Source: Thermoproteota archaeon
Lineage (GTDB): Archaea > Korarchaeota > Korarchaeia > Korarchaeales > Korarchaeaceae
Reading direction: 5' to 3'
Assembly (NCBI GenBank): GCA_027491915.1
Contig: JAOZGC010000002.1
Span: 379,344 to 443,343 of the forward strand
Length of the DNA: 64,000 nucleotides
Shown: one piece after another, positions 1 through 64,000 of the stretch
How positions within the stretch are numbered: the first letter of the stretch is position 1
How the letters are laid out: each line of letters begins with the position of its first letter
Program-made: the position numbers and the translations under genes
Notes under the pieces: generated by a model
The model's input: the letters and a program-made list of their open reading frames with translations, nothing else
Databases searched by the model: none
Told to the model about the DNA's origin: nothing

Positions 1-411
1 GTCTTCGAGTCCACGGCCGAGTCTCTGCCATTTCCGGACGCCTCCTTCGGGGCGGTCCTCTTCTGCGCGACCCTGTGCTTCGTGGAGTCCCCCCAAATCG
101 CCCTGGCCGAGGCGGAGAGGGTGCTCTTCCCCGGCGGCGGGGTGGTCGTTGGGGCGGTGCTCAGGGACTCTCCCTGGGGAAGGTGGTACGCCCGGAAGGC
201 CGAGGAGGGGAACCCCTTCTACCGGGAGGCCAGGTTCCTGACGAGGGAGGAGATCGAGTCCATGGCCGAGGCCGCAGGGCTCTCGCCGGAGGCGTGGCTG
301 ACCACCCTAACGCAGCCGCCTGGATCCGGGGGTTACCGTGTCCAGGACCCGATCCGGGGATACCGGCCGGACGGGGGGTTCCACTGCCTGCTGGCCAGGA
401 AACCCGGGTGA
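1..411 (+). CDS. Class I SAM-dependent methyltransferase, C-terminal part (5' end lies outside the window)
   Basis: Frame 1 is open from nt 1. The translation VFESTAESLPFPDASFGAVLFCATLCFVESPQIALAEAERVLFPGGGVVVG matches the post-motif region of Methyltransf_11-type enzymes. Stop codon at 409-411. Confidence 0.7.
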   Translation, partial: VFESTAESLPFPDASFGAVLFCATLCFVESPQIALAEAERVLFPGGGVVVGAVLRDSPWGRWYARKAEEGNPFYREARFLTREEIESMAEAAGLSPEAWLTTLTQPPGSGGYRVQDPIRGYRPDGGFHCLLARKPG

Positions 412-442
412 GTCGGGCGGGGGCCAGTCTGCCACCGGCCAG

Positions 443-979
443 TCAGCCGGTTCCACCCCCCGACCCTTCCTCCCCCCCGGATTCGCCTTCTCCCTCCCCC
501 TCGGACTGGACCTCCCTCAGGACCTCCTTCAGCGCCTCCTTTATCTCCTCGTCGTTGGCCCCCTCGTCCTTCTTCCTCCTTATCAGATCGGCTATCTTGT
601 CCCTGTGCTCTATCAGGAGGGTCAACCCGGCCCCGGCCAGGGCCGCCCCACCGTACTTGAGGACGTCGTCCAGCCCGAATCCCTCCGCCTCCCCGGTCAC
701 GCTCTTGACCAGGGCGTCGAGGAAACTGTCCTCGTCCGGCTCTCCCTCTCCCCTAAGCCACGGCGGCGGGGGATACCTCCTGGGGGGTGGGGGCGGGGGG
801 GGCGGGGGCGGCGGGGGACCCCACCTCCTCGCGGGCGGCCTCCGGGCGGCCGGCCTAGGGGGAACCGGGGGAACCCTGCCGATCCTGGGCGGCCTGGGCG
901 GCCTGGGCGGCGGGGGTGGGAGGGCCCTGCGCGCCCTCCTGGGGAATCTCCTGATCGGTCTCCTGGGCCTCCGTGGCAT
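443..979 (-). CDS. Hypothetical protein: basic Pro/Arg-rich N-terminal half (contains a P12 run) and acidic helical C-terminal half
   Basis: 178-aa ORF. The C-terminal half (DSFLDALVKSVTGEAEGFGLDDVLKYGG...IKEALKEVLREVQSE) uses the genome-typical codons (AGG, ATA, GAG, AAG). The N-terminal half is low complexity, so the start is uncertain. Confidence 0.45.
   Translation of the reverse strand: MPRRPRRPIRRFPRRARRALPPPPPRPPRPPRIGRVPPVPPRPAARRPPARRWGPPPPPPPPPPPPRRYPPPPWLRGEGEPDEDSFLDALVKSVTGEAEGFGLDDVLKYGGAALAGAGLTLLIEHRDKIADLIRRKKDEGANDEEIKEALKEVLREVQSEGEGEGESGGEEGSGGGTG
782..817. repeat. G-run cluster on the + strand (G6-T-G5-C-G8-C-G5-C-GG-C-G5), with G-quadruplex-forming potential; encodes the polyproline run on the - strand
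   Basis: Read directly: tggggggtgggggcggggggggcgggggcggcggggga. Confidence 0.6.
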
Positions 980-1089
980 GTCGGATCTGGGGATCCGGCC
1001 GCCCCGGAAAAATAAAATCTTGAGAACCGCTGGTATGGACCAATGGTCCGCGGCACCAGGTTAAAAGATCCCCTCCGAGCCGCAGCCCA

Positions 1090-1896
1090 ATGATCCGCAG
1101 GATAGGATACGTTCAGACCGAGCCCGTCTTCGGCCGCGTCCGGGATAACGTGGACCGGGCCATCGCGATGGCCTCTTCGGTGGATGCGGATCTACTGGTA
1201 TTTCCAGAGCTCTTCAACACGGGTTACCTGTTTGAGTCCAGGCGCGAGGTCGAGGATCTGGCGGAGCCGGCGGACGGGCGGACCTTCAGATCCCTCTCGG
1301 CCTTCGCCTCCGAGACCTCGACCGCGGTGGTGGCCGGATTCGCCGAGAGGGGAGAGGGGGGGAAGATATACAACTCCGCGATGATGATAGACGAGACCGG
1401 GGACCTGAGGTGGGTCTACAGGAAGACCCACCTCTTCGACAGGGAGAAGATCTGGTTCGACCCAGGGGACACCGGCTTCTCGGTGGTCGAGCTGGCAGGC
1501 ATCAGGGTCGGAGTCATGATATGCTTCGACTGGATATTCCCCGAGTCGGCCAGGGTACTGGCCCTCGGGGGCGCCCAGGTGCTGGCCCACCCGGCCAACC
1601 TGGTCCTGCCCTACGCCCAGACCGCCATGTTGACCAGGTCGGTGGAGAACCGGGTGTTCACCGTTACCGCCAACAGGGTAGGGTCGGACGAGAGGCCTTT
1701 CGGCTCCATCTCCTTCACGGGGCGGAGCCAGGTGACCTCGCCCGGGATGGAGGTGCTGGTCATGGGACCCCGGGACAGGCCTCACGCCTCGGCCGTCGAG
1801 GTAGACCCCTCGGAGGCGGACGACAAGTCGATCACCGAGAGGAACGACCTGTTCTCCGACAGGAGGGTCGAGTTCTACGGGGCCCTGGTGGGGTGA
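1090..1896 (+). CDS. Carbon-nitrogen hydrolase (nitrilase superfamily amidase)
   Basis: Glu-Lys-Cys triad context: LLVFPELFNTGY, YRKTHLF, GVMICFDWIFPE. 268 aa. Confidence 0.9.
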   Translation: MIRRIGYVQTEPVFGRVRDNVDRAIAMASSVDADLLVFPELFNTGYLFESRREVEDLAEPADGRTFRSLSAFASETSTAVVAGFAERGEGGKIYNSAMMIDETGDLRWVYRKTHLFDREKIWFDPGDTGFSVVELAGIRVGVMICFDWIFPESARVLALGGAQVLAHPANLVLPYAQTAMLTRSVENRVFTVTANRVGSDERPFGSISFTGRSQVTSPGMEVLVMGPRDRPHASAVEVDPSEADDKSITERNDLFSDRRVEFYGALVG

Positions 1897-1955
1897 TCCC
1901 CTCCGGCCGCGGGGGACCGACCTCGGGACGCCGCCGGACCAGGCGGGGCCGCCGA

Positions 1956-2303
1956 TCAGCGGGCCCGGCCCCCGCGCCGCCCGAGCTCCCTGACTATCAG
2001 GTCGGAGAGCTCCCTGGCCTCCCTCAGCAGGCGGGCCGCCTCCTCCCCCCCGAACAGGTGTGGCCTGTGATCCGCCCTCTTTCTCTCGGTGAACAGTTCC
2101 AAGAATTTTTTGGCGGCTTCTCTGGCCTGCCTCTTGCCGATCAGAGGTTCTAAGCTCCTCCTTAATGCGTTCGCTATCTTGACGTCTTTGGTCGTCCTCA
2201 GCCCCGGGAGGTGGGCCTCGGCCAGCATCCTGACGGCGAAGTATGCGGCGGACACGGCCTTGTTGTAGTTCCCGCAGGTCAGGTCGCTCTCGGCCTCAGC
2301 CAT
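1956..2303 (-). CDS. HEPN-domain protein (putative toxin of a HEPN/MNT pair)
   Basis: Translation MAEAESDLTCGNYNKAVSAAYFAVRMLAEA... with an Rx4H motif (RKRADH). The ATG at 2303 overlaps the upstream gene's stop by 8 nt (ATGGCTGA). An alternative TTG start lies at 2336. Confidence 0.7.
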   Translation of the reverse strand: MAEAESDLTCGNYNKAVSAAYFAVRMLAEAHLPGLRTTKDVKIANALRRSLEPLIGKRQAREAAKKFLELFTERKRADHRPHLFGGEEAARLLREARELSDLIVRELGRRGGRAR

Positions 2304-2637
2304 CAGGACTCTCGCCTTCTCTACCGCGTCGGTCAACCCTCCTCCCACCGGCCCGGATGAACATCTCCACCGCGTCCCTCTCCTCCTCGCCCACGACCAG
2401 CGGGTTGATCCTCTCCCCCGCCCCGGAGGCCGCCTCGGCCACCACCCCGGCGTCCCCCGGCCTAACCTCGCCCAGCACCACCAGGCAGTTGCTCTCGTAG
2501 ACCTCCTCCCCCGGGTCGGGCAGGGCCACGACCCCAACCAGCCTGTCCCCGAACCTCTCCCTGAGCTCACCCGCGAACCTGAACACGGCCTTCACCCACT
2601 CGGGGGGAGAACTGGCCTCTATAGCTATCGGCAGCAT
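2296..2637 (-). CDS. Minimal nucleotidyltransferase (MNT)-like protein, putative antitoxin partner; catalytic motif appears degenerate
   Basis: 113 aa, immediately upstream of and overlapping the HEPN gene. The region VGVVALPDPGEEVYESNCLVVL occupies the place of the usual LFGSxARG...DxD motif but lacks both GS and DxD. Confidence 0.5.
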   Translation of the reverse strand: MLPIAIEASSPPEWVKAVFRFAGELRERFGDRLVGVVALPDPGEEVYESNCLVVLGEVRPGDAGVVAEAASGAGERINPLVVGEEERDAVEMFIRAGGRRVDRRGREGESPDG

Positions 2638-2660
2638 CCTCCCGATATCCGACCCCCAGC

Positions 2661-3674
2661 TTATAACCGCCTCTCGGCGCCCGAGGCCCGCCTGCCATCC
2701 AGACCCCGCCCCGGGAGCCTCCTGATCAGGAAGTCCATCCCGCGGTAGGACACCCTCGCGACCTCCCCCCCTGCCACGAGCCTGGAGATCACCTCGCCCG
2801 GATCGAGGCCGGCGTCCTCCAGGGCCCTCTCCGCGTAGTCCACCCTCATGGGGTGGACGGACGTCGTGGCCAGCAGGCCCCCGACCGGATCCTCCCCGAG
2901 GGAGAAGTCCGACCCCTCGTACCCGGTCAGTAGGGTCACGGGGGAGTCCAACCCCTCGGTCAGGATCTGGTGGGCCATCACCAGCGTCCCCTCGTCGGGG
3001 GGCTCAACCCACCGCTCCGCCGGGGGCCTCGTGGGCACGGCCAGGTAGGCGGCGTCCAGCCGGAGGCGTCCCAGGTAAGAGGCCAGCGACCGCAGCTCCC
3101 CCTCCGAGTCGTTCAGCCCCCCGACCAGCATGGTCTCGGAGATCAGGATCCCCCCGAACTCCCGGGAGAAGTCCGCCAGGGAGTCCAGCCTCTCCCCCAG
3201 CGGCACCCTCGGGTGGGGCCTGTTCACGGCCCTCCAGGCCGGCTCCCCGACGGCGTCCACCTTGACTGACACCAGGTCCGCCTCGGCCAGGTCCGCCCTG
3301 ACGTCCTCCAGGTGGATCAGGGACGAGTTCGTGATGACCGCCACCGGCACCCCCGTCTCGGCCCTCACCAGCCGGATCTCCCTGCCCAGGTTCTCGTCCA
3401 GGGTGGGCTCCCCGTCCGGGACGAACGTGACGTAGTCCACGGCCCCCGGCCCCCCGGCTGCCTCGACCGCCCTCCGGACGTCCTCGACGATCCTCTCCAC
3501 GGGGTAGAATTCCCTCCTCTCGACCGTCAGCCTCTCGGTCCGGCCCAGCTGGCAGTAGACGCAGGAGTAGGAGCACCACTTGGGCGGTATGTTGTTGACC
3601 CCCAGGGACCTGCCCAGCCGCCTGGACGGGACGGGGCCGAAGGCCAGCATCGCCCCACCCGGGGGAGGGTCCAT
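2661..3674 (-). CDS. Radical SAM protein (NifB/MoaA-related Fe-S oxidoreductase type, function unknown)
   Basis: FGPVPSRRLGRSLGVNNIPPKWCSYSCVYCQ contains a CX3CX2C cluster motif. 337 aa. An alternative start is the ATG at 3650 (MLAFGPV). Confidence 0.85.
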   Translation of the reverse strand: MDPPPGGAMLAFGPVPSRRLGRSLGVNNIPPKWCSYSCVYCQLGRTERLTVERREFYPVERIVEDVRRAVEAAGGPGAVDYVTFVPDGEPTLDENLGREIRLVRAETGVPVAVITNSSLIHLEDVRADLAEADLVSVKVDAVGEPAWRAVNRPHPRVPLGERLDSLADFSREFGGILISETMLVGGLNDSEGELRSLASYLGRLRLDAAYLAVPTRPPAERWVEPPDEGTLVMAHQILTEGLDSPVTLLTGYEGSDFSLGEDPVGGLLATTSVHPMRVDYAERALEDAGLDPGEVISRLVAGGEVARVSYRGMDFLIRRLPGRGLDGRRASGAERRL

Positions 3675-3736
3675 TTAATCGGGTGTTAAACGTTGAACGT
3701 TCGGAGCCGGCAACGAAATAAGGTACCCCCCTCGGG

Positions 3737-4669
3737 ATGCGAGGTGGTGGGTTGGTCCGCGGTCGGCTCAGATCGGCCGCCCGGTTCCTGAGGGTCTACT
3801 CTTCCGCCCTCAGAAAGACCCTCACGGTGATCGGGATCCTCTCCGCCCTGGCGGCGGCGTCCGCGCTGGCCGCGGGCCTCGATCCTAGGGGGGCCTTCGA
3901 GATAGTCCAGGAGATAAGGGCCCCCGAGGCCGCCTCGGAGTGGGTCCTCTGGGGCGCCGCCTTCGTCCTCAAGCTCAGCCCCGTCCTGGGCTTCGTGGAG
4001 GCGGCCGGCCTGAACCGGGAGCAGAGGATGGAGATGGCGGTGAGGGCCATGGAGGGACACGTCTTGGTGATAGGTCTGGGTCACCTGGGCGCGAGGGTCG
4101 CGAGGCGCCTCCTCGGGTCCGGCGCGGAGGTCGCCGCCCTGGTGCTCCCCTCCGACAGGGGGTCCAACGAGTGCCTGGAGGACCTGGAGGCCGAGGGCCT
4201 GAGGGTGGTCTTCGGGGACGCCACCACCAGGTCGGCCCTGCTGAGGGCCGGGGTGGACGCCGCCTCGGCCGTCATCCTGACCATAGACGACGACCTGACG
4301 AACGCGGCCATAGCCGACAGGGTGAGGAAGCTGAACCCCGGGGCCAGGGTGGTGGTCAGGGTCTTCAGGGAGGAGCTGGCCGACATCCTGAGGGAGAGCG
4401 GGGCCGCCGACGTGACCCTGAGCACCAGCGACCTCTCCTCCGACGCGTTCGCCGTCGCGTCCGAGCTGGAGGTGCGCGGGGGCGTCCCCGTCCCGTCTCC
4501 CGTGGAGGTCTCGAGGGGGCTGGCCGGCAGGTCCGTCGGCGAGCTCGGCCGCTCCGGCCTCCGGGTGATAGCCGTCCTGGGGCCCGGGGGCTGGGAGCCG
4601 GTCGACGGGACCAGGGTCCTGGAGGAGGGGGAGGTGGTCCTGCTCGCCGTGACCCCGGGGGGGAGATAG
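3737..4669 (+). CDS. TrkA-N/TrkA-C (RCK) domain protein with N-terminal membrane segments (K+ transport/channel-related)
   Basis: Rossmann motif HVLVIGLGHLGARVARRL, and a C-terminal TrkA-C-like stretch LAGRSVGELGRSGLRVIAVLG...GEVVLLAV. Two hydrophobic segments at the N-terminus. No TVGYG selectivity filter was seen. Confidence 0.75.
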   Translation: MRGGGLVRGRLRSAARFLRVYSSALRKTLTVIGILSALAAASALAAGLDPRGAFEIVQEIRAPEAASEWVLWGAAFVLKLSPVLGFVEAAGLNREQRMEMAVRAMEGHVLVIGLGHLGARVARRLLGSGAEVAALVLPSDRGSNECLEDLEAEGLRVVFGDATTRSALLRAGVDAASAVILTIDDDLTNAAIADRVRKLNPGARVVVRVFREELADILRESGAADVTLSTSDLSSDAFAVASELEVRGGVPVPSPVEVSRGLAGRSVGELGRSGLRVIAVLGPGGWEPVDGTRVLEEGEVVLLAVTPGGR

Positions 4670-4703
4670 GCGGGGAGCCCGCCCGGCCCTGGGGCGCCGG
4701 GAC

Positions 4704-6509
4704 CTAGCGGCCCAGCCAGCCGGCCTCCACCAGGTCCTCCGCCACGTCCCCCCAGCGCCCCTCGGGGAGGTCGACCTCCGCCCGGGCGGAGGTCGGGGCC
4801 GGCGGCCCGCCCGCCTCCTCGGCCGAGACCGCCAGCGCCAGGTGGAGGGCGGCCCGACCGAGCCTGCGGTCCTCCACGTAGCGCAGCCCCCTGTTCATCG
4901 GCATCCTCCGCACCATCTCGGGCGCCAGCGGCGGGCAAGGTATCAGCCTGCGGTACCCCGACCCGCGGCCCCAGGTCCCGGCGGGTCCACCCAGGAGGGC
5001 CTCCACCCCCCGGGCCATCTCCCCCAGCCGGGAGGGGTCCGTCCCCGGCAGCCTGGACAGGGACTCCACGGCCGCCGCGTACGCCCCCGGGATGAGGGAC
5101 CTCCTCTCCTCCGAGTCCGCCCCCAGCAGGTCCCTGACGCCGGCCGCTGCCAGCAGCATGGCAGATTCCCTGGAGACGGCCTCCGGATCACCGGCCGACA
5201 GGGCCGAGGCCACCCCGGCCGCGGCGGCCGCCACGGCCCCGAGGGAGGGGGGGTCCAGGTTCTGGGGGAGGTCCCCGTCCGTGTGGTAGAACCTGTCCGG
5301 CCACTCCCCCACCATGGCCTGGGGCACCCCCACCTCCGGGTCCGCGAAGACCACGTGATCGCTACCGCCGGAGAAGGTCAGCAGGTTGACGGCCTCGCGC
5401 GCCATCCTCGAGCCCTCGAACCCCTCCACCGACGGGAGGGCGTCCTCCAGGGCCCTGGCCACCATCGGCGGCAGGTATCCCGGGGAGTAGAGGGGGAACC
5501 CGGTGACGTGGAGGGCGCCGCCGGTCCTGGACAGGTCCGACCCCACCATGTCTAGGTTCAGCGCCCCCGCCAGCCTGCCCGGCAGGGAGGGGTCCAGGTC
5601 CAGCGCCGCCAGCGTCCCGGTGAACTCGGGCACCCACCAGACCTTGACCCCCACCCTCATGTCGGCCGACTCGGAGATCTCCCCCAGGATCCTGGCTGCC
5701 TCCAGCGCGGCCGCCGACCCCGAGGCGTTGTCGTGGGCGCCCGGATTTGGGTGGCACGCGTGGGCCACCATCAGGAACCAAACGTCCTCCCTGCCCGGTA
5801 TCTCGGCCTCCAGGATCCCCGCCTCCCCGATCCCCAGCTCGGCCTCCACCTCCACCCGTACTACCACCCTCCTCCCCCTGGAGAGCCAGGACCTGAGGCG
5901 GGCCGCCCACTCCCCCGACACGGTCACGGCCGGCGGCGGCCGCTCCCCGGCGGCCGGCCAGAGCCCCTCGTAGGGGAACCAGCTCTGGTCCCCCCAGGTC
6001 CTGTACTTCACCAGAGCCGAGACCCCGGCCTCCGCGGCCACCCTGCCAGCCCACCAGGTCCTCCCGGAGATTAGGGCGGCCTTCCCCGAGGCTCCCCCGT
6101 AGTCGCCTGGCCTGACCCCCTCCCCCGCGTCCACCAGCTCGGCCTCCAGGGGTCCCCCGGTGGGGGGAGAGTGGGCCACCACCAGGGTGGGTCTCTCCCG
6201 GAAGTCCCCGACCTCCCTCCTCTCGGGCTCCAGCACCTCCAGCCTTCCCCCCCAAACCCTCCACCCCATCGGGGCCCTGTATCCCCCCCTGATCAAGGTG
6301 GACCCGTCGGCCGGGATGCGGAGGATCCTGGCGGACAGGCCCTCGTCCTCCAGCTCCCCCCGGAGGAACTCCAGGGCATCCATCAGGCCCGGAGATCCCT
6401 GTATCCTGTGGAACTCGGAGAGGCGCCAGGCGATCCCCGCGGCCCTCCTCCCGGAGGCCAGCTTCAGGGCCCTCCCGACGAACCCGTCCAGCTCTCCCAG
6501 GGCGACCAC
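4704..6509 (-). CDS. M28-family aminopeptidase-like protein (DUF4910-type)
   Basis: HACHPNPGAHDNASGSAAALEAARIL, NLDMVGS and GGSDHVVF match M28 metal-site contexts. GTG start 24 nt downstream of the larE stop. Confidence 0.65.
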   Translation of the reverse strand: MVALGELDGFVGRALKLASGRRAAGIAWRLSEFHRIQGSPGLMDALEFLRGELEDEGLSARILRIPADGSTLIRGGYRAPMGWRVWGGRLEVLEPERREVGDFRERPTLVVAHSPPTGGPLEAELVDAGEGVRPGDYGGASGKAALISGRTWWAGRVAAEAGVSALVKYRTWGDQSWFPYEGLWPAAGERPPPAVTVSGEWAARLRSWLSRGRRVVVRVEVEAELGIGEAGILEAEIPGREDVWFLMVAHACHPNPGAHDNASGSAAALEAARILGEISESADMRVGVKVWWVPEFTGTLAALDLDPSLPGRLAGALNLDMVGSDLSRTGGALHVTGFPLYSPGYLPPMVARALEDALPSVEGFEGSRMAREAVNLLTFSGGSDHVVFADPEVGVPQAMVGEWPDRFYHTDGDLPQNLDPPSLGAVAAAAAGVASALSAGDPEAVSRESAMLLAAAGVRDLLGADSEERRSLIPGAYAAAVESLSRLPGTDPSRLGEMARGVEALLGGPAGTWGRGSGYRRLIPCPPLAPEMVRRMPMNRGLRYVEDRRLGRAALHLALAVSAEEAGGPPAPTSARAEVDLPEGRWGDVAEDLVEAGWLGR

Positions 6510-6533
6510 CCGAACCGGATCCCCGCGCCGGGC

Positions 6534-7322
6534 TCAGACCTTAAAATATCGGCCCGGGAGGGGGCCGACCTCGAACTCGCGGAAGCCCAGCTCCCTCAGG
6601 GGCCGCATCGGCCCCCACCGCCCGACGTCCCCCGGGACGACGCCCATCTCCCCCGGCGGGACCTCCACCCTGATACTCGTCTCCGACAGGACCCTCACCC
6701 TCACCGCCGACGCGCCCCCGCCCAGGATGGCCTCCTCGGCGAGGTCCAGTCCCCTGAGCAGCCTGGGGGTCGCCCCGAATCCCGGGGGGAGCCTGGTCAG
6801 CAGGCAGCTCTCCGGCGGGGGGACCGCCAGGCCGGCGGCGCGCGACGCCCTCCTGACCTCCTCCCCCGAGAGACCCGCCTCGGCCAGGGGGCTCGCCACC
6901 CCGAGCTCCCCCAGGGCCGCGATCCCGGGCCTGTCCTCCCGGAGGTCAGAGAGGTTGGTCCCGTCCGCCACCTCGGCCCCGGTCCAGGATGCCAGCCTCC
7001 TCAGGGCCCTCATCATCCTGAGCTTGCATCGGTAGCACCTGTCCCTCAGGTTCCACCGGATGGACGGGACCGAGAGGGCGCCCGGGTCCCTCAGGATCAG
7101 GTGCCTGACGCCCAGCCTCCTGGCCACCGAGGAGGCCCTCCTGACCTCCCTCTCCGGGGTGTAGGGCGCCGCCACGGTGACGGCCAGCAGCCCCTCCCCC
7201 AGGACCCTGGAGGCGACGGCCGCCAGCAGGGAGCTGTCCGCCCCTCCGGACAGGGCGAGCACGACCCTCCCCATCGCCGAGAGGCGCCCCTCCAGGGCGG
7301 CCAGCCTGGCGCCTACTCCCAC
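6534..7322 (-). CDS. larE: LarE, ATP-dependent sacrificial sulfur transferase (PP-loop) for nickel-pincer nucleotide cofactor
   Basis: PP-loop LALSGGADSS, the DGTNLSDLREDRPG region, and a candidate sacrificial Cys context PPESCLLTRLP. GTG start. Confidence 0.85.
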   Translation of the reverse strand: MGVGARLAALEGRLSAMGRVVLALSGGADSSLLAAVASRVLGEGLLAVTVAAPYTPEREVRRASSVARRLGVRHLILRDPGALSVPSIRWNLRDRCYRCKLRMMRALRRLASWTGAEVADGTNLSDLREDRPGIAALGELGVASPLAEAGLSGEEVRRASRAAGLAVPPPESCLLTRLPPGFGATPRLLRGLDLAEEAILGGGASAVRVRVLSETSIRVEVPPGEMGVVPGDVGRWGPMRPLRELGFREFEVGPLPGRYFKV

Positions 7323-7348
7323 CGCCGTCGCCGATCCCCGGGCGGCGC

Positions 7349-7356
7349 CGGCCCAC
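7349..7356. promoter_or_regulatory. Single TATA-like box (TTAAAAAT) centred in the 64-bp larE/larB divergent intergenic region
   Basis: The only A/T-rich element in 7323-7386. It lies 31-38 nt from the larB ATG (7387) and 27-34 nt from the larE GTG (7322). Confidence 0.5.
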
Positions 7357-7386
7357 CGTTAAAAATCACCCCCGCGCGGCCGCCGT

Positions 7387-8175
7387 ATGGCCTCGGGTCT
7401 GAGGTCCGTGCTCGAGAGGCTGGCCAGGGGGGAGCTGACCCCGAGAGACGCCGAGAGGGCCGTCAGGGCGTGGGCCGTGGAGTCCCTGGGGGAGAAAATC
7501 AAGTTGGACCTCGGGAGGGAGATCAGGAGGGGCCTGCCAGAGGTCGTGATGGCCGAGGGGAAGGACCCCGGCGACCTCCTCCGGGCGGTCGAGGCGGCCG
7601 TCGAGAGGTCCGGGATGGTCCTGGTGTCCAGGGTGGGGCCGGAGCACAGGGAGATCCTGGAGGGGCTCGGGTCCAGGTGGGAGGTGGCCTCGGCCGGCGG
7701 GGTCTTCGTGGTCAAGAGGGCCGGCTTCCGGCGGGAGGCCCTCGGGGGGAGGGTGGGGATCCTGGCCGCCGGCACGGCGGACGTTCCCCTGGCGGAGGAG
7801 GTCCGGCTCATACTGGAGGAGGTGGGGTGCGAGACCGTGACCTCCTACGACGTCGGCGTGGCCTGCCCCTGGCGGACCCTGGAGGCGGTCAAACTCCTCT
7901 TGGACGCCGACGTCGACGTGATAGTCGCGGTCGCCGGCATGGAGGGGATGCTCCCATCCTTCGTGGCCTCCCTGGTGGACGTCCTGGTGATAGGGCTCCC
8001 CAGCCCGGTCGGCTACGGGGTCGGCGGTCGGGGCGAGGCGGCCCTGCTCTCCATGCTCCAGACCTGCAACCCCGGGCTGGTGGTGGTCAACGTGGGCAAC
8101 AGCGTGGGGGCGGCTTACGCCGCCGCCGCGGTGGCGGCCAGGGCCGCCGGGGGGCGGGGGAGGGGGGGAGGTTGA
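7387..8175 (+). CDS. larB: LarB, pyridinium-3,5-biscarboxylic acid mononucleotide synthase (PurE-like)
   Basis: GLPEVVMAEGK, VGILAAGTADVPLAEE and AVAGMEGMLPSFVASL are typical of the AIR-carboxylase-related LarB family. Confidence 0.85.
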   Translation: MASGLRSVLERLARGELTPRDAERAVRAWAVESLGEKIKLDLGREIRRGLPEVVMAEGKDPGDLLRAVEAAVERSGMVLVSRVGPEHREILEGLGSRWEVASAGGVFVVKRAGFRREALGGRVGILAAGTADVPLAEEVRLILEEVGCETVTSYDVGVACPWRTLEAVKLLLDADVDVIVAVAGMEGMLPSFVASLVDVLVIGLPSPVGYGVGGRGEAALLSMLQTCNPGLVVVNVGNSVGAAYAAAAVAARAAGGRGRGGG

Positions 8176-8186
8176 GCGCGGGCAGG

Positions 8187-9434
8187 GTGGCCTTCATAGA
8201 CCCGAGGGCCGCCGGGATATCCGGCGACATGTTCCTCGGGGCCCTGCTTGACCTGTCCGGGGAGGAGGGCATCCTGGAGAGGGTGGCCGAAGCGGTGGCC
8301 GGCGCGTCCGACAGGTTCAGGCGGGTCGGGGTGTCGACCGCCAGGGTGGTCAGGTCAGGGCTGTCGGCCACGAGGGTCGAGGTGGACTGCGACTGGGACG
8401 CCCGACCAGTCCCCCCCGAGGAGATCCTGGGGGAGGCCGCCAGGGCCGCCCGGGGGGTCGGCCTATCGGAGGGGGCGCGGTCCCTGGCGGTCAGGGTCGT
8501 GGAGATCCTGGCCTCAGCCGAGTCGGCCGTCCACGGTCCCGGGGCTCACCTGCACGAGCTCGCCTCCGCCGACACCCTGGTGGACGCCGTCGGGGCCGCG
8601 GCCCTGATGGAGTCCCTGGGGATCCTCCCGGGGGAGGCAGAGATCGTGTCGGCCCCCCCTGCCCTGGGCTCCGGGTTCGCGGAGACGGACCACGGCAGGG
8701 TGCCGGTCCCCGCGCCGGCGACCCTGGAGATAGCCTCCCGGGCCGGCATGCCCGTGACCGGATCGCCGGCCGCCGGGGAGCTGACCACCCCGACCGGCGC
8801 CGCCATCCTGGCCGCCGCGTCGGCCAGGTTCTCCTGGTCCCTGCCGGACATGGTGGTGGGAGGCGCGGGCCGGGGCGCCGGCGCCCGAGAAATCCCCGGG
8901 ATACCCAACGTCCTGACCGTGGTGGTCGGGTCCCCCCACCCCCACCCGGGGGAAGGGGCCCGGCGGCTGGCCGAGCTGGCGACCCACGTGGACGACGTCC
9001 CCGGGGAGATTCTCGGGGCCGCCATCTCCAGGCTCCTCGAGGAGGGGGCCCTGGACGTGGCCGCCGTACCGACCGTGACCAAGAAGGGGAGGCCGGGTCA
9101 CCTCATCCTCGTCCTGGTCGACTGGGACAGGAGGCTGGACATGGCGTCCGCCCTGATGAGGGAGACGGGTTCCGCAGGGGTGAGGATCAGGGAGGTCGGG
9201 AGGGTGGCGGCCGAGAGGTCCACCGGCGAGGTCGCGGTGCCCGTCGGCGGCCGGGAGTTCCGGGTCAGGCTGAAGGAGCTGAGGGTCCCCGGGGGAGGGG
9301 TCAGGCTGAAGCCCGAGTACGAGGACGTGGTCTCACTGTCCAGGGAGGCCGGGATCTCCCCCAGGGAGGCCTACGACCTGGTCTCGAGGGCCATCGCCGG
9401 GGCGCGCGCGGGGGAGGTCGAGGGCGGGGGGTGA
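8187..9434 (+). CDS. larC: LarC, nickel insertion protein (DUF111 family)
   Basis: N-terminus VAFIDPRAAGISGDMFLGALLD (the family's GISGDM motif). C-terminal region KKGRPGHLILVL. The GTG at 8187 is preferred; a TTG at 8172 overlaps the larB stop (TTGA). Confidence 0.85.
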   Translation: MAFIDPRAAGISGDMFLGALLDLSGEEGILERVAEAVAGASDRFRRVGVSTARVVRSGLSATRVEVDCDWDARPVPPEEILGEAARAARGVGLSEGARSLAVRVVEILASAESAVHGPGAHLHELASADTLVDAVGAAALMESLGILPGEAEIVSAPPALGSGFAETDHGRVPVPAPATLEIASRAGMPVTGSPAAGELTTPTGAAILAAASARFSWSLPDMVVGGAGRGAGAREIPGIPNVLTVVVGSPHPHPGEGARRLAELATHVDDVPGEILGAAISRLLEEGALDVAAVPTVTKKGRPGHLILVLVDWDRRLDMASALMRETGSAGVRIREVGRVAAERSTGEVAVPVGGREFRVRLKELRVPGGGVRLKPEYEDVVSLSREAGISPREAYDLVSRAIAGARAGEVEGGG

Positions 9435-10633
9435 CGGCGGCGGCCGATCGGGTCGGTCGGCCCGGGACCAGGGGGAACCTCCGCACTCTCGTGGTCGCCC
9501 AGGCCCTGACCGGGGCGTACGTCGGCGCCTACTACGTGATACTCCAGCCGATGCTCCTGTCCCTCGGGATGACCGTCGGCGAGATAGGGGTCCTGATGTC
9601 CCTGGCCGGGATGGGCGGGCTGATATCCTCCCTGGTGCAGCCCATAGGCGGGGTCCTGTCCGACTTGCTGGGTCGGAAGCCCCTGATCCTGACCCTGCAC
9701 GCGCTCGGCGTCGCCTCGTGCCTGGGCCTGCTGGCGGCCAGCCTGGCTCGAAGTCCCGAGGCCGCCGTCGCCGCGGTGCTAGTCTCGGCGGCCTCTTTCG
9801 TGGGATCCCCCGCCTGGGACGCGGCGGTCGCCGAGTCGACCGAGCCGGCCAGGTTCGGCGCCGCCTTCGGCGCGGTCGCCTCCGCCAGCACCCTCGCCGG
9901 GTTGATCTCCTCCCCCCTGTCCGGGGCGGCCGCCGACCTCCTCGGCTACCCCCCGGTCCTGGCGGCCGCCGCCGTCCTCCAGGCGGCCGCCGCGGCGGCC
10001 GTGTGGCTGCGCTACCGGGAGGGTCTGCCCCCCGCGAGGAGGGAGAGCCTGCCCCGAATCCTCTCCAGGGTGCTCTCCCCACCTGGCAGGCTCAGGGGGA
10101 TCTTCGCCGTGATGGCCATGGACTCTGCGGCCTGGTGGGTGGTCACCCCAATCCTCACCGGGATGCTGGTCGACTCCTACGGCCTGACCAACCTGGAGGT
10201 CGGGATCCTGTCCGCGACCTTCTCCGCGAGCTGGGCTGTCTTCCAGATGCCGGCCGGTTTGCTGGTCGACAGGTTCGGTCCCAGGCCGGTCTTGACGATT
10301 TCAGAGGCGTTGGGCGTGCCCCTCGCCCTCACACTATCTTCTAAACTCGGATTCTCCTCTCTACTGGTCGCGGAGGTCATCTTGGGCGCGGCCGTGGCCA
10401 CCTGGATACCGAGCTTCAAGTCCTACGTCATCTCGGCGGCGGGGGAGGACGACGTCGCCGGATCCATGGGGAGGCTAAACGCCCTCCGCGGCGTTGTGGG
10501 CTTCCCCTCCCCCGCCCTGGGGGGGGTCCTCTACGAGACCTGGGGGATGACCGGCCCGCTGACCGCGCTCGCACTGGGGTCGGTCGCCGTCGCCGCGGCC
10601 GCGTGGCTCCTGCTCGGCCCGCCGGGAGACTGA
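9431..10633 (+). CDS. MFS transporter, start overlapping the larC stop (GTGA)
   Basis: About 12 hydrophobic segments. MFS loop motif GVLSDLLGRKPLIL. Confidence 0.8.
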   Translation: MTAAADRVGRPGTRGNLRTLVVAQALTGAYVGAYYVILQPMLLSLGMTVGEIGVLMSLAGMGGLISSLVQPIGGVLSDLLGRKPLILTLHALGVASCLGLLAASLARSPEAAVAAVLVSAASFVGSPAWDAAVAESTEPARFGAAFGAVASASTLAGLISSPLSGAAADLLGYPPVLAAAAVLQAAAAAAVWLRYREGLPPARRESLPRILSRVLSPPGRLRGIFAVMAMDSAAWWVVTPILTGMLVDSYGLTNLEVGILSATFSASWAVFQMPAGLLVDRFGPRPVLTISEALGVPLALTLSSKLGFSSLLVAEVILGAAVATWIPSFKSYVISAAGEDDVAGSMGRLNALRGVVGFPSPALGGVLYETWGMTGPLTALALGSVAVAAAAWLLLGPPGD

Positions 10634-10648
10634 GCACCCGACCGTCTC

Positions 10649-10656
10649 ATTTTTTA
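10649..10656 (+). promoter_or_regulatory. TATA-like box (ATTTTTTA) 25-32 nt upstream of the bcp GTG
   Basis: A/T-rich element in an otherwise GC-rich spacer. The spacing fits a leaderless archaeal transcript. Confidence 0.45.
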
Positions 10657-10680
10657 CCCTCCCGAGCCGACGCCCGGTCG

Positions 10681-11151
10681 GTGAGGGCTCTGGTCTCTGA
10701 GGGAGACGAGGCGCCGGACTTCGAGCTGCCGGCCCACACGGGGGAGACCGTCAGGCTCTCGGATCTCAGGGGGAGGCCGGTCGTCCTCTACTTCTATCCG
10801 AGGGCGGGGACCCCGGGCTGCACCAGGGAGGCCGAGAGGTTCAACTCCCTCCTGGAGGAGTTCTCCTCTCTCGGCGTGGAGGTCCTAGGGATCAGCACAG
10901 ACTCCCCGCGGGCCGCGGCCAGATTCGCAGATAGGCTCGGCCTCCGATTCAGGCTCCTTTCGGACGTCGACGGGCGGGTCGCCTCGTCCTACGGCGCGCT
11001 GAAGGCGGGCACCAAGAGGCCGAGCGCGAGGAGGGTCACCTTCATCCTGGGATCCGACGGCAGGATCCTCAAGATCTTGGAGGGAGTGAGGCCGGCCCAG
11101 AGGCACGCCGACCTGGCGCTGGAGTTCGTGAGGGAGAAGCTCGGTTCCTGA
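10681..11151 (+). CDS. bcp: Peroxiredoxin, Bcp type (thiol peroxidase)
   Basis: APDFELPAHTGETVRLSDLRGRPVVLYFYPRAGTPGCTREA contains the peroxidatic Cys motif. GTG start chosen at VRALVSEGDEAPDF. Confidence 0.9.
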   Translation: MRALVSEGDEAPDFELPAHTGETVRLSDLRGRPVVLYFYPRAGTPGCTREAERFNSLLEEFSSLGVEVLGISTDSPRAAARFADRLGLRFRLLSDVDGRVASSYGALKAGTKRPSARRVTFILGSDGRILKILEGVRPAQRHADLALEFVREKLGS

Positions 11152-11223
11152 CCGGATCCGATATTCACGATCGAGTATATCGGGCTTTATTAGCTCTCCA
11201 GGCCCCCCGGGAGTAGACCGGAC

Positions 11224-13071
11224 ATGCCGGGAGGCTATATGGGCAAGATCCTGTACGTCGACCTCTCCTCCGGCTCCATCAAGGAGGAGCCCATAGACGA
11301 GGAGGTCGCCCGCAAGTACCTGGGTGGTAAGGGATACGCGGTCTACCTGCTCTATCAATACCTGAAGGAGTACGAGGCCAGGGGCCTGGCCCCGCAGGAC
11401 ATAGACCCGCTGGGACCCGAGAATGTCCTGATATTCGCCACCGGACCTGGGACCGGGATACCCGGGTTTCCGTCCCCGGGCAGGTACCACGTCATGGCCC
11501 TGAGGTCTCCCCTCACCGGCTCCATAGGCAGCGGCAACTCCGGCGGGGAGTTCGGGCCATTCATGAAGTTCGCCGGCTACGACATGATAGTGATAGAGGG
11601 GGCGTCCGACAGGCCGGTCTACCTCTCCATAGTCAACGGGGAGGTCGAGCTCAAGGACGCCTCCGACCTGTGGGGCATGACGGTCTTCGACACCACCAGG
11701 ATACTGAAGAAGAGGGTCGGCGGGAAGAACACCAGCGTGGCCTGCATAGGGCCCGCGGGCGAGAACCTGGTTATGATGGCGGCCATAATGAACGACGAGC
11801 ACAGGGCCGTCGGGAGGACGGGCCTCGGCGCGGTAATGGGGTCCAAGATGCTCAAGGCCATAGTGGTCTCCGGCGACCAGCAGGTCCCGGTGGCCAGGCC
11901 GGAAGACTTCAAGAAGGCGGCCGACAAGGCCCGCGAGCTCCTGATGAAGGACCCGGTGACCTCCGAGGGGCTGCCCAAGTACGGGACCGCCGTCCTCGTT
12001 AACATAATCAACCAGGCGGGCATGCTGCCGTTCAAGAACTGGCAGTTCGAATACAACCCGGACGCCGACAAGATAAGCGGAGAGACCCTGGAGAAGGAGT
12101 ACCTGATCAAGAGGAGACCGTGCTGGGGATGCATCATAGGCTGCGGCAGGGTGACCAAGGTCCAGATGGGCCCCTACCAGGTCCTCTACTCGGAGGGACC
12201 CGAGTACGAGTCCGTCTGGGCTCTGGGCAACGACACCGGCGTCATGGAGCTGGACGCCGTGATAAAGTCCAACCACCTCTGCGACGAGCTGGGCATGGAC
12301 CCGATAAGCCTGGGCTCGACCATAGCCTGCGCCATGGAGCTCTACGAGAAGGGTTACATACCTGAGGAGGACCTCCAGGGGGTCGACCTCAAGTTCGGCA
12401 ACCCGGCCGCCCTGGTGGAGCTCACCTGGAGGACCGCCTACAAGTCCGGGTTCGGCAAGATGATAGCCATGGGCTCCAAGAGGCTGGCCGAGGTCTACGG
12501 GGCGCCCGAGCTCTCCATGAGCGTCAAGGGTCTGGAGATGCCGGCCTACGACCCCAGGGGGGCCAAGGGCATAGGGCTGGAGTACGCCACCTCCAACAGG
12601 GGAGGGTGCCACGTCACCGGCTACACCATAGCCCCGGAGATCCTCTCCCACCCCGAGAAGATAGACCCGCTCACCCCGGAGGGCAAGGCCAAGTGGGTCA
12701 AGATATTCCAGGACTTCACCTGCGTGGTCAACTCCACCGTCAACTGTCTGTTCGACACGTTTGCCCTGGGGGCCGGAGAGTACGCCGAGCTCCTCTCCGC
12801 CGTCACTGGGTGGGACCTCACCGAGGACGATGTGATGAGGATAGGGGAGAGGATCTACAACCTCGAGAGGGTCATAATCAACAGGTACGGGTTCGACGGG
12901 AAGGACGACACCCTGCCCAGGAGGCTCCTGGAGGAGCCCATGCCCGAGGGTCCCGCCAAGGGCCAGGTCGTGGAGCTCGACAAGATGCTCAAGGAGTACT
13001 ACGAGCTCAGGGGATGGGTCGACGGCAAGCCCACGCCGGAGAAGCTCAGGGAGCTCGAGATCGAGCTCTGA
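11224..13071 (+). CDS. aor: Aldehyde:ferredoxin oxidoreductase family tungstoenzyme, paralogue 1 (stand-alone)
   Basis: N-terminus GKILYVDLSSGSI. GRTGLGAVMGSK. Cluster motif PCWGCIIGCGR (CX2CX3C). GPEYES. C-terminal DDTLPRRLLEEPMPEGPAKG. 615 aa. Confidence 0.95.
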   Translation: MPGGYMGKILYVDLSSGSIKEEPIDEEVARKYLGGKGYAVYLLYQYLKEYEARGLAPQDIDPLGPENVLIFATGPGTGIPGFPSPGRYHVMALRSPLTGSIGSGNSGGEFGPFMKFAGYDMIVIEGASDRPVYLSIVNGEVELKDASDLWGMTVFDTTRILKKRVGGKNTSVACIGPAGENLVMMAAIMNDEHRAVGRTGLGAVMGSKMLKAIVVSGDQQVPVARPEDFKKAADKARELLMKDPVTSEGLPKYGTAVLVNIINQAGMLPFKNWQFEYNPDADKISGETLEKEYLIKRRPCWGCIIGCGRVTKVQMGPYQVLYSEGPEYESVWALGNDTGVMELDAVIKSNHLCDELGMDPISLGSTIACAMELYEKGYIPEEDLQGVDLKFGNPAALVELTWRTAYKSGFGKMIAMGSKRLAEVYGAPELSMSVKGLEMPAYDPRGAKGIGLEYATSNRGGCHVTGYTIAPEILSHPEKIDPLTPEGKAKWVKIFQDFTCVVNSTVNCLFDTFALGAGEYAELLSAVTGWDLTEDDVMRIGERIYNLERVIINRYGFDGKDDTLPRRLLEEPMPEGPAKGQVVELDKMLKEYYELRGWVDGKPTPEKLRELEIEL

Positions 13072-13132
13072 GCCTCTCCCCCTCCATTTTTCTTCCGCCC
13101 GCCGGGCCGGTCCCGCAGCGGAGGGACCTCCC

Positions 13133-13426
13133 TTGCCCAGGGTGAGGCTGCTGCTCTTTGCCACCCTGAGGGAGAAGTTCGGCGTCAAGGAGCTGGACCT
13201 GGAGCTCGGTCGAGGAGGTGGGCTCAGGGAGCTGTTCGAGGCGGCCGCCGACCGGCTGGGCGGAGACTTCCTCTCCGAGGTGTTGGACGACTCCGGCCTC
13301 CCCAGGGACGACAGGATAATAATGGTGAACGGGAGGAACGTGAAGGACACCCCGGACAGGGGGACCTCCATCAGGCTGGCCGACGGGGACGTCGTCGCGG
13401 TCTTCCCACCGATAGCCGGCGGCTGA
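13133..13426 (+). CDS. MoaD/ThiS-family ubiquitin-like sulfur-carrier protein ending in Gly-Gly
   Basis: RLLLFATLREKFG ... VAVFPPIAGG-stop. The start is TTG 13133 or GTG 13142. Confidence 0.8.
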   Translation: MPRVRLLLFATLREKFGVKELDLELGRGGGLRELFEAAADRLGGDFLSEVLDDSGLPRDDRIIMVNGRNVKDTPDRGTSIRLADGDVVAVFPPIAGG

Positions 13427-13461
13427 CAACATTTTTATAGCCACCGCCCGACGCCGCGACC

Positions 13462-14751
13462 GTGCCGGACGAGTACCCGAGGATCCTGCAGGTGGAGCCC
13501 ACCAACGCCTGCAACCTGAACTGCATAATGTGCGTGAGGAGGACATGGGACGCCCGCGTCGGGTACATGGACCCCCGCCTCTACGAGAGGCTCGCCGAGG
13601 AGGCCTTCCCCCACCTGGAGAGGCTCACGCTGTACGGCCTGGGGGAGCCCACCTCCCACCCGAACTTCGTCGAGATGGTGGAGATCGCCAGGCGCAGGCT
13701 CCCAGAGGAGGCCACCATCTTCTTCTCCACCAACGGGACGCTGCTCGGGCCGAGGATGGCCGACAGGCTCGTCTTGGACCTGGGGGTGGACTCAATCTCC
13801 TTCTCCATCGACACCGCCGACGCCGCCAAGCTCTCCAGGATAAGGGAGGGGGCCAGACCAGGCCTGGTCCTGTCCAACCTGAGGCACGTCGGGGAGATAA
13901 AGGGGAGAGCCCCCAGGGACTTCACCCTGGCGGTGGAGGCCGTCCTCATGAGGCAGAACCTGGACGACCTGCCGGACCTGGTGAGGACCGCGGCCGACCT
14001 TGGGGTGGACGAGGTCTACCTCTCCCACGTCGTCCCCTACACCAGGCAGATGTACGAGATGGCGGTCTACCTGACCTTCACCAGGGAGGCCCTGGAGCTG
14101 GCGGGCCCGATCCTGGAGGACGAGGATCGGGTGAAGCTGGCCCTCTCCCAGGAGATGGGGATAGTCTACGCCGGTAGGTCTGAGGCCCCGGCCAGGGAGG
14201 TCCTCCTCAGCGTGTGGGACGAGGCCCTCGGCAGGGGCCTCTGGCTGAACCTCCCTATGATGAGGGAGGAGTCTGACAGGCTGAGGGCGTTCGAGAGGGC
14301 AGCCTCCGCCGTGGAGGAGGCCGCCGAGCTGGCGGATGAGCTGGGGGTGAGGCTGCACGTTCCCCCCTTCCACCCGGACGCCAGGGAGAGGAGCTGCCCC
14401 TACGTGGAGTCCGACGCGGCGGTCGTCAGGTGGGACGGCAAGGTGGCGCCCTGCCTGGACTTCATGTACACCCACCCGATGTGGGTGAACGGCCACCTCA
14501 AGCTCGTTAGGGAGGTCTACTTCGGCGACCTGAACGAGGAGAGCCTGGCGGACGTGTGGAACTCCCCGGAGTACGTCGAGTTCAGGAGGGCCAGGAGGTC
14601 CATGTCGGCCGAGATCCCGTGGTGCGGCGACTGCCCCTACTCCACCCAGGAGTGCTGGTTCACCAGGTCCAACGAGGTGGACTGCAGGGGGAACTCCCCC
14701 CACTGCGGCGAGTGCCTGTACAGCGTGGGCATATCCAGGTGCCTGATCTGA
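13462..14751 (+). CDS. Radical SAM/SPASM-domain maturase of the type found next to tungsten oxidoreductases
   Basis: VEPTNACNLNCIMC (CX3CX2C). Cys-rich C-terminal SPASM-like region (CPYVE...APCLDF...WCGDCPYSTQECWF...CGECLYS). Sits directly downstream of the AOR and MoaD-like genes. Confidence 0.8.
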   Translation: MPDEYPRILQVEPTNACNLNCIMCVRRTWDARVGYMDPRLYERLAEEAFPHLERLTLYGLGEPTSHPNFVEMVEIARRRLPEEATIFFSTNGTLLGPRMADRLVLDLGVDSISFSIDTADAAKLSRIREGARPGLVLSNLRHVGEIKGRAPRDFTLAVEAVLMRQNLDDLPDLVRTAADLGVDEVYLSHVVPYTRQMYEMAVYLTFTREALELAGPILEDEDRVKLALSQEMGIVYAGRSEAPAREVLLSVWDEALGRGLWLNLPMMREESDRLRAFERAASAVEEAAELADELGVRLHVPPFHPDARERSCPYVESDAAVVRWDGKVAPCLDFMYTHPMWVNGHLKLVREVYFGDLNEESLADVWNSPEYVEFRRARRSMSAEIPWCGDCPYSTQECWFTRSNEVDCRGNSPHCGECLYSVGISRCLI

Positions 14752-14833
14752 CCTCGGACCCGCGCCCGTTCCGACCCGTTCCACCGGGTTCCTTATACCC
14801 CCGGCCCCCGTCCCACCCCACGGCGAGGGCACC

Positions 14834-15784
14834 ATGACGACCTCCGCGACGCTGGCCGTGACCCTCTCGATCCTGTCACTGTCGGTCGCGTCCGCCGCAC
14901 CCGGATTCCTGTCCCCCTCCCGGCCCGGGGTTGGGGGGCCGACCCCCATGGCCCTCCAGGCCAACGAGACGGCCCTCCGGGGGGCGGGCAACGCCAGGGC
15001 CCTGTACGAGAGGGCCAGGGATTTCGCGCTGAACCTCGCCTCGAGGGCCGAGGGGGCAGGCCTCCCCGACGTGGCCGCATCCCTGAGGGAGGCCGTCTCC
15101 TCCGCGGACGAGCTCTATGGCAGGGCCGTCGAGGCCTACGACGAGGGCGACTTCGAGACCGCGAGGTCCGAGTTCAGGGAGGCCCTCTCCACCCTGAAGG
15201 CCGCTGTGGCAGAGGCCCTCAGGGCCATGGGGGAGGCGGGCGAGAACGTCACCGGCGTCCGCAGGGCGCTGGCGGCCATAGTCAGGCTGAAGAGGTACAT
15301 CTCCAGGGAGGAGCGGATCCTGGCCAGGATGGCCGCCGCGGGGGTGGACGTCTCCGACCCGCGGGCCGCCCTGGAGAGGGCCAGGGGCAACCTGTCCGAG
15401 GCGGTGGATCTCTGCAGATCCGGCCGCTGCTCCGAGGCTCGGGAGAGCCTCCGCCAGGCGGCAGGCGAGGTCAGGTGGGTGGCCGGGTGGATAAGGGACC
15501 ACGCCGACGATTTCAGGAACTCCACCCTGGGGGCCAGGGCCCAGAGGATCATCGCGAAGGTTGAGAGGGTGAAGTCCAGGCTGTCCAGGCTAGAGCAGAG
15601 GCTGCGCGATGCCAACAGGACGGAGGACGCCGAGGCGGTCGCCTCGGCCATCGAGAGGCTGAGCTCCCTGGAGGACCAGTTCAGGCAGGCCGCCGAATCT
15701 GGGGACCGGGAGGGGGCCGCGGCGGCGGTCAGGGAGATGTACCGGGTGCTGAGGGACCTCAGGGCGGAGCTGAGGGGGGGCTGA
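14834..15784 (+). CDS. Secreted all-alpha hypothetical protein with several N-X-S/T sequons
   Basis: N-terminal hydrophobic signal TLAVTLSILSLSVASAAP, followed by Ala/Glu/Arg-rich helical repeats. NET, NVT, NLS, NST and NRT sequons. Confidence 0.55.
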   Translation: MTTSATLAVTLSILSLSVASAAPGFLSPSRPGVGGPTPMALQANETALRGAGNARALYERARDFALNLASRAEGAGLPDVAASLREAVSSADELYGRAVEAYDEGDFETARSEFREALSTLKAAVAEALRAMGEAGENVTGVRRALAAIVRLKRYISREERILARMAAAGVDVSDPRAALERARGNLSEAVDLCRSGRCSEARESLRQAAGEVRWVAGWIRDHADDFRNSTLGARAQRIIAKVERVKSRLSRLEQRLRDANRTEDAEAVASAIERLSSLEDQFRQAAESGDREGAAAAVREMYRVLRDLRAELRGG

Positions 15785-15802
15785 CCTCCCCCTAATCCCA
15801 CC

Positions 15803-15810
15803 TTTTTTTT
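15803..15810 (+). terminator. T8 tract after the 14834..15784 gene (oligo-T terminator and/or TATA-like element for the next gene)
   Basis: cctttttttt read directly. 19 nt after the stop, and 24-31 nt before an alternative GTG (15834) of the next gene. Confidence 0.4.
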
Positions 15811-15821
15811 ACCCCGCGGGG

Positions 15822-16676
15822 GTGGGGCGCCGCGTGGGCGCCTGGGCGATACTGGCGGTCCTCCTGATGCTCCAGGCCCCTCCGGGTCCTGGGGTCCCCT
15901 CCTGCAACGTCTCGATCTACGGAGACGGGTGGGCCTCCGTGGACTGCAGGCTGCCGTCCCCCGGCAGGATGGAGGTTGAGGTCCCCCTCCTGGGGGGGGC
16001 CGACGCCCTCCTGGCGTCCGACGGGGAGGGGAACCCCCTGAACCACACCCCGCTCCCGTCCTCCGGCGCCGTACTGGTGGAGGCGGCGGACGCCGACGTG
16101 ATCGTCGTCTCCTACCAGACACCCGACCTGACCGCCAAGTCGGACGGGCTGTGGACCGCGTCGGCCGAAGCGCCGCCCAACTGGACCGTCAGGCTGACGC
16201 TGCCGCGCGGAGCCGTAGTCCTCGGGGTCGACCCGTATCCGGAATCGCTCCTCTGGAATGACTCCACGCCGATACTCACCTTCTCGGGGGGGTTCTCGGT
16301 CGACTACGCCCTGCCGCCCCCGGAGCGGGGGGGCAACTGGTGGGGCCTCGTCCCTCCGCTGGCAGCCGCCGCGGCGGCAGCCGCCGCGGCCTACCTCCTC
16401 GCCCGGCGGGTCGGGCGCCGCAGGTCCGAATCCACCGGGGAGAGGCCCAGGCTCTCTCTGGACGACGTGGCCGTGCTCAGGTACGTGGCCGCCGCCGGAG
16501 GCAGTGCCTACCAGTCGGAGATCAGGGCATCCCTCGGGATGCCCAAGACCACCCTTTGGAGGAGGCTCAAGAGGCTCGAGGCCGCCGGCCTGGTGAGGCT
16601 CGAGGGAACTCCGGAAGGCCACCTCGTCGTCTTGACGGAGGAGGGGAGGGGGCTGGCCGGCCTCGGGGGGCCTTGA
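15822..16676 (+). CDS. Membrane-tethered winged-helix transcription-regulator-like protein (extracellular domain, one TM, C-terminal wHTH)
   Basis: Signal/anchor AWAILAVLLML. Extracytoplasmic domain with NVS, NHT, NWT and NDS sequons. TM segment WWGLVPPLAAAAAAAAAAYLLA. C-terminal LRYVAAAGGSAYQSEIRASLGMPKTTLWRRLKRLEAAGLV (wHTH). Confidence 0.65.
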   Translation: MGRRVGAWAILAVLLMLQAPPGPGVPSCNVSIYGDGWASVDCRLPSPGRMEVEVPLLGGADALLASDGEGNPLNHTPLPSSGAVLVEAADADVIVVSYQTPDLTAKSDGLWTASAEAPPNWTVRLTLPRGAVVLGVDPYPESLLWNDSTPILTFSGGFSVDYALPPPERGGNWWGLVPPLAAAAAAAAAAYLLARRVGRRRSESTGERPRLSLDDVAVLRYVAAAGGSAYQSEIRASLGMPKTTLWRRLKRLEAAGLVRLEGTPEGHLVVLTEEGRGLAGLGGP

Positions 16677-16715
16677 CCCACCGAGTCCGGATCGGGCGGG
16701 AGGTGAGGTGACCCC

Positions 16716-17453
16716 TTGAGGCGGAGGGCTGCCCTGGCCCTGGCCCTGGCCGCGGCCGCGCTCCTGGCCCTGGCCGCGCTAATCGCGGTCAACCCGGATT
16801 CCGCCGGCCGGTCCGGGTGCCCCCGGGGGGTCCTCATACTGGATACCCTCTCCTCCACGGACCCCAATCCCGATATGCTGGCCAGGGTCGCGGCGGACCT
16901 CAGGTCGGCGGGGTGCCGGGTGACTACCCTCCTGGGCCGGAACGCCACGGTGGAGAACATCTTGAGGTACTTCCCAGACGCCGACGTTATCTTGGCAAGG
17001 GTCCACTCCCTCAGGGCCCATCTCCAGTCTGGAGAGGTCGGGACCATCCTGGTCACCGCGGAGCCGTACAGCAGGTACGCCCACTCCTACCTGCAGGCCT
17101 CCGGGGGGGCCGTGGAGGTCCGGCTGAATCCCTCCGGCGCCGGGGTGGAGGGGAGCTACTTCGGCCTCACCTCCTCGATCCTGGCGCCCAGGCTGCGCGC
17201 CTCGGGCGCGGCCTTCGTCGGCTGCGAGACCGGCGACGGGGACGACCTGGCCTCGGCAGTCCTCTCGTCCGGTTGGTGGTTCGTCGGTGTGAGGGGCGAC
17301 GTCAGCGTCGGTTACGCCGACGCCCTGTTCGAATCCGTGGCCGAGGGACTGGTCAGGGGGGAGGATCTCTGTTCGGCCGTCGACCGATTCGCCTCCCTGG
17401 TGGGTCCCGACCCCAACTTCGGCGGCGTCCCCTCCTGCCTCGAGAGACCGTGA
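16716..17453 (+). CDS. Secreted/membrane-anchored hypothetical protein
   Basis: TTG start. Signal-anchor RRRAALALALAAAALLALAALIAV. No recognisable catalytic motif. Confidence 0.5.
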   Translation: MRRRAALALALAAAALLALAALIAVNPDSAGRSGCPRGVLILDTLSSTDPNPDMLARVAADLRSAGCRVTTLLGRNATVENILRYFPDADVILARVHSLRAHLQSGEVGTILVTAEPYSRYAHSYLQASGGAVEVRLNPSGAGVEGSYFGLTSSILAPRLRASGAAFVGCETGDGDDLASAVLSSGWWFVGVRGDVSVGYADALFESVAEGLVRGEDLCSAVDRFASLVGPDPNFGGVPSCLERP

Positions 17454-20089
17454 GCGCCGCCAGGGACGCGGCCGCCCCGGAGGCCAGCGAGATCCAGACT
17501 GCCCGATCCAGCTCCCCCGTCCGGCGGACCGCCTCGGCGCCGACGCCGCCGAGCGACCTGCCCGGGGGCCTCAGTCTTCCCCCTCTCCTTCCCCCGGGTC
17601 CGGCCCCCGCCCCCCCGGCCCCCAGGGCCGCAGCCATGTATTGGTACCTCCAGGCCCCGGACCCGGGCGGGGCCTCCACCGCGCCGCCCGACTCCCCGGC
17701 GGGCCACGGGAACGCGCCGTCCCAAGAGTATGTTCCGCGGATCCTGGCGGCGTTGACGGCCGCAGAGTGCGGATTGTAAACCAGGTAGTTCCCCGATCCG
17801 TCCACCTCGCTCTCCTCCACCAGCCACCAGGTCGAGACGTCGCCGTAGTCGAATCCCGGAGGGCCGCACCTCCCCTGAGGGTCGGCGGGCCCGGAGACGT
17901 AGTCCGGCACGTCGTCCCCGTCGTCCCCTCCCCTGTAGAGCCATACCGTGGCCCCCGGCATGGGCCTCCCCCTCCAGCTGACCACGGCGTATCCGAGCCA
18001 GAGCTTGACGGCCGAGCCCAGTCCGTTTCCGGTCACCGAGTTGGCCGAGCACAGGTCGCTGAGGTTGGCCCACGGGGAGTCCACCACCCTGATCCCGTAC
18101 CCTCCGTTCCCGGACAGGTCCGACCCGGTTATCCCCAGCCCCGCCGGATCCGTCGGGGTCGGGAGAACGTCGTCGCTCCCGTCCGGGGCCGCCGAAGAGC
18201 CGAAGTGGGGCTCCACCCTCACCCCGTCGCCCTCGTTGTTCCTCACGGTGGCCCGGTCGATCACCCCGGACGAGCCGATCCAGTATATCCCGTCCAGCTG
18301 GTTCCACTCCACCTCGTCCATCGTGGAGTTGAACCGCGTCGCGTTGATCAGCACCACGCCGTACCCCCTGTTCCCGTAGACCCGATTCCCCAGGAGGAGG
18401 GTGTCAGCTGGCCCCGGGGCCGCGGGTCCGGTGACCGGGAACCCGAGGTGGGTGGCCGGCGCCGGGACTGACAACACGGCTATCCCGCCGCCGTTCCCGT
18501 CGGCCCTGTCACCCGTCGGGTTCCCGGCGGAGTCGAACGCCCCCACCAAGTTGAAGGTTATGTTGTTCCCGTCTGTGCCGGTCCCGTTCACCACCACCCC
18601 GTCGTACCTGTGGTTCGCCACCACGTTGCGGCTCACCACGTTGCCCGCGGCGCCTCGGGTGATTATGATCCCCAGGCTGGCAACCGAGACCTCGTCGGAG
18701 TAGATTACATTGTCCACCACCGAGTTCCCGCCCGTGCCGGCCCCGGACAGCTCGACGTCCTGATAGGAATTGTAGGCGATCGTGCTCCGTCGGACGATGT
18801 TCGAGCTCGCCCCCCCCTGAGATGGTCACGCCGCCCAGCAGGTTCCCGCCGGGGTTCCCCGCCGAGCTCACCCCAACCAGGCAGTACGCTATCTCGTTGT
18901 TGGACGTGTCCGCCCCCGACAGCAGGATCCCCTCGGCCCCGTTGCCCACCACCTCGTTTCCGGCGTGGATCGTGTCGCCCGAATCTCTCCCTATGAAGTT
19001 TCCGGAAGGCCCGCGCCCGCTCGTGGAGTTGGTGATCAGGGCTATCCCCACCGACGGGGTAACCAGGTTCCCGGCCCCGTCGATCCCGTTGAGGGAGACG
19101 TTGTTGCCGTAGACCTCGATCCCCTCCACCCTCCCCCGGAGCACCACGCCGGCGGAGGCCCAGAGGAGCCCGTTGTGCTTTATCTCGTTCCACGTTACCG
19201 ACGATTCGTTCAGCACGCCGGAGCCGTTCTCGTCGAGGACCACCCCGTCCAGGCCGTTGCCGGATATGTTGTTGCCCTCCCCCGGGGCCCCTATTCTCAC
19301 CCCAGATATGTTCGCCCCCCTGACGAGTACCCCCGCCCCGCGGTTGTCGGCCACCCGGCTCGACCTGACCTCCACCCCGTCGTCCACCGGGAGGCCACCG
19401 CCCCCGTTCCGCTGCAGGATCCCGGCGATGGCGCATCCCTCGACGACGCTGCGGACGACGGTCACGTTGTTCGCGGCCGAGAGGATCCCGACGTCCGCCG
19501 ATCTGATCTCCGAGTCCGCGACGGTCAGGTTCCCGAAGTTCGGGGCCCCCCAGGCCCACATCTCGGCTGACACGCCGTAGTGAGAGTCGGTCACTGTGAC
19601 GTTGGCCACCAGGACCGCGTCCCTGGCCAGGGTGACCTCGATCCCGGCGTAGGCGAAGTTGGACAGGGTCAGGTTCCTGATCTCCGTCCTCCCCCACCAG
19701 ACCGTCACCACCAGTCCTGAGGGGACGGAGCCGCCGCCGTCCAGGACTATGGGCCCGCCCGCGGTCCTGCCGTCTATCGTCACGGGCTCGACTATCTGGG
19801 GCAGCTGGGAGGAGAGGTGGATGGTCCCGGACAGGGATCCGTCGAAGGTTATCGCGTCCTGACCGGGATTTCCGTTGGCCGCGTTTATGGCCTCCCTCAG
19901 GGTGCAGTCTCCGGCGGGGGGCGAATCGCAGCTCCCGTCGTCCGTGTCGGCCAGGCTGTTCACCGTGTAGGTGGCCGCGTGGGCGACCCTCAGCGGGATC
20001 GCGGAGACCGCCAGGGCGGCGGCCGCCAGGGCGACGAGCCGCCTCACCCGGATCACCGTCCCCCGGGGAGGCGACGACAATATAACCAA
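17353..20089 (-). pseudogene. Large (~910 aa if repaired) secreted right-handed beta-helix surface protein with a CSLREA-type N-terminus and a C-terminal TM anchor; reading frame broken at a G8/C8 homopolymer (18810-18817)
   Basis: The upstream ORF (20089..~18818) has a signal peptide (RRLVALAAAALAVSAIPLRVAHA), the motif GDCTLREAINAAN and many parallel-beta-helix repeats. It turns into junk right after ..LLGGVTISGG. The -1 frame continues as ASSNIVRRSTIAYNSYQDVELSGAGTGGNSVVDNVIYSDEV into ORF 17353..18720. The C-terminus is AVWISLASGAAASLAALTV followed by RGRRGRRR. Confidence 0.65.
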
Positions 20090-20119
20090 TCTAGGCCGCC
20101 GCGTCCCGGAGGCGCCGCG

Positions 20120-20126
20120 TTTATAA
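20120..20126. promoter_or_regulatory. Palindromic TATA-like box (TTTATAA) in a 59-bp divergent intergenic region
   Basis: 23-29 nt upstream of ATG 20149 (+ strand) and ~31-37 nt upstream of TTG 20089 (- strand). Confidence 0.45.
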
Positions 20127-20148
20127 CTCCCCCGCCCGGGCCGGGCCG

Positions 20149-20865
20149 ATGCTCCAGATCTCAGCCTCCGCGTTGGAGCTGGCCCTGATGACCGTGGACC
20201 TGGTCCTCCTGATAGCCACGATAGTCCTGTTGACCCTGAGCTTCAGGGAGCTGAGGGGGAGGCACGAGCTGCTCAGGCTCCTGAGTCTCTCCGTCAGCGT
20301 GCTGAGCAGGAGGGAGTACTTCTCCGCCGTGCTCGACGCGATGAGGGGGGCCAGGGAGGAGCTGGTCGGGGCGATAACCGGGGCGCCCCCGAGGACCGAG
20401 GACGAGGAGGAGGCGGTGTCGAAGATAGAGTCCCTCATCTCAAAGGCGGTCTCCTCGGGGGTGAGGGTCAGGTACGTCATACCCAGGGCCGTGACCCACA
20501 TACACGTGGGCTACAGGTACACCAGGGCGGGGGCCGAGGTCAGGTACAGGAAGGGGATCGTGGTCTACGATCTCAGGTACCTGGTGGCCGACGGCAGGAA
20601 GATAGTCATAGGGCTCCCGAAGCCCGAGGGGGAGGAGGAGCCCACCAGGAAGGGATACGTGCTGGAGTCCATGACCCTGGCCAAGCTGCTCCTGGAGTCC
20701 TTCGAGTCCCACTGGCAGGCCCCCGACTCCGTCGGGTACGACGAGTACGCGGCCCAGGTGATATCCGAGATGAGGAAGGTCAACCCGGGCATAGCCGACG
20801 AGACCATAGCCGGCCAGCTCAGGATACCCGTTGAAGAGGTCAGGAGACTGTCCTCCCAGGGCTGA
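20149..20865 (+). CDS. Membrane-anchored hypothetical protein (single N-terminal TM; soluble domain of unknown function)
   Basis: TM segment MTVDLVLLIATIVLLTLSF, then a 200-aa domain with genome-typical codon usage. No catalytic motif recognised. Confidence 0.55.
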   Translation: MLQISASALELALMTVDLVLLIATIVLLTLSFRELRGRHELLRLLSLSVSVLSRREYFSAVLDAMRGAREELVGAITGAPPRTEDEEEAVSKIESLISKAVSSGVRVRYVIPRAVTHIHVGYRYTRAGAEVRYRKGIVVYDLRYLVADGRKIVIGLPKPEGEEEPTRKGYVLESMTLAKLLLESFESHWQAPDSVGYDEYAAQVISEMRKVNPGIADETIAGQLRIPVEEVRRLSSQG

Positions 20866-21036
20866 TCGCCGGGCCGAGGGGATTAAACCAGGCGGCGCGT
20901 CACGAAATGTCCCTGGAGAATCTGACTCCGCCCCACAGGTTCGGGGACGGGAGATCTCGGGAGACGATCGTTAAAAGGAGTCCGGGAGCGGAACCTGTTC
21001 AGAGGGAGTGGGGAGAGACCGGCCAGGTCGGCCCGG

Positions 21037-22080
21037 TCACACCCCACCCATGACGTAGGCCATGATGGCCTTCTGCACGTGGAGCCTGTTCTCCGCCTCG
21101 TCGAAGACCACGCTGTGGGGGCCGTCTATCACGTCGTCGGTGACCTCCATGCCCCTGTCAGCCGGCAGGCAGTGCAGGTATATCACGTCTCCCTTGGCCC
21201 TATCCAGCTTCTCCTGGGTGGTTATCCAGTCCTTGTGCTTGTTCATCAGGTCTATCATCCCCCTCTCGTCCACCTCCGGCACCTTGGGCGGCATGAACTC
21301 CAGGGAGCCCCAGCTCTTCGGGTAGACCACGTCCGCCCCCTCGAAGGCCTCGTCCATGTCGTACGAGATCTCAAAGCTCCCGCCGTACCTGTCCGCGTTA
21401 TCCTTGGCCATCTCAATTATGTCCGGGTGGAGCTCGAGCCCCCGCGGGTGGGCCAGCGTCACGTCAGCCCCGAACCTGGTGAATATGAGGACGGCGCTCT
21501 GGGGGACGGCCACCGGCTTAACGCCCGCGCTGTAGGCCCAGCTGACCACCACCTTCTTCCCCTCGAGCCTGCCCTTGTACTCCATGACCGTCATGAGGTC
21601 GGCCATCGCCTGGTTCGGGTGATACACGTCGTCCTCCATGTTTATCACGGGTATGGACGCCCAGTGGGCGAACTCCCTCACTATCCTGTCCCCCTTCCCG
21701 TAGATCCACTGGACCGGCTCCCCGTAGATCCTTATGGCTATGGCGTCCCCGTACCTGCTGAGGACTCGGGCCACGTCCGAGATCCTCTCGGTCTTGTAGG
21801 CTATCTCTTCCCCCTTGAGCGCCGGGGCGTAGACGGACTTCGGGGTCAGGTATATGCCCTGTCCCCCCAGCTGGAAGATCCCGGTCTGGAAGCTGTTCCT
21901 GGTCCTGAGGCTGCTGTTGTAGAAGAGCATGTATAGGGTCCTGCCCTCCAGCAGCCTGTGCGGAATTCTCTGCCTCTGCTTCGCCTTTAAATCGAAGGCC
22001 AGCTTCAGCACGGCCTCCAACTCTTCCCTACTCCACTCCTGGGTGGAGATGAAGTCCCTTCCCCTGAGATTCACCACCAA
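21037..22080 (-). CDS. ygeW: YgeW-type (knotted) carbamoyltransferase of the ATCase/OTCase superfamily, substrate unknown
   Basis: YNSSLRTRNSF (carbamoyl-phosphate motif), DVYHPNQAMADL (HPxQ), VSWAYSAGVKPVAVPQS, TRFGADVTLAHP, DVVYPKSWGS, HKDW, YLHCLPADRG. This pattern matches my recollection of E. coli YgeW better than that of ArgF or PyrB. Confidence 0.75.
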   Translation of the reverse strand: MVVNLRGRDFISTQEWSREELEAVLKLAFDLKAKQRQRIPHRLLEGRTLYMLFYNSSLRTRNSFQTGIFQLGGQGIYLTPKSVYAPALKGEEIAYKTERISDVARVLSRYGDAIAIRIYGEPVQWIYGKGDRIVREFAHWASIPVINMEDDVYHPNQAMADLMTVMEYKGRLEGKKVVVSWAYSAGVKPVAVPQSAVLIFTRFGADVTLAHPRGLELHPDIIEMAKDNADRYGGSFEISYDMDEAFEGADVVYPKSWGSLEFMPPKVPEVDERGMIDLMNKHKDWITTQEKLDRAKGDVIYLHCLPADRGMEVTDDVIDGPHSVVFDEAENRLHVQKAIMAYVMGGV

Positions 22081-22403
22081 GGGTTGTCCCCCGGGGGCCC
22101 GGCCCCGGGCGGCGAAAACATAAACCTATCGGGCGCCGGCCTCACCCTGTGGGCGGACGCCGGGCGGGACGCCTCTGAGCCATTCCAAGACCCCCAACCC
22201 GCCACCCGAGATAGGAATCGAGACGGGCCGCCCGGGTTGGGCGCGGGCATCTCGCCCCTCGGGTGTCCGATCCCGAATAATCCCGGGCGCTGGAGGTCGA
22301 TCCTCGGGGAGCGGCTGGCCCCCGTCAACTTTTAACTCGGATTTCGCTCCAAATTGGTGGCACCTCGCCCTTGTTGGCCGACATATTTTTGGCCAATTTT
22401 TAA

Positions 22404-23759
22404 ATGGAGTCGATTAGGTTGACCGGGATGGGTCGGAGAGCCGTCCGGACCGGCCTGAGGTTGGCCTCGGTCGCTTGGATCTCGATCTCCATGGCGGCGA
22501 CGGCGGCCGCCGTCGCCGGGGTCGGAATCGACTCGGTGGCCAGGGTCCTGACGTCCGAGTGGTACCTCGGCGTGGCCTTCTGGTTCCTCGTCCCCCTGGG
22601 GTGGCTCTCCCTCATATCCCTCCGGAGGCTAAGGCCGGGAAGGCCGGCGCTGCTGGGCGTGGACGTTCCCTGGCTCGGGGCCGCCCTGGCCCTCATGACC
22701 CTCTCGGTGCTCGCCGAGGCGGCCGCCGAGGCCGGGCCCGTGGATCCGGCGGTCTACGTCGCGTCCACAACCGTCCCGGAGTCGCTGGGGATAGTCTCCT
22801 TCTTCACCTTCGTGGTCGACCTCTTCGAGACCTCTGGGCTGGCCCCCCGCCCCGGGAGGAGGGTCTCGCCGTTGATCCACGGAGTCGCGGCGGCGGCGAT
22901 GGCCGCCCCGGCCCTGCTGGCCCTGATCTTCGCGGTCCGGTCCGGGAGGATCTCCCCCTGGGACGGAGTCGCCTTCGGCTTAGCGGCGGCCTGGCTGACC
23001 CACCTCCTGGCCAGGGCGGTCTCCGTACCGAGCGAGGCTCAGGAGGCGGCCGGTTCAGCGTGGGTGCTGGCTCTGGCGGCCCTGGCGCTCCAGCTCTCCA
23101 ACCTGTGCTCTTGGTTCATCTCAGAGGCGGCCTCTCCCTCCCCCGTCTCGGGCCCGATGGGGGTTCTCAGCGACGCAATGGACCTGATCAGCTGGACCCT
23201 GATCCCGCTGTCAGTCCTTTCCCTGGTTGGGTTCAGGGTGGAGTCCGCCGCGGCCGGGGTGGTCGAGCTGGTCGAGGTGCCCACCACGGGCCCGGTGCCG
23301 GGCGGCGTGTGGGAGAGGGCCCTCGCCCTCTCCCGGGGAGGGAGGGTGATAGTGGTGGGGAGGAGGTGGGTCCCCTGGATAGGGGCCCTGCCCCCCGGGA
23401 GGGGGGCTGCCATATACCTGACGGCCACGGTCGACTCGCCCAGGGAGCTCTCGCCCCGGGAGTTCGAGTGCCCCCCGGATCCGGAGACCCTGGCCGGCCT
23501 GGTGTCGACTCTGTCCGGGGGGTCGAGGTCGGCGGTCGTGGTGGACGACCTTTCCGACCTGATACTCCTCTGCGGCCTGGACAAGGTTACGTCCTGCGCC
23601 CCGACCATGAGGGGACTGGCCGAGGGCGGGATATCCTTTCTGCTGCTCCTGAGGAGGGGGTCGGTGGGTCCCGGGGATCTCGCCTCCCTGAGGGAGGCGT
23701 TCGGGGGGAGGGAGTCCAAGGAGATCGCGGAGATCCGGGCGGTGGGCGATTCAAACTGA
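22404..23759 (+). CDS. Polytopic membrane protein with C-terminal DUF835-like (KaiC/RecA-fold-like, no P-loop) domain; paralogue 1
   Basis: About 8 hydrophobic segments, then GGRVIVVGRR...AAIYLTA...SAVVVDDLSDLILLCGLDKV...ISFLLLL. Same architecture as 51776..53080. Confidence 0.6.
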   Translation: MESIRLTGMGRRAVRTGLRLASVAWISISMAATAAAVAGVGIDSVARVLTSEWYLGVAFWFLVPLGWLSLISLRRLRPGRPALLGVDVPWLGAALALMTLSVLAEAAAEAGPVDPAVYVASTTVPESLGIVSFFTFVVDLFETSGLAPRPGRRVSPLIHGVAAAAMAAPALLALIFAVRSGRISPWDGVAFGLAAAWLTHLLARAVSVPSEAQEAAGSAWVLALAALALQLSNLCSWFISEAASPSPVSGPMGVLSDAMDLISWTLIPLSVLSLVGFRVESAAAGVVELVEVPTTGPVPGGVWERALALSRGGRVIVVGRRWVPWIGALPPGRGAAIYLTATVDSPRELSPREFECPPDPETLAGLVSTLSGGSRSAVVVDDLSDLILLCGLDKVTSCAPTMRGLAEGGISFLLLLRRGSVGPGDLASLREAFGGRESKEIAEIRAVGDSN

Positions 23760-23987
23760 GTCTAGCGAGCCGGTCGGCGGATCCCCGGCCGATCTGCCCC
23801 CGAGATCGGGTCGGCGGATCGGAGCCCCGGCCCAGTCCCGGGAGGCCGGGCCCCAGGAGGTCAGATTAATATGTTGTCCTCCCCGGGCTCACGAGTCTCG
23901 GCGGCGACCGCCGGATCAGGAGGGGTAAGCTTGTCGGTTGGACGGGAGGAATCCGCGTCGGTCGGCGGCCATCCCGGCGAGGCGGGG

Positions 23988-25517
23988 TTGGCCGGGCCCC
24001 CGCTGGTCAGGATGGAGGGGATAGTGAAGAGGTTCCCTGGGGTCCTGGCCAACGACCACGTCGACTTCGAGCTGGTGCCCGGGGAGGTGCACGCCCTGCT
24101 GGGGGAGAACGGGGCGGGCAAGACCACCCTCATGAACATCCTGTTCGGCATATACACCCCGGACGAGGGCAGGATATACGTCAGGGGGGAGGAGGTATGG
24201 ATAGGCTCCCCGAGGGACGCCATAAGGCTGGGGATAGGGATGGTCCATCAGCACTTCCTTCTGGTCGACAGGCACACCGTGGCTGAGAACGTAGCCCTCG
24301 GGTTCGCCGAGAGCCAGCTCTCCCCCCTGAGGGAGGTCAGGCGGAGGATATCTGAGTTCTCCGAGAGGTACGGCCTGAAGGTGGACCCGGACGCCTACGT
24401 GTGGCAGCTCTCCGCCGGGGAGCAGCAGAGGGTGGAGATAATCAAGGCCCTCTACGCCGGGGCGGACATCCTGATACTGGACGAGCCCACGTCCGTCCTC
24501 ACCCCCCAGGAGACCAGGGAGCTCTTCGAGGTGCTGCGCAGGATGAGGGACGAGGGGAAGGGCGTGATCTTCATAACCCACAAGCTGGAGGAGGTCATGG
24601 CCGTGGCGGACAGGGTCACCGTCCTGCGCAGGGGGAAGGTGATCGGGACAGTCCCGGCCTCCGAGACGGACGAGAGGAGCCTGGCCAGGATGATGGTCGG
24701 CAGGGAGGTACTCTTCAGGCTGGAGAAGGGTGAGGTCCAGGTGGGTCCCCCGGCCCTCGAGGTCAGGGACCTCTGGGTGGTTGGGGACAGGGGGCTGGAC
24801 GCCGTCAGGGGGGTCACCATGACGGTGAGGAGGGGGGAGATATACGGGATAGCCGGGGTCGCGGGGAACGGCCAGAGGGAGCTGATAGAGGCCATAGCCG
24901 GGCTGAGGAAGGTTAAGTCTGGCTCCATCCACATATCCGGGGTGGACGTGACCAACAAGAGCCCGAAGGTCATCCACGGGATGGGGGTGGCCCACGTGCC
25001 CGAGGAGAGGCTCAGGCACGGCATAGTCCCGAACCTGAGCGTGGCCGAGAACCTGGTCCTGAAGGACTACGACAGGGAGCCCTTCTCGAGGGGGGTCCTC
25101 CTGAACTACGAGGCCATAGAGAGGAACGCGGAGGACCTGGTGGAGAGGTTCGAGATAGTGACCCCGAGCATCAGGACCCCCGCGAAGCTCCTCTCGGGGG
25201 GGAACATACAGAGGCTGATATGCGCCAGGGAGTTCTCCAGGGAACCCAAGGTGATCCTGGCCGCCCACCCGACTTACGGCCTGGACGTCGGGGCCACCGA
25301 GTCCATCAGGAGGCTCCTGCTGGAGGAGAGGTCCAGGGGGGCCGCCGTCCTCCTGGTCTCCGAGGATCTGGAGGAGGTGCTGAACCTGAGCGACAGGGTC
25401 GGCGTTATGTACGGGGGGGAGATCGTCGGTGAGTTCAGGCCAGGGGAGGTCGACATGGAGGAGGTGGGCCTAATGATGGCCGGGGTCAGGAGGGGCGGAT
25501 CCCAGGCGGCGGGGTGA
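23988..25517 (+). CDS. ABC transporter ATP-binding protein with duplicated ABC cassette (BMP/nucleoside-type uptake system)
   Basis: Walker A GENGAGKTT and a second site GVAGNGQRE. Signatures LSAGEQQR and LSGGNIQR. Walker B ILILDEPT. The start is uncertain (TTG 23988 or ATG 24012). Confidence 0.9.
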   Translation: MAGPPLVRMEGIVKRFPGVLANDHVDFELVPGEVHALLGENGAGKTTLMNILFGIYTPDEGRIYVRGEEVWIGSPRDAIRLGIGMVHQHFLLVDRHTVAENVALGFAESQLSPLREVRRRISEFSERYGLKVDPDAYVWQLSAGEQQRVEIIKALYAGADILILDEPTSVLTPQETRELFEVLRRMRDEGKGVIFITHKLEEVMAVADRVTVLRRGKVIGTVPASETDERSLARMMVGREVLFRLEKGEVQVGPPALEVRDLWVVGDRGLDAVRGVTMTVRRGEIYGIAGVAGNGQRELIEAIAGLRKVKSGSIHISGVDVTNKSPKVIHGMGVAHVPEERLRHGIVPNLSVAENLVLKDYDREPFSRGVLLNYEAIERNAEDLVERFEIVTPSIRTPAKLLSGGNIQRLICAREFSREPKVILAAHPTYGLDVGATESIRRLLLEERSRGAAVLLVSEDLEEVLNLSDRVGVMYGGEIVGEFRPGEVDMEEVGLMMAGVRRGGSQAAG

Positions 25518-25521
25518 CCTC

Positions 25522-26598
25522 ATGAGGCTGGTGGTGGAGAAGAGGACCGTCGCGTCCAGGAGGTTCTCGGTCGCCGTCAGGGTTGCTTCGGTGGCCGCGG
25601 CCCTGCTCACCATGGCCGCCGTCTTCGCCGGGTACGGCCTGGACCCGGTAAGGGTGTACGGCGGCATATTCTCCAAGGCCTTCGGAACGCCGGTGGGACT
25701 CGCCGAGACCGTGGTCAGGATGATCCCCCTCCTGCTGATAAGCTCCGGGCTCGCCCTGGTGTTCAAGGCCCAGTTCTGGAATATAGGGGCGGAGGGCCAG
25801 TTCCTGGCCGGGGCCATGGCCGCCTTCGTGGTGGCCACCTCCCTCCCGGACCTGCCCCCCCACCTGCTGATCCCCCTCATGTTCGCCGTCGGGTTCCTGG
25901 CCGGGGCCGCCTGGGGGGTGCCGACCGCCTTCATGAGGGCGAAGCTGAACGTCAACGAGGTGATAACCACCCTGATGTTCACCTACATACTCGACTGGAT
26001 CTTCCAGTGGACCCTCTCCGGCCCGTGGAAGGCCAGGGAGACCGTCGGCCAGCTGACCTACTCGGGTTTCAGGCACTCCGTCGTCATAACCGAGAACGCC
26101 TGGCTCCCCCTGATAGAGGGGACCAGGGTCCACTGGCCCACCCTCGCCCTGGCCGTGGCGGCCGCGATCGCGGCCTACCTCGTCGTCTCCAGGACCACCT
26201 TCGGGTACGAGCTCAGGGTCGTCGGGGACAACCCGGAGGCGGCCCGGGCGGCCGGAATAAGCTACTCCAAGGTGGTCTCGGTGGGCATGATCATAAGCGG
26301 CGGGCTGGCGGGCATGGCGGGGGTCGGGGAACTGGCGGGGATCCAGCACAGGTTCACGGCCGAGTTCCTGACGGGCTACGGGTACGATGCGATAATAACG
26401 GCTTGGCTCGGTGGGATGAACCCCGTCGGGCTCCTGGTGGCCAACTTCCTCTTGGGGGGCCTGGTGGTCGGGGGGGACTACCTCCAGATCAAGTTCAGGC
26501 TCCCGGGGGGGATGATCGACATGTTCAACGGCACGATCCTGTTCTTCGTGCTGGCCTTCGAGTTCCTCCTCAGGTACAGGATCAGGATAAGGAGGTGA
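25522..26598 (+). CDS. ABC transporter permease (BPD_transp_2 type)
   Basis: 358 aa and multi-TM. Follows the ATPase after 4 nt. Confidence 0.85.
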   Translation: MRLVVEKRTVASRRFSVAVRVASVAAALLTMAAVFAGYGLDPVRVYGGIFSKAFGTPVGLAETVVRMIPLLLISSGLALVFKAQFWNIGAEGQFLAGAMAAFVVATSLPDLPPHLLIPLMFAVGFLAGAAWGVPTAFMRAKLNVNEVITTLMFTYILDWIFQWTLSGPWKARETVGQLTYSGFRHSVVITENAWLPLIEGTRVHWPTLALAVAAAIAAYLVVSRTTFGYELRVVGDNPEAARAAGISYSKVVSVGMIISGGLAGMAGVGELAGIQHRFTAEFLTGYGYDAIITAWLGGMNPVGLLVANFLLGGLVVGGDYLQIKFRLPGGMIDMFNGTILFFVLAFEFLLRYRIRIRR

Positions 26599-26606
26599 CC
26601 CCGTAG

Positions 26607-27542
26607 ATGCAGGCGGAGCTGATATCCAGCGTCCTCTGGATCGGGTTGAGGTCCGGCACCCCCCTCCTGCTGGCCACCGTGGGGGAGATATACGCCGAGA
26701 GGTCCGGGATCCTCAACCTCGGGATAGAGGGGATGATGATAATAGGGGCCTTCACCGCCTTCGCGGTGGGCCAGGCGACCTCCAGCCCTTGGCTGGCCAT
26801 GGCGGCCGCCGCCGCGGCCGGGCTGGCCGCCTCCCTAATACACGCCTTCATCAGCATCCACCTCAGGGGGAACCAGGTGGTCTCGGGGCTGGCCCTGACC
26901 ATGTTCGGCCTCGGGCTCACCAGCGTGGCCGGCGGGACCTTCGTCGGCGCGGCCCTCCCCAGGGAGGCCAGGATAATCCCATCCCCCCTGAGCGAGGAGC
27001 TGGCCGCCATCCCCGTGATCGGGAAGGCCCTGTTCGACCAGGATCCCTTTCTGTATCTCAGCATCCTGATATCGGTCCTGCTGTGGTTCGTCCTCTACAA
27101 GACGAAGTTGGGCATAGTGATCAGGTCCGTGGGTGAGAATCCGGCCGCCGCCGACGCCCTCGGGGTCAACGTATACGCGGTCAGGTACGCGTGCACGGCG
27201 CTGGGGGGGGCCCTGGCCGGCATGGCCGGATCATACATCACCCTCTCCCTGAGGCCCGGGTGGGTAGAGAACATCACGGCCGGCAGGGGTTGGATAGCGG
27301 TGGCCCTGACGATCTTCGCCCTCTGGGACCCCCTCAAGGCCATAGCCGGGTCCTACCTATTCGGGATAGTGGAGGCCGGGACCTACAACCTCCAACCCCT
27401 GGGTTTCAGTCAGTGGCTCCTCAACGCCATACCTTACGTCCTCACGGTCGTCATACTAGTTGCGGGCGCCACCGAAACCATGAGAAAGAAGATGGGAGCT
27501 CCAGCGGCCCTCGGCGTCCCTTACGTTAGGGGAGAGAAGTGA
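26607..27542 (+). CDS. ABC transporter permease (second subunit)
   Basis: 311 aa and multi-TM. Paralogous to the preceding permease. Confidence 0.85.
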   Translation: MQAELISSVLWIGLRSGTPLLLATVGEIYAERSGILNLGIEGMMIIGAFTAFAVGQATSSPWLAMAAAAAAGLAASLIHAFISIHLRGNQVVSGLALTMFGLGLTSVAGGTFVGAALPREARIIPSPLSEELAAIPVIGKALFDQDPFLYLSILISVLLWFVLYKTKLGIVIRSVGENPAAADALGVNVYAVRYACTALGGALAGMAGSYITLSLRPGWVENITAGRGWIAVALTIFALWDPLKAIAGSYLFGIVEAGTYNLQPLGFSQWLLNAIPYVLTVVILVAGATETMRKKMGAPAALGVPYVRGEK

Positions 27543-27705
27543 TGGACGAGACGGGACCGCTCCTCAAAGATCCTCAAGTATAGTTCACGCATTTGACTCA
27601 GACGATCTCCGCCCCGCGACCTGACGCCGAGCCCTGAGTGTCACCTTGAGAAACGTTTATTGGTATTCCCCTCCCGGGAGAATACCCCATCGAGGGTGAG
27701 ACAGA

Positions 27706-29001
27706 ATGAGCTCGACCCAGTGGGCGGCGATAGCCCTCATCCTGTTCGTGGTGGGGGTGGGCATAGGCTACATGGCGGCCCCCAAGGGGGCCGCGCCGGC
27801 CCAGTGCCCCCCGTGCGAGTGCCCGCCGTGCCAGCCGCAGGCCGCCCCCCAGTATAAGGCGGCTTTCATATACATAGGGCCCATAGGGGACTACGGCTGG
27901 ACCCACGAGCACGAGATGGCCAGGAGGGCCGTCCAGGAGATGTTCCCGTGGCTCAACACCACCTACATAGAGTCCGTCCCCCCCGACCAGGCCGAGGGCA
28001 AGATGGAGGAGCTGATCTCCGAGGGGTACAACATCATATTCACCACCAGCTTCGACTACATGGATCCGACCATAAACGAGGCCAAGAAGCACTCTGACGT
28101 GTTCTTCTTCCACTGCTCCGGATACAAGCGCTGGAAGAACTCCGGCACCTACTTCGCGGACTTCTATCAGCTCTACTACCTAAACGGCCTCATGGCCGGC
28201 GCCCTGACCCGCACCGGGAAGGTCGGCTACGTGGCCGCCTTCACCATACCGGAGGTCGTCAGGCACATCAACGCCTTCGCCATAGGGGTCCACGAGGTCA
28301 ACCCGGACGCCGTGGTCCTGGTGAGGGAGATAGGGGCCTGGTACAACCCGGACCTGGCGGCGGACGCGGCCGAGTCCCTGATCTCAGAGGGAGTCGACGT
28401 CCTGGCCTTCACCGAGGACTCCCCGACCGTACTGCAGGTGGCCCAGCAGCACCACGACAGGGGTGAGAGGGTGCTGGCCTTCGGCCACTACAGCCCGATG
28501 AAGCAGTACGGGCCGGACGTGTGCGTCAGCGGTCAGATAGCGCACTGGGACAGGATACTGGAGGACATACTGGCCAAGATATACTCCGGAGTCTACACCA
28601 CCCAGAACCTGGAGAACGTCGACTACTGGTGGAAGCTAAAGGAGGGCGCCGTCGAGCTCGGGTGCGCCGACAACGAGCCCATCAACCCGATATTCATAGA
28701 CGAGCTCAGGCAGGTCCACGTCAACGAGACCGTCCTCCTTCCCAACGGGACGGTGCTGGAGAACCCCGACGTCTACAAGCTGGTCATGGCCAGGATGATA
28801 CAGATGGGCGTGGTCTGGCACCCGGACACCGGCACCTACACCTTCACCAACGACGAGTGCTTCGACCCGTTCACCGGTCCACTCTACGACAACCAGGGTC
28901 ACCTGATGGCCCCGGAGGGTCAGAGGCTCGGGCACGACGCCCTGTGGACCATGCAGTGGTGGTACCAGAACGTGCAGGGACCGCCCCTAGGGGGAGGATG
29001 A
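27706..29001 (+). CDS. BMP-family (PnrA-like) substrate-binding protein for nucleosides/nucleobases, N-terminally anchored, with a CPPCECPPC linker
   Basis: AAFIYIGPIGDYGWTHEHE, GYNIIFTTSFDY, VGYVAAFTIPEVVRHINAFAIG and REIGAWYNPD are typical of basic-membrane-protein-family binding proteins. N-terminal TM segment WAAIALILFVVGVGIGYM. Confidence 0.85.
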   Translation: MSSTQWAAIALILFVVGVGIGYMAAPKGAAPAQCPPCECPPCQPQAAPQYKAAFIYIGPIGDYGWTHEHEMARRAVQEMFPWLNTTYIESVPPDQAEGKMEELISEGYNIIFTTSFDYMDPTINEAKKHSDVFFFHCSGYKRWKNSGTYFADFYQLYYLNGLMAGALTRTGKVGYVAAFTIPEVVRHINAFAIGVHEVNPDAVVLVREIGAWYNPDLAADAAESLISEGVDVLAFTEDSPTVLQVAQQHHDRGERVLAFGHYSPMKQYGPDVCVSGQIAHWDRILEDILAKIYSGVYTTQNLENVDYWWKLKEGAVELGCADNEPINPIFIDELRQVHVNETVLLPNGTVLENPDVYKLVMARMIQMGVVWHPDTGTYTFTNDECFDPFTGPLYDNQGHLMAPEGQRLGHDALWTMQWWYQNVQGPPLGGG

Positions 29002-29021
29002 CCTACCCTCCCCTCCCTCCC

Positions 29022-29027
29022 TTTTTT
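29022..29027 (+). terminator. Oligo-T tract (T6) 20 nt after the binding-protein stop
   Basis: cccttttttgg read directly. Archaeal terminators are commonly oligo-T. Confidence 0.35.
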
Positions 29028-29196
29028 GGTTAACACGTTATCCGCTTCGGAGTTCGATCCCCTCGAGCGACCCCTCTCGGCCTCAAGTTAGACCTGAGAA
29101 CCTTGGTAGGTCTGAATTCGTTGATCCGGAAAGTTTTATTTGAACCGCCCTCGCATTCTGCGGTTTCCGCCCGATCAGACCGAGCGGGGTGTCCGG

Positions 29197-29694
29197 ATGC
29201 CTGCTGTCGATAGGATACTCGTGGTCGATCCCGAGAGGTGCACGGGGTGCAGGATCTGCGAGGCGGCCTGCTCCTACCAGCACTACGGGGAGTTCAACCC
29301 CCGCAGGTCCTACATCACCGTGCTGAAGAGGGAGTCCGACGGTCTCTTCGTCCCCATGGTCTGCCAGCACTGCGCCAAGCCGCTCTGCGTGGAGGCCTGC
29401 CCGACGGGGGCCCTCTACCAGTATGGGAGCGCCGTCTTCCTGGACAAGTCGAAGTGCATAGAGTGCAGGCAGTGCGTCAACGCCTGCCCCTTCGGGGGGG
29501 TGGGCATAGACCCCGTCACCTTGCAGGTGGTGAAGTGCGACCTCTGCGGCGGGGACCCCCAGTGCGCCAGGAGGTGCCCCACCGGGGCGATATCCTACGT
29601 CAGGGCCGACCTGGTAGGGTACCGCAGGAAGCTCGAGGGGGCCGAGCGCCTGTCGAGGCTGACGAGCCTGATAGTCCCCTCGGGAGGTGGGTGA
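29197..29694 (+). CDS. Four-cluster [4Fe-4S] ferredoxin-type electron-transfer subunit (DmsB/NrfC/AorA-like), partner of AOR-2
   Basis: 16 Cys in four motifs: CTGCRICEAAC, CQHCAKPLCVEACP, CIECRQCVNACP, CDLCGGDPQCARRCP. The stop overlaps the AOR-2 GTG by 8 nt. Confidence 0.9.
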   Translation: MPAVDRILVVDPERCTGCRICEAACSYQHYGEFNPRRSYITVLKRESDGLFVPMVCQHCAKPLCVEACPTGALYQYGSAVFLDKSKCIECRQCVNACPFGGVGIDPVTLQVVKCDLCGGDPQCARRCPTGAISYVRADLVGYRRKLEGAERLSRLTSLIVPSGGG

Positions 29695-31597
29695 GTTGAG
29701 GTACGGGGGGTACGCCGGCAGGTACATCAGGGTCGACCTGAGCAGCGGCTCCATCGGGGTGCTGGAGACCCCGGAGTCCCTGGCCAGGGACTACGTGGGC
29801 GGCCTGGGTTTCGGGGTGAGGCTGCTCTGGGACGAGGTGGACGAGCGGACCGACCCCCTGGGGCCGGACAACAGGCTGGTTATAGCCACCGGCCCGCTCA
29901 CTGGAACCCTCTTCCCGGCCGCCGGGCGCTACCAGATGGCGGCCAAGTCCCCCCTAACCGGCATCTGGGGGCAGTCCAACTCCGGCGGGTTCTTCGGCCC
30001 GGAGCTGAAGTTCGCGGGGTACGACATGGTGGTGATCCAGGGCAGGTCCGAGAGGCCTGTCTACCTGGTGATAGACGACGACGAGGTCAGGCTGGCCGAC
30101 GCGTCCCACGTCTGGGGCAAGACCACCTTCGAGACCACGGACATCGTCAGGGAGGACCTGGGAGACGAGACCTTCAAGGTGATGGCCATAGGTCCGGCGG
30201 GCGAGAACCTGGTCAGATTCGCGGCCGTCATAAACGACGCCGGCAACGCCGGCGGCAGGACCGGCATGGGGGCCGTGATGGGATCCAAGAAGCTCAAGGC
30301 CATAGCAGTCAGGGGGTCGAGGGGGGTCAGGGTGGCCGACGACGGGGCCTTCATGGAGGTGGTGGACGAGGCCTACGAGAAGCTCCAGGTCGAGTGGGGG
30401 GAGGCGGTTAGGGAGACCCTGACTAAGTACGGCACCCCAAACCTGGTGGAGGCCATAAACGCCATAGGCAGGATGCCCGTCAAGAACCACTGGACGGGGT
30501 ACTGGGAGAGGGCCGACGAGATAGGCGGGGTGGCCATAAGGGAGAGGTACAGGGTCAAGCAGGGGTCCTGCTACGGATGCCTGGTCCAGTGCAAGTACTA
30601 CGTGGAGGTCAGGGAGGGACCCTTCGCCGGCAGGTACAAGGGACCCGAGTACGAGGCCATAGTCTCGTTCGGCTCGTCCCTCCTGATAGACGACCTGCCG
30701 GCCATATTCCGCGCCAACCACCTGGCCGACGCCCTCGGGATGGACTCAATATCCCTGGGGATGACCATAGCCTGGGCCATGGAGTCCTGGGAGAGGGGCC
30801 TCCTGACGGCGGAGGACACCGGCGGTCTGGACCTCTCGTGGGGGAACGCGGACTCGGTGATCGAGCTCATCGAGAAGACGGCCTACAGGGAGGGATTCGG
30901 CGGCGTCATAGCGGAGGGAAGCAGGAGGGCCTCCCAGATCATAGGTAGGGGAACCGAGAAGTACGCCATGCACGTGAAGGGGCTCGAGATATCGGCGCAG
31001 GACGGCAGGGCCCACCAGAGCTCCGGCCTGACCCACGCCACCGCCGCCAGGGGGGCGGACCACCTGACCTCCCTGTCCTGCCTGGAGGAGAGGGGGTACG
31101 AGCGGGTGGCCGCCGAGAGGTACGGGGAGGACAAGGTCCGGGAGCTGACCGATCCCCTGGAGACCAAATACAAGGGGTGGCTGGTCAAGGACCTGGAGGA
31201 CCTGTACGCCATGGGGAACTCCCTCATAATCTGCTGGTACGAGGTGGGCTGGCCCCCGGTCTTCTACTTCGACGACATGGCCAGGGCCCTGGCCGCGGCC
31301 ACCGGGATGGAGGAGTACCGAGATCCAAGGGCGATAAGGATAGCCGCCGAGAGGATAGTCACCCTGAGGAGGATGTTCAACGTGAGGGAGGGACTCAGGA
31401 GGAAGGACGACACCCTGCCCGAGAGGTTCCTCAGGGAGCCCATGCCGACGGGCCCGGCCAGGGGGAACGTGTGCAGGCTGGACGAGATGCTCGACGACTA
31501 CTACAGGGCCAGGGGCTGCGATCCGGAGACCGGCGTGCCCACCGACGAAACCCTGAGGAGGCTGGGGCTGGGAGACCTGGCCGGGAGGTGGAGGTGA
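29687..31597 (+). CDS. AOR-family tungstoenzyme, paralogue 2
   Basis: YGGYAGRYIRVDLSSG, GRTGMGAVMGSKKLKA, SCYGCLVQCK (CX2CX3C), GPEYEA, DDTLPERFLREPMPTGPARG. GTG 29687 (alternative TTG 29696). Confidence 0.93.
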   Translation: MGELRYGGYAGRYIRVDLSSGSIGVLETPESLARDYVGGLGFGVRLLWDEVDERTDPLGPDNRLVIATGPLTGTLFPAAGRYQMAAKSPLTGIWGQSNSGGFFGPELKFAGYDMVVIQGRSERPVYLVIDDDEVRLADASHVWGKTTFETTDIVREDLGDETFKVMAIGPAGENLVRFAAVINDAGNAGGRTGMGAVMGSKKLKAIAVRGSRGVRVADDGAFMEVVDEAYEKLQVEWGEAVRETLTKYGTPNLVEAINAIGRMPVKNHWTGYWERADEIGGVAIRERYRVKQGSCYGCLVQCKYYVEVREGPFAGRYKGPEYEAIVSFGSSLLIDDLPAIFRANHLADALGMDSISLGMTIAWAMESWERGLLTAEDTGGLDLSWGNADSVIELIEKTAYREGFGGVIAEGSRRASQIIGRGTEKYAMHVKGLEISAQDGRAHQSSGLTHATAARGADHLTSLSCLEERGYERVAAERYGEDKVRELTDPLETKYKGWLVKDLEDLYAMGNSLIICWYEVGWPPVFYFDDMARALAAATGMEEYRDPRAIRIAAERIVTLRRMFNVREGLRRKDDTLPERFLREPMPTGPARGNVCRLDEMLDDYYRARGCDPETGVPTDETLRRLGLGDLAGRWR

Positions 31598-31602
31598 TCC
31601 GG

Positions 31603-32787
31603 ATGGCCGATCTGTCGGTCGAGGTGGCCGGGATAAGGTTCAGGAACCCCGTCCTGACGGCGGCCGGGCCGCCGAGCCAGAACGGCTCGGCCCTCCTGGC
31701 GGCGGCCAGGGCGGGGGCCGGCGGGCTGGTGGCCAAGACCATCAGCGTGGAGCCCGCGAAGGTCCCCAGGCCGACCATGGCCGCGCTGGACAGGGGGATG
31801 ACCGACTTCTCCATCTACTACGCCCTTGGGGGCAGGATCGTCCGGAGGACCAGGACGAAGATGTTCACCCCGAGGGGTCTGCTGAACATAGAGCTGTGGT
31901 CCGACCTGCCCTACCAGAGGTGGCTGGACGTGGAGTACAAGGTGGCCAAGAGCTCCGGCCTCCCACTGATAGCCAGCGTAGGCTACACCGCCGACGACCT
32001 GAGGTTCCTCGGCCCCAAGGTCCAGGAGGCCGGGGTAGACGGCATAGAGTTCTCCCTCCACTACGTCGGCATAGACTACAAGCCCCTCCTGGAGATAGCC
32101 AAGGCACTGAGGGAGTCGGTGGACGTCCCGATATTCGCCAAGCTCAGCCCCCACATCCTGGGACTCACGGAGTTCGCCAAGGAGCTGGAGAGGATAGGCG
32201 TGGACGGGATAGTGGCCGTGAACTCCCTCGGCCCCACCCTGATGATAGACATAGAGACCGGGAGACCGCTCCTCGGCGGGAAGATGGGTGAGGGGTGGCT
32301 CTCCGGCCCGGCGATAAAGCCGCTGGCCCTCAGGGTGGTGGCGGAGGTGGCCAAGAACACGAGCCTCCCCGTCATAGGGGTCGGGGGAGTGACCTCCGGG
32401 GCGGACGCCATAGAGTTCTTCATGGCTGGGGCGTCGGCGGTGGAGATATGCACGGGCGCCATACTGGAGGGCCCGGGTATATACGGGCGGGTGGCCAGGG
32501 AGATAGGGGAGTGGCTCGACGAGCACGGGTACGACTCGGTGGAGGACGTGCGGGGGATGGCGCTTAAGTACCTGCCGGAGGACTACCAGTACGAGGTAAG
32601 GAACCCGGGGGTAGATCCGGACCTCTGCACGGCCTGCGGCCTGTGCGAGGAGGTCTGCCGCTACGACGCGATAAAGGTGGTCGAGGTGGACGGAAGGAAG
32701 ACCGCCTCCGTCAACCAGTACGCCTGCTACGGCTGCGGGCTGTGCACGACCGTCTGCCCCACGAGGGCGGTCAGGTTCGTGGACTGA
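31603..32787 (+). CDS. Dihydroorotate/dihydropyrimidine dehydrogenase-family flavoprotein with C-terminal 2x[4Fe-4S] ferredoxin domain (PreA-like), divergent active-site loop
   Basis: IFAKLSP, GIVAVNSLGPT, GWLSGPAIKPLALR and PVIGVGGVTSGADAIEFFMAGASAVEICTG form the DHO_dh barrel. The C-terminus has CTACGLCEEVC and CYGCGLCTTVCP. Where NLSCPN/H is expected, the sequence reads EFSLHYVG. Confidence 0.8.
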   Translation: MADLSVEVAGIRFRNPVLTAAGPPSQNGSALLAAARAGAGGLVAKTISVEPAKVPRPTMAALDRGMTDFSIYYALGGRIVRRTRTKMFTPRGLLNIELWSDLPYQRWLDVEYKVAKSSGLPLIASVGYTADDLRFLGPKVQEAGVDGIEFSLHYVGIDYKPLLEIAKALRESVDVPIFAKLSPHILGLTEFAKELERIGVDGIVAVNSLGPTLMIDIETGRPLLGGKMGEGWLSGPAIKPLALRVVAEVAKNTSLPVIGVGGVTSGADAIEFFMAGASAVEICTGAILEGPGIYGRVAREIGEWLDEHGYDSVEDVRGMALKYLPEDYQYEVRNPGVDPDLCTACGLCEEVCRYDAIKVVEVDGRKTASVNQYACYGCGLCTTVCPTRAVRFVD

Positions 32788-32823
32788 TGGTTTGGATAGG
32801 TCGGTTCGGGTGGTGTGGTGAGT

Positions 32824-33327
32824 ATGGCGGAGCAGAGGGTCCTTCTGGTCAGCCCTGAGCTCTGCACCGGGTGCAGGCTCTGCGAGCTGGCCTGCTCCTT
32901 CCAACACTTCCGGGAGTTCGCCCCCTCCAGGTCCAGGATAACCGTGGTCCGCAAGGAGGAGGAGGGCCTGGACATACCCGTGGTGTGTCTCCAGTGCGAG
33001 GACGCCCCCTGCGTGGCGGCCTGCCCGACGGGCGCCCTCTGGAAGGAAGATGAGAGCGGCCTCGTGGCCTACGACTTCGACAGGTGCATAGGGTGCAAGG
33101 TCTGCATAACCGCCTGCCCCTTCGGAGGGATAGGGTGGGATCCGAAGAGCGGCAGCGTCATAAAGTGCGACTGGTGCGGCGGGGATCCCCAGTGCGCCAG
33201 GATATGCCCCACCGGGGCGATAAAGTGGGTGAGGGCCGAGGAGGCCGACGCGACCAAGAGGGACAGGGTGGCCAGGAGGTTCGAGGAGGTATCTCGACTC
33301 ATAACGGCCGCCAGGGGGGGTGTCTGA
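32824..33327 (+). CDS. Four-cluster [4Fe-4S] ferredoxin-type subunit, partner of AOR-3 (paralogue of 29197..29694)
   Basis: CTGCRLCELAC, CLQCEDAPCVAACP, CIGCKVCITACP, CDWCGGDPQCARICP. ATG 32824 is preferred (GTG alternatives at 32815 and 32818). The stop overlaps the AOR-3 GTG by 8 nt. Confidence 0.9.
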   Translation: MAEQRVLLVSPELCTGCRLCELACSFQHFREFAPSRSRITVVRKEEEGLDIPVVCLQCEDAPCVAACPTGALWKEDESGLVAYDFDRCIGCKVCITACPFGGIGWDPKSGSVIKCDWCGGDPQCARICPTGAIKWVRAEEADATKRDRVARRFEEVSRLITAARGGV

Positions 33328-35266
33328 GCTGTCCCGCCCCTACGGGGGATACGCCGGTAGGATACTGAGGGTCGACCTGTCCTCCGGCAGGGTGTCTACC
33401 CAGGACCTCCCCAGGGACTGGGCCAGGCTCTTCATAGGGGGGAGCGGCCTGGCGGCCAGGATCCTCTGGGAGGAGGTCGGCCCGGGGACGGATCCGCTGG
33501 GCCCTGACAACAGGCTCATAGTGGCGACGGGGCCCGTTACCGGAACCGCCTGGCACACCTCGGGCAGGTCCGTCATGGTCTCCAAGTCCCCCCTCACCGG
33601 AATATGGGCGGAGTCCCACTTCGGGGGCCACTTCGGACCGGAGCTGAAGTACGCCGGGTTCGACGCCCTGGTGGTGAGCGGTAGATCCCCCAGGCCCGTT
33701 TACCTCTGGGTTCACGACGGGACCGCGGAGATAAGGGACGCGTCCGACATGTGGGGCATGGACACCTACGAGACCACCGCGGCCGTCAGGGACGACGTGG
33801 GATACCCGGCGGCCAAGGTCCTCTCCATAGGCCCCGCCGGGGAGAACCTGGTCAAGTACGCGGCCGTGATCACCAACTCCCACGACGCCGCCGGCCGGAC
33901 CGGCATGGGGGCCGTGATGGGATCCAAGAAGCTCAAGGCCGTGGCGGTCAGGGGGTTCGGGTCGGTCAGGGTGGCTGACCCGGACAGGTTCTACGAGCTC
34001 GCCCTGGAGGCCAGGGACAGGGTCCTGGGCAGCGACCAGGCCATGGAGCTCAGGAGGTACGGCACCGCCATGCTGGTCGAGGTGAAGCAGGCCATCGGAG
34101 AGCTCCCGACCTACAACCACAGGAGCGGCGTCTTCGAGGGGTTCGAGACCATAGGGAGCCACCACATAAGGAAGAACTACTGGGTGGCGACCAAGGCGTG
34201 CTTCGCGTGCAGCCTGGCCTGCAAGAAGAAGAACCTCGTCAGGGGAGGGGAGTTCCGCGGCCTGTTCTCGGGGGGACCGGAGTACGAGGGTCTCTACGCC
34301 TTCGGGAGCAACTGCGGCGTGGACTACTTCCCGGCCGTGTTGAAGATGAACTGGCTCTGCAACAGATACGGCATAGACGTGATATCGGCCGGGGTGTCCA
34401 TGTCGTTCCTGATGGAGCTCAGGGAGAGGGGGATCATCGGGGAAGACCTGCTGGGCGGCGTGGACCTCAGGTGGGGGAACCACGAGGCCATGATAGAGGC
34501 CCTGGAGCTGATAGCCAGGAGGGAGGGGGTCGGAGACCTCCTGGCAGAGGGGGTCCGGGAGATGGCCCGCCGGATAGGGGGAGAGGCGGAGAGGTACGCG
34601 ATGCACGTCAAGGGGCTCGAGATATCCGGTCAGGATGGGAGGACCCACAGGTCCGCCGGGCTGACCCACGCGGTGGCCGCCAGGGGGGCGGACCACATGA
34701 GGGGACTCGTGACGGTCGACCAGCTCGCCTACAGGGACGTGGCTGCCGAGAGGTTCGGCGAGGACAAGGCCGACAGGGTGGTGGACGGATACTCCGAGGA
34801 CTACAAGGCCCTGGCCGTCAAGATGCACGAGGACGCCTACGCCGTCAGGGACTCCCTCATAGTCTGCTGGTACTCGGTGGGCTGGCCTCCCCTTTTCTGG
34901 GTGGACGACTTCTCCAGGGTCCTGAGCGCCGTCACCGGGGAGGAGTCGTGGTCCGACGTCGGGGAGGTCTGGCTGGCCGGGGAGAGGATAGTGAACCTGA
35001 AGAGGGCCTTCAACGTCAGGGAGGGGATAACCAGGAGGGACGACACCCTGCCCGAGAGGTTCACGAGGGAGCCCATGCCGGAGGGCCCGGGCAGGGGCCA
35101 GGTGGTTGACCTGGAGAGGATGCTGGACGAGTACTACGAGCTGAGGGGATGGGACTTGGAGACCGGCTTCCCCACCAGGGAGAGGCTGGAGGAGCTCGGC
35201 CTGTCTGACGTGGCCGAGGAGCTGGCCGGCGCGGGGAAGCTGGCCCGGGGAGGAGGGGGGTCCTAG
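33320..35266 (+). CDS. AOR-family tungstoenzyme, paralogue 3
   Basis: YGGYAGRILRVDLSSG, GRTGMGAVMGSKKLKA, ACFACSLACK (CX2CX3C), GPEYEG, DDTLPERFTREPMPEGPGRG. Confidence 0.93.
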   Translation: MSELSRPYGGYAGRILRVDLSSGRVSTQDLPRDWARLFIGGSGLAARILWEEVGPGTDPLGPDNRLIVATGPVTGTAWHTSGRSVMVSKSPLTGIWAESHFGGHFGPELKYAGFDALVVSGRSPRPVYLWVHDGTAEIRDASDMWGMDTYETTAAVRDDVGYPAAKVLSIGPAGENLVKYAAVITNSHDAAGRTGMGAVMGSKKLKAVAVRGFGSVRVADPDRFYELALEARDRVLGSDQAMELRRYGTAMLVEVKQAIGELPTYNHRSGVFEGFETIGSHHIRKNYWVATKACFACSLACKKKNLVRGGEFRGLFSGGPEYEGLYAFGSNCGVDYFPAVLKMNWLCNRYGIDVISAGVSMSFLMELRERGIIGEDLLGGVDLRWGNHEAMIEALELIARREGVGDLLAEGVREMARRIGGEAERYAMHVKGLEISGQDGRTHRSAGLTHAVAARGADHMRGLVTVDQLAYRDVAAERFGEDKADRVVDGYSEDYKALAVKMHEDAYAVRDSLIVCWYSVGWPPLFWVDDFSRVLSAVTGEESWSDVGEVWLAGERIVNLKRAFNVREGITRRDDTLPERFTREPMPEGPGRGQVVDLERMLDEYYELRGWDLETGFPTRERLEELGLSDVAEELAGAGKLARGGGGS

Positions 35267-35282
35267 AACGACGGCGGACCTG

Positions 35283-36626
35283 GTGATCAAGGGCGCCACC
35301 CTGCTGACGGACTCCCTCATGCTGGGGGGGGCCGGGGTGGCGGTCGAGGCCGGAAGGGTGACGGCGGTCGCCCTGGACCCCCACCTCCCCGACGCCTCCG
35401 AGGTCGTGGACGCCGGCGGCCAGCTCCTGATGCCGGGCGGGGTGGACTGCCACGCCCACGTGTACGACCCCGACTACACCCACAGGGAGGACTGGGCCTC
35501 CGGCTCCGCCGCCGCGGCGGCCGGCGGGGTGACCACCCTGATAGACATGCCCCTGGTCCTGACCGTCATGCCGGAGCTGGCCAGGGAGAAGATCCAGGTC
35601 GGGGAGAGGGACTCCATGGTGGACTTCTCCCTCCACGCCGGCATGATGGAGACCGAGGAGCACCTACGCAGGATGCCCGAGCTCGTCGAGATGGGAATAA
35701 GGTCGTTCAAGGCCTTCACCACGGCCCCCTTCAGGGTGGGCTACGACTACATAGAGAGGCTGGCCGCCAGGGCCAGGGACCTGGGAGGGGTGGTCACGGT
35801 CCACTCGGAGGACGACGCCGTGATAAGGGAGGCCGAGAGGGAGGTCAGGGAGGTGAAGGGCAGGAGGGACCCCCTGGCCCACCACGACTCCAGGCCCCCC
35901 GAGGCCGAGGCGGCAGCCGTGGCCAGGCTGGTGGCGGCGGCCAGGGCGACCGGGGGGAGGATCCACGTGGCCCACATGACCACGGCCCAGGGGGTGGGGG
36001 AGGTGGCGGCCGCCAAGTCCGAGGGGCTGAGGGTCACCGCCGAGACCTGCCTCCACTACCTGGTGTTCACCAAGGCCGACGTGGAGAGGTGGGGCCCGTA
36101 CCTGAAGATGACCCCTCCCCTCAGGACTTCCTACCACGTCGAGGCCCTCTGGAGGGGGATAGCCTCCGGGGCCGTGGACGCCGTGGCCACGGACCACGCC
36201 CCGGGGACCAGGGAGGAGAAGGAGGTCGGCTGGGAGGACATATGGAGGGCCTGGGGCGGGATACCCGGGGTGGAGACCCTGGTCCCCGTCACCCTCAGCG
36301 AGGGGGTCTGGCGCAGGGGGCTGGACCCCAGGAGGGTGTGCAGGGTGCTGTGCCGGGGGCCGGCGGAGGCCTTCGGCCTCTACCCGAGGAAGGGTTCCCT
36401 GGCCCCCGGGTCGGACGCCGACCTGGTGCTGTTCGATCGGAAGGTTGAGAGGGTCGTCCGGGCGGCGGACCTCCACTACAAGGTGGGGTGGACCCCCTAC
36501 GACGGGATCCTGGTCAGGGGCTGGCCCTCCAGGGTCTACGTGAGGGGGGAGCTGGTCGCCCTCGAGGGGGAGCCCGTCGGCCGACGGGGGCACGGGAGGT
36601 TCGTGCCCATGGGGGAGGTGTCGTGA
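35283..36626 (+). CDS. Cyclic amidohydrolase (dihydroorotase/allantoinase/dihydropyrimidinase-hydantoinase superfamily)
   Basis: Metal ligand contexts: GGVDCHAHV (HxH), SFKAF (candidate carbamylated Lys), VHSED, HVAHMTT, ATDHAPGTREEK, SDADLVLFD. GTG start. Confidence 0.85.
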   Translation: MIKGATLLTDSLMLGGAGVAVEAGRVTAVALDPHLPDASEVVDAGGQLLMPGGVDCHAHVYDPDYTHREDWASGSAAAAAGGVTTLIDMPLVLTVMPELAREKIQVGERDSMVDFSLHAGMMETEEHLRRMPELVEMGIRSFKAFTTAPFRVGYDYIERLAARARDLGGVVTVHSEDDAVIREAEREVREVKGRRDPLAHHDSRPPEAEAAAVARLVAAARATGGRIHVAHMTTAQGVGEVAAAKSEGLRVTAETCLHYLVFTKADVERWGPYLKMTPPLRTSYHVEALWRGIASGAVDAVATDHAPGTREEKEVGWEDIWRAWGGIPGVETLVPVTLSEGVWRRGLDPRRVCRVLCRGPAEAFGLYPRKGSLAPGSDADLVLFDRKVERVVRAADLHYKVGWTPYDGILVRGWPSRVYVRGELVALEGEPVGRRGHGRFVPMGEVS

Positions 36627-38533
36627 TGGGATTCAAGGGTTGGGCCGGCAAGGTGATCCACGTCGACCTCGGCTCCGGGAGCGTATCGGTGGAGCCTCTG
36701 GACGGATCGCTGGCCGCCGAATACCTGGGAGGGACGGGTTTCGCGGCCAGGTGGCTCTACGACGGGGTCGGTCCTGAGACCGACCCCCTGGGCCCCGACA
36801 ACCTGCTCATATTCGCCGTCGGCGCCCTGACCGGGACGGCCTTCCCGCAGGCGAGCCGGCACGTCATAGCCGCCAAGTCCCCCCTGACCGACATATACGG
36901 CGAGTCCCACGCCGCCGGCCACTGGGGGGCCGAGCTGAAGTTCGCGGGATACGACGCCATCGTGTTCAGGGGGAGGTCGCCGAGGCCGGTCTACCTCTGG
37001 GTGGAGGACGGGTCGATAGAGCTCAGGGACGCCTCCGACCTGTGGGGCAGGACCACCTACGAGACCGAGGCCATGATAAGGGAGGAGGCGGGAGATCCCT
37101 TCGTCAAGGTCGCCTCCATAGGGCAGGCTGGGGAGAACCTGGTCAGGTTCGCGGGGATCTTCAACGACCACGGGAGGGCGGCCGCCAGATCCGGCATAGG
37201 GGCGGTGATGGGATCCAAGAGGCTCAAGGCCGTGGCGGTAAGGGGGCACGGCTCGGTGGAGCTGGCCGACCCCGACAGGTTCATGGAGCTCTTCTTCGAC
37301 TGGAGGGAGAGGATGCTCTCCCACCCCTTCACCCCGGACAGGGTCAAGTACGGCACCAACAACCTGGTGGAGCTGATGCAGGCCATAGGGAGGCTCCCGG
37401 CCTACAACCACAGGGAGGGGGTGTTCGACGAGTGGGAGAAGGTCTCCGGCGAGAGGATAACCAGGGAGTACCTGGTCGCCCCGAAGGCCGACTTCGCGTG
37501 CCTCCAGAGGTGCGGGAGGTTCGTCAGGGTCCCCTCCGGCAAGTACGCCATGGTGGGCAAGGGCCCGGAGTACGAGGGGCTGGACGCCCTCGGCCCCAAC
37601 GTGGGGAACTCCGACGTCGAGGCCCTCATATACGCCAACCACCTGTGCAACCAGTACGGCATGGACGTGATATCCGCCGGGGGCGTCATAGCCTGGGCCA
37701 TGGAGTCCTGGGAGAGGGGCCTCCTGACGGCGGAGGACACCGGAGGGCTGGAGCTCAGGTGGGGAGACGGAGACCTGATAGTGCAGCTCGTGGAGATGAT
37801 AGCCTTCAGGAAGGGTTTCGGGGACCTACTGGCAGAGGGGGTCTACAGGGCCTCCAAGAAGATCGGCAGGGGAACGGAGAAGTACGCCATGCACGTCAAG
37901 AAGATGGAGATAGCTGCGCAGGACGGCAGGGCCCAGAAGTCCATGGGCCTGGCCCACGCCACCTCCAACAGGGGGGCGGACCACCTGTACGCCTTCCCGG
38001 TGCTGGACGAGGTGGGCTTCGAGAAGGAGATAGTGGAGAGGTTCGGGGAGCGCTACCTGCCGGAGATGACCGACAGGCTCAATCCGAAGTACAAGGGGAT
38101 CATGGTGAAGGAGCTGGAGGACTTCTGCGCCGTGGTTGAGGCCGTGGGGGTGTGCAAGTACGGGACCGTCATACCCCCCGTTTTCTACTACGGAGACCTG
38201 GCCGACGCCCTGACGGCCGCCACCGGGGTGACATACGACGAGGCCAGGCTCAGGCTCATAGGGGAGAGGATAGTGAACCTGCAGAGGCTGTTCAACGTCA
38301 GGGAGGGGATAACCAGGAGGGACGACACCCTGCCCGAGAGGTTCACGAGGGAGCCCATGCCCCGGGGACCCTCCAGGGGCCAGGTGGTGGAGCTGGACCA
38401 GATGCTGGACGAGTACTACGGGCACAGGGGGTGGGATCCGGAGACCGGGATACCCACCAGGGAGAGGCTCGAGGCACTCGGGCTCGGGAGGGAGGCGGAG
38501 GAGCTGGCGGCCGCCGGCTACCCCGTCAAGTGA
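36626..38533 (+). CDS. AOR-family tungstoenzyme, paralogue 4 (first Cys of the cluster motif replaced by Asp)
   Basis: GWAGKVIHVDLGSGS, ARSGIGAVMGSKRLKA, ADFACLQRCG (DX2CX3C), GPEYEG, DDTLPERFTREPMPRGPSRG. The ATG overlaps the amidohydrolase TGA by 1 nt (GTGATGG). Confidence 0.93.
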   Translation: MGFKGWAGKVIHVDLGSGSVSVEPLDGSLAAEYLGGTGFAARWLYDGVGPETDPLGPDNLLIFAVGALTGTAFPQASRHVIAAKSPLTDIYGESHAAGHWGAELKFAGYDAIVFRGRSPRPVYLWVEDGSIELRDASDLWGRTTYETEAMIREEAGDPFVKVASIGQAGENLVRFAGIFNDHGRAAARSGIGAVMGSKRLKAVAVRGHGSVELADPDRFMELFFDWRERMLSHPFTPDRVKYGTNNLVELMQAIGRLPAYNHREGVFDEWEKVSGERITREYLVAPKADFACLQRCGRFVRVPSGKYAMVGKGPEYEGLDALGPNVGNSDVEALIYANHLCNQYGMDVISAGGVIAWAMESWERGLLTAEDTGGLELRWGDGDLIVQLVEMIAFRKGFGDLLAEGVYRASKKIGRGTEKYAMHVKKMEIAAQDGRAQKSMGLAHATSNRGADHLYAFPVLDEVGFEKEIVERFGERYLPEMTDRLNPKYKGIMVKELEDFCAVVEAVGVCKYGTVIPPVFYYGDLADALTAATGVTYDEARLRLIGERIVNLQRLFNVREGITRRDDTLPERFTREPMPRGPSRGQVVELDQMLDEYYGHRGWDPETGIPTRERLEALGLGREAEELAAAGYPVK

Positions 38534-38536
38534 CCA

Positions 38537-38575
38537 GTATATAGGGAAATTTTTATGAATTCTTTCCCTATATAC
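38537..38575. terminator. Perfect 13-bp inverted repeat (GTATATAGGGAAA - 13 nt - TTTCCCTATATAC) in the most A/T-rich spot of the window. Candidate operon terminator hairpin and/or operator flanking a TATA-like loop (AAATTTTTATGAA).
   Basis: Read directly. The left arm is 38537-38549, the loop 38550-38562 and the right arm 38563-38575. It lies between the AOR-4 stop (38533) and the GTG at 38581. Confidence 0.55.
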
Positions 38576-38580
38576 CGGTC

Positions 38581-39963
38581 GTGCTTCCCAGGGAGACGCT
38601 GGTCAGGGTGCTGAGGGACCAGCAAGAGGGGGTACCTCCCCCCCTCGTGAGGAGGGATATCTCGATACCCACCCGCCCACCCCTCAGGAGGGCCGTCTCC
38701 GTGGTGGGGCCCAGGAGGGCCGGGAAGACCTACTCGATGTTCCAGCTCATGAGGGACCTGATGTCCGCCGGGGTCGCCAGGGAGAGGCTCCTCTACCTGG
38801 ACCTCGAGGACTACAGGCTGGCCGGAGCCGACCAGCGTGACCTCGGGAGGATAATAGACCTCCACGCGGAGATTTACCCTGAGGCCTCTCGGGGGGAGAG
38901 GTGGATCTTTCTGGACGAGGTTCAGGCGATCCTCGGGTGGGAGGGGGTCGTCAGGACCCTCCTGGACCTGGGGAGATCGTGGGTCTTCGTCACGGGTTCC
39001 TCCTCCAGGCTCCTGTCCAGGGAGGTGGCCACCCAGCTCAGGGGTAGGACCCTGACGTTCGAGCTGTTCCCCTTCTCGTTCAGGGAGTTCTTGAGGGCCA
39101 GGGGGGCCGGGGACCTGGTCAACGCCGCCGCCGGGGCGTCGAGCTCCGAGGAGGCGCGCCTGAAATCGCTCCTCCGGGAGTACCTCTCGCGGGGCGGGTA
39201 CCCGGAGGCGGCGCTGAACCCCGGACTCGGGGAGAGGATACTCAGGGAGATATGGGAGGTGACCGTTTCCAGGGACCTGATAGACAGGTGGGGGATAAGG
39301 AACGTCAGGGCCCTGAGGCTCCTGGTGGGGGCGGTCAGGAGGTCGAGGGAGTTCTCGGTGCACGGGTTCTACAGGTACCTGAAGTCGATGGGCCTCAGGG
39401 TCGGCAAGGACACCCTCTACAACTACCTGGAGTACCTGAGGGACGCCATGATCGTCTTCCCCCTGCGGAGGTACTCCAGGTCCGTCAGGGAGATCGAGGC
39501 CACGTCTCCAAAGCTCTACCTGGTGGACAACGGGCTCTACCTCGGGGAGGTCGGGGAGGGGGAACTCATGGAGAACCTGGCGTTCCTGGAGCTGAGGCGG
39601 AGGGGGGCGGTGGAGGGAGAGAGGCTCTTCTACTGGAGGTCCAGGTCGGGATCCGGGGAGGTGGACTTCCTGATTGCGGACTCCCGACTCCGCCCGACGA
39701 GGCTCGTCCAGGTGACCCGAGAGGTCAGGTGGGACGACCCCAGGCAGGTCAGGAGGGAGCTTGGCTCCCTCGTCAGGGCGGCCCGGGAGACCGGGTGCCG
39801 GAGCCTTTGGGTGGTCACCTGGGATCAGGAGGGAGCCGAGGTCTTCGAGGGCGCGGAGGTCGAGCTGGTCCCCATGTGGAGGTGGGCGCTCGGGTTCCCC
39901 TCGGGGTTCTGGGAGGGGGTATCCCCCAGATTCCCGGCGGGCGCTCACCCGCCGGGGGAGTAG
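38581..39963 (+). CDS. AAA-type ATPase (AAA_14 + DUF4143 architecture)
   Basis: Walker A GPRRAGKT, Walker B WIFLDEVQ. C-terminal region with EVDFLI, typical of this archaeal ATPase family. Confidence 0.8.
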   Translation: MLPRETLVRVLRDQQEGVPPPLVRRDISIPTRPPLRRAVSVVGPRRAGKTYSMFQLMRDLMSAGVARERLLYLDLEDYRLAGADQRDLGRIIDLHAEIYPEASRGERWIFLDEVQAILGWEGVVRTLLDLGRSWVFVTGSSSRLLSREVATQLRGRTLTFELFPFSFREFLRARGAGDLVNAAAGASSSEEARLKSLLREYLSRGGYPEAALNPGLGERILREIWEVTVSRDLIDRWGIRNVRALRLLVGAVRRSREFSVHGFYRYLKSMGLRVGKDTLYNYLEYLRDAMIVFPLRRYSRSVREIEATSPKLYLVDNGLYLGEVGEGELMENLAFLELRRRGAVEGERLFYWRSRSGSGEVDFLIADSRLRPTRLVQVTREVRWDDPRQVRRELGSLVRAARETGCRSLWVVTWDQEGAEVFEGAEVELVPMWRWALGFPSGFWEGVSPRFPAGAHPPGE

Positions 39964-41309
39964 CGGAACCCCGAGACGTCCCCCAGGATGAGGACCGGCT
40001 CCTTCCCCAGATCCAAGACCACCTCCCCCGCCCCCCGGGCTACCTCGCCGCCGGCCAGGTCCAGGACCGTTAGGTTCCCCCTCCCTTCTATCACCAGGGG
40101 ACCGACCTGCTCCGGCCCCCTGACGACCCACCAGTCCTGCCAGACGACCGAGATCGGCCCTTGGGGCGTCGAGAACTTGAACAGGTAGGTCAGGGTGTCG
40201 TTCCGGGAGAGCTCCAGCTCGGCCCTCCCGAGCAGCCTCGAGAGGGTCTGGTACGCGTAGAACGCCCTCTTCTTGACCCCCTCCCCCCCGTCCCATGGTC
40301 CCTTCCCGTCGTAGACGAGTCCCGACTGGTCGAAGAATCCCTCGCCGGTCCCCTCGTAGCTGGGCTCCTCGACGTAGCACCAGAACACCTTCTCCACCCC
40401 CACGGCCCGGAGCACCACGAACCTCTTCACCAGGTCGGCGGCCTGCTCCTCCTCGGTCTGACACACCTCGCCGACGCAGCCGGAGAAGGTGGACGTCTCC
40501 TGGACCCAGATGGGCCTGTCACCCAGCCCGTACTCCTCCAGGACGGACCTCATCTCCCTGTATATCTCCACGCCGGACAGGTAGTTCTCGGCCCCGGGGA
40601 GCCGCCTGGACGGGGCCGCCAGCCCGTAGTAGTGGAAGTTGAACACGTCCACCAGGTCCCCGACCCCCCGATCCAGGAAGGCCCTCAGGTAGGGGATCAG
40701 GATGGACCCGTCGAGCAGGCCCCCCATGACGACCTTGCAGTCGGGGCAGGCCCTCTTTATCGCCGAGGCGTACACGGAAAATCTATCCGCGTACTCTTCC
40801 GGGCCGCAGGACGTCCCCCACCCGCCGTTCTCCTCGTTTCCCACCATCCAGAGGGTCACCCTCCTCCCGACCAGCTCCGCTCCCCTGCCCTCGGTGTAGT
40901 ACCTGACTATCTCCTCGACGGCCCGGGACGTCTCGTTGGGATCCCTCATCTCGGGGGCCCAGAAGGCTGCCAGCGGCTCCGATCCGTTCCCCACAACCCA
41001 CCTCATCGCCTTTGTGTTCCTGATCTCCTGCTTGGATCCCACGTAATCGGGGGTGGCCCCCAGGAAGAAGCCGTAGCTGTGTACGTCCACCATGAGCTCG
41101 GAGAGGTACCTCTTGTCGTGGACTATACCCGTTATTCCGAAGAAACCGTCCCTCTCAGCCGGTTTGGGTTGGGGCTCCACCCCTCCCCCGGGCTCCACCC
41201 CTCCCCCGGGCTCCACCCCTCCGGGGCCTCTCGTGGCGAGCGCGGCCACAAAGAAGAACGCGACGGCGACCGCCGCCAGGAGAATGGGGATCCTGCTCCC
41301 CCTTCCCAT
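39945..41309 (-). CDS. Membrane-anchored glycoside hydrolase, (beta/alpha)8 clan GH-A-like
   Basis: N-terminal anchor IPILLAAVAVAFFFVAAL and a GGGVEP x3 linker. Candidate acid/base LWMVGNEENGGWG and nucleophile IWVQETSTF. The GH family was not determined. Confidence 0.55.
   Translation of the reverse strand: MGRGSRIPILLAAVAVAFFFVAALATRGPGGVEPGGGVEPGGGVEPQPKPAERDGFFGITGIVHDKRYLSELMVDVHSYGFFLGATPDYVGSKQEIRNTKAMRWVVGNGSEPLAAFWAPEMRDPNETSRAVEEIVRYYTEGRGAELVGRRVTLWMVGNEENGGWGTSCGPEEYADRFSVYASAIKRACPDCKVVMGGLLDGSILIPYLRAFLDRGVGDLVDVFNFHYYGLAAPSRRLPGAENYLSGVEIYREMRSVLEEYGLGDRPIWVQETSTFSGCVGEVCQTEEEQAADLVKRFVVLRAVGVEKVFWCYVEEPSYEGTGEGFFDQSGLVYDGKGPWDGGEGVKKRAFYAYQTLSRLLGRAELELSRNDTLTYLFKFSTPQGPISVVWQDWWVVRGPEQVGPLVIEGRGNLTVLDLAGGEVARGAGEVVLDLGKEPVLILGDVSGFRYSPGG
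41173..41226. repeat. 18-bp tandem repeat x3 (ggctccacccctcccccg; third copy diverged at its 3' end), encoding the GGGVEP linker repeats of the glycoside hydrolase
   Basis: Read directly: 41173-41190 and 41191-41208 are identical; 41209-41226 is diverged. Confidence 0.8.
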
Positions 41310-41330
41310 GGGCGCGAAACCGACCGCTTG

Positions 41331-41338
41331 AATAAAAA
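41331..41338 (-). promoter_or_regulatory. TATA-like box (TTTTTATT on the - strand) 22-29 nt upstream of the glycoside hydrolase ATG (41309)
   Basis: A/T-rich element in a GC-rich spacer. Confidence 0.45.
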
Positions 41339-41465
41339 CGGCGGCCCCGCCGGCCGCTCGGCCGCTTTTTAATGGTCCCCGCGCGCCGCCCGACCGGGAC
41401 CTCCTCTGGACGAGGGCGGGGAGATCTCGCTGAAGAGGGACGTCGGCTGGTTCGGATCTTTCGCG

Positions 41466-43259
41466 ATGGGCTACGCCGACGTCGGGGCCGACGTGTTCAT
41501 GGCGCTCGGGATGGTGGCCTCCTATGCCGCCGGGGCGCTTCCCCTGGCCTTCTCGGTGGCCGCCGTCGTTTACGTCCTCACCGGCCTCGTCTACGCCGAG
41601 CTGGCCTCAACCTACCCCTACGCCGGCGGGGCCCAGGTTTACGCCGCCCGCGGCCTGGGAGACGCGGCTGGCTTCGTCGCCGGGTGGGCCCTCATCCTGA
41701 GCTACACCGTGGACGTGGCCCTCTTCTCCCTTGCGGCGGCCGGTTACCTGTCCTACTTCCTCCCCTGGCTTGCCTCCCGCGTCGAGCTGTTCGGCCTCGG
41801 CGTGCGCAGCGTCTCGGCGTGCGCAGCTCTTGTCTCGGCCTCCCTGACGGCCCTGAACCTGGTCGGCATAAGGGGATCCTCCCGCCTGAACGAGGCCATG
41901 GTGGCGCTGGGCCTGACCGTCCAGGCTCTGCTCCTGATCGTTGGTCTCGCCAGTTTGGATTTGGAGTCCCTCTCCGCTTCCATCTCTGAGGTGGGCAGCC
42001 CTGGGGCCAGGCCAGGGGTCTCCTACCTCCCCGGAATAGACCTGAGGACGCAGAACTTCCTCTACGCGTCGACCCTGGCCATGAGTTCCTTCGTAGGGGT
42101 TGAGTCCATCGCCCAGGCCGCCGAGGAGATAAGGAGACCCCACAGGTGGATCCCCGTGGCCACCAAGCTCTCGGTGGCCTCCGTCCTCGTGTTCGCCCTG
42201 GGCCTCTCGGCGGTGGGAGTCGGGACGGTCGGGTGGAGGGCCCTGGCTGCGGCGGAGGAGAGGCCCCTGACCGCCCTGGCCTTCTCCCTCCCCCTGATCG
42301 GTCCGATCGCCTCTCCGGTCGTGGCCGCCACGGGCTTCGCCATAAACCTGGTCTCGGCAAACACCGGGATAATAGGGGTCTCCAGGGTGGCCTACTCCAT
42401 GGGGAAGTACGGCCTGCTCCCCTCTTGGTTCAGGGTGGTCCACCGAAGGTGGAGGACGCCGGCGCGCACCGTGCTGACGTTCGGGGCCATAGGCTCGGCT
42501 GCCGCCCTGGTGGGGGGGCTGGATTCCGTCGCCGACGTCTACGCCTTCGGCGCCCTGATCTCCTATCTCTTGGTTCACCTGAGCGTCATAAAGCTGAGGA
42601 ACATGGACAGGGACGCCTACAGGCCCTGGAGGTCTCCTGGCTCCGTCTCTATCTCCGGGCGCGAGGTCCCGCTCGTCGGGGCGGCCGGCGCGCTGGCGAC
42701 GGCCTCGATGCTCGCCCTGGTGGCCGCCATGCACCCGGTGGGGAGGACCATGGGCTCGGCGTGGATCGCGGCCGGACTGGCCGTATACGCCTCCTACAGG
42801 AGGGCCGTCGGCCTGCCGATCCTGGGAAGGCTGTCCGGTTCGGCGGTGAAGCCCGCCTCCCGCGTACTCGACGTGTTGGTTCCCCTGGAGCCCAGGTTCC
42901 CCCCCGAGGTCATCGCCGAGGCCGTCTCCTCGGCCCTCAGGGACAGGGCGAGGGTCCACCTCCTGGCGGCCGTCGACCCGACCTCGCCGGGCGCCGCGTC
43001 CGAGGCCGAGGAGCTTTCTCGCTTCCTGGACGAGGTCGCCTCCCTCCTCAGGGACAGGGTGGCCGGGGTCGGCGCCTCCCTGAGGTGGGGAGATCCGGCC
43101 GACGCCACCTTAGAGGAGGCGAGGCGCGGCTCCTACGACCTGATTCTGATCCTGGCCGGAAGGAGGCCCGTCAAGGGATCCCCTGGCGGAATTATTAGTC
43201 GGCTGACCAGGGATCTCCCCGGCAGGCTGGAGGTGGTGAGATGGGGAAGTTCCTGGTGA
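41466..43259 (+). CDS. APC-superfamily amino acid/polyamine permease fused to a C-terminal universal stress protein (Usp) domain; the true start is probably upstream of the first ATG
   Basis: GYADVGADVFMALG (TM1 G-x-G region), AELASTYPYAGGAQVYA, about 12 TM segments. C-terminal Usp-like domain VLDVLVPLE...YDLILILAGRR. The in-frame upstream sequence encodes ISLKRDVGWFGSFA with no ATG/GTG/TTG. Confidence 0.8.
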   Translation: MGYADVGADVFMALGMVASYAAGALPLAFSVAAVVYVLTGLVYAELASTYPYAGGAQVYAARGLGDAAGFVAGWALILSYTVDVALFSLAAAGYLSYFLPWLASRVELFGLGVRSVSACAALVSASLTALNLVGIRGSSRLNEAMVALGLTVQALLLIVGLASLDLESLSASISEVGSPGARPGVSYLPGIDLRTQNFLYASTLAMSSFVGVESIAQAAEEIRRPHRWIPVATKLSVASVLVFALGLSAVGVGTVGWRALAAAEERPLTALAFSLPLIGPIASPVVAATGFAINLVSANTGIIGVSRVAYSMGKYGLLPSWFRVVHRRWRTPARTVLTFGAIGSAAALVGGLDSVADVYAFGALISYLLVHLSVIKLRNMDRDAYRPWRSPGSVSISGREVPLVGAAGALATASMLALVAAMHPVGRTMGSAWIAAGLAVYASYRRAVGLPILGRLSGSAVKPASRVLDVLVPLEPRFPPEVIAEAVSSALRDRARVHLLAAVDPTSPGAASEAEELSRFLDEVASLLRDRVAGVGASLRWGDPADATLEEARRGSYDLILILAGRRPVKGSPGGIISRLTRDLPGRLEVVRWGSSW

Positions 43260-43510
43260 TCCTCAACGTCTACGTTGACAGCAGGAGGCTGGAGGACGTG
43301 GTGGAGGCCCTCCTAGGGATGCCGGAGGTGGTGGACCTGTACGAGGTGACCGGGAGCTACGACGTGGTGGCGGTGGTGGAGACCGACTCCAAGGAGAGCT
43401 TCAGGTCTCTGCTGGTCAAGAGGATCCTGAGGATAGGGGGGGTCAAAGAGACCAACAGCTCCGTCATCCTCCACGTCCACAAGAGGGCCGGGGAGGCGGT
43501 GGAGGGTTGA
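43241..43510 (+). CDS. Stand-alone Lrp/AsnC ligand-binding (RAM) domain protein
   Basis: 89 aa. FLVILNVYVDSRRLEDVVEALLGMPEVVDLYEVTGSYDVVAVVE is typical of the AsnC_trans_reg fold without an HTH. Confidence 0.75.
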   Translation: MGKFLVILNVYVDSRRLEDVVEALLGMPEVVDLYEVTGSYDVVAVVETDSKESFRSLLVKRILRIGGVKETNSSVILHVHKRAGEAVEG

Positions 43511-43926
43511 GCCCAAAGCTGAGGGTCCTGGCGCCGGTGGCCGGCCCCGAGGAGGCGGCCGCCCTCCTGGGGGTCCTGTCGGGCGTCCTCGCGGGGGGCT
43601 TCGAGGTGGTCGTCCTCGGCGTCATCCCCGTCCCGGCCGCCTCCCCCCTGGACGCCCCGGAGCTGGCAGACGAGGCGAGGGAACTGGAGACGACCCTCGG
43701 CGCGGCCGCGGCCCGCTCGCCAGTTCTCCCCGGGCGGGTGACCGCGAGGGTGGTCCTGGCCAGGGATCCCGCCGGGGCTGTGATGGAGTCGCTCGAGGGG
43801 TTCGACCTGCTCGCGGTCTCCACCGGGTTCCTGAGGTCTGCGCGTGGGGTGTTCGGCGGGATCAGGGTCGAGGACGCGGCGGAGGCCGGCATCCCGGTGC
43901 TCGTCTGGGCCGCCCCAGGGAGGTGA
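43507..43926 (+). CDS. Universal stress protein (UspA-like) family protein
   Basis: 139 aa. The TTG start overlaps the previous stop (TTGA). LRVLAPVAG...FDLLAVSTG...IPVLVW. The ATP-binding G-x2-G-x9-G-S/T motif is not obvious. Confidence 0.55.
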   Translation: MSPKLRVLAPVAGPEEAAALLGVLSGVLAGGFEVVVLGVIPVPAASPLDAPELADEARELETTLGAAAARSPVLPGRVTARVVLARDPAGAVMESLEGFDLLAVSTGFLRSARGVFGGIRVEDAAEAGIPVLVWAAPGR

Positions 43927-44729
43927 TCGCGTCGCCCTCCCCACCCGACAGGGGGGACGCGCTCCGCGTCGTCGGCTGGCTCGCCCTGGCCCAGTCCGTC
44001 GCCGGGGCCGCGGCCTGGCGGTTCGGAGTCATCCCTGAGTACCAGGTCGGTCCGGCCGAATCGGCCGGCCTGTCGGCCGGCTACGTCCTGGCCGTCTTCG
44101 CGGCGACGACGCTGATGTTGTACCTGCTCAGGAGGAGGCTCCTCTCCCTCCTGAGGCTTCTGATCTCGGCCTCCCTCTCCCTGTCCACCCTGGTCACCAC
44201 GGCCTACCTCCTGGAATCCGCGGGCCTCCGGCCCGAGGTTTACCTCCCCGCGTCGTGCGCCGCGGCCCTCCTGGTCCTCCGCCCCGGGCTGCCCGGGAAC
44301 GCGGCGAAGGCCGTATCGGCCGGGGCACTGGGCTACTTCTTCTCCACCCTCTTCCCCACTCACTTCTCCCTCATCCTACTCGCGATGATGGCCGCATACG
44401 ACGCCTACGCGGTCTTCAGGGGTCCCCTGTCCAGGATCTTGTCGGACGCGGCCTCGGTCTCCGAGCCCCGGGGCGGCCGGGTGATGGACCTGCTGACCAT
44501 CCAGACCGGCGGGGTCTCCATAGGGTACGGCGACGCCTTCTTCTACTCCCTGGCGACCGCGGTGTCCGTGGGCTCCCTCCCGCCGGTCCCCGCCCTCGCC
44601 TCCGTGGTCGCCCTGGAGGCCGGGATAGCGGCGACGCTGCTGGCCCTCCCGAAGGTCGGGAGGCCCCTGCCGGGGCTGACCCTCCCGGTGGCCCTGTGGC
44701 TGGCCTCCCTCCTGCTCTGGGGACCGTAA
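43923..44729 (+). CDS. Presenilin/signal-peptide-peptidase-like intramembrane aspartyl protease (archaeal PSH/DUF1119 type)
   Basis: Multi-TM, with MMAAYDAYAVF (YD), SIGYGDAFFYS (GxGD) and RPLPGLTLP (PAL-like). The GTG start overlaps the previous stop (GTGA). Confidence 0.65.
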   Translation: MIASPSPPDRGDALRVVGWLALAQSVAGAAAWRFGVIPEYQVGPAESAGLSAGYVLAVFAATTLMLYLLRRRLLSLLRLLISASLSLSTLVTTAYLLESAGLRPEVYLPASCAAALLVLRPGLPGNAAKAVSAGALGYFFSTLFPTHFSLILLAMMAAYDAYAVFRGPLSRILSDAASVSEPRGGRVMDLLTIQTGGVSIGYGDAFFYSLATAVSVGSLPPVPALASVVALEAGIAATLLALPKVGRPLPGLTLPVALWLASLLLWGP

Positions 44730-45854
44730 TCACCCCGGCGACGGCCGAGGCAGCCCGGAGGAGGCCAGGCGGGCGTATCCCTCCGCGGCCCTCCCCAACT
44801 CTCCCACCTCCACCGACTCGTCCGGCGTGTGGGCGGCGGACTCCTCGCCGGGGCCGTAGCCCAGGGTCGGGATCCCCTCCTCCCCGGCCGAGTAGGAGCC
44901 GTCCGTGCCGAACCTCCACACGGTCCTCCCAGCGCCGAGCACCCGCTGGGCCCAGTCGACCAGGGGACCCTCGTAGATCCAGGCCGGGAAGAAGGCCTCC
45001 ACCTCCTCCGAGAATCCGGTGTAGCACCTGATCTCCCTCCGGACCACCCTGGCCTCCCTGGTTCCCCCGGCCGAGAGGAACCTCAGCACCGACTCCCTGG
45101 TCTCCCCCGGGACCATCCTGTAGTCCACCAGGACCTCGCAGGAGTCGGGGACCACTGGTATCTGCCCCGGACTGCAGGAGATGGCCACAGGGCAGGCGGT
45201 AGCCCTGCCGAGCAGGGGGTGATCGGGCAGGTCAGCCTCCCCCAGCTCCAGCGCTGCCCTGGCCGCCTTGACCAGCGCGCTGTCCCCGACGTCCGGCATG
45301 CTGGAGTGGCTGGTCCTCCCGCGGAACTCCAGGGCTACCTCGACCCTCCCCCTGTGTCCCACGGCCACCCTGAGTCCGGTGGCCTCCCCCAGGATGACCA
45401 GGTCCGGCCTCACCCCGAGCTCGTCCAGCGCGTGCCTCAGGCCGAACCCCTCCTGATCCTCCTCGTGGACCACGAAGGCGAGGTACAGGTCGCTGGCCGG
45501 CTCCCCGATGAGCCCCACGGAGTGCACCATGGCCGCCACCGCCCCCTTCATGTCGGCCGCCCCCCGACCCACGAGCCTGCCCCCCCTGACCTCGCCGGCG
45601 AACGGGTCCACCGACCAGGCCGCCTCGTCTCCCGGGGGGACCACGTCCATGTGCCCGTCGAACAGGATCGCGCCCTCCCCGGACCCGGAGACTTTGGCCA
45701 GGACGTTTCCGACCCCATCCACCCTAACCCAGTCGACCCCCACCCTCGACAGCTCGTCCCTTATCAGGGCGGCCACGTCGCCCTCCGCCCCGGAGGGACT
45801 CGGGGTCCTCACCAGCTCCGCCGCGAACTCCACCAGTTCCCGGTCCGTGGGCAT
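44730..45854 (-). CDS. ygeY: M20-family metallohydrolase, YgeY-like (ArgE/DapE/carbamoylase relatives)
   Basis: FDGHMDVVP, GRGAADMKG, VVHEEDQEG, GHRGRVEVALEFRGRTSHSS, CYTGFSEEVEAFFPAWIYEG, GIPTLGYGPGEESAAHTPDE. The last three contexts resemble my recollection of E. coli YgeY. Confidence 0.6.
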   Translation of the reverse strand: MPTDRELVEFAAELVRTPSPSGAEGDVAALIRDELSRVGVDWVRVDGVGNVLAKVSGSGEGAILFDGHMDVVPPGDEAAWSVDPFAGEVRGGRLVGRGAADMKGAVAAMVHSVGLIGEPASDLYLAFVVHEEDQEGFGLRHALDELGVRPDLVILGEATGLRVAVGHRGRVEVALEFRGRTSHSSMPDVGDSALVKAARAALELGEADLPDHPLLGRATACPVAISCSPGQIPVVPDSCEVLVDYRMVPGETRESVLRFLSAGGTREARVVRREIRCYTGFSEEVEAFFPAWIYEGPLVDWAQRVLGAGRTVWRFGTDGSYSAGEEGIPTLGYGPGEESAAHTPDESVEVGELGRAAEGYARLASSGLPRPSPG

Positions 45855-45936
45855 AGGTCTCGACCGACCCCCAGGGATAAAAATCGGCCCGGCGTCGGTG
45901 CAATTTTTTTACAGCCGTCCCCTCCTCCCGGCCGCG

Positions 45937-47139
45937 ATGGACCCCCTCCTCTCCTTCGCGGCCGCCATGGCGCTCCTGGTGTCCCTGATGGCCCTGGGCA
46001 GGGACGTGGTCGAGGCGGTGGCCGCGTCCACCGCGGCCTTCGGCGTCCTGTCCCTCGGCTGGGGGGTCTTCCCCTCGGCCGCCAGGGGATTGGCCTCCAC
46101 CGGCACCGTCAACCTTCTCTCGGCCGTGGCCCTGGCCCTCTCGCTGGCCCACGTGATGAGGTGGGCCGGAATACTGGACGGGGCCACCGCAGCCTTCGTC
46201 TCCGTCGGGAAGAGATTCGCCGCCGTCTCCGTCCCGGCCCTCGTGGGCCTGATCCCCATGCCGGGGGGAGCCCTGGTCTCGGCCATGATGATGAGGGGGG
46301 TATACTTAGACGACATGGGGGTGAACAGGCCCCTGGCCACCTTCCTCAACTACTGGTTCAGGCACGTGTGGGTGGCCGTCTGGCCCCTTTACCAGGGGAT
46401 ACTGATAACGGCCGCGATCCTGGACTCCCCCGTCAGGTCCGTGATCTCCGCCACCTTCCCGGCCTCGCTGGCCTCCGTGGCCGCCGGCCTGCTGGTCGCG
46501 GTTCCGGCCATGGGGCGGCCGTCCGGCGGGGGTTATCCCACTCCGGCCGGGTCCCCGTCCCCCGCATCGGCCGCCCGCGGCCTCTGGCCCTTCGCCCTGG
46601 TCGTCGCCTCCTTCCTGGCCGGGCTGCCGGTGACGGGCGCCCTCGCCCTCACCCTGGCCGCCGTCCTGGTGGCGACCAGGCCGGACCGTTCCGAGCTGCG
46701 GGAGGCGGTCGCCTTCGCGCTCAACCCCAGGTTCGTCGTCCTCATCCTCTCCGCCATGGTCCTGAGGCAGTTCGTTTTGGAGAGCGGGGCCTCGGGAGAG
46801 TTCCTCTCCCTCCTGGGCGACGTGGGGGTCCCCCCCCTGGCCGCGGCCTTTCTCATCCCAATGGCGGTGGGGGTCTTCACCGCCGCCGAGTTCGTCTACG
46901 CCGCCTCCGTCTTCCCCCTGATGAAGGGACTGCTCGCCCCAGGGGGGATCATAGACCCCTCGGCGATGCTCACCGCCTACGCCGGCGGCTTCGTCGGCGT
47001 GATGCTGTCGCCGGCCCACCTCTGCCTCGTCCTGACGGCGGAGCACTTCGGGAGCCGGGTGCCCCCGGTCTACAGGTACCTGCTGCCCGCGGCGGCCGTC
47101 GCCGCCGCCCTGTCGGGGGCGGCAGCCCTGGCGCTCTGA
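45937..47139 (+). CDS. DUF401-family integral membrane protein
   Basis: About 10-12 TM segments. LVGLIPMPGGALVSAMM motif. ATG 45937 chosen within the longer ORF. Confidence 0.6.
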   Translation: MDPLLSFAAAMALLVSLMALGRDVVEAVAASTAAFGVLSLGWGVFPSAARGLASTGTVNLLSAVALALSLAHVMRWAGILDGATAAFVSVGKRFAAVSVPALVGLIPMPGGALVSAMMMRGVYLDDMGVNRPLATFLNYWFRHVWVAVWPLYQGILITAAILDSPVRSVISATFPASLASVAAGLLVAVPAMGRPSGGGYPTPAGSPSPASAARGLWPFALVVASFLAGLPVTGALALTLAAVLVATRPDRSELREAVAFALNPRFVVLILSAMVLRQFVLESGASGEFLSLLGDVGVPPLAAAFLIPMAVGVFTAAEFVYAASVFPLMKGLLAPGGIIDPSAMLTAYAGGFVGVMLSPAHLCLVLTAEHFGSRVPPVYRYLLPAAAVAAALSGAAALAL

Positions 47140-47161
47140 GGCGGCGGGGATGGGATCGGGC

Positions 47162-48457
47162 TCATGATCCGGGGGATCCGCCCCCCCGGGCCGCCCTGAT
47201 CTCCCTGAGTATCTCCTCCGCCCTGTCTATCCTTATCTTCCTCTCCCTCACCAGCCTCTCGACCACCAGGTCCACCTCCTCCGGGGTGGCTCCCGCCGCC
47301 ATGGCCACGTTCCTGGCGTGCAGCTTCATGTGCCCTGCCTGTATCCCCTCCGTGGCCAGCGCCCTGAGAGCCGCGAAGTTCTGGGCCAGGCCGACCGCGG
47401 CCATCACCTCCGCCAGCTCCCTGGCCGTCTTGACCCCCATGATCTTCAGGGCCGCCCGGGCCACCGGGTGGACCCTGGCCACGCCGCCCACCGTTCCCAC
47501 GGCCATGGGCATCTCTATCCACCCCCTGAGGTTCCCCTCCTCGTCCTTCCACCACCTGGACAGGGAGGTGTACCTCCCGCCCCTGGCGGCGTAGGAGTGG
47601 GCCCCGGCCTCCAGGGCCCTGGTGTCCTGACCCGTGGCCCTGGCCACGGCTATAACCCCGTTCATTATTCCCTTGTTGTGGGTCGCCGCCCTGTAGGGGT
47701 CGGCGGCGGCGAACTCGTAGGCGGCCACCACGCCGTCCACCACCTCCTCCCCCCCTATCTCCTCCTTCAGGTAGGTTACCTCGGCCCCGGCGAGCCTCCT
47801 GTCGGCCAGGTTTGATATTATCCTCAGGAGGACCCGACCCCCGGTTATCCTCTCTATCAGCGGGGCCACCGCCTCGGCCATGGTGTTGACCGCGTTTGCC
47901 CCCATGGCGTCCCTAACGTCCACCAGAAGGTGGGTTATGACCATCGGCCCGGAGCCCGTGCGGACGATCCTCGTCTCGACGTCCCTGGCCCCCCCGCCGA
48001 ACCTGACCAGCACCGGATCCTGCTCGTTGGCGAGCTCTATTATGCGATCCTTCTCGGCCAGTATGGCCTCGGCGGCCGACTCCGGGTCGTCCACCCCCAC
48101 CAGCTGTATCTGGCCTATCATTATCGGGTCGGTGGACCAGGCCCTGAAGCCGCCCGACGCCCTGGCCATCTTAGCCGCGTTGCTGGCCGCCGCAACCACC
48201 GACGGCTCCTCTATGGCCATCGGGACCAGGACGTCCCTCCCGTTCACGATGAAGTTCACGGCGACGCCCAGCGGCAGGGGCCAGACCCCTATCACGTTCT
48301 CTATCATCCTGTCCGCCATCTCCAGGGGGATGCCCGAGTAGAGGGCCCTCTCCTCCTCGTCGGAGAGGCCGGCGAACTCCCTGACGATCCGCCTCCTCTC
48401 CTCCATTCCCATCCTGTAGAAACCCGGGATCCTGGAAGATCTGGATCTGGACGGCAT
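47162..48457 (-). CDS. hmgA: Hydroxymethylglutaryl-CoA reductase, class II-like
   Basis: ENVIGVWPLPLGVA, MAIEEPSVVAAASNAAK, DVRDAMGANAVN, ATHNKGIMNG, MAVGTVGG, TEGIQAGHMKLHARN. Confidence 0.9.
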   Translation of the reverse strand: MPSRSRSSRIPGFYRMGMEERRRIVREFAGLSDEEERALYSGIPLEMADRMIENVIGVWPLPLGVAVNFIVNGRDVLVPMAIEEPSVVAAASNAAKMARASGGFRAWSTDPIMIGQIQLVGVDDPESAAEAILAEKDRIIELANEQDPVLVRFGGGARDVETRIVRTGSGPMVITHLLVDVRDAMGANAVNTMAEAVAPLIERITGGRVLLRIISNLADRRLAGAEVTYLKEEIGGEEVVDGVVAAYEFAAADPYRAATHNKGIMNGVIAVARATGQDTRALEAGAHSYAARGGRYTSLSRWWKDEEGNLRGWIEMPMAVGTVGGVARVHPVARAALKIMGVKTARELAEVMAAVGLAQNFAALRALATEGIQAGHMKLHARNVAMAAGATPEEVDLVVERLVRERKIRIDRAEEILREIRAARGGGSPGS

Positions 48458-48479
48458 CCCGGTGGAGCTCGGAGATCTC

Positions 48480-48487
48480 TTATAAAC
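48480..48487 (-). promoter_or_regulatory. TATA-like box (GTTTATAA on the - strand) overlapping the MFS stop codon, 23-30 nt upstream of the HMG-CoA reductase ATG
   Basis: Read directly: ..ctcttataaaccc.. Confidence 0.45.
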
Positions 48488-49739
48488 CCGGCCCGGCCGC
48501 CGGGGAGGGGGCGCGGCGCCCGCCCGGCCGCGCGCCGTCTTTCACCTCCCCCCTGAACAGGAGGTAGAAAGCCGCCACGTAGGCGCAGTAGGTCAGGCTG
48601 GTCGCGTAGATGGGAACGTCCAGATCGATCCGGTCCATCAACAATCCCCCGACCTGAGAGGCGACGGAGTTGGGGAGGGCCCAGGCCACGGCGTTCACGG
48701 CGGTCACGGACCCCCTCTCCTCTTCCGGGGTCAGCCTCATCATCAGGGCCGACTGGAGCGGGTTGACGGCGTTCATCAGGACCTGCCTCGGCAGGTACAG
48801 GGCGGCCGCGGCCGCGAAGCTTGGGGCGCTCGGTATGGCGGCCAGCAGCGGGATGGAGGCGGCCTGCGGCAGGACTATGGCCTTGAGGATCCCGAACCTC
48901 CTCGACAGGGGGGTCGAGAGGAGGTAGGCCGCGCCGACGCTCAGCTCGGCCATGGTGAAGAGGGTCCCTATGGGACCCGACTCAACCCCGAACTTGACGC
49001 TGAGGTAGTACCCTAGGAGGGGGATGCTCATCCCGGCGCCGAAGGAGACCAGGGCGCTGCTGACCGCGAACTTCCACGCCACCCTCCGGGCCCTGAGCCC
49101 CCTCAATCCCCCCCTCCCCGGCGCCGGCCTGAATCTCTCCCTGACCGGCAGCAGCGGGATCGCCCCCGCCAGCCCCAGGGAGCCGGCGACCAGCACCATC
49201 CTCCTGTAGGACTCCAGGTAGGTCCCGCCGGCCGCGACCCAGATCTCCGGTATCCACCCGGCCAGCCCGCCGGCCGCGAAACCCGCGCTCCTGATCGTGG
49301 AATCCAGGCTGTACGCCTCTTCCACGAGATCTCCGGCCGCCTCTGCGAACAGGGCGTTCGACGCCGGTCCCGATAGGGCCCACCCCATACCCTCCATGGC
49401 GGCCGCCGCCATCAGGAACGGCAGGTCCACCCTCCACCACAGGACGAGGCCGGAGAGTGTGGAGAGGGAGTACCCGAGGAGGTAGAGCCTCTTCCTGCCG
49501 ACCCTGTCCGACAGGACGCCCAGGGGCAGCATGAGGGCCCCCGAGAGGATCCCGGCTACCAGGGAGTAGGTGCCTATCGTCGTGGCGGTGTACCCCGCCT
49601 CCTTCAGGTAAAGCTGCCAGAAGGATCCCCACACCCCCCAGCCGACGGACTGCAGTCCGCCGGCCGCTATCAGGAGTTTAGAATCCCTCCCCAGCCTGCC
49701 GTACCTCGCCGCCTCCTCCCGCAGCCTCCTCAATGCCAT
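48480..49739 (-). CDS. MFS transporter
   Basis: 419 aa, about 12 TM segments. Loop motif GVLSDRVGRKRLYL. Confidence 0.8.
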   Translation of the reverse strand: MALRRLREEAARYGRLGRDSKLLIAAGGLQSVGWGVWGSFWQLYLKEAGYTATTIGTYSLVAGILSGALMLPLGVLSDRVGRKRLYLLGYSLSTLSGLVLWWRVDLPFLMAAAAMEGMGWALSGPASNALFAEAAGDLVEEAYSLDSTIRSAGFAAGGLAGWIPEIWVAAGGTYLESYRRMVLVAGSLGLAGAIPLLPVRERFRPAPGRGGLRGLRARRVAWKFAVSSALVSFGAGMSIPLLGYYLSVKFGVESGPIGTLFTMAELSVGAAYLLSTPLSRRFGILKAIVLPQAASIPLLAAIPSAPSFAAAAALYLPRQVLMNAVNPLQSALMMRLTPEEERGSVTAVNAVAWALPNSVASQVGGLLMDRIDLDVPIYATSLTYCAYVAAFYLLFRGEVKDGARPGGRRAPSPAAGPGL

Positions 49740-49825
49740 CGGGGAGCCCCCATCGGCCCTCAGGAGGGATCCGCGACCAAAAGTTTAACGGCGTGACCCC
49801 GGAAACTCCCGACGGGGATGGGCAT

Positions 49826-50143
49826 ATGCCCATGGCCGAGGTGACCGTGATCCCCCTGGGTGTCGGACCCAGCGTCGGCCGCTTCGTGGCCGAGTGCCTC
49901 AGGCTGGTCAGGAGGTCGGGCCTCAGGTACAGGCTCACCCCAACCTCCACGGTCATAGAGGGGAGCCTGGACGAGATCTTCGCCGTCGTCAGGGAGATCC
50001 ACGAGGTACCCTTCTCCCTGGGCGCTCCCAGGGTCGTGACCGTGGTCAAGATAGATGACAGAAGGGACAAGCCGGAGGACATGGATTACAAGATCAGGAG
50101 CGTCGAGGAGAGGCTGGGAGATGCCGACGCCGATGCCGCTTGA
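49826..50143 (+). CDS. MTH1187/YkoF-family (thiamine-binding-like, UPF0045) protein
   Basis: MAEVTVIPLGVGPSVGRFVAECLRLVRRSGLRYRLTPTSTVIEGSLDEIF...PRVVTVVKIDDRRDK. Confidence 0.75.
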   Translation: MPMAEVTVIPLGVGPSVGRFVAECLRLVRRSGLRYRLTPTSTVIEGSLDEIFAVVREIHEVPFSLGAPRVVTVVKIDDRRDKPEDMDYKIRSVEERLGDADADAA

Positions 50144-50612
50144 CGTCCCGCCGGATCTCCTGAACTACTCGGTCAGGGTGCTGGCCGCGGCCCTCATGGG
50201 AGGCGTCGTGGGATGGGAGCGGAGGACCCAGAGGAAGCCGGCCGGGCCCAGAACGCATGCCATAATAGCCGCCACCTCGGCGGCCGTCATGCACGCCGCC
50301 TCTTCCGTCTTCCCGGCGGACGCCGGTAAGATGATGGCGGCCCTGGTTTCGGCGACGGGGTTCATAGGGGCCGGCGTCATCATAAGGTCCGAGCTCAGGG
50401 TGGTCGGCGTCACCACGGCCGCCACGCTGTGGGGGGTCACCGCCCTGGGCATAATGTCCGGCATGGGACTGGTGGCCCACGCCGCCGTCCTGTTCGCGGT
50501 CGTCCTCCTTCTGTTGGAGCTGAAGCAGCTGGTGGGAGAGCGTGAAGGCGGCCCCTCGGTCGAGAGAAAACCCACCGGAAGAAAAGAGGGAGGAGAGGAG
50601 GGGAAGGGATGA
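50121..50612 (+). CDS. MgtC/SapB-family membrane protein
   Basis: LMGGVVGWERRTQRKPAGPRTHAII and four hydrophobic segments. The start is ATG 50121 or 50133, overlapping the preceding gene. Confidence 0.75.
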   Translation: MPTPMPLDVPPDLLNYSVRVLAAALMGGVVGWERRTQRKPAGPRTHAIIAATSAAVMHAASSVFPADAGKMMAALVSATGFIGAGVIIRSELRVVGVTTAATLWGVTALGIMSGMGLVAHAAVLFAVVLLLLELKQLVGEREGGPSVERKPTGRKEGGEEGKG

Positions 50613-50649
50613 GGGATCCCGCGGGGGCGGGCGGGGGGCGACCCGCTGA

Positions 50650-51693
50650 TCATCCCCCTCCGCCGCCGAATCCGGGCATCTCCGAGGGCGGCGCGGGCGG
50701 CCTGAACAGGCTGTCCGGCGCGGATCTCTGGACCGAGGTGGCCTCCATCTCGACGGATCCGCCCGAAGACTGGCCCTTGAAGTAGGTCGGTATCCCGTCT
50801 CCCGTGAAGCACGCCTCGCTTCCCGTGCTCTCCCACGCGTAGCAGTAGGACGTCTCTCCCGCGTATATCCTAGTTCCGATGTAGACCGGCGTCTCCGTCT
50901 GGCTCTCCTTCCTTGCCTCGCCGACCGGATCCACGTAGTAGGTCTGCTGCTGAGACTGGGCAGCCCTGTAACACATCCACCCCTGGCCGGGTACCATGGT
51001 GCACTGGACGATTCCCTCCGGGGTGGATATCATCATGAACTGGACGGGCTGCCCCTGCGCGGTCGTGCTAATCTTATACATGATCTTGCCTCCCTTAACG
51101 GCCAGCTCCATGGTACCCGAGGTGCTCTGCCCCTCCGAAGTTCCCGTGAAATCATAGGTAACCCACCACTCGCGACTCCCCGATAGGAGCGACGCCAGAT
51201 CTGGTCCTCCCTGCTGCCCTTGACCTCCTCCCTGCTGCCCTTGACCTCCGGCTGGCGGTGGCGGTGGAGGGGGAGGGGGGTGAGGCCTGGCGTGCTGGCC
51301 GCCCAGCCCCGGTATGAGCCCCGCCATTCCCGCGGCCCCGACCACTATCAGGACGAGCCCGGCCGCCGCGACGGCCATGCCCAGCTTGGCCCGCCCCCCT
51401 CCGGATCTGGCCGATTTGGATCTCGCCGCCACCCCAGATTTTCCCCCACTCAACCTGGACTCGTACTTCCTCCTCATGGACTCGTAGGTCTCCCTGCTTA
51501 TCTTGCCCTGGGAGTAGGCCTCGTCCAACCTCCTTATGAGGTCCTCGACCCTCTCGCCTCTCTCAGGCAAGGCCCGTCTCCCCCTGAGATAATCTTGGAG
51601 GCGACCAGGATATAAGGGGTGTGGATCATTGTTCTCTGCCAGGGACCGCTGGGAAAGGAACGGAGCCCCGTCCCATCCAAACGTTACCCACAT
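50650..51693 (-). CDS. Bitopic membrane protein: cytoplasmic SHOCT-like helix, TM, Pro/Gly/Gln-rich linker, beta-rich extracytoplasmic domain
   Basis: RVEDLIRRLDEAYSQGKISRETYESMRRKY (SHOCT-like). TM segment LGMAVAAAGLVLIVVGAAGMAGLI. P10 run and GGQGQQG x2. The start is uncertain. Confidence 0.5.
   Translation of the reverse strand: MWVTFGWDGAPFLSQRSLAENNDPHPLYPGRLQDYLRGRRALPERGERVEDLIRRLDEAYSQGKISRETYESMRRKYESRLSGGKSGVAARSKSARSGGGRAKLGMAVAAAGLVLIVVGAAGMAGLIPGLGGQHARPHPPPPPPPPPAGGQGQQGGGQGQQGGPDLASLLSGSREWWVTYDFTGTSEGQSTSGTMELAVKGGKIMYKISTTAQGQPVQFMMISTPEGIVQCTMVPGQGWMCYRAAQSQQQTYYVDPVGEARKESQTETPVYIGTRIYAGETSYCYAWESTGSEACFTGDGIPTYFKGQSSGGSVEMEATSVQRSAPDSLFRPPAPPSEMPGFGGGGG
51207..51248. repeat. 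Perfect 21-bp tandem duplication (ctccctgctgcccttgacctc x2), encoding GGQGQQG x2
   Basis: Read directly: 51207-51227 is identical to 51228-51248. Confidence 0.85.
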
Positions 51694-51746
51694 CTGCCGA
51701 AGAAGCCATTAGATGTTTCTCCATCTTTCCGGGAATCCGGACCACG

Positions 51747-51754
51747 TTTAAATT
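51747..51754. promoter_or_regulatory. TATA-like box (TTTAAATT) 22-29 nt upstream of the GTG at 51776; the only A/T-rich element in the divergent spacer
   Basis: Read directly: ..cacgtttaaattcatcc.. Confidence 0.45.
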
Positions 51755-51775
51755 CATCCGGGTGGGTTCAATGGT

Positions 51776-53080
51776 GTGAACCTCGTCGTCTGGATCCGGC
51801 GGGCATCCTGGGCGGCCGGGGTCGCGGGCCTGCTGATCACCATCCTGGCCCCCGGGTGGGTCTCAGAACCTGGCCCGCCCGATCCAGCCCGGCTGACCTC
51901 CGGAACGATCCTCCTAATCTCCACCGCGGCCGCCTTCCTGGCGGCCGCGAGGACGGTCGGCACCCCGGAGTACCACTTCAGCCCCTGGGGGCTCGTGCCG
52001 CCGGGCACCTTCCTGCTCCTCTCATACTCGGTCATGAGCCTCTCCGGGGCCCTCTACGACAGGCCGCTCTGGTCGGGCCTCTACCTGGAGCACGCCCTGA
52101 TGGCCGCCGGCCTCATAGCGATCGGGGTGGGCGTCAGGGGGTGGGCCGAGGTCATGTCCCCCAGGCCCAGGGTCGCGGGGACCGGGCGGATCCTGGCGGC
52201 CGCCGTGGTCTCGCTGGCCATGGTCGGGGCCATCCTCACGGCCACCGCCTGCCTGTACTCCGGGGGATGCGGGATCAGGAAGAACGTCCTCCCAGAATAC
52301 TTGATCATGGACCTCGTAATGTTCACCCTGTCCTTAGTGATGGCGGCCTGGCTGCTTAGGTCACCCGTCCTGTCCAGGTTTCCGGAGTCATTCTCTCCCC
52401 TGATATCGATCTACATCCTCTTCCCCCTGATGTCTCTCCTCTCCGTGGCGGACGACCTGATAGACATCCCGGGGGCCCAATCCGAGATGGCCATGATGTT
52501 CTACTACTTCCTGGCGCCGCCCCTCCTGGCGGCGGGAATCTTCTCCACGGCCCCAAACGTCCGGGCCGCCGGCGACCGGGTCGGGGACGGTCCCTCGCTG
52601 ACCCTGGCAGAGATATGCCCGGAGTGGAGGGACGCCGAGGGAGAGCTGGAGTTCCTCAGGTCGGTGTCCCACGGCAGGGTGATACTGCTCGTGTGCCACG
52701 CCGGCAGCCCCCTGATGAGGGCGGTCGAATCCTCCGACCTGCCCAGGACCGTGGCCCTGATGTCGGCGGGCGTGGACCACCCGGAGATGGTGGCCCCTCT
52801 AACTTTCAGGGTCGCCCCGGAGCCGGCCCAGATAATCAACCTGATGGAGAGGGTCAGGAGGTCCTCCGGGCCGCTGACCCTGGTGGTGGACAACCTCACC
52901 GACCTGATAACCCTGGGCGGGGTCGAGTCCACCTACAAGGTCGTCAGGGTGATCCTGGAGGAGCTCCGGGAGTCGGACGCCGCGGTCTTCCTCATGGCCC
53001 CGGCGGCCCACGACGGGAGGGTCGTCACCACCTTCAGGCTCCTCCTCCCGCAGAGGGTGTCCCTCTGCCCGGCTCCCTGA
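51776..53080 (+). CDS. Polytopic membrane protein with C-terminal DUF835-like domain; paralogue 2
   Basis: About 8 TM segments, then HGRVILLVCH...TVALMSA...LTLVVDNLTDLITLGGVESTYKVVRVILEELRESDAAVFLMAP. Same architecture as 22404..23759. Confidence 0.6.
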   Translation: MNLVVWIRRASWAAGVAGLLITILAPGWVSEPGPPDPARLTSGTILLISTAAAFLAAARTVGTPEYHFSPWGLVPPGTFLLLSYSVMSLSGALYDRPLWSGLYLEHALMAAGLIAIGVGVRGWAEVMSPRPRVAGTGRILAAAVVSLAMVGAILTATACLYSGGCGIRKNVLPEYLIMDLVMFTLSLVMAAWLLRSPVLSRFPESFSPLISIYILFPLMSLLSVADDLIDIPGAQSEMAMMFYYFLAPPLLAAGIFSTAPNVRAAGDRVGDGPSLTLAEICPEWRDAEGELEFLRSVSHGRVILLVCHAGSPLMRAVESSDLPRTVALMSAGVDHPEMVAPLTFRVAPEPAQIINLMERVRRSSGPLTLVVDNLTDLITLGGVESTYKVVRVILEELRESDAAVFLMAPAAHDGRVVTTFRLLLPQRVSLCPAP

Positions 53081-54251
53081 CCCCGAGCATCAGGGCCGCC
53101 GCGGCCAGGGACGTGACGATCGAGTAGGAGAAGGCGGCCGAGGCGCCCCAGCGATCCCACAGCAGGCCGAAAGCCAGGTTGGCCGCCGCGGTGGCCGCGC
53201 CCACGGCCAGGTAGTAGAGGCCGTACGCCGTCCCCCTCAGGGCGCCTGGGGCGAACTTGGCCACGGCGGCCCTCTGGACCGTCTCGACGGTCCCCATGTA
53301 GACGCCGAAGATCAGGGCCATGACCATAACGGTCGCCCGAGACAGGCCCGCCAGGCCCAGGGAGGAGGCGGCGGCCAGCGTGACGTATCCCGCGGCCAGC
53401 GCCCTGGCGCTCCCCACCCTGTCGGCCATCCTGCCGGCCGGGACGGCGGCCGCGGCGTGGACGAGGTTCATGGCGGCGTATATCAGGGGGACCGCGACGA
53501 CGGCGAACCCGGCGTCCCTCGCCCTGACCAGGACGAAAGAGAAGCTGTAGGCCCCGGCCGAGAACAGCGCCACCGGGACGAGGAACCGCGAGAATCCTCC
53601 CCTTAGGATCTCGCCGGCGTTTCTGAGTCCCCCCGCCCCCCTCTCGTTCCCCTCCCCACCTCTCCTCTCGCTCACGAAGAGGGTCAGGACCACCAGGGCC
53701 AGCGCCCCGGGGACTATGGACGCCAGGAAGACTCCCCTCTCCCCCACGACCGGGACGAGCGCCGCGGCCGCCAGCGGTCCGATCACGGCGCCCATCTGAT
53801 CCATCGACCTGTGTATGCCGAAGGCCCTCCCCAGGCGCGCCTCCCCGACGGACTCAGACAGCAGGGCGTCCCTGGCGGAGGTCCTTATGCCCTTCCCAAC
53901 CCTGTCGGTGAGCCTCACGGCGAAGGCGCCGATCCAATCCCTAACCAGGGCCAGGGCCGGCTTTGCGAAGTTGGACACGGCGTATCCGGCCAGGACGACC
54001 GCCTTCCTGACCCCGAGCCTGTCGGATATCACCCCGGACGCCACCCTGAGCAGGTAGTTGACCGCGTCCGCCGTCCCCTCTATCAGCCCCAGAATCGCCC
54101 TGCTGGCCCCGAGGTCCTCCACTATGAACACCGGCAGCAGCCCGAGGATCATCTCCGTCGAGACGTCCGTGAAGAAGCTCACGGCCCCCAGGGCCAGGAC
54201 GTTCCTCATCCCCCCGGTCGATCCCCCGCCGTCCTCCCCGCCGTCGGGCAT
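53034..54251 (-). CDS. MFS transporter
   Basis: 405 aa and multi-TM. GVISDRLGVRKAVVL motif. Confidence 0.8.
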   Translation of the reverse strand: MPDGGEDGGGSTGGMRNVLALGAVSFFTDVSTEMILGLLPVFIVEDLGASRAILGLIEGTADAVNYLLRVASGVISDRLGVRKAVVLAGYAVSNFAKPALALVRDWIGAFAVRLTDRVGKGIRTSARDALLSESVGEARLGRAFGIHRSMDQMGAVIGPLAAAALVPVVGERGVFLASIVPGALALVVLTLFVSERRGGEGNERGAGGLRNAGEILRGGFSRFLVPVALFSAGAYSFSFVLVRARDAGFAVVAVPLIYAAMNLVHAAAAVPAGRMADRVGSARALAAGYVTLAAASSLGLAGLSRATVMVMALIFGVYMGTVETVQRAAVAKFAPGALRGTAYGLYYLAVGAATAAANLAFGLLWDRWGASAAFSYSIVTSLAAAALMLGVREPGRGTPSAGGGA

Positions 54252-54301
54252 CCCGACCCGGGGGAGCCGGTGCTTATTTACCCATCCCTCCCCCGGGCCC
54301 G

Positions 54302-55129
54302 ATGGACTTCGGATCCCGCCACTGGCTCCACGCCCTCTCGGCCTACGCCCTGTTTATGGCCGCCTGGGTACCCTACAGGTGGATCTGCGGGGGGCTGGAC
54401 CCGGCGGAGGTGTACCTGATCGACCTGGCGGCGAAGCCGGCGATAACCGCCCTGGCCCTCTACCCGACCCTGGTGCTCGCCGACCGGGGTGGCCTGCGGG
54501 ACCTGGGATTGTCGCCGGCCGGGATGCCGCGCCGCTACGCAGCCGGCCTGGTGGGGGCCGCGGCCATGTGGGCGGCCCACTACCTGCTGATCCCGACCCT
54601 CCTCGGGTACCCGCCGGGTCCCCCGACCCCGGATCTCGACCTCGAGAGCGCCCTGCTCTCCCTGGACATAATCCTGACGGCCGGCCCGATGGAGGAGCTG
54701 TTCGACAGGGGGTACGTCTTCCCCGAGATGCTGAGGTCGGCGCGCCCGGGGAGGATCGGGACCCTGGCGGCCGCCTCCGCCGCCTCGGCCCTCTTCGCCC
54801 TCTCCCACCTGCCGATAGACCTGTTCGTCTGGAGGGCCGGGCCGCTGTGGACGGCCTTCCACATGGCCTCGACCTTCGCGTTCGGTGCGGCCCTCTGCTG
54901 GCTCTCCCTGAAGACCGGGGGGATAGAGGCGGCCGTGGGGTTCCACACCGGTTGGGACCTGGCGGTGACGATTCTGGTGGTCCCGTCGGTGGTCCCGGGC
55001 TGGGCCTACCCGATCAGGGAGGCCGTCGGTCTGACCCTGGGGGTGGCGGCGGCCGCGGCCCTCTCCGGGGCCCGGGGCGGGTGGCCCCGGGCGCCGAGCC
55101 GGGTCAGATCCTCCCCCCAAGGAACATGA
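54302..55129 (+). CDS. CPBP-family intramembrane glutamic endopeptidase (CAAX protease/Abi type)
   Basis: GPMEELFDRGYVF (EExxxR), LFALSHLP (FxxxH), GFHTGWDL (HxxxD/N). Confidence 0.8.
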   Translation: MDFGSRHWLHALSAYALFMAAWVPYRWICGGLDPAEVYLIDLAAKPAITALALYPTLVLADRGGLRDLGLSPAGMPRRYAAGLVGAAAMWAAHYLLIPTLLGYPPGPPTPDLDLESALLSLDIILTAGPMEELFDRGYVFPEMLRSARPGRIGTLAAASAASALFALSHLPIDLFVWRAGPLWTAFHMASTFAFGAALCWLSLKTGGIEAAVGFHTGWDLAVTILVVPSVVPGWAYPIREAVGLTLGVAAAAALSGARGGWPRAPSRVRSSPQGT

Positions 55130-55772
55130 CTATGGCCATGACCATCAGGCCGACCAGCATCTCGAGGGCCCCGTACAACAGCCTCCCGGCCCCGGATATC
55201 TTCCCGAGGTAGACCCCTATCATGAAGAGTCCCGACAGGGTGAGGCCGAAGGACAGGGGGAAGGCGTACCCGAGCTCCAGAATTCCAGCCTCGGCCGCCG
55301 CGAACGGGACGACCGCCAGCATGGAGGCGGCCATGGGGGCCGCCCCGGCCACCAGCCCTATGACCACGGCGGACAGCCTCATGGCCTTGGCCACCAGGGA
55401 CCTGTCCAGGTCCATCATCACGGCGGCCTCCATCTCCCTCAGCTGGTGCAGCCTCTCGGCCCTCTCCGTCATGTAGGTGCCCACCATGGCGGATATCCCT
55501 ATGGCCACCGCCCCTCCCGTCCCGGCGCTCACCACCAGCCTGGGATCCGGGGTCCCCGCGGCGTACGCCCCGACCACGACGCCGAGCATGGTCAGCACCC
55601 CGTCGAAGGAGTTGGTCACCGCGTATCTCCTTGCTATCTCCCACATCCCGGTCATGTGGGCGTAGGACTCGAAGCTCTCGTAGACCTCCAGCAGGGAGTC
55701 CCAGACCTCCCCCAACAGGAACCTGATCGACCAGAGGCGGCCCCTCCTCCTCTCCCCGCCCCTCTCCTCCAT
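55104..55772 (-). CDS. VIT1/CCC1-family (DUF125) iron/manganese transporter-like membrane protein
   Basis: VTNSFDGVLTMLGVVVG, a central helical linker (ERAERLHQLREME) and three C-terminal TM segments. Confidence 0.6.
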   Translation of the reverse strand: MEERGGERRRGRLWSIRFLLGEVWDSLLEVYESFESYAHMTGMWEIARRYAVTNSFDGVLTMLGVVVGAYAAGTPDPRLVVSAGTGGAVAIGISAMVGTYMTERAERLHQLREMEAAVMMDLDRSLVAKAMRLSAVVIGLVAGAAPMAASMLAVVPFAAAEAGILELGYAFPLSFGLTLSGLFMIGVYLGKISGAGRLLYGALEMLVGLMVMAIVMFLGGRI

Positions 55773-55858
55773 GCCGCCCCCCAGCCGCCCCCCTCAGATA
55801 TAAGTCGGGCGCGGACGCTCCGGTCGATTTTTTTACGTCCGCCCCCGCCGGCCGCCGC

Positions 55859-57127
55859 GTGGACGGCCGGACCCAGAGGAGGAACCTGGCCATAATGACG
55901 GTCACCTGGGGGATCATGGCCCCCTTCTCCTCCGCCCTATCTACCTACTCCTCCCTGTACTTCCTGGAGCTCGGGGCCGGGCCGGCCGTCATAGGACTGA
56001 TAGGCACCGTGTCAGCGGTCACGCTCGCCTTCTCCAGGCTGATAGGCGGATACCTGGCGGACACCGTCGGCCGCAGGATCCTGATGTCCCTCATGACGGT
56101 GGTCTACGGCCTGTCCAGCCTCATATACGCCCTCGCCCCCGACTGGACCTGGCTCGTCCCGGCCGCCTTCCTCTCCTCCCTGTCCCTCCTGTACCAGCCG
56201 GCGGTCACCGCGATGATGGCCGACAGCCTCCCCCCGGAGAGGAGGGGGAGCGGCCTCTCGGCGGCGCACACCGCGTCTGACGTCGTCGGCCTGGTGGGCC
56301 CCCCGGCCGCGGCGGCCCTCGTCGGCGCCGTCGGCCTGGTCCCGGCCGTCAGGATGATGTACGTGGGAGACGCGGCCGCCAAGATATCCTCCGGGATCCT
56401 CCGCCTCTTCCTGAGGGAGACCCTTCCTTCCAGCAGGAGGCCCACCGTCAGGGGGGGTCTGAGGGATTATCTCTCGGCGGTAAGGATGCTCAGGGGAGAC
56501 CTGGGGAGGGCCGTGCTGATAACGGCCGTGGGAGGATCCGTGGGCGCCATGGCCTTCCCCTTCGCCCAGATATACGCGGTGAAGGTCGTCGGAATATCTC
56601 CGGAGGCCTGGGGCATCATATCCACGATCATCGGGCTGGAGTCCACCGCCTCGACCCTGGTATCCGGGATCCTGGCGGACAGGGTCGGGAGGAGGGTCGT
56701 GCTCGGGGCCGGCTACCTCTCCGGGGCCGCGGGCCTGGCGATGCTGACCCTGGTCCCCAGGGGATGCTTCGCCGGGGTACTCGCCGCCATGGCCGTCGCC
56801 GTGGCCGTCGCCTCCTGGCCCTCCTCCTTCGCCATATTCGCGGACCTGACCCCGCCCGAGGCCAGGGGGAGGATGACCGCCGTCAGGGGACTGATAATGG
56901 GGAACCTCCGCGGCGCGTTCTCCGCGGCCGGCGGGGCCGCCTACCAGCTGAACCCGGCCCTGTCCTTCCTCGCCGGGGCCGCCGGCTACGCCGCGGTGGC
57001 CGCCTCGGCCCTCCTCCTGCTGCCCGGCGGGCTACCCCGGGCGACCGGAGTGGAAGGGAGGGCGATCGATTTATCACAGGGGACGGCCCACCCACACAAT
57101 GGGAGCCAGGTTCTCCTCCAAGCTTGA
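55859..57127 (+). CDS. MFS transporter
   Basis: 422 aa and multi-TM. GGYLADTVGRRILM motif. GTG start 24-32 nt downstream of ATTTTTTTA (55827-55835). Confidence 0.8.
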   Translation: MDGRTQRRNLAIMTVTWGIMAPFSSALSTYSSLYFLELGAGPAVIGLIGTVSAVTLAFSRLIGGYLADTVGRRILMSLMTVVYGLSSLIYALAPDWTWLVPAAFLSSLSLLYQPAVTAMMADSLPPERRGSGLSAAHTASDVVGLVGPPAAAALVGAVGLVPAVRMMYVGDAAAKISSGILRLFLRETLPSSRRPTVRGGLRDYLSAVRMLRGDLGRAVLITAVGGSVGAMAFPFAQIYAVKVVGISPEAWGIISTIIGLESTASTLVSGILADRVGRRVVLGAGYLSGAAGLAMLTLVPRGCFAGVLAAMAVAVAVASWPSSFAIFADLTPPEARGRMTAVRGLIMGNLRGAFSAAGGAAYQLNPALSFLAGAAGYAAVAASALLLLPGGLPRATGVEGRAIDLSQGTAHPHNGSQVLLQA

Positions 57128-58559
57128 CTCGGCCCCCCTGGCGGCCACCTTCGGGGACTTCATCCTCCTCCCGGGGAAGGCCGCCGTGGAGCCGTCCGAG
57201 GTGGACCTGTCCACCAGGATCTCCCCATCCATGAGCCTGGCCATCCCCCTGATCTCCTCCCCCATGGACACCGTGACGGAGGTGGACATGGCCGTCGGCA
57301 TGGCCAGGCTCGGGGGGCTGGGCGTGGTCCACAGGAACTGCCCGGTCGAGGAGCAGGTGGCCATGGTCAGGGCGGTCAAGAGGGCCGAGAGCTTCATCAT
57401 AAGGGACGTCGTCACGGTCGCCCCGGACCAGACGGTCTCGGACGCCAGGGCCCTGATGGATGCCAGGGGGATCTCCGGCCTCCCAGTGGTCGCGGACGGG
57501 CGGCTGGTGGGGATAGTCACGAGGAGGGACGTGGCCTTCGCCGCAGACCAGTCGAGGCCGATCAGGGAGATAATGACGGTCGACCCGGTGACGGTGGGGC
57601 CCGACGTGACCCCCCAGGAGGCCAAGGCCCTGATGGGCCAGCACAAGGTGGAGAAGCTGCCGGTCGTCGACCGGGACGGCACCCTGCTCGGCCTCATAAC
57701 CGCCAGGGACATATTCTCCATGGAGAGCCGGCCCGAGTCCACCAGGGATCGGGAGGGCAGGCTGGCGGTGGCCGCGGCCGTCTCCCCCTTCGACCTGGAG
57801 AGGGCAAGGGCCCTGGACCGGTGGGTGGACGCCCTGTTCACCGACGTCGCCCACTTCCACAACGAGGCCGCCATGTCCGCTGCGGCCAGGATGGCCAGGG
57901 AGGTGTCGGCGGACCTGTTCGTGGGGAACGTGGGCACCAGAGAGGCAGCCGAGGAGGCCCTCTCCAGGGTGGACCCCGTGGCCGGCCTCAGGGTGGGCAT
58001 GGCCTCCGGCAGCATCTGCACCACCGGGGAGGTCACCGGGGTCGCCGCGCCCACCCTCTTCGCCGTGGCCCAGGCGGCCGACGCCGCCGAGGCCCTAGGG
58101 TCGGACGCGTCCATAATAGCCGACGGCGGGATCAGGGGACCCGGGGAGGCCGCCAAGGCCCTCGCGGCCGGCGCCTCGGCCGTAATGTTGGGGTACGCCC
58201 TGGCCGGATCCAGGGAGGCCCCGGGGCAGCCCCTCATGTTCGGGGGGAGGATGTACAAGTTCTACAGGGGGATGGGGAGCCCCTCGGCCAGGCGCAGGAG
58301 GTACGCCCTGGACAGGTACTCCAGGCCGTCCAAGGAGATAGCCGAGGGGATAGAGGGGCTGGTCCCCTACAGGGGGGACCTGGAGACAGTCGTGAGGAAG
58401 TTCGTCGCCGGGCTGAGGGCGGCCATGGGGTACGCCGGCGCGTCCAGCGTTCGAGAGCTCTGGGAGGTCGGGAGGTTCGCCAGGGTGAGCCAGGCGGGAC
58501 TCAGGGAGATCTCTCCCCACGACGTGAGGCCCCTGGAGTGGCGTCCCGAGGTGGGCTGA
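57099..58559 (+). CDS. guaB: Inosine-5'-monophosphate dehydrogenase with CBS pair
   Basis: TFGDFILLPG, ISSPMDTVTE, two CBS motifs (ISGLPVV, VEKLPVV), catalytic GSICTT, IADGGIR, GSREAPG, YRGMGS. Confidence 0.9.
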   Translation: MGARFSSKLDSAPLAATFGDFILLPGKAAVEPSEVDLSTRISPSMSLAIPLISSPMDTVTEVDMAVGMARLGGLGVVHRNCPVEEQVAMVRAVKRAESFIIRDVVTVAPDQTVSDARALMDARGISGLPVVADGRLVGIVTRRDVAFAADQSRPIREIMTVDPVTVGPDVTPQEAKALMGQHKVEKLPVVDRDGTLLGLITARDIFSMESRPESTRDREGRLAVAAAVSPFDLERARALDRWVDALFTDVAHFHNEAAMSAAARMAREVSADLFVGNVGTREAAEEALSRVDPVAGLRVGMASGSICTTGEVTGVAAPTLFAVAQAADAAEALGSDASIIADGGIRGPGEAAKALAAGASAVMLGYALAGSREAPGQPLMFGGRMYKFYRGMGSPSARRRRYALDRYSRPSKEIAEGIEGLVPYRGDLETVVRKFVAGLRAAMGYAGASSVRELWEVGRFARVSQAGLREISPHDVRPLEWRPEVG

Positions 58560-58572
58560 TCGCCCCCCTCCC

Positions 58573-59139
58573 TCACCTCCTCGCCGCGCGGACGAAGTTC
58601 TCCAGTATCCTGGAGCCGAACTCCGTGTGGGACACCTCCGGGTGGAACTGGACCCCGAAGACCCCGAGGTCCTGGATCTCCATGGCCTGGACCCTGCAGG
58701 ACCTGCTGGAGGCCGTCACGACCGCGCCCGGGGGAGGCTCCAGGACCTCGTCGTTGTGGGACTCCCAGGCCACGAACCTCCCGGGGACGCCCTCGAAGAG
58801 GGGCGAGTCGGCGATCACCTCCACCTCCACCCCGCCGAACTCCGGCCTCGCGGCCGGCCCCACCCTCCCCCCCAGGACGTGGGCCGCCAGGTGGTGGGAC
58901 AGGCATATCCCCAGCACCGGCAGCCCGTGGACGACGTACTCCGGGGCCCGCCCCATGGACGGGAGGTCCCGGGGGACGCTCTGGGGCCCCCCTCCCATGA
59001 CGAACGCGTCGGCCTCCACCTCGGAGGGGGGCACGCTCGCCGGCACCAGCCTGGTCTCCACCCCGATCTCCGAGAGCCGCCTGGCTATCAGGTGGTTGTA
59101 CTGCCCCCCGAAGGTCACCACGGGGACCAGCATCTCCAT
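58573..59139 (-). CDS. guaAA: GMP synthase (glutamine-hydrolysing) subunit A, glutamine amidotransferase
   Basis: VLGICLSHH (nucleophile Cys) and VQFHPEVSHT (His/Glu). 188 aa stand-alone GATase, as in archaea. Confidence 0.9.
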   Translation of the reverse strand: MEMLVPVVTFGGQYNHLIARRLSEIGVETRLVPASVPPSEVEADAFVMGGGPQSVPRDLPSMGRAPEYVVHGLPVLGICLSHHLAAHVLGGRVGPAARPEFGGVEVEVIADSPLFEGVPGRFVAWESHNDEVLEPPPGAVVTASSRSCRVQAMEIQDLGVFGVQFHPEVSHTEFGSRILENFVRAARR

Positions 59140-59154
59140 CCCCCCGCGGGTCGG

Positions 59155-60279
59155 CTACTCGAACTCTATCGTGGCCGGCGGCTTGGGCGTCAGGTCGTAG
59201 TAGAGCGCCCCGGCCCCGGGGACCCGGCGTCGGATCCCCTCGGCGATCTCCCCCAGGACCCCCGGCGGCGGGAGGCACGCCTCGGCCGTCATGAAGTCCT
59301 CCGTGGACACCGCCCTGGCGGCCACGGCCAGCCGCCCGCCCCCCCACCTGTCAACCTCCATCAGGACCCTGACGGCCCCCGGCTCGGCCGCCAGGAGCTC
59401 CCCCCTGACGGGGGCCGCCGCGTCCGGGTAGTCTACCCCGGAGACGACCAGGATCTTGCCCAGCCTCCTCTGATCCCCCTTGACGCCCGTGGCCCTGGCG
59501 TCGAGCTCCCTCACTTCCACCCCCACCTCCCGGGCCAGGTCGGGCCTCTCCCTACCCCCGTCCTCGAGCGCGGCTGCCAGGGTCTGGGAGCAGCCCAGGG
59601 CCAGGAGGGCCGGTTCCACCACGCCCGAGGCCGCGCGGGCTGCCCCGAGCTTGTCCGGGGTGCACTCTCCGAGGCACCTGACCAGGAGCCCCGGTCCGGG
59701 GAAGGGCTGCCTCTCGACCACGGCCCGCGGGAGCCCGAGGTGCCTGGCGAGTTCCCTCACCTGATCCTTGTACAGGTCCCTTAGGGGCTCAACGACCGAG
59801 AAGCCGTACCTCTCCAGGGACCTTATCCCCACCTGCTCCAGGACGTTGTGCTGGGTCTTTATCCCGCCGACGGTCTCTATCACGTCCGGCGCTATGGTGC
59901 CCTGGACCAGCCACCGGGCCCCCACCTCGCCGGCCAGCCCAGCCAGGGCCGAGTAGAAGGCCTCCCTGAAGGCCACCCTCTTCTCCTCCGGATCGGACAG
60001 CCCGCTCACGGCCGCCGAGAACTCGGCCGACAGGTCGACCACCTGGGGGTCGAGGACCCCCCCCAGCTCCCGGGCCACCTCGGCCGCCTCCCCCTCCCTG
60101 AGGAAGCCGGTGTCCAAGACGACCGCGTGGAGCCTGTCTCCCACGGCCCTCCGGGCCAGGACCGCGGCGACCGCGCTGTCTACCCCGCCGGACACGGCCG
60201 CCAGGGCCTCTCCCCTTATCTCCGACCTGAGCCTCCCGACCACCTCGGCCTCGAAGGAGAGGGGATCGAACCCCCGCAT
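59155..60279 (-). CDS. guaAB: GMP synthase subunit B (ATP pyrophosphatase), with an apparent ~60-aa insertion in the C-terminal domain
   Basis: PP-loop AVSGGVDSAV, GTIAPDVIE, ERQPFPGPGL, C-terminal YDLTPKPPATIEFE. Confidence 0.9.
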   Translation of the reverse strand: MRGFDPLSFEAEVVGRLRSEIRGEALAAVSGGVDSAVAAVLARRAVGDRLHAVVLDTGFLREGEAAEVARELGGVLDPQVVDLSAEFSAAVSGLSDPEEKRVAFREAFYSALAGLAGEVGARWLVQGTIAPDVIETVGGIKTQHNVLEQVGIRSLERYGFSVVEPLRDLYKDQVRELARHLGLPRAVVERQPFPGPGLLVRCLGECTPDKLGAARAASGVVEPALLALGCSQTLAAALEDGGRERPDLAREVGVEVRELDARATGVKGDQRRLGKILVVSGVDYPDAAAPVRGELLAAEPGAVRVLMEVDRWGGGRLAVAARAVSTEDFMTAEACLPPPGVLGEIAEGIRRRVPGAGALYYDLTPKPPATIEFE

Positions 60280-60512
60280 AAACGACCTCCCGGGCCGCCG
60301 TTAAAAAGGCGGCGAGCGTCCCTTCCCTTCCAGCCCATGCGACCGTTGACGAGTCGACCGGCCCCCCTCCTTCACCGTTCCTCAAATCCCGCGCCGAGAA
60401 GCCATTGGGAACCGGAGACTTACTCAGATTGGCCGGCGGGAGCCTCACCCTCGGGCGCTCCCGGGATGATCAACTTTTTTTCGATCCGACGGGGCCCGGC
60501 CCCCGATCCGAC

Positions 60513-61862
60513 ATGGTCCGCAGGCCGAAGATCGTGGTGGAGCCCCCGGGCCCCAAGGCCAGGGAGATCATAGCCAGGGACGAGGCCGTGCTGTCCAGGT
60601 CCCTAACCAGGACCGCCCCGCTGGTCGGGGTCGGGGCGGAGGGGGTCTGGGTCAGGGACATAGACGGGAACGAGTTCCTGGACTTCGGGTCGGGAATAGC
60701 CGTCACCAACGTGGGCCACATGCACCCCAGGGTGGTGGAGACCGTCAAGAGGGAGGTGGAGAGGCTGATATTCGTCAACAGCTTCGACTTCCACACCGTC
60801 CCCCAGGTGAACCTGGCCGAGAGGCTGGTCCGGATAACCCCCGGAAGCTTCAGGAAGCGGGTTTTCTTCGTCAACAGCGGCACCGAGGCGGTGGAGTGCG
60901 CCATAAAGGCCTCCAGGTACAGGACGGGCCGCTACTACACCGTGGCCTTCATAAACTCCTTCCACGGCAGGACCATGGGGTCGCTGGCCCTTACCTCCAC
61001 CTCCACGACCGCCAGGAGGAGGTTCCAGCCCATGATGCCCGGGGTGGTCCACGCCCCCTACCCCTACTGCTACAGGTGCCCCCTGGGGCACAGGGAGGGC
61101 CCCCCGGACTGCGGGTTCGCCTGCCTCTCCTACCTGGAGGATCAGATACTGGGCCACGTGGCCCCCCCTGACGAGGTGTCCGCCATAGTATTCGAGCCCA
61201 TCCAGGGGGCCGGAGGTTACGTGGTCCCCCCGGGGGAGTGGGTCAGGGGGCTGAGGAGGATCGCCGACGAGCACGGCATACCCCTGATAGCGGACGAGGT
61301 CCAGTCCGGCATGGGGAGGACCGGCCGGTGGTGCGCGGTCGAGCACTTCGGGGTGGTCCCCGACGGGGTCACCCTCTCCAAGGCCATAGCGGCCGGCTTC
61401 CCGTTCGGGGCGTTCGTCGGGAGGGCCGACCTGCTCGAGTGGGAGCCGGGGGCCCACGAGAACACGCTGGGCGGGAACCCGGTGCTGGCCAGCGTGGCCC
61501 TCACGGTCCTGGACGTGATCGAGGAGGAGCGCCTCATGGAGAACGCCGAGCGGGTCGGCTCCCACATGATGGGGAGGCTGAGGGACATGGCGTCCGAGCA
61601 CGAGGTCGTGGGGGACGTGAGGGGGAAGGGCCTGATGATAGGGGTGGAGTTCGTCAGGGACAGGGAGACCAGAGAGCCTGCCCCGAGGGTGAAGTCGGAG
61701 GTGATAAGGAGGGCCTTCAAGAGGGGGCTGATCCTCCTGGGGGCCGGGAGGTCCAGCCTCAGGCTGGCCCCGCCCCTCGTGATAACCGAGGAGGAGGCGG
61801 ACGTGGGCCTGGACATACTGGAGGAGGTGATAGGGGAGGTCGAGGGGGACCTCCTCTCCTGA
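60513..61862 (+). CDS. Class III PLP-dependent aminotransferase (4-aminobutyrate/beta-alanine/acetylornithine aminotransferase family)
   Basis: NSGTEAVECAIK, SFHGRT, IADEVQSGMGRTG, TLSKAIAAGFP (PLP Lys). ATG 60513 chosen within the longer ORF. Confidence 0.88.
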   Translation: MVRRPKIVVEPPGPKAREIIARDEAVLSRSLTRTAPLVGVGAEGVWVRDIDGNEFLDFGSGIAVTNVGHMHPRVVETVKREVERLIFVNSFDFHTVPQVNLAERLVRITPGSFRKRVFFVNSGTEAVECAIKASRYRTGRYYTVAFINSFHGRTMGSLALTSTSTTARRRFQPMMPGVVHAPYPYCYRCPLGHREGPPDCGFACLSYLEDQILGHVAPPDEVSAIVFEPIQGAGGYVVPPGEWVRGLRRIADEHGIPLIADEVQSGMGRTGRWCAVEHFGVVPDGVTLSKAIAAGFPFGAFVGRADLLEWEPGAHENTLGGNPVLASVALTVLDVIEEERLMENAERVGSHMMGRLRDMASEHEVVGDVRGKGLMIGVEFVRDRETREPAPRVKSEVIRRAFKRGLILLGAGRSSLRLAPPLVITEEEADVGLDILEEVIGEVEGDLLS

Positions 61863-61918
61863 CCCGACCCCGGAGGGATTAAAATGTCCGCCCGCCCGCG
61901 GATCGCGGTGGACGCGGA

Positions 61919-62938
61919 ATGACGTCCCGTCCCCTCCTGCTGGCGGTCCTGGTCCTGGCGCTCCTACCCAACCCGCCCGCGATATCCCGGGCTGGCGGGA
62001 CGACCAGGAGGGTGGCCGTCTACTCCAACGACATAGACTGGGGACTGTGCGGGGCCGAGATAACCGAGGCCGCCGCCAGGGCCGGGGTCGTCCTGGACCG
62101 GGTGAGCGACCCCTCCCTGCTCCGGGACTACGACGCGGTCATAGTGCTCGGGGGGCACATGGCCCCGACCGACCGGTCCATGCCCGACAACATCGCCTCC
62201 GACTACCTCACCCCCGACCAGAGGTCCAGACTGGAGGGGGAGCCGGACGCCGAGATAGTGGTGGTCGTGCCGGGCCGCCCGGAGATCTTCGTCTTCGCCG
62301 GCCACGACAGGTACGACACCAGGGACCTGGCCCTCTCGGACTCCGACGGGGACGGGTGGGGCAACGCCGCGGAGGTGGTCCGGGGCTCGAGGTTCGACTC
62401 CCCGGAGGGACCCCTGTGGGGGAGGGAGGTGCTGCTGATAGTCTCCCACGACGGCTTCCAGGACGTCGAGTACTCCACGGTCAGGGACCACCTGGAGTCT
62501 CGGGGGGCCTCGATCTCGGTGGCGAGCGACCTACCCGGAACGGCCAGGGGCGTCTCCGGGACGGAGGTTCACGTGGACCTCACCCTGGACGAGGTCTCGG
62601 TCTCCGACTACGACGCCGTGATCTTCATAGGGGGCCCGGGGACCCCCCAGCACCTCTGGGGCGACGGGCGGGCCGAGGCCATAGCCTCCCAGGCCGCGGC
62701 GCTCGGGATCCCGCTGGGGGCGATATGCCTGGCCCCCGGGGTCCTGGCCGACGCGGGGGTCCTGAGGGGGAGGAGGGCGACCGTCTACCCCGACCCCTCG
62801 GCCGTCCAGAAACTCCTGGACGGGGGCGCGGAGTACGTCGACGAGCCCGTCGTGGTGGACGGAACGATAGTGACCGCGAGGGACCCGGCCGCCGCCCGCG
62901 CCTTCGCCAGGGAGATCTCGAGGCTCCTCAGGTGGTGA
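61919..62938 (+). CDS. Secreted two-domain protein with C-terminal DJ-1/PfpI-family domain
   Basis: Signal LLLAVLVLALL. DSDGDGWGN Ca-loop-like motif. C-terminal YDAVIFIGGPG...PLGAICLAPGVLA (nucleophile-elbow Cys). Confidence 0.7.
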   Translation: MTSRPLLLAVLVLALLPNPPAISRAGGTTRRVAVYSNDIDWGLCGAEITEAAARAGVVLDRVSDPSLLRDYDAVIVLGGHMAPTDRSMPDNIASDYLTPDQRSRLEGEPDAEIVVVVPGRPEIFVFAGHDRYDTRDLALSDSDGDGWGNAAEVVRGSRFDSPEGPLWGREVLLIVSHDGFQDVEYSTVRDHLESRGASISVASDLPGTARGVSGTEVHVDLTLDEVSVSDYDAVIFIGGPGTPQHLWGDGRAEAIASQAAALGIPLGAICLAPGVLADAGVLRGRRATVYPDPSAVQKLLDGGAEYVDEPVVVDGTIVTARDPAAARAFAREISRLLRW

Positions 62939-63009
62939 GGGCCCAGAAGTGAAGGGCCAAACGGGAAAAAGGAGGTGGGTGTGGAGGGAGACGCGTGGCG
63001 GGCTCGGGT

Positions 63010-63357
63010 TCAGAGCCCCTTCTCCTCGAGCTCTATCTCGATCCCGCCGACCATCCCCGCGACCACGTTGTACAGGAAGGCGGCTATGGCCCCCACTATG
63101 CCCGCGATGACCCCGTAGATTATCCCGCCTATTATGGCCCCGACCAGGCCGATCCCGGCGAAGGCCAGCCCACCTCCCGTCACGGCCGGGCCGTGGCTCG
63201 GGGGCATCCCGAGGCCGGGACCCATACCGTAACCGTAGATCGACGGGAGCCCTATCAGGGCTATCAGGATCCCTATTATCAGGCCCAGGATTATACCCAG
63301 GACCAGGTAGACCTTGAAGACGGAGAACACCCCTATGTGGGTCAGCTCGTACCTCAA
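63010..63357 (-). CDS. Small Gly/Ile-rich integral membrane protein (hypothetical)
   Basis: 115 aa with three hydrophobic segments. TTG start about 30 nt downstream of a TATA-like GTTTATATTC. Confidence 0.5.
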   Translation of the reverse strand: MRYELTHIGVFSVFKVYLVLGIILGLIIGILIALIGLPSIYGYGMGPGLGMPPSHGPAVTGGGLAFAGIGLVGAIIGGIIYGVIAGIVGAIAAFLYNVVAGMVGGIEIELEEKGL

Positions 63358-63497
63358 CCGCCGTCACCCCCGAGACCCGGGATCGCCTGAATATAAACGA
63401 TGCCACCGCCGGCCGTAAAATCTGAGTCTGGGACCGGTCCCGAAGGGCGGGAGCGGCCCTTATATGCCGGATCCCGGGGGGAGGGGGGGGTGATCTC

Positions 63498-63794
63498 TTG
63501 GCCGTCGAGCTGAGGAGGAAGGCCCGAGCGTTCGTCCTGGTCTCGACCAAGCCGGGGGCCGAGGTGGGCGTGGCCCAGAGGCTCCTCACCTACCCGGAGG
63601 TCGTGGAGGCCCACGTCATACCGGGGGAGTACGACGTCCTGGCCGTCCTGGAGATCAGGAGGGACATAGTGGCCCCGAGCTCCGAGGAGATAATGGACTT
63701 CGTCATCAACACCGTGGCCAAGATGGACGGCGTGGAGGACACCCACACGATAATACCCAGCCACTCCTGGAGCAAGCTGCCGGGGGCGGGGTGA
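63498..63794 (+). CDS. Stand-alone Lrp/AsnC ligand-binding (RAM) domain protein (second copy in the window)
   Basis: AFVLVSTKPGAEVGVAQRLLTYPEVVEAHVIPGEYDVLAVLE. TTG start. Confidence 0.7.
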   Translation: MAVELRRKARAFVLVSTKPGAEVGVAQRLLTYPEVVEAHVIPGEYDVLAVLEIRRDIVAPSSEEIMDFVINTVAKMDGVEDTHTIIPSHSWSKLPGAG

Positions 63795-63807
63795 CCGCCC
63801 GGCCCCC

Positions 63808-64000
63808 TCAGGGGATTATCTCCGTGGTGTTGTTGTAGGGGGGGTAGAGGACCTCTCCGGGGTCTATCCTCCCCTCGCCGATCAGGGCCCGGACCTCGTC
63901 GGCCACCGAGAGCACCTCGTCCACCAGGTGCCTGGTAAGGTCGCAGAGGGCCTCGAATCCCTCCTCCCCCCAGAGCCTCTCGACGTGGGCGTAGAGGCAC
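63808..64000 (-). CDS. 3' end of an unidentified protein gene (5' part outside the window)
   Basis: The - strand frame reads ..LYAHVERLWGEEGFEALCDLTRHLVDEVLSVADEVRALIGEGRIDPGEVLYPPYNNTTEIIP-stop (TGA at 63810-63808), with genome-typical codons. It is not in the ORF track because no start codon lies inside the window. Confidence 0.5.
   Translation of the reverse strand, partial: CLYAHVERLWGEEGFEALCDLTRHLVDEVLSVADEVRALIGEGRIDPGEVLYPPYNNTTEIIP

Follow-up and report, generated by a model that had tools for sequence, protein, structure and literature searches.

On balance, the seven co-directional plus-strand open reading frames at positions 29197-38533 of the window (the whole 64 kb stretch of DNA analysed here) appear to supply the central redox and ring-opening steps of a pathway that degrades a purine-type N-heterocycle anaerobically and reductively and is built around tungsten enzymes. 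The most probable reading is that a WorSL-type Fe-S wire encoded here and a UacX-like ring reductase exchange electrons. As the heterocycle, a purine-type compound (2,8-dioxopurine-like) is more likely than uracil, orotate or hydantoin, since the flavoprotein lacks the DPD/DHOD Cys loop and groups with a protein in the UacX position, and since SsnA, YgeY, YgeW-like and carbamate kinase genes are its neighbours in relatives. The non-AOR half of the operon corresponds to the reductive urate/2,8-dioxopurine pathway published for bacteria in 2025 (PMC12507026; bioRxiv 10.1101/2025.04.24.650524); the archaeal operon joins to it three specialised AORs and FeS subunits. The new part is the tungsten AOR/FeS half joined to a UacX-like reductase and a HyuA-like hydrolase. 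As the initial annotation supposed, no described system of the same composition was found in the literature or in the 2026 WOR classification; the match to the 2025 pathway and the distinct AOR clade with its altered active site were not part of that annotation.

Gene content and conserved linkage

Domain searches gave the gene order FeS-1, AOR-2, flavoprotein, FeS-2, AOR-3, amidohydrolase and AOR-4 (Table 1), which agrees with the initial annotation, as do the junctions that it listed. FeS-1 and AOR-2 overlap by 8 nt (GTGGGTGA at 29687-29694), and so do FeS-2 and AOR-3 (GTGTCTGA at 33320-33327). AOR-2 and the flavoprotein gene are spaced by 5 nt (31598-31602), and the amidohydrolase gene overlaps AOR-4 by 1 nt (gap -1; TGATG at 36624-36628). 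Gaps of 27 nt and 16 nt lie between the flavoprotein gene and FeS-2, which has an alternative ATG at 32824, and between AOR-3 and the amidohydrolase gene. The tight spacing and the 8-nt FeS/AOR overlaps point to complexes of the encoded proteins. The hairpin described behind AOR-4 was recovered as an AT-rich inverted repeat with a 13-nt loop (GTATATAGGGAAA at 38537-38549, complement at 38563-38575) and TATATA within each arm; it lies where the unit ends, and the promoter of the next gene may use it as well. A four-gene importer, probably for nucleosides or bases, does lie upstream, and family matches identify it as BMP/PnrA-type. Its adjacency has to be qualified: the 195 nt between it and FeS-1 include a T-run and a TATA-like, AT-rich element, so the importer genes may be transcribed on their own.

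Table 1. Coordinates of the operon and of associated features in the window
Feature	Position	Strand	Assignment and basis
Knotted carbamoyltransferase	21037..22080	-	AOTCase/YgeW-like; OTCace_N + OTCace domains
ABC importer	23871..29001	+	BMP/PnrA-type; four genes, family matches
Importer ATPase	23871-25517	+	
Importer permeases	25522-26598 and 26607-27542	+	
Importer binding protein	27706-29001	+	
FeS-1	29197..29694	+	WorS/AorA-type subunit, 4x[4Fe-4S], 165 aa; Fer4 families
AOR-2	29687..31597	+	AOR-family large subunit (WorL); AFOR_N + AFOR_C
Flavoprotein	31603..32787	+	UacX-like ring reductase (putative); DHO_dh + C-terminal ferredoxin domain
FeS-2	32815..33327	+	Second WorS/AorA-type 4x[4Fe-4S] subunit
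AOR-3	33320..35266	+	Second specialised WorL orthogroup; domain + PDB similarity
Cyclic amidohydrolase	35283..36626	+	HyuA/dihydropyrimidinase/allantoinase-type; Amidohydro_1
AOR-4	36626..38533	+	Third specialised WorL orthogroup; domain + PDB similarity
Perfect 13-bp inverted repeat	38537..38575	.	13-nt loop, AT-rich
M20 hydrolase	44730..45854	-	YgeY-like; NCBIfam YgeY model 303 bits, cutoff 321

Both FeS subunits contain 16 Cys, arranged as four CxxCx(2-5)CxxxC motifs, and the flavoprotein has two motifs of this kind in its tail; the cluster numbers first proposed (4x[4Fe-4S] and 2x[4Fe-4S]) are consistent with these counts. The PDB was searched with FeS-2, a paralogue of FeS-1, and the best solved relatives were WorS of A. 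mobile (9mqx_E; 144 bits over residues 2-151 of 152) and AorA (8c0z_C). The FeS subunits are of a kind that connects WorL with partner modules; A. mobile WorS forms nanowires (PMC12318220).

The identical seven-gene order together with the importer was found in L002 and L003, two genomes that are the closest relatives (81% identity), and partial versions of the operon turned up in over 20 loci of other phyla. This conservation excludes chance co-location and shows that the functional linkage proposed for these genes is real. In both relatives an SsnA-family gene is located directly 5' of the importer; the one in L002 is a bona fide SsnA (553 bits, cutoff 444), and a YgeY gene (328 bits, cutoff 321) follows about 2.7 kb 3' of AOR-4. 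In L002, L003 and L004 the FeS-AOR operon follows all four importer genes; L018, L046 and L058 contain homologues of the permeases and of the binding protein, and L050 of the binding protein alone. Among 80 loci, SsnA-like genes were found in 46, HyuA-like in 24, OTC-like in 23 and carbamate kinase in 13. The order FeS, AOR, flavoprotein is kept in Thermoproteota, Bathyarchaeia and Asgard archaea, and FeS-AOR pairs stand beside other PreA-like subfamilies in Hadarchaeum, Methanobacteriota, Anaerolineae, Bacillota and Deltaproteobacteria.

The linked AORs

AOR-2 matched AFOR_N (E 1e-84) and AFOR_C (E 1e-130) and scored 485 bits against PfAOR. The three linked AORs scored 449-497 bits against PfAOR and A. 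mobile WorL, share about 45% identity with broad-range aldehyde oxidoreductases and have the catalytic Glu and His conserved. We call them tungsten enzymes, although tungsten and molybdenum cannot be told apart from sequence. The similarity favours a less probable but serious alternative, corresponding to the first model of the initial annotation, in which the wiring is the same, the AORs are ordinary broad-specificity aldehyde:ferredoxin oxidoreductases and the heterocycle serves as electron sink. Aldehydes from fermentation (2-keto-acid decarboxylation, sugar or deoxyribose breakdown) would then deliver the low-potential electrons that drive ring reduction. WorSL wires that feed flavoprotein end-modules are a known precedent (PMC12318220, PMC6365974), and the acid/aldehyde couple of about -520 mV (PMC12318220) would overcome the unfavourable YgfK/UacX reduction.

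However, the AORs linked to the pathway genes have changed substrate-contacting residues: all retain Glu311 and His444, while Tyr423 is replaced by Gln and Cys443 by Asp. In AOR-4, Asp additionally replaces the first Cys ligand of the [4Fe-4S] cluster (motif ADFACLQRCGR). In a neighbour-joining tree with only two characterised outgroups, each of the three orthogroups (AOR-2, AOR-3, AOR-4) is monophyletic, and jointly they exclude PfAOR, AmWorL and the window's AOR-1. The AOR-3 orthogroup is the sister of the AOR-2 orthogroup, whose members are always placed immediately 5' of the flavoprotein gene and come from Caldarchaeales-like, Bathyarchaeia, Thor-, Hermod- and Promethearchaeota loci. By sequence, the linked AORs are a clade of their own with an altered active site. 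To quantify the linkage, we used an AOR-selected metagenome sample, a radius of 10 kb, and PreA-like, SsnA-like or HyuA-like genes as partners. Pathway genes adjoined 16 of the 26 Gln/Asp AORs but only 1 of 61 other AORs (Fisher p = 7e-10, with contigs that are not phylogenetically independent), and none of the about 37 canonical Tyr/Cys AORs in this sample was linked. For five AOR-3-like Gln/Asp genes in the sample, the contig (8-15 kb) shows no pathway gene. Three anciently separated orthogroups, each keeping its own position across loci, are hard to square with a generic electron source. Moreover, the window carries a canonical AOR-1 elsewhere, together with ThiS-like and radical-SAM maturase genes, and no aldehyde-forming enzyme recurs in the neighbourhoods of related loci. 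In the explanation that we favour, the three operon AORs would be pathway-specialised rather than housekeeping aldehyde oxidoreductases, with purine ring carbons or aldehydes as candidate substrates at the tungsten sites.

The flavoprotein, the hydrolase and their pathway

The flavoprotein consists of an FMN TIM barrel (DHO_dh fold) and the 2x[4Fe-4S] tail; no FAD/NAD(P)H module was detected in the domain search. Alignment with pig DPD showed that counterparts of Lys574, Asn609, Lys709 and Asn736 are retained, whereas Asn668 is replaced by Ser and the Cys671 loop by a short FS(L/T)HYVG loop. The short loop, E(F/L)S(T/L)HY, is shared by the members of the subfamily, and the catalytic-Cys loop and Asn668 are absent across the whole subfamily. 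PreA was the top NCBIfam match (198 bits), but neither the PreA nor the PyrD equivalog cutoff was reached (archaeal PyrD 125 bits, cutoff 330), and an assignment as DPD or DHOD was rejected. The flavoprotein is 46% identical to P0196 (DHO_dh/Fer4), which takes the UacX position in a uricolytic cluster of C. perfringens and belongs to the same short-loop subfamily. This cluster contains XdhC, PALP, M20, Amidohydro_3, SsnA-like, permease, HyuA-like and XdhD-like genes, a set that matches the C. difficile uricolytic cluster (PMC12507026). In Clostridium sp. UBA701, a subfamily member adjoins SsnA (551 bits) and YgeY (632 bits). The identity to P0196 (the assayed UacX is that of C. difficile), the loop and the gene context suggest that the flavoprotein is UacX-like.

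Family matches of the amidohydrolase all remained under equivalog cutoffs (PRK02382 dihydroorotase 330 bits, cutoff 452), and its best solved relative is the L-hydantoinase 1gkr. It contains HAH, FKAF, VHSE, VAHM and TDHAP, which we take to be the metal-ligand motifs of the family, and shares 30% identity with the C. perfringens protein in the HyuA position. The HyuAL-(FeS)-AOR4 adjacency is repeated in L025, L028, L058, L083-L087, L091 and L096. The carbamoyltransferase upstream of the importer matched the NCBIfam N-acetylornithine carbamoyltransferase model (302 bits, cutoff 288) and YgeW models (181-186 bits). It is 54% identical to Thermogladius OTCb, located in an OTC-OTC-CK-SsnA-like-PreAL cluster, and copies with 76-78% identity occur in the OTC-x-SsnAL-HyuAL-FeS-AOR4 clusters L083-L085; it probably provides the ureido-group phosphorolysis step of the same pathway. 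The YgeY-like hydrolase is a possible enzyme for ureido/carbamoyl cleavage, its membership in the pathway being uncertain. SsnA, carbamate kinase and PALP genes were not found within the 64 kb window.

The lack of SsnA in the window, the nucleoside-type importer, the PreA match and the likeness of the amidohydrolase to dihydropyrimidinases and hydantoinases would also fit a reductive pyrimidine (Pyd) pathway in a variant driven by ferredoxin or by AORs, which joins both models of the initial annotation. In this variant, uracil or thymine would be converted via dihydropyrimidine and N-carbamoyl-beta-amino acid to beta-alanine, with malonate or methylmalonate semialdehyde as the AOR substrate; PydAc is a known uracil reductase that depends on ferredoxin (PMC7332683). 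We consider this variant improbable: the whole flavoprotein subfamily lacks the catalytic Cys loop of DPD and Asn668, is found together with SsnA, YgeY and XDH in bacteria and takes the UacX position in the uricolytic cluster, and a bona fide SsnA stands beside the same operon in the closest relatives. Furthermore, no aminotransferase, including that for beta-alanine, recurs among about 100 related loci, and the earlier suggestion of malonate semialdehyde oxidation by the AORs found no support. The other model of the initial annotation, AOR electrons passing through polyferredoxins into ring cleavage, holds as one of two leading readings, with a heterocycle that is likelier purine-type.

Proposed mechanism

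In gut bacteria, a UacX-type reductase and a HyuA-type hydrolase were shown to act in anaerobic uric acid breakdown, and UacX is active with reduced methyl viologen. Yanthine is converted only with YgfK or UacX plus SsnA, the authors suggested that YgfK by itself faces a thermodynamically unfavourable reduction, and the physiological electron donor of UacX is not established in bacteria (PMC12507026; bioRxiv 10.1101/2025.04.24.650524). In the purine-type route proposed here, the UacX-like FMN/2x[4Fe-4S] protein, lacking an NAD(P)H module, would dearomatise the ring. The HyuA-like amidohydrolase, and in relatives likewise SsnA, would open the reduced ring, drawing the otherwise unfavourable reduction forward. 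Ureido groups would be removed by the nearby YgeW-like carbamoyltransferase and YgeY-like hydrolase, a step that carbamate kinase could turn into ATP gain in relatives. The two WorS-type and three AOR subunits would assemble into an Fe-S wire like those of AorABC and WorABC(SL)3, and the gene order and the analogy with such complexes suggest that it docks onto the ferredoxin domain of the flavoprotein.

A reading in which the FeS-AORs work separately as ferredoxin-linked enzymes and have only their regulation in common with nucleobase catabolism is unlikely; the flavoprotein would then draw its electrons from free ferredoxin, as PydAc does (PMC7332683). Clostridia and Desulfurococcales do have the flavoprotein cluster without AORs; in the latter none is nearby, showing that the wire is not obligatory, and the activity of UacX with methyl viologen fits as well. 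Against this stand the conserved position of each orthogroup, FeS subunits of the bridging type, and the 0-55 nt between AOR stop and flavoprotein start in 9 of 11 loci measured (Caldarchaeales-like, Nitrososphaeria, Bathyarchaeia, Hermod-, Prometh- and Thorarchaeota genomes). That the flavoprotein and amidohydrolase are biosynthetic PyrD and PyrC placed among AOR genes by chance, a refutation envisaged by the initial annotation, is itself close to refuted: despite the DHO_dh domain and high dihydroorotase scores, the flavoprotein has no catalytic Cys or Ser loop, both proteins miss the equivalog cutoffs, no PyrK gene is present, several loci contain two or three paralogous hydrolases, and across phyla AOR, SsnA, YgeY and carbamate kinase genes stay linked to the pair.

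With the Fe-S wire plugged into the UacX-like flavoprotein, two-electron oxidations at the tungsten sites would pay directly for ring reduction, at very low potential. The combination of FeS-AOR and ring reductase genes recurs in many archaeal and some bacterial phyla.

The operon and its surroundings

Open reading frame calling placed seven genes, all on the plus strand, within positions 29197-38533. According to Pfam and NCBIfam they encode two proteins made up of ferredoxin motifs only (FeS-1 and FeS-2), three AFOR proteins (AOR-2, AOR-3 and AOR-4), one DHO_dh protein with a ferredoxin domain (the flavoprotein) and one Amidohydro_1 protein. The gene order described in the initial annotation (FeS-1, AOR-2, flavoprotein, FeS-2, AOR-3, HyuA-like amidohydrolase, AOR-4) was thus recovered, and HMM annotation of all seven proteins agreed with the domain calls made there. 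The two FeS/AOR gene pairs share an 8-nt overlap, and the junctions read GTGGGTGA at 29687 and GTGTCTGA at 33320, just as reported. Sequence inspection likewise located the 5-nt gap before the flavoprotein start at 31603, the TGATG at 36624 and the perfect 13-bp inverted repeat that had been described as a terminal hairpin. The G+C content of the window is ~68%. The repeat may act as a terminator, as part of a promoter or as a site at which a regulator binds. Upstream, a spacer of 195 nt with a T-run and an AT-rich element separates the importer from FeS-1; the importer may thus be transcribed separately. A scan for sigma-70 promoters and intrinsic terminators returned nothing useful; models of this bacterial type do not suit an archaeal host.

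Features in and around the operon, with selected genes of related loci (positions refer to the window unless a locus is named)
Feature	Position	Strand	Remarks
MFS transporter genes (two)	9431-10633; 48480-49739		no visible tie to the operon
AOR-1 (canonical AOR outside the operon)	11224-13071	+	Tyr/Cys active-site signature; clusters with PfAOR and AmWorL
ThiS-like gene	13133-13423	+	follows AOR-1
Radical SAM/SPASM gene	13462-14751	+	best model "tungsten cofactor oxidoreductase radical SAM maturase", 284 bits vs cutoff 380
Carbamoyltransferase (knotted, YgeW-like)	21037-22080	-	7 kb upstream of the operon
Predicted membrane protein, 451 aa	22404-23759	+	no Pfam/NCBIfam matches
BMP/PnrA-type ABC importer	23871-29001		upstream of FeS-1
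AOR-4	36626-38533	+	no FeS gene of its own in the window
Perfect inverted repeat, 13 bp	38537-38549 / 38563-38575		AT-rich in a 68% G+C genome; TATATA in each arm
AAA_14/DUF4143 ATPase gene	38581-39963		next gene, just past the inverted repeat
YgeY-like M20 gene	44730-45854	-	303 bits vs cutoff 321; 6 kb downstream of the operon
HMG-CoA reductase gene	47162-48457	-	consistent with an archaeal genome; no visible tie to the operon
PALP, threonine-synthase-like	L007 14968-16227; L010 11236-12519; L043 1760-3004		in archaeal clusters and a Clostridium sp. uricolytic cluster
Formate-dehydrogenase/DMSO-reductase-family molybdopterin subunit	L050 12486-14630	-	with its own FeS gene; adjoins the Hadarchaeum SsnA-like / PreA-like / FeS-AOR / HyuA-like cluster

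Homologues of SsnA, carbamate kinase and PALP enzymes were not found in the 64-kb window. The ORF at 22404-23759 was considered as SsnA and rejected, because it encodes an unrelated membrane protein; in the two closest related loci, L002 and L003, this site is taken by an ssnA gene of opposite orientation. The carbamoyltransferase is an orthologue of OTCb from the Thermogladius cluster (54% identity), and a 76-78% identical copy is located within metagenome clusters of the type OTC-x-SsnAL-HyuAL-FeS-AOR4. AOR-1 and the two genes that follow it do not seem to belong to the operon; they resemble a housekeeping AOR accompanied by the genes for its maturation. The nearest loci in other genomes are entered as Thermoproteota or Nitrososphaerota archaeon, and one 65% homologue is labelled Aigarchaeota.

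The flavoprotein and the amidohydrolase

The flavoprotein consists of a DHO_dh barrel with an FMN site, followed by a C-terminal 2x[4Fe-4S] ferredoxin domain with two cluster motifs; an FAD domain is absent. Profile alignment of the family with pig DPD showed that the residues matching Lys574, Asn609, Lys709 and Asn736 are kept, that the position of Asn668 is a Ser, and that the loop carrying the catalytic Cys671 corresponds to a short FS(L/T)HYVGxDxKP segment, in which Ser151, His153 and Tyr154 are invariant. The sole invariant Cys of the barrel aligns with a non-catalytic Cys in the VLQVCSA segment of pig DPD (about Cys816 by our own count). This short loop is common to all loci with a flavoprotein identity above about 40%, and the more distant loci belong to other PreA-like subfamilies with the loops NxSCP, PTxCPH...MGEILEAMFPG, ELPIG and ECVxY. 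At least four such further subfamilies are present at the related loci L057-L081, L046, L050 and L058-L060, with SsnA-like and XDH or FeS-AOR genes alongside; a wider set of heterocycle-reducing modules beyond the short-loop subfamily is suggested. Identity with PreA/PydA was rejected, since the Cys671 loop and Asn668 are missing, the cutoff of the NCBIfam PreA equivalog was not reached (198 bits vs 335) and the operon contains no gene for a PreT-type pyridine-nucleotide (FAD/NAD) oxidoreductase.

A PydAc-like FMN/ferredoxin protein without FAD domain has been described in the reductive urate pathway as UacX (PMC12507026). P0196, a C. perfringens DHO_dh/Fer4 protein at the UacX position of a uricolytic cluster, is 46% identical to the window flavoprotein over the full length, with a 26-residue insertion in the archaeal protein, and its loop (ELSTHYVG) is that of the short-loop subfamily. 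The P0196 cluster contains XdhC, a sigma-54 regulator, PALP, M20, Amidohydro_3, SsnA-like, a xanthine/uracil permease, DHO_dh-Fer4, HyuA-like and XdhD-like genes, a composition that agrees with the published C. difficile arrangement. Since C. difficile was not among the matches listed in a homologue search with the Clostridium UacX-like protein, this C. perfringens cluster, alike in composition, served in its place. A second short-loop protein, from Clostridium sp. UBA701, is flanked by SsnA (551 bits), YgeY (632 bits), a YgeW-like OTC and a HyuA-like hydrolase. Based on the short loop, these two relatives and the missed PreA, PyrD and archaeal PyrD cutoffs, we file the window flavoprotein as putatively UacX-like, with P0196 standing in for the assayed C. 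difficile protein Q181U4.

The amidohydrolase matches the Amidohydro_1 fold and contains the motifs HAH (57-59), FKAF (142), VHSE (173), VAHM (229) and TDHAP (303), which we take to be the ligand motifs of a binuclear metal site (HxH, carboxylated Lys, His, His and Asp). Among solved structures it comes closest to the L-hydantoinase 1gkr, and it is 30% identical to the protein at the HyuA position in C. perfringens. No equivalog of a named enzyme was reached (allantoinase 330.5 vs 357.85 bits, D-hydantoinase 309 vs 393, dihydroorotase PRK02382 330 vs 452); only the broad pyrC_multi domain model was passed.

The FeS and AOR subunits and their recurrence across genomes

WorS-type subunits build Fe-S nanowires that link WorL catalytic subunits, the large subunits of the AOR family, to a flavoprotein module (PMC12318220, PMC6365974). 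They are recognised by a length of ~150-190 aa, four [4Fe-4S] motifs and a gene directly upstream of WorL, and all three features are found for FeS-1 and FeS-2, which are 165-170 aa long and contain solely 4Fe-4S ferredoxin motifs (16 Cys in four motifs each). The best PDB matches of FeS-2 are WorS from A. mobile (9mqx_E, 144 bits; the alignment spans residues 2-151 of 152) and AorA (8c0z_C, 129 bits). Both FeS proteins have a charged C-terminal tail past the last Cys motif, which may correspond to the C-terminal helix that mediates nanowire assembly in WorS.

AOR-2, AOR-3 and AOR-4 match AFOR_N and AFOR_C over their full length (E-values 1e-79 to 1e-139). They score 449-497 bits against the characterised enzymes PfAOR and AmWorL (A. 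mobile WorL) and ~240-260 bits against WOR5 and BamB; a BamB-like ring-reducing role was rejected, since the three proteins are about half as similar to BamB as to PfAOR/AmWorL. The catalytic residues Glu311 and His444 (AmWorL numbering; Glu313 and His448 in PfAOR) are kept in all linked AORs, within the motifs PEYE and RGxxH. Tyr423, reported to be shared by every W enzyme whose structure is known (PMC12318220), is a Gln and Cys443 is an Asp in AOR-2, AOR-3, AOR-4 and all their orthologues, with the signature motifs E(I/A)(S/A)(A/G)QD(G/P)R and RGADH. The four Cys ligands of the [4Fe-4S] cluster (CxxCxxxC ... C) are present in AOR-2 and AOR-3. The first of them is an Asp in AOR-4 (ADFACLQRCGR / SDWSC) of the window and of the related loci L002, L007, L025 and L028, a Gly in L046 and L050, and a Cys in bacterial relatives; an Asp-ligated or otherwise altered cluster in archaeal AOR-4 is suggested by these alignments.

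An AOR-family phylogeny had been proposed in the initial annotation for placing the three paralogues. In a neighbour-joining tree with PfAOR and AmWorL as characterised references the three groups together exclude both of these and AOR-1; WOR5 and BamB were compared by bit score. Each of the three is an orthogroup that spans phyla, and its place in the gene order is fixed: AOR-2 types immediately precede the flavoprotein, AOR-3 types come after the FeS gene downstream of the flavoprotein, and AOR-4 types after the HyuA-like gene, usually with an FeS gene of their own.

A profile of the flavoprotein family was used to search one-genome-per-species contigs, and the resulting 80 loci were annotated by tblastn with the window proteins and all-against-all ORF clustering. 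This co-occurrence search, likewise proposed earlier, showed that the linkage of AOR and flavoprotein is conserved across archaeal phyla and in some bacteria. In L002 and L003, with an 81% identical flavoprotein, the whole seven-gene series is preserved in its order, importer included. In Nitrososphaeria, Bathyarchaeia, Hermod-, Prometh- and Thorarchaeota an FeS gene is followed by an AOR gene that ends 0-55 nt from the start of the flavoprotein gene; this order recurs with a 2.6-kb insert in L004, and in the Heimdallarchaeote locus L030 an FeS-AOR pair is encoded nearby on the opposite strand. FeS-AOR pairs are also located beside distant PreA-like proteins in Hadarchaeum, a Methanobacteriota MAG, Anaerolineae, a Bacillota MAG and a deltaproteobacterium.

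The commonest neighbour is an SsnA-type aminohydrolase (46 of the 80 loci), followed by HyuA-type proteins (24), a knotted AOTCase/YgeW-like carbamoyltransferase (23), carbamate kinase (13) and the XDH Mo subunit (12). YgeY-type M20 hydrolases, threonine-synthase-like PALP enzymes and ThiS-like proteins recur as well. SsnA of L002 reaches 553 bits (cutoff 444) and is encoded directly upstream of the importer; a homologous SsnA-type gene has the same position in L003, and L002 also contains YgeY. Judged by family assignments, these recurrent neighbours are the gene set of the 2025 reductive uric-acid / 2,8-dioxopurine pathway. In this pathway urate is converted to 2,8-dioxopurine by XdhD/DOPDH, a Mo/Se enzyme of the XDH family, dearomatised by YgfK or, in C. 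difficile, UacX, and ring-opened by SsnA and HyuA; the ureido groups are cleaved by YgeW (with YqeA, giving ATP) or UacY and by YgeY, and YgeX acts last (PMC12507026; bioRxiv 10.1101/2025.04.24.650524). The recurrent PALP was rejected as YgeX, since it is threonine-synthase-like (up to 368 bits vs cutoff 303), and given this enzyme the final step may differ from the E. coli scheme.

An XDH homologue was found neither in the window nor in the 16 archaeal loci with both an AOR and a short-loop flavoprotein. The XDH loci are mostly bacterial, and only four of them, all bacterial, are of the short-loop type. In short-loop loci AOR (16 archaeal) and XDH (4 bacterial) never occur together; among all 80 loci 26 have an AOR, 12 an XDH and two have both. 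Reciprocally, a metagenome scan seeded with AOR-4 orthologues yielded 80 loci with 87 AOR genes, 26 of which encode the Gln/Asp pair. Sixteen of these 26 have a PreA-like, SsnA-like or HyuA-like gene no more than 10 kb away, compared to one of the 61 other AORs, a group that includes the 37 canonical Tyr/Cys AORs, all without such a neighbour (Fisher p = 7e-10, a value that overstates the evidence because the contigs are not phylogenetically independent, while the direction of the result is clear). Four of the ten unlinked Gln/Asp AORs are on contigs of at most 5.3 kb, and one lies beside carbamate kinase and OTC genes.

Further genes were noted at single groups of loci. In the Asgard loci L022, L024, L025 and L028 (Thor- and Promethearchaeota) an M24 peptidase of the creatinase/prolidase type and a kinase of the PfkB family are encoded on the opposite strand between the flavoprotein and the HyuA-like gene, and a ThiS-like gene precedes the latter; these genes hint at nucleoside-linked or additional hydrolytic steps. 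L059 (Bacillota) and L072 (Leptolinea) contain genes for ATP-dependent hydantoinase A/B and an octopine-dehydrogenase-like protein together with FeS-AOR, PreA-like and SsnA-like genes, and L059 in addition one for an ADP-forming acyl-CoA synthetase.

Proposed electron supply, alternative readings and significance

Taken together, these data show an operon that is conserved in composition and order. It encodes a UacX-type reductase that has no electron-input module of its own, wire subunits of the WorS type, and AORs from a dedicated clade whose active site is altered. The physiological electron donor of UacX is not known, and yanthine is converted by YgfK or UacX only together with SsnA, for which the authors blame the unfavourable thermodynamics of the reduction alone; archaea, tungsten and AOR are not mentioned in these papers (PMC12507026; bioRxiv 10.1101/2025.04.24.650524). 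In the mechanism that we propose, the WorS/WorL proteins would bind the flavoprotein at its ferredoxin domain, ring reduction would be paid for by oxidations at the W sites, and the hydrolase would draw this reduction forward. We lean, by a little, towards this general wiring, including AORs that are specialised for the pathway.

The window resembles the bacterial urate cluster in its UacX-type reductase (46% identity, same short loop) without a FAD/NAD(P)H module, in the adjacent HyuA-type amidohydrolase and in the YgeW-like and YgeY-like genes near the operon, and related archaeal loci add SsnA, YgeY and carbamate kinase. In contrast to the bacterial cluster, the window has no XDH-family gene, SsnA, carbamate kinase and the PALP lyase are absent from the 64 kb, three AOR-family and two 4-cluster FeS genes are interleaved, the host is archaeal, the PALP of the relatives is threonine-synthase-like and not YgeX, and the substrate is predicted from the gene content. 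AorABC of Aromatoleum aromaticum (8c0z) and WorABC(SL)3 of Acetomicrobium mobile (9mqx) are the best solved relatives of both subunit types; they share with the window a WorS/AorA gene just upstream of WorL and a flavoprotein partner in the same operon. However, the partner in the window is neither an FAD/NAD+ subunit (AorC) nor a bifurcating BfuABC-type core but a DHOD-fold FMN/2x[4Fe-4S] heterocycle reductase, and the window encodes three different WorL paralogues, not copies of one, with Tyr423 replaced by Gln and Cys443 by Asp.

A more specific version, which we put forward tentatively and would not yet bet on, is that the three Gln/Asp AORs are tungsten-dependent purine hydroxylases/dehydroxylases replacing the Se-dependent Mo enzymes XDH and 2,8-dioxopurine dehydrogenase. 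One or two AORs would oxidise ring C-H bonds, e.g., from hypoxanthine via xanthine to urate, and one, working in the acid-to-aldehyde direction typical of AORs, would strip the 6-oxo group of urate, formally an amide-to-aldimine reduction. Electrons would be exchanged with the UacX-like reductase over the WorS wire, and a purine could be turned into a ring-opened product redox-neutrally within one complex. The absence of XDH, the three fixed orthogroups and the active-site changes fit this version, as does, by analogy, the resemblance of the step from urate to 2,8-dioxopurine to an acid-to-aldehyde reduction.

That the W sites oxidise ordinary aldehydes, as in the first model of the initial annotation with AOR electrons driving ring cleavage, seems unlikely to us. 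The Glu/His pair is present in all 26 Gln/Asp AORs of the metagenome set, and the Wolframiiraptor study assigned the AOR-like enzymes of Caldarchaeales to generic (sugar, peptide) aldehyde metabolism; Tyr423 and Cys443 are both exchanged in this clade. 

As in the class II benzoyl-CoA reductase BamB-I, an AOR-family W enzyme with a WorS-like FeS partner is found here inside a probable ring-dearomatisation pathway and not in aldehyde detoxification. BamB is a distant clade, to which the window AORs score ~240-260 bits against 450-500 to AOR, and the partner modules differ; BamB reduces the ring at the W site, whereas the ring reductase of the window is likely a separate FMN protein.

A variant of the pyrimidine (Pyd) pathway is quite improbable. 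With the ferredoxin-dependent PydAc, PreA/PreT and mammalian DPD the flavoprotein shares the FMN TIM barrel followed by a 2x[4Fe-4S] domain, the need for an external low-potential donor and the FMN- and pyrimidine-contacting Lys and Asn residues. It differs from them in the missing Cys671 loop and Asn668, the single ferredoxin domain, the lack of PreT and the missed PreA cutoff, and its genomic context is of the purine type, not Pyd. Equally doubtful is a mere co-location of AORs and flavoprotein without coupling. In its favour, Desulfurococcales have the arrangement OTC-OTC-carbamate kinase-hydrolase-flavoprotein-PALP with no AOR nearby; against it, the FeS-AOR-flavoprotein order is kept from Nitrososphaeria to Asgard archaea. 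That flavoprotein and amidohydrolase are the biosynthetic pyrC/pyrD is hardly credible; identity with PyrD was rejected, since the NxSCPN-type DHOD loop with a class 1 Cys or class 2 Ser is absent in the alignment, the archaeal PyrD (125 bits vs 330) and pyrD subfamily 1 (189 vs 270) models were missed and the operon has no gene resembling PyrK, the partner of class 1B enzymes.

Each component is known already: the reductive purine pathway, reductases of the UacX/PydAc type, and WorSL nanowires. Their combination, the AOR clade with the Gln/Asp signature and the presence of the pathway genes in archaea are not described in the literature searched, in which no paper was found that combines AOR with DPD, dihydropyrimidinase or SsnA; this agrees with the initial annotation, which knew of no described system of this composition. 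Such neighbours are not mentioned in the 2026 WOR classification (PMC13328260) and the Wolframiiraptor papers, and the window composition lies outside classes I-V of that classification. We propose a sixth subunit architecture, WorL-WorS with a DHOD-fold FMN reductase.

According to the same classification a physiological role is known for only five of 92 tungsten-oxidoreductase clades (PMC13328260). The operon offers a testable context, anaerobic breakdown of N-heterocycles of the purine type, for a whole WOR clade distributed across Thermoproteota, Bathyarchaeia, Asgard archaea, Hadarchaeota, Chloroflexota and Bacillota, and its WorS/WorL proteins are a candidate source of the electrons that UacX-type reductases use in the cell. 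With this operon the reductive urate pathway of 2025 would reach into Archaea and into hot environments, independently of selenium and molybdenum, and the finding suggests that AOR-like genes of the tungsten-dependent Caldarchaeales may partly serve nucleobase catabolism. Should the purine ring itself be the target of the W sites, the AOR family would gain a new chemistry and its first enzyme on an N-heterocycle, and if the AORs are indeed purine hydroxylases, the operon would represent the first anaerobic route of purine degradation in Archaea.
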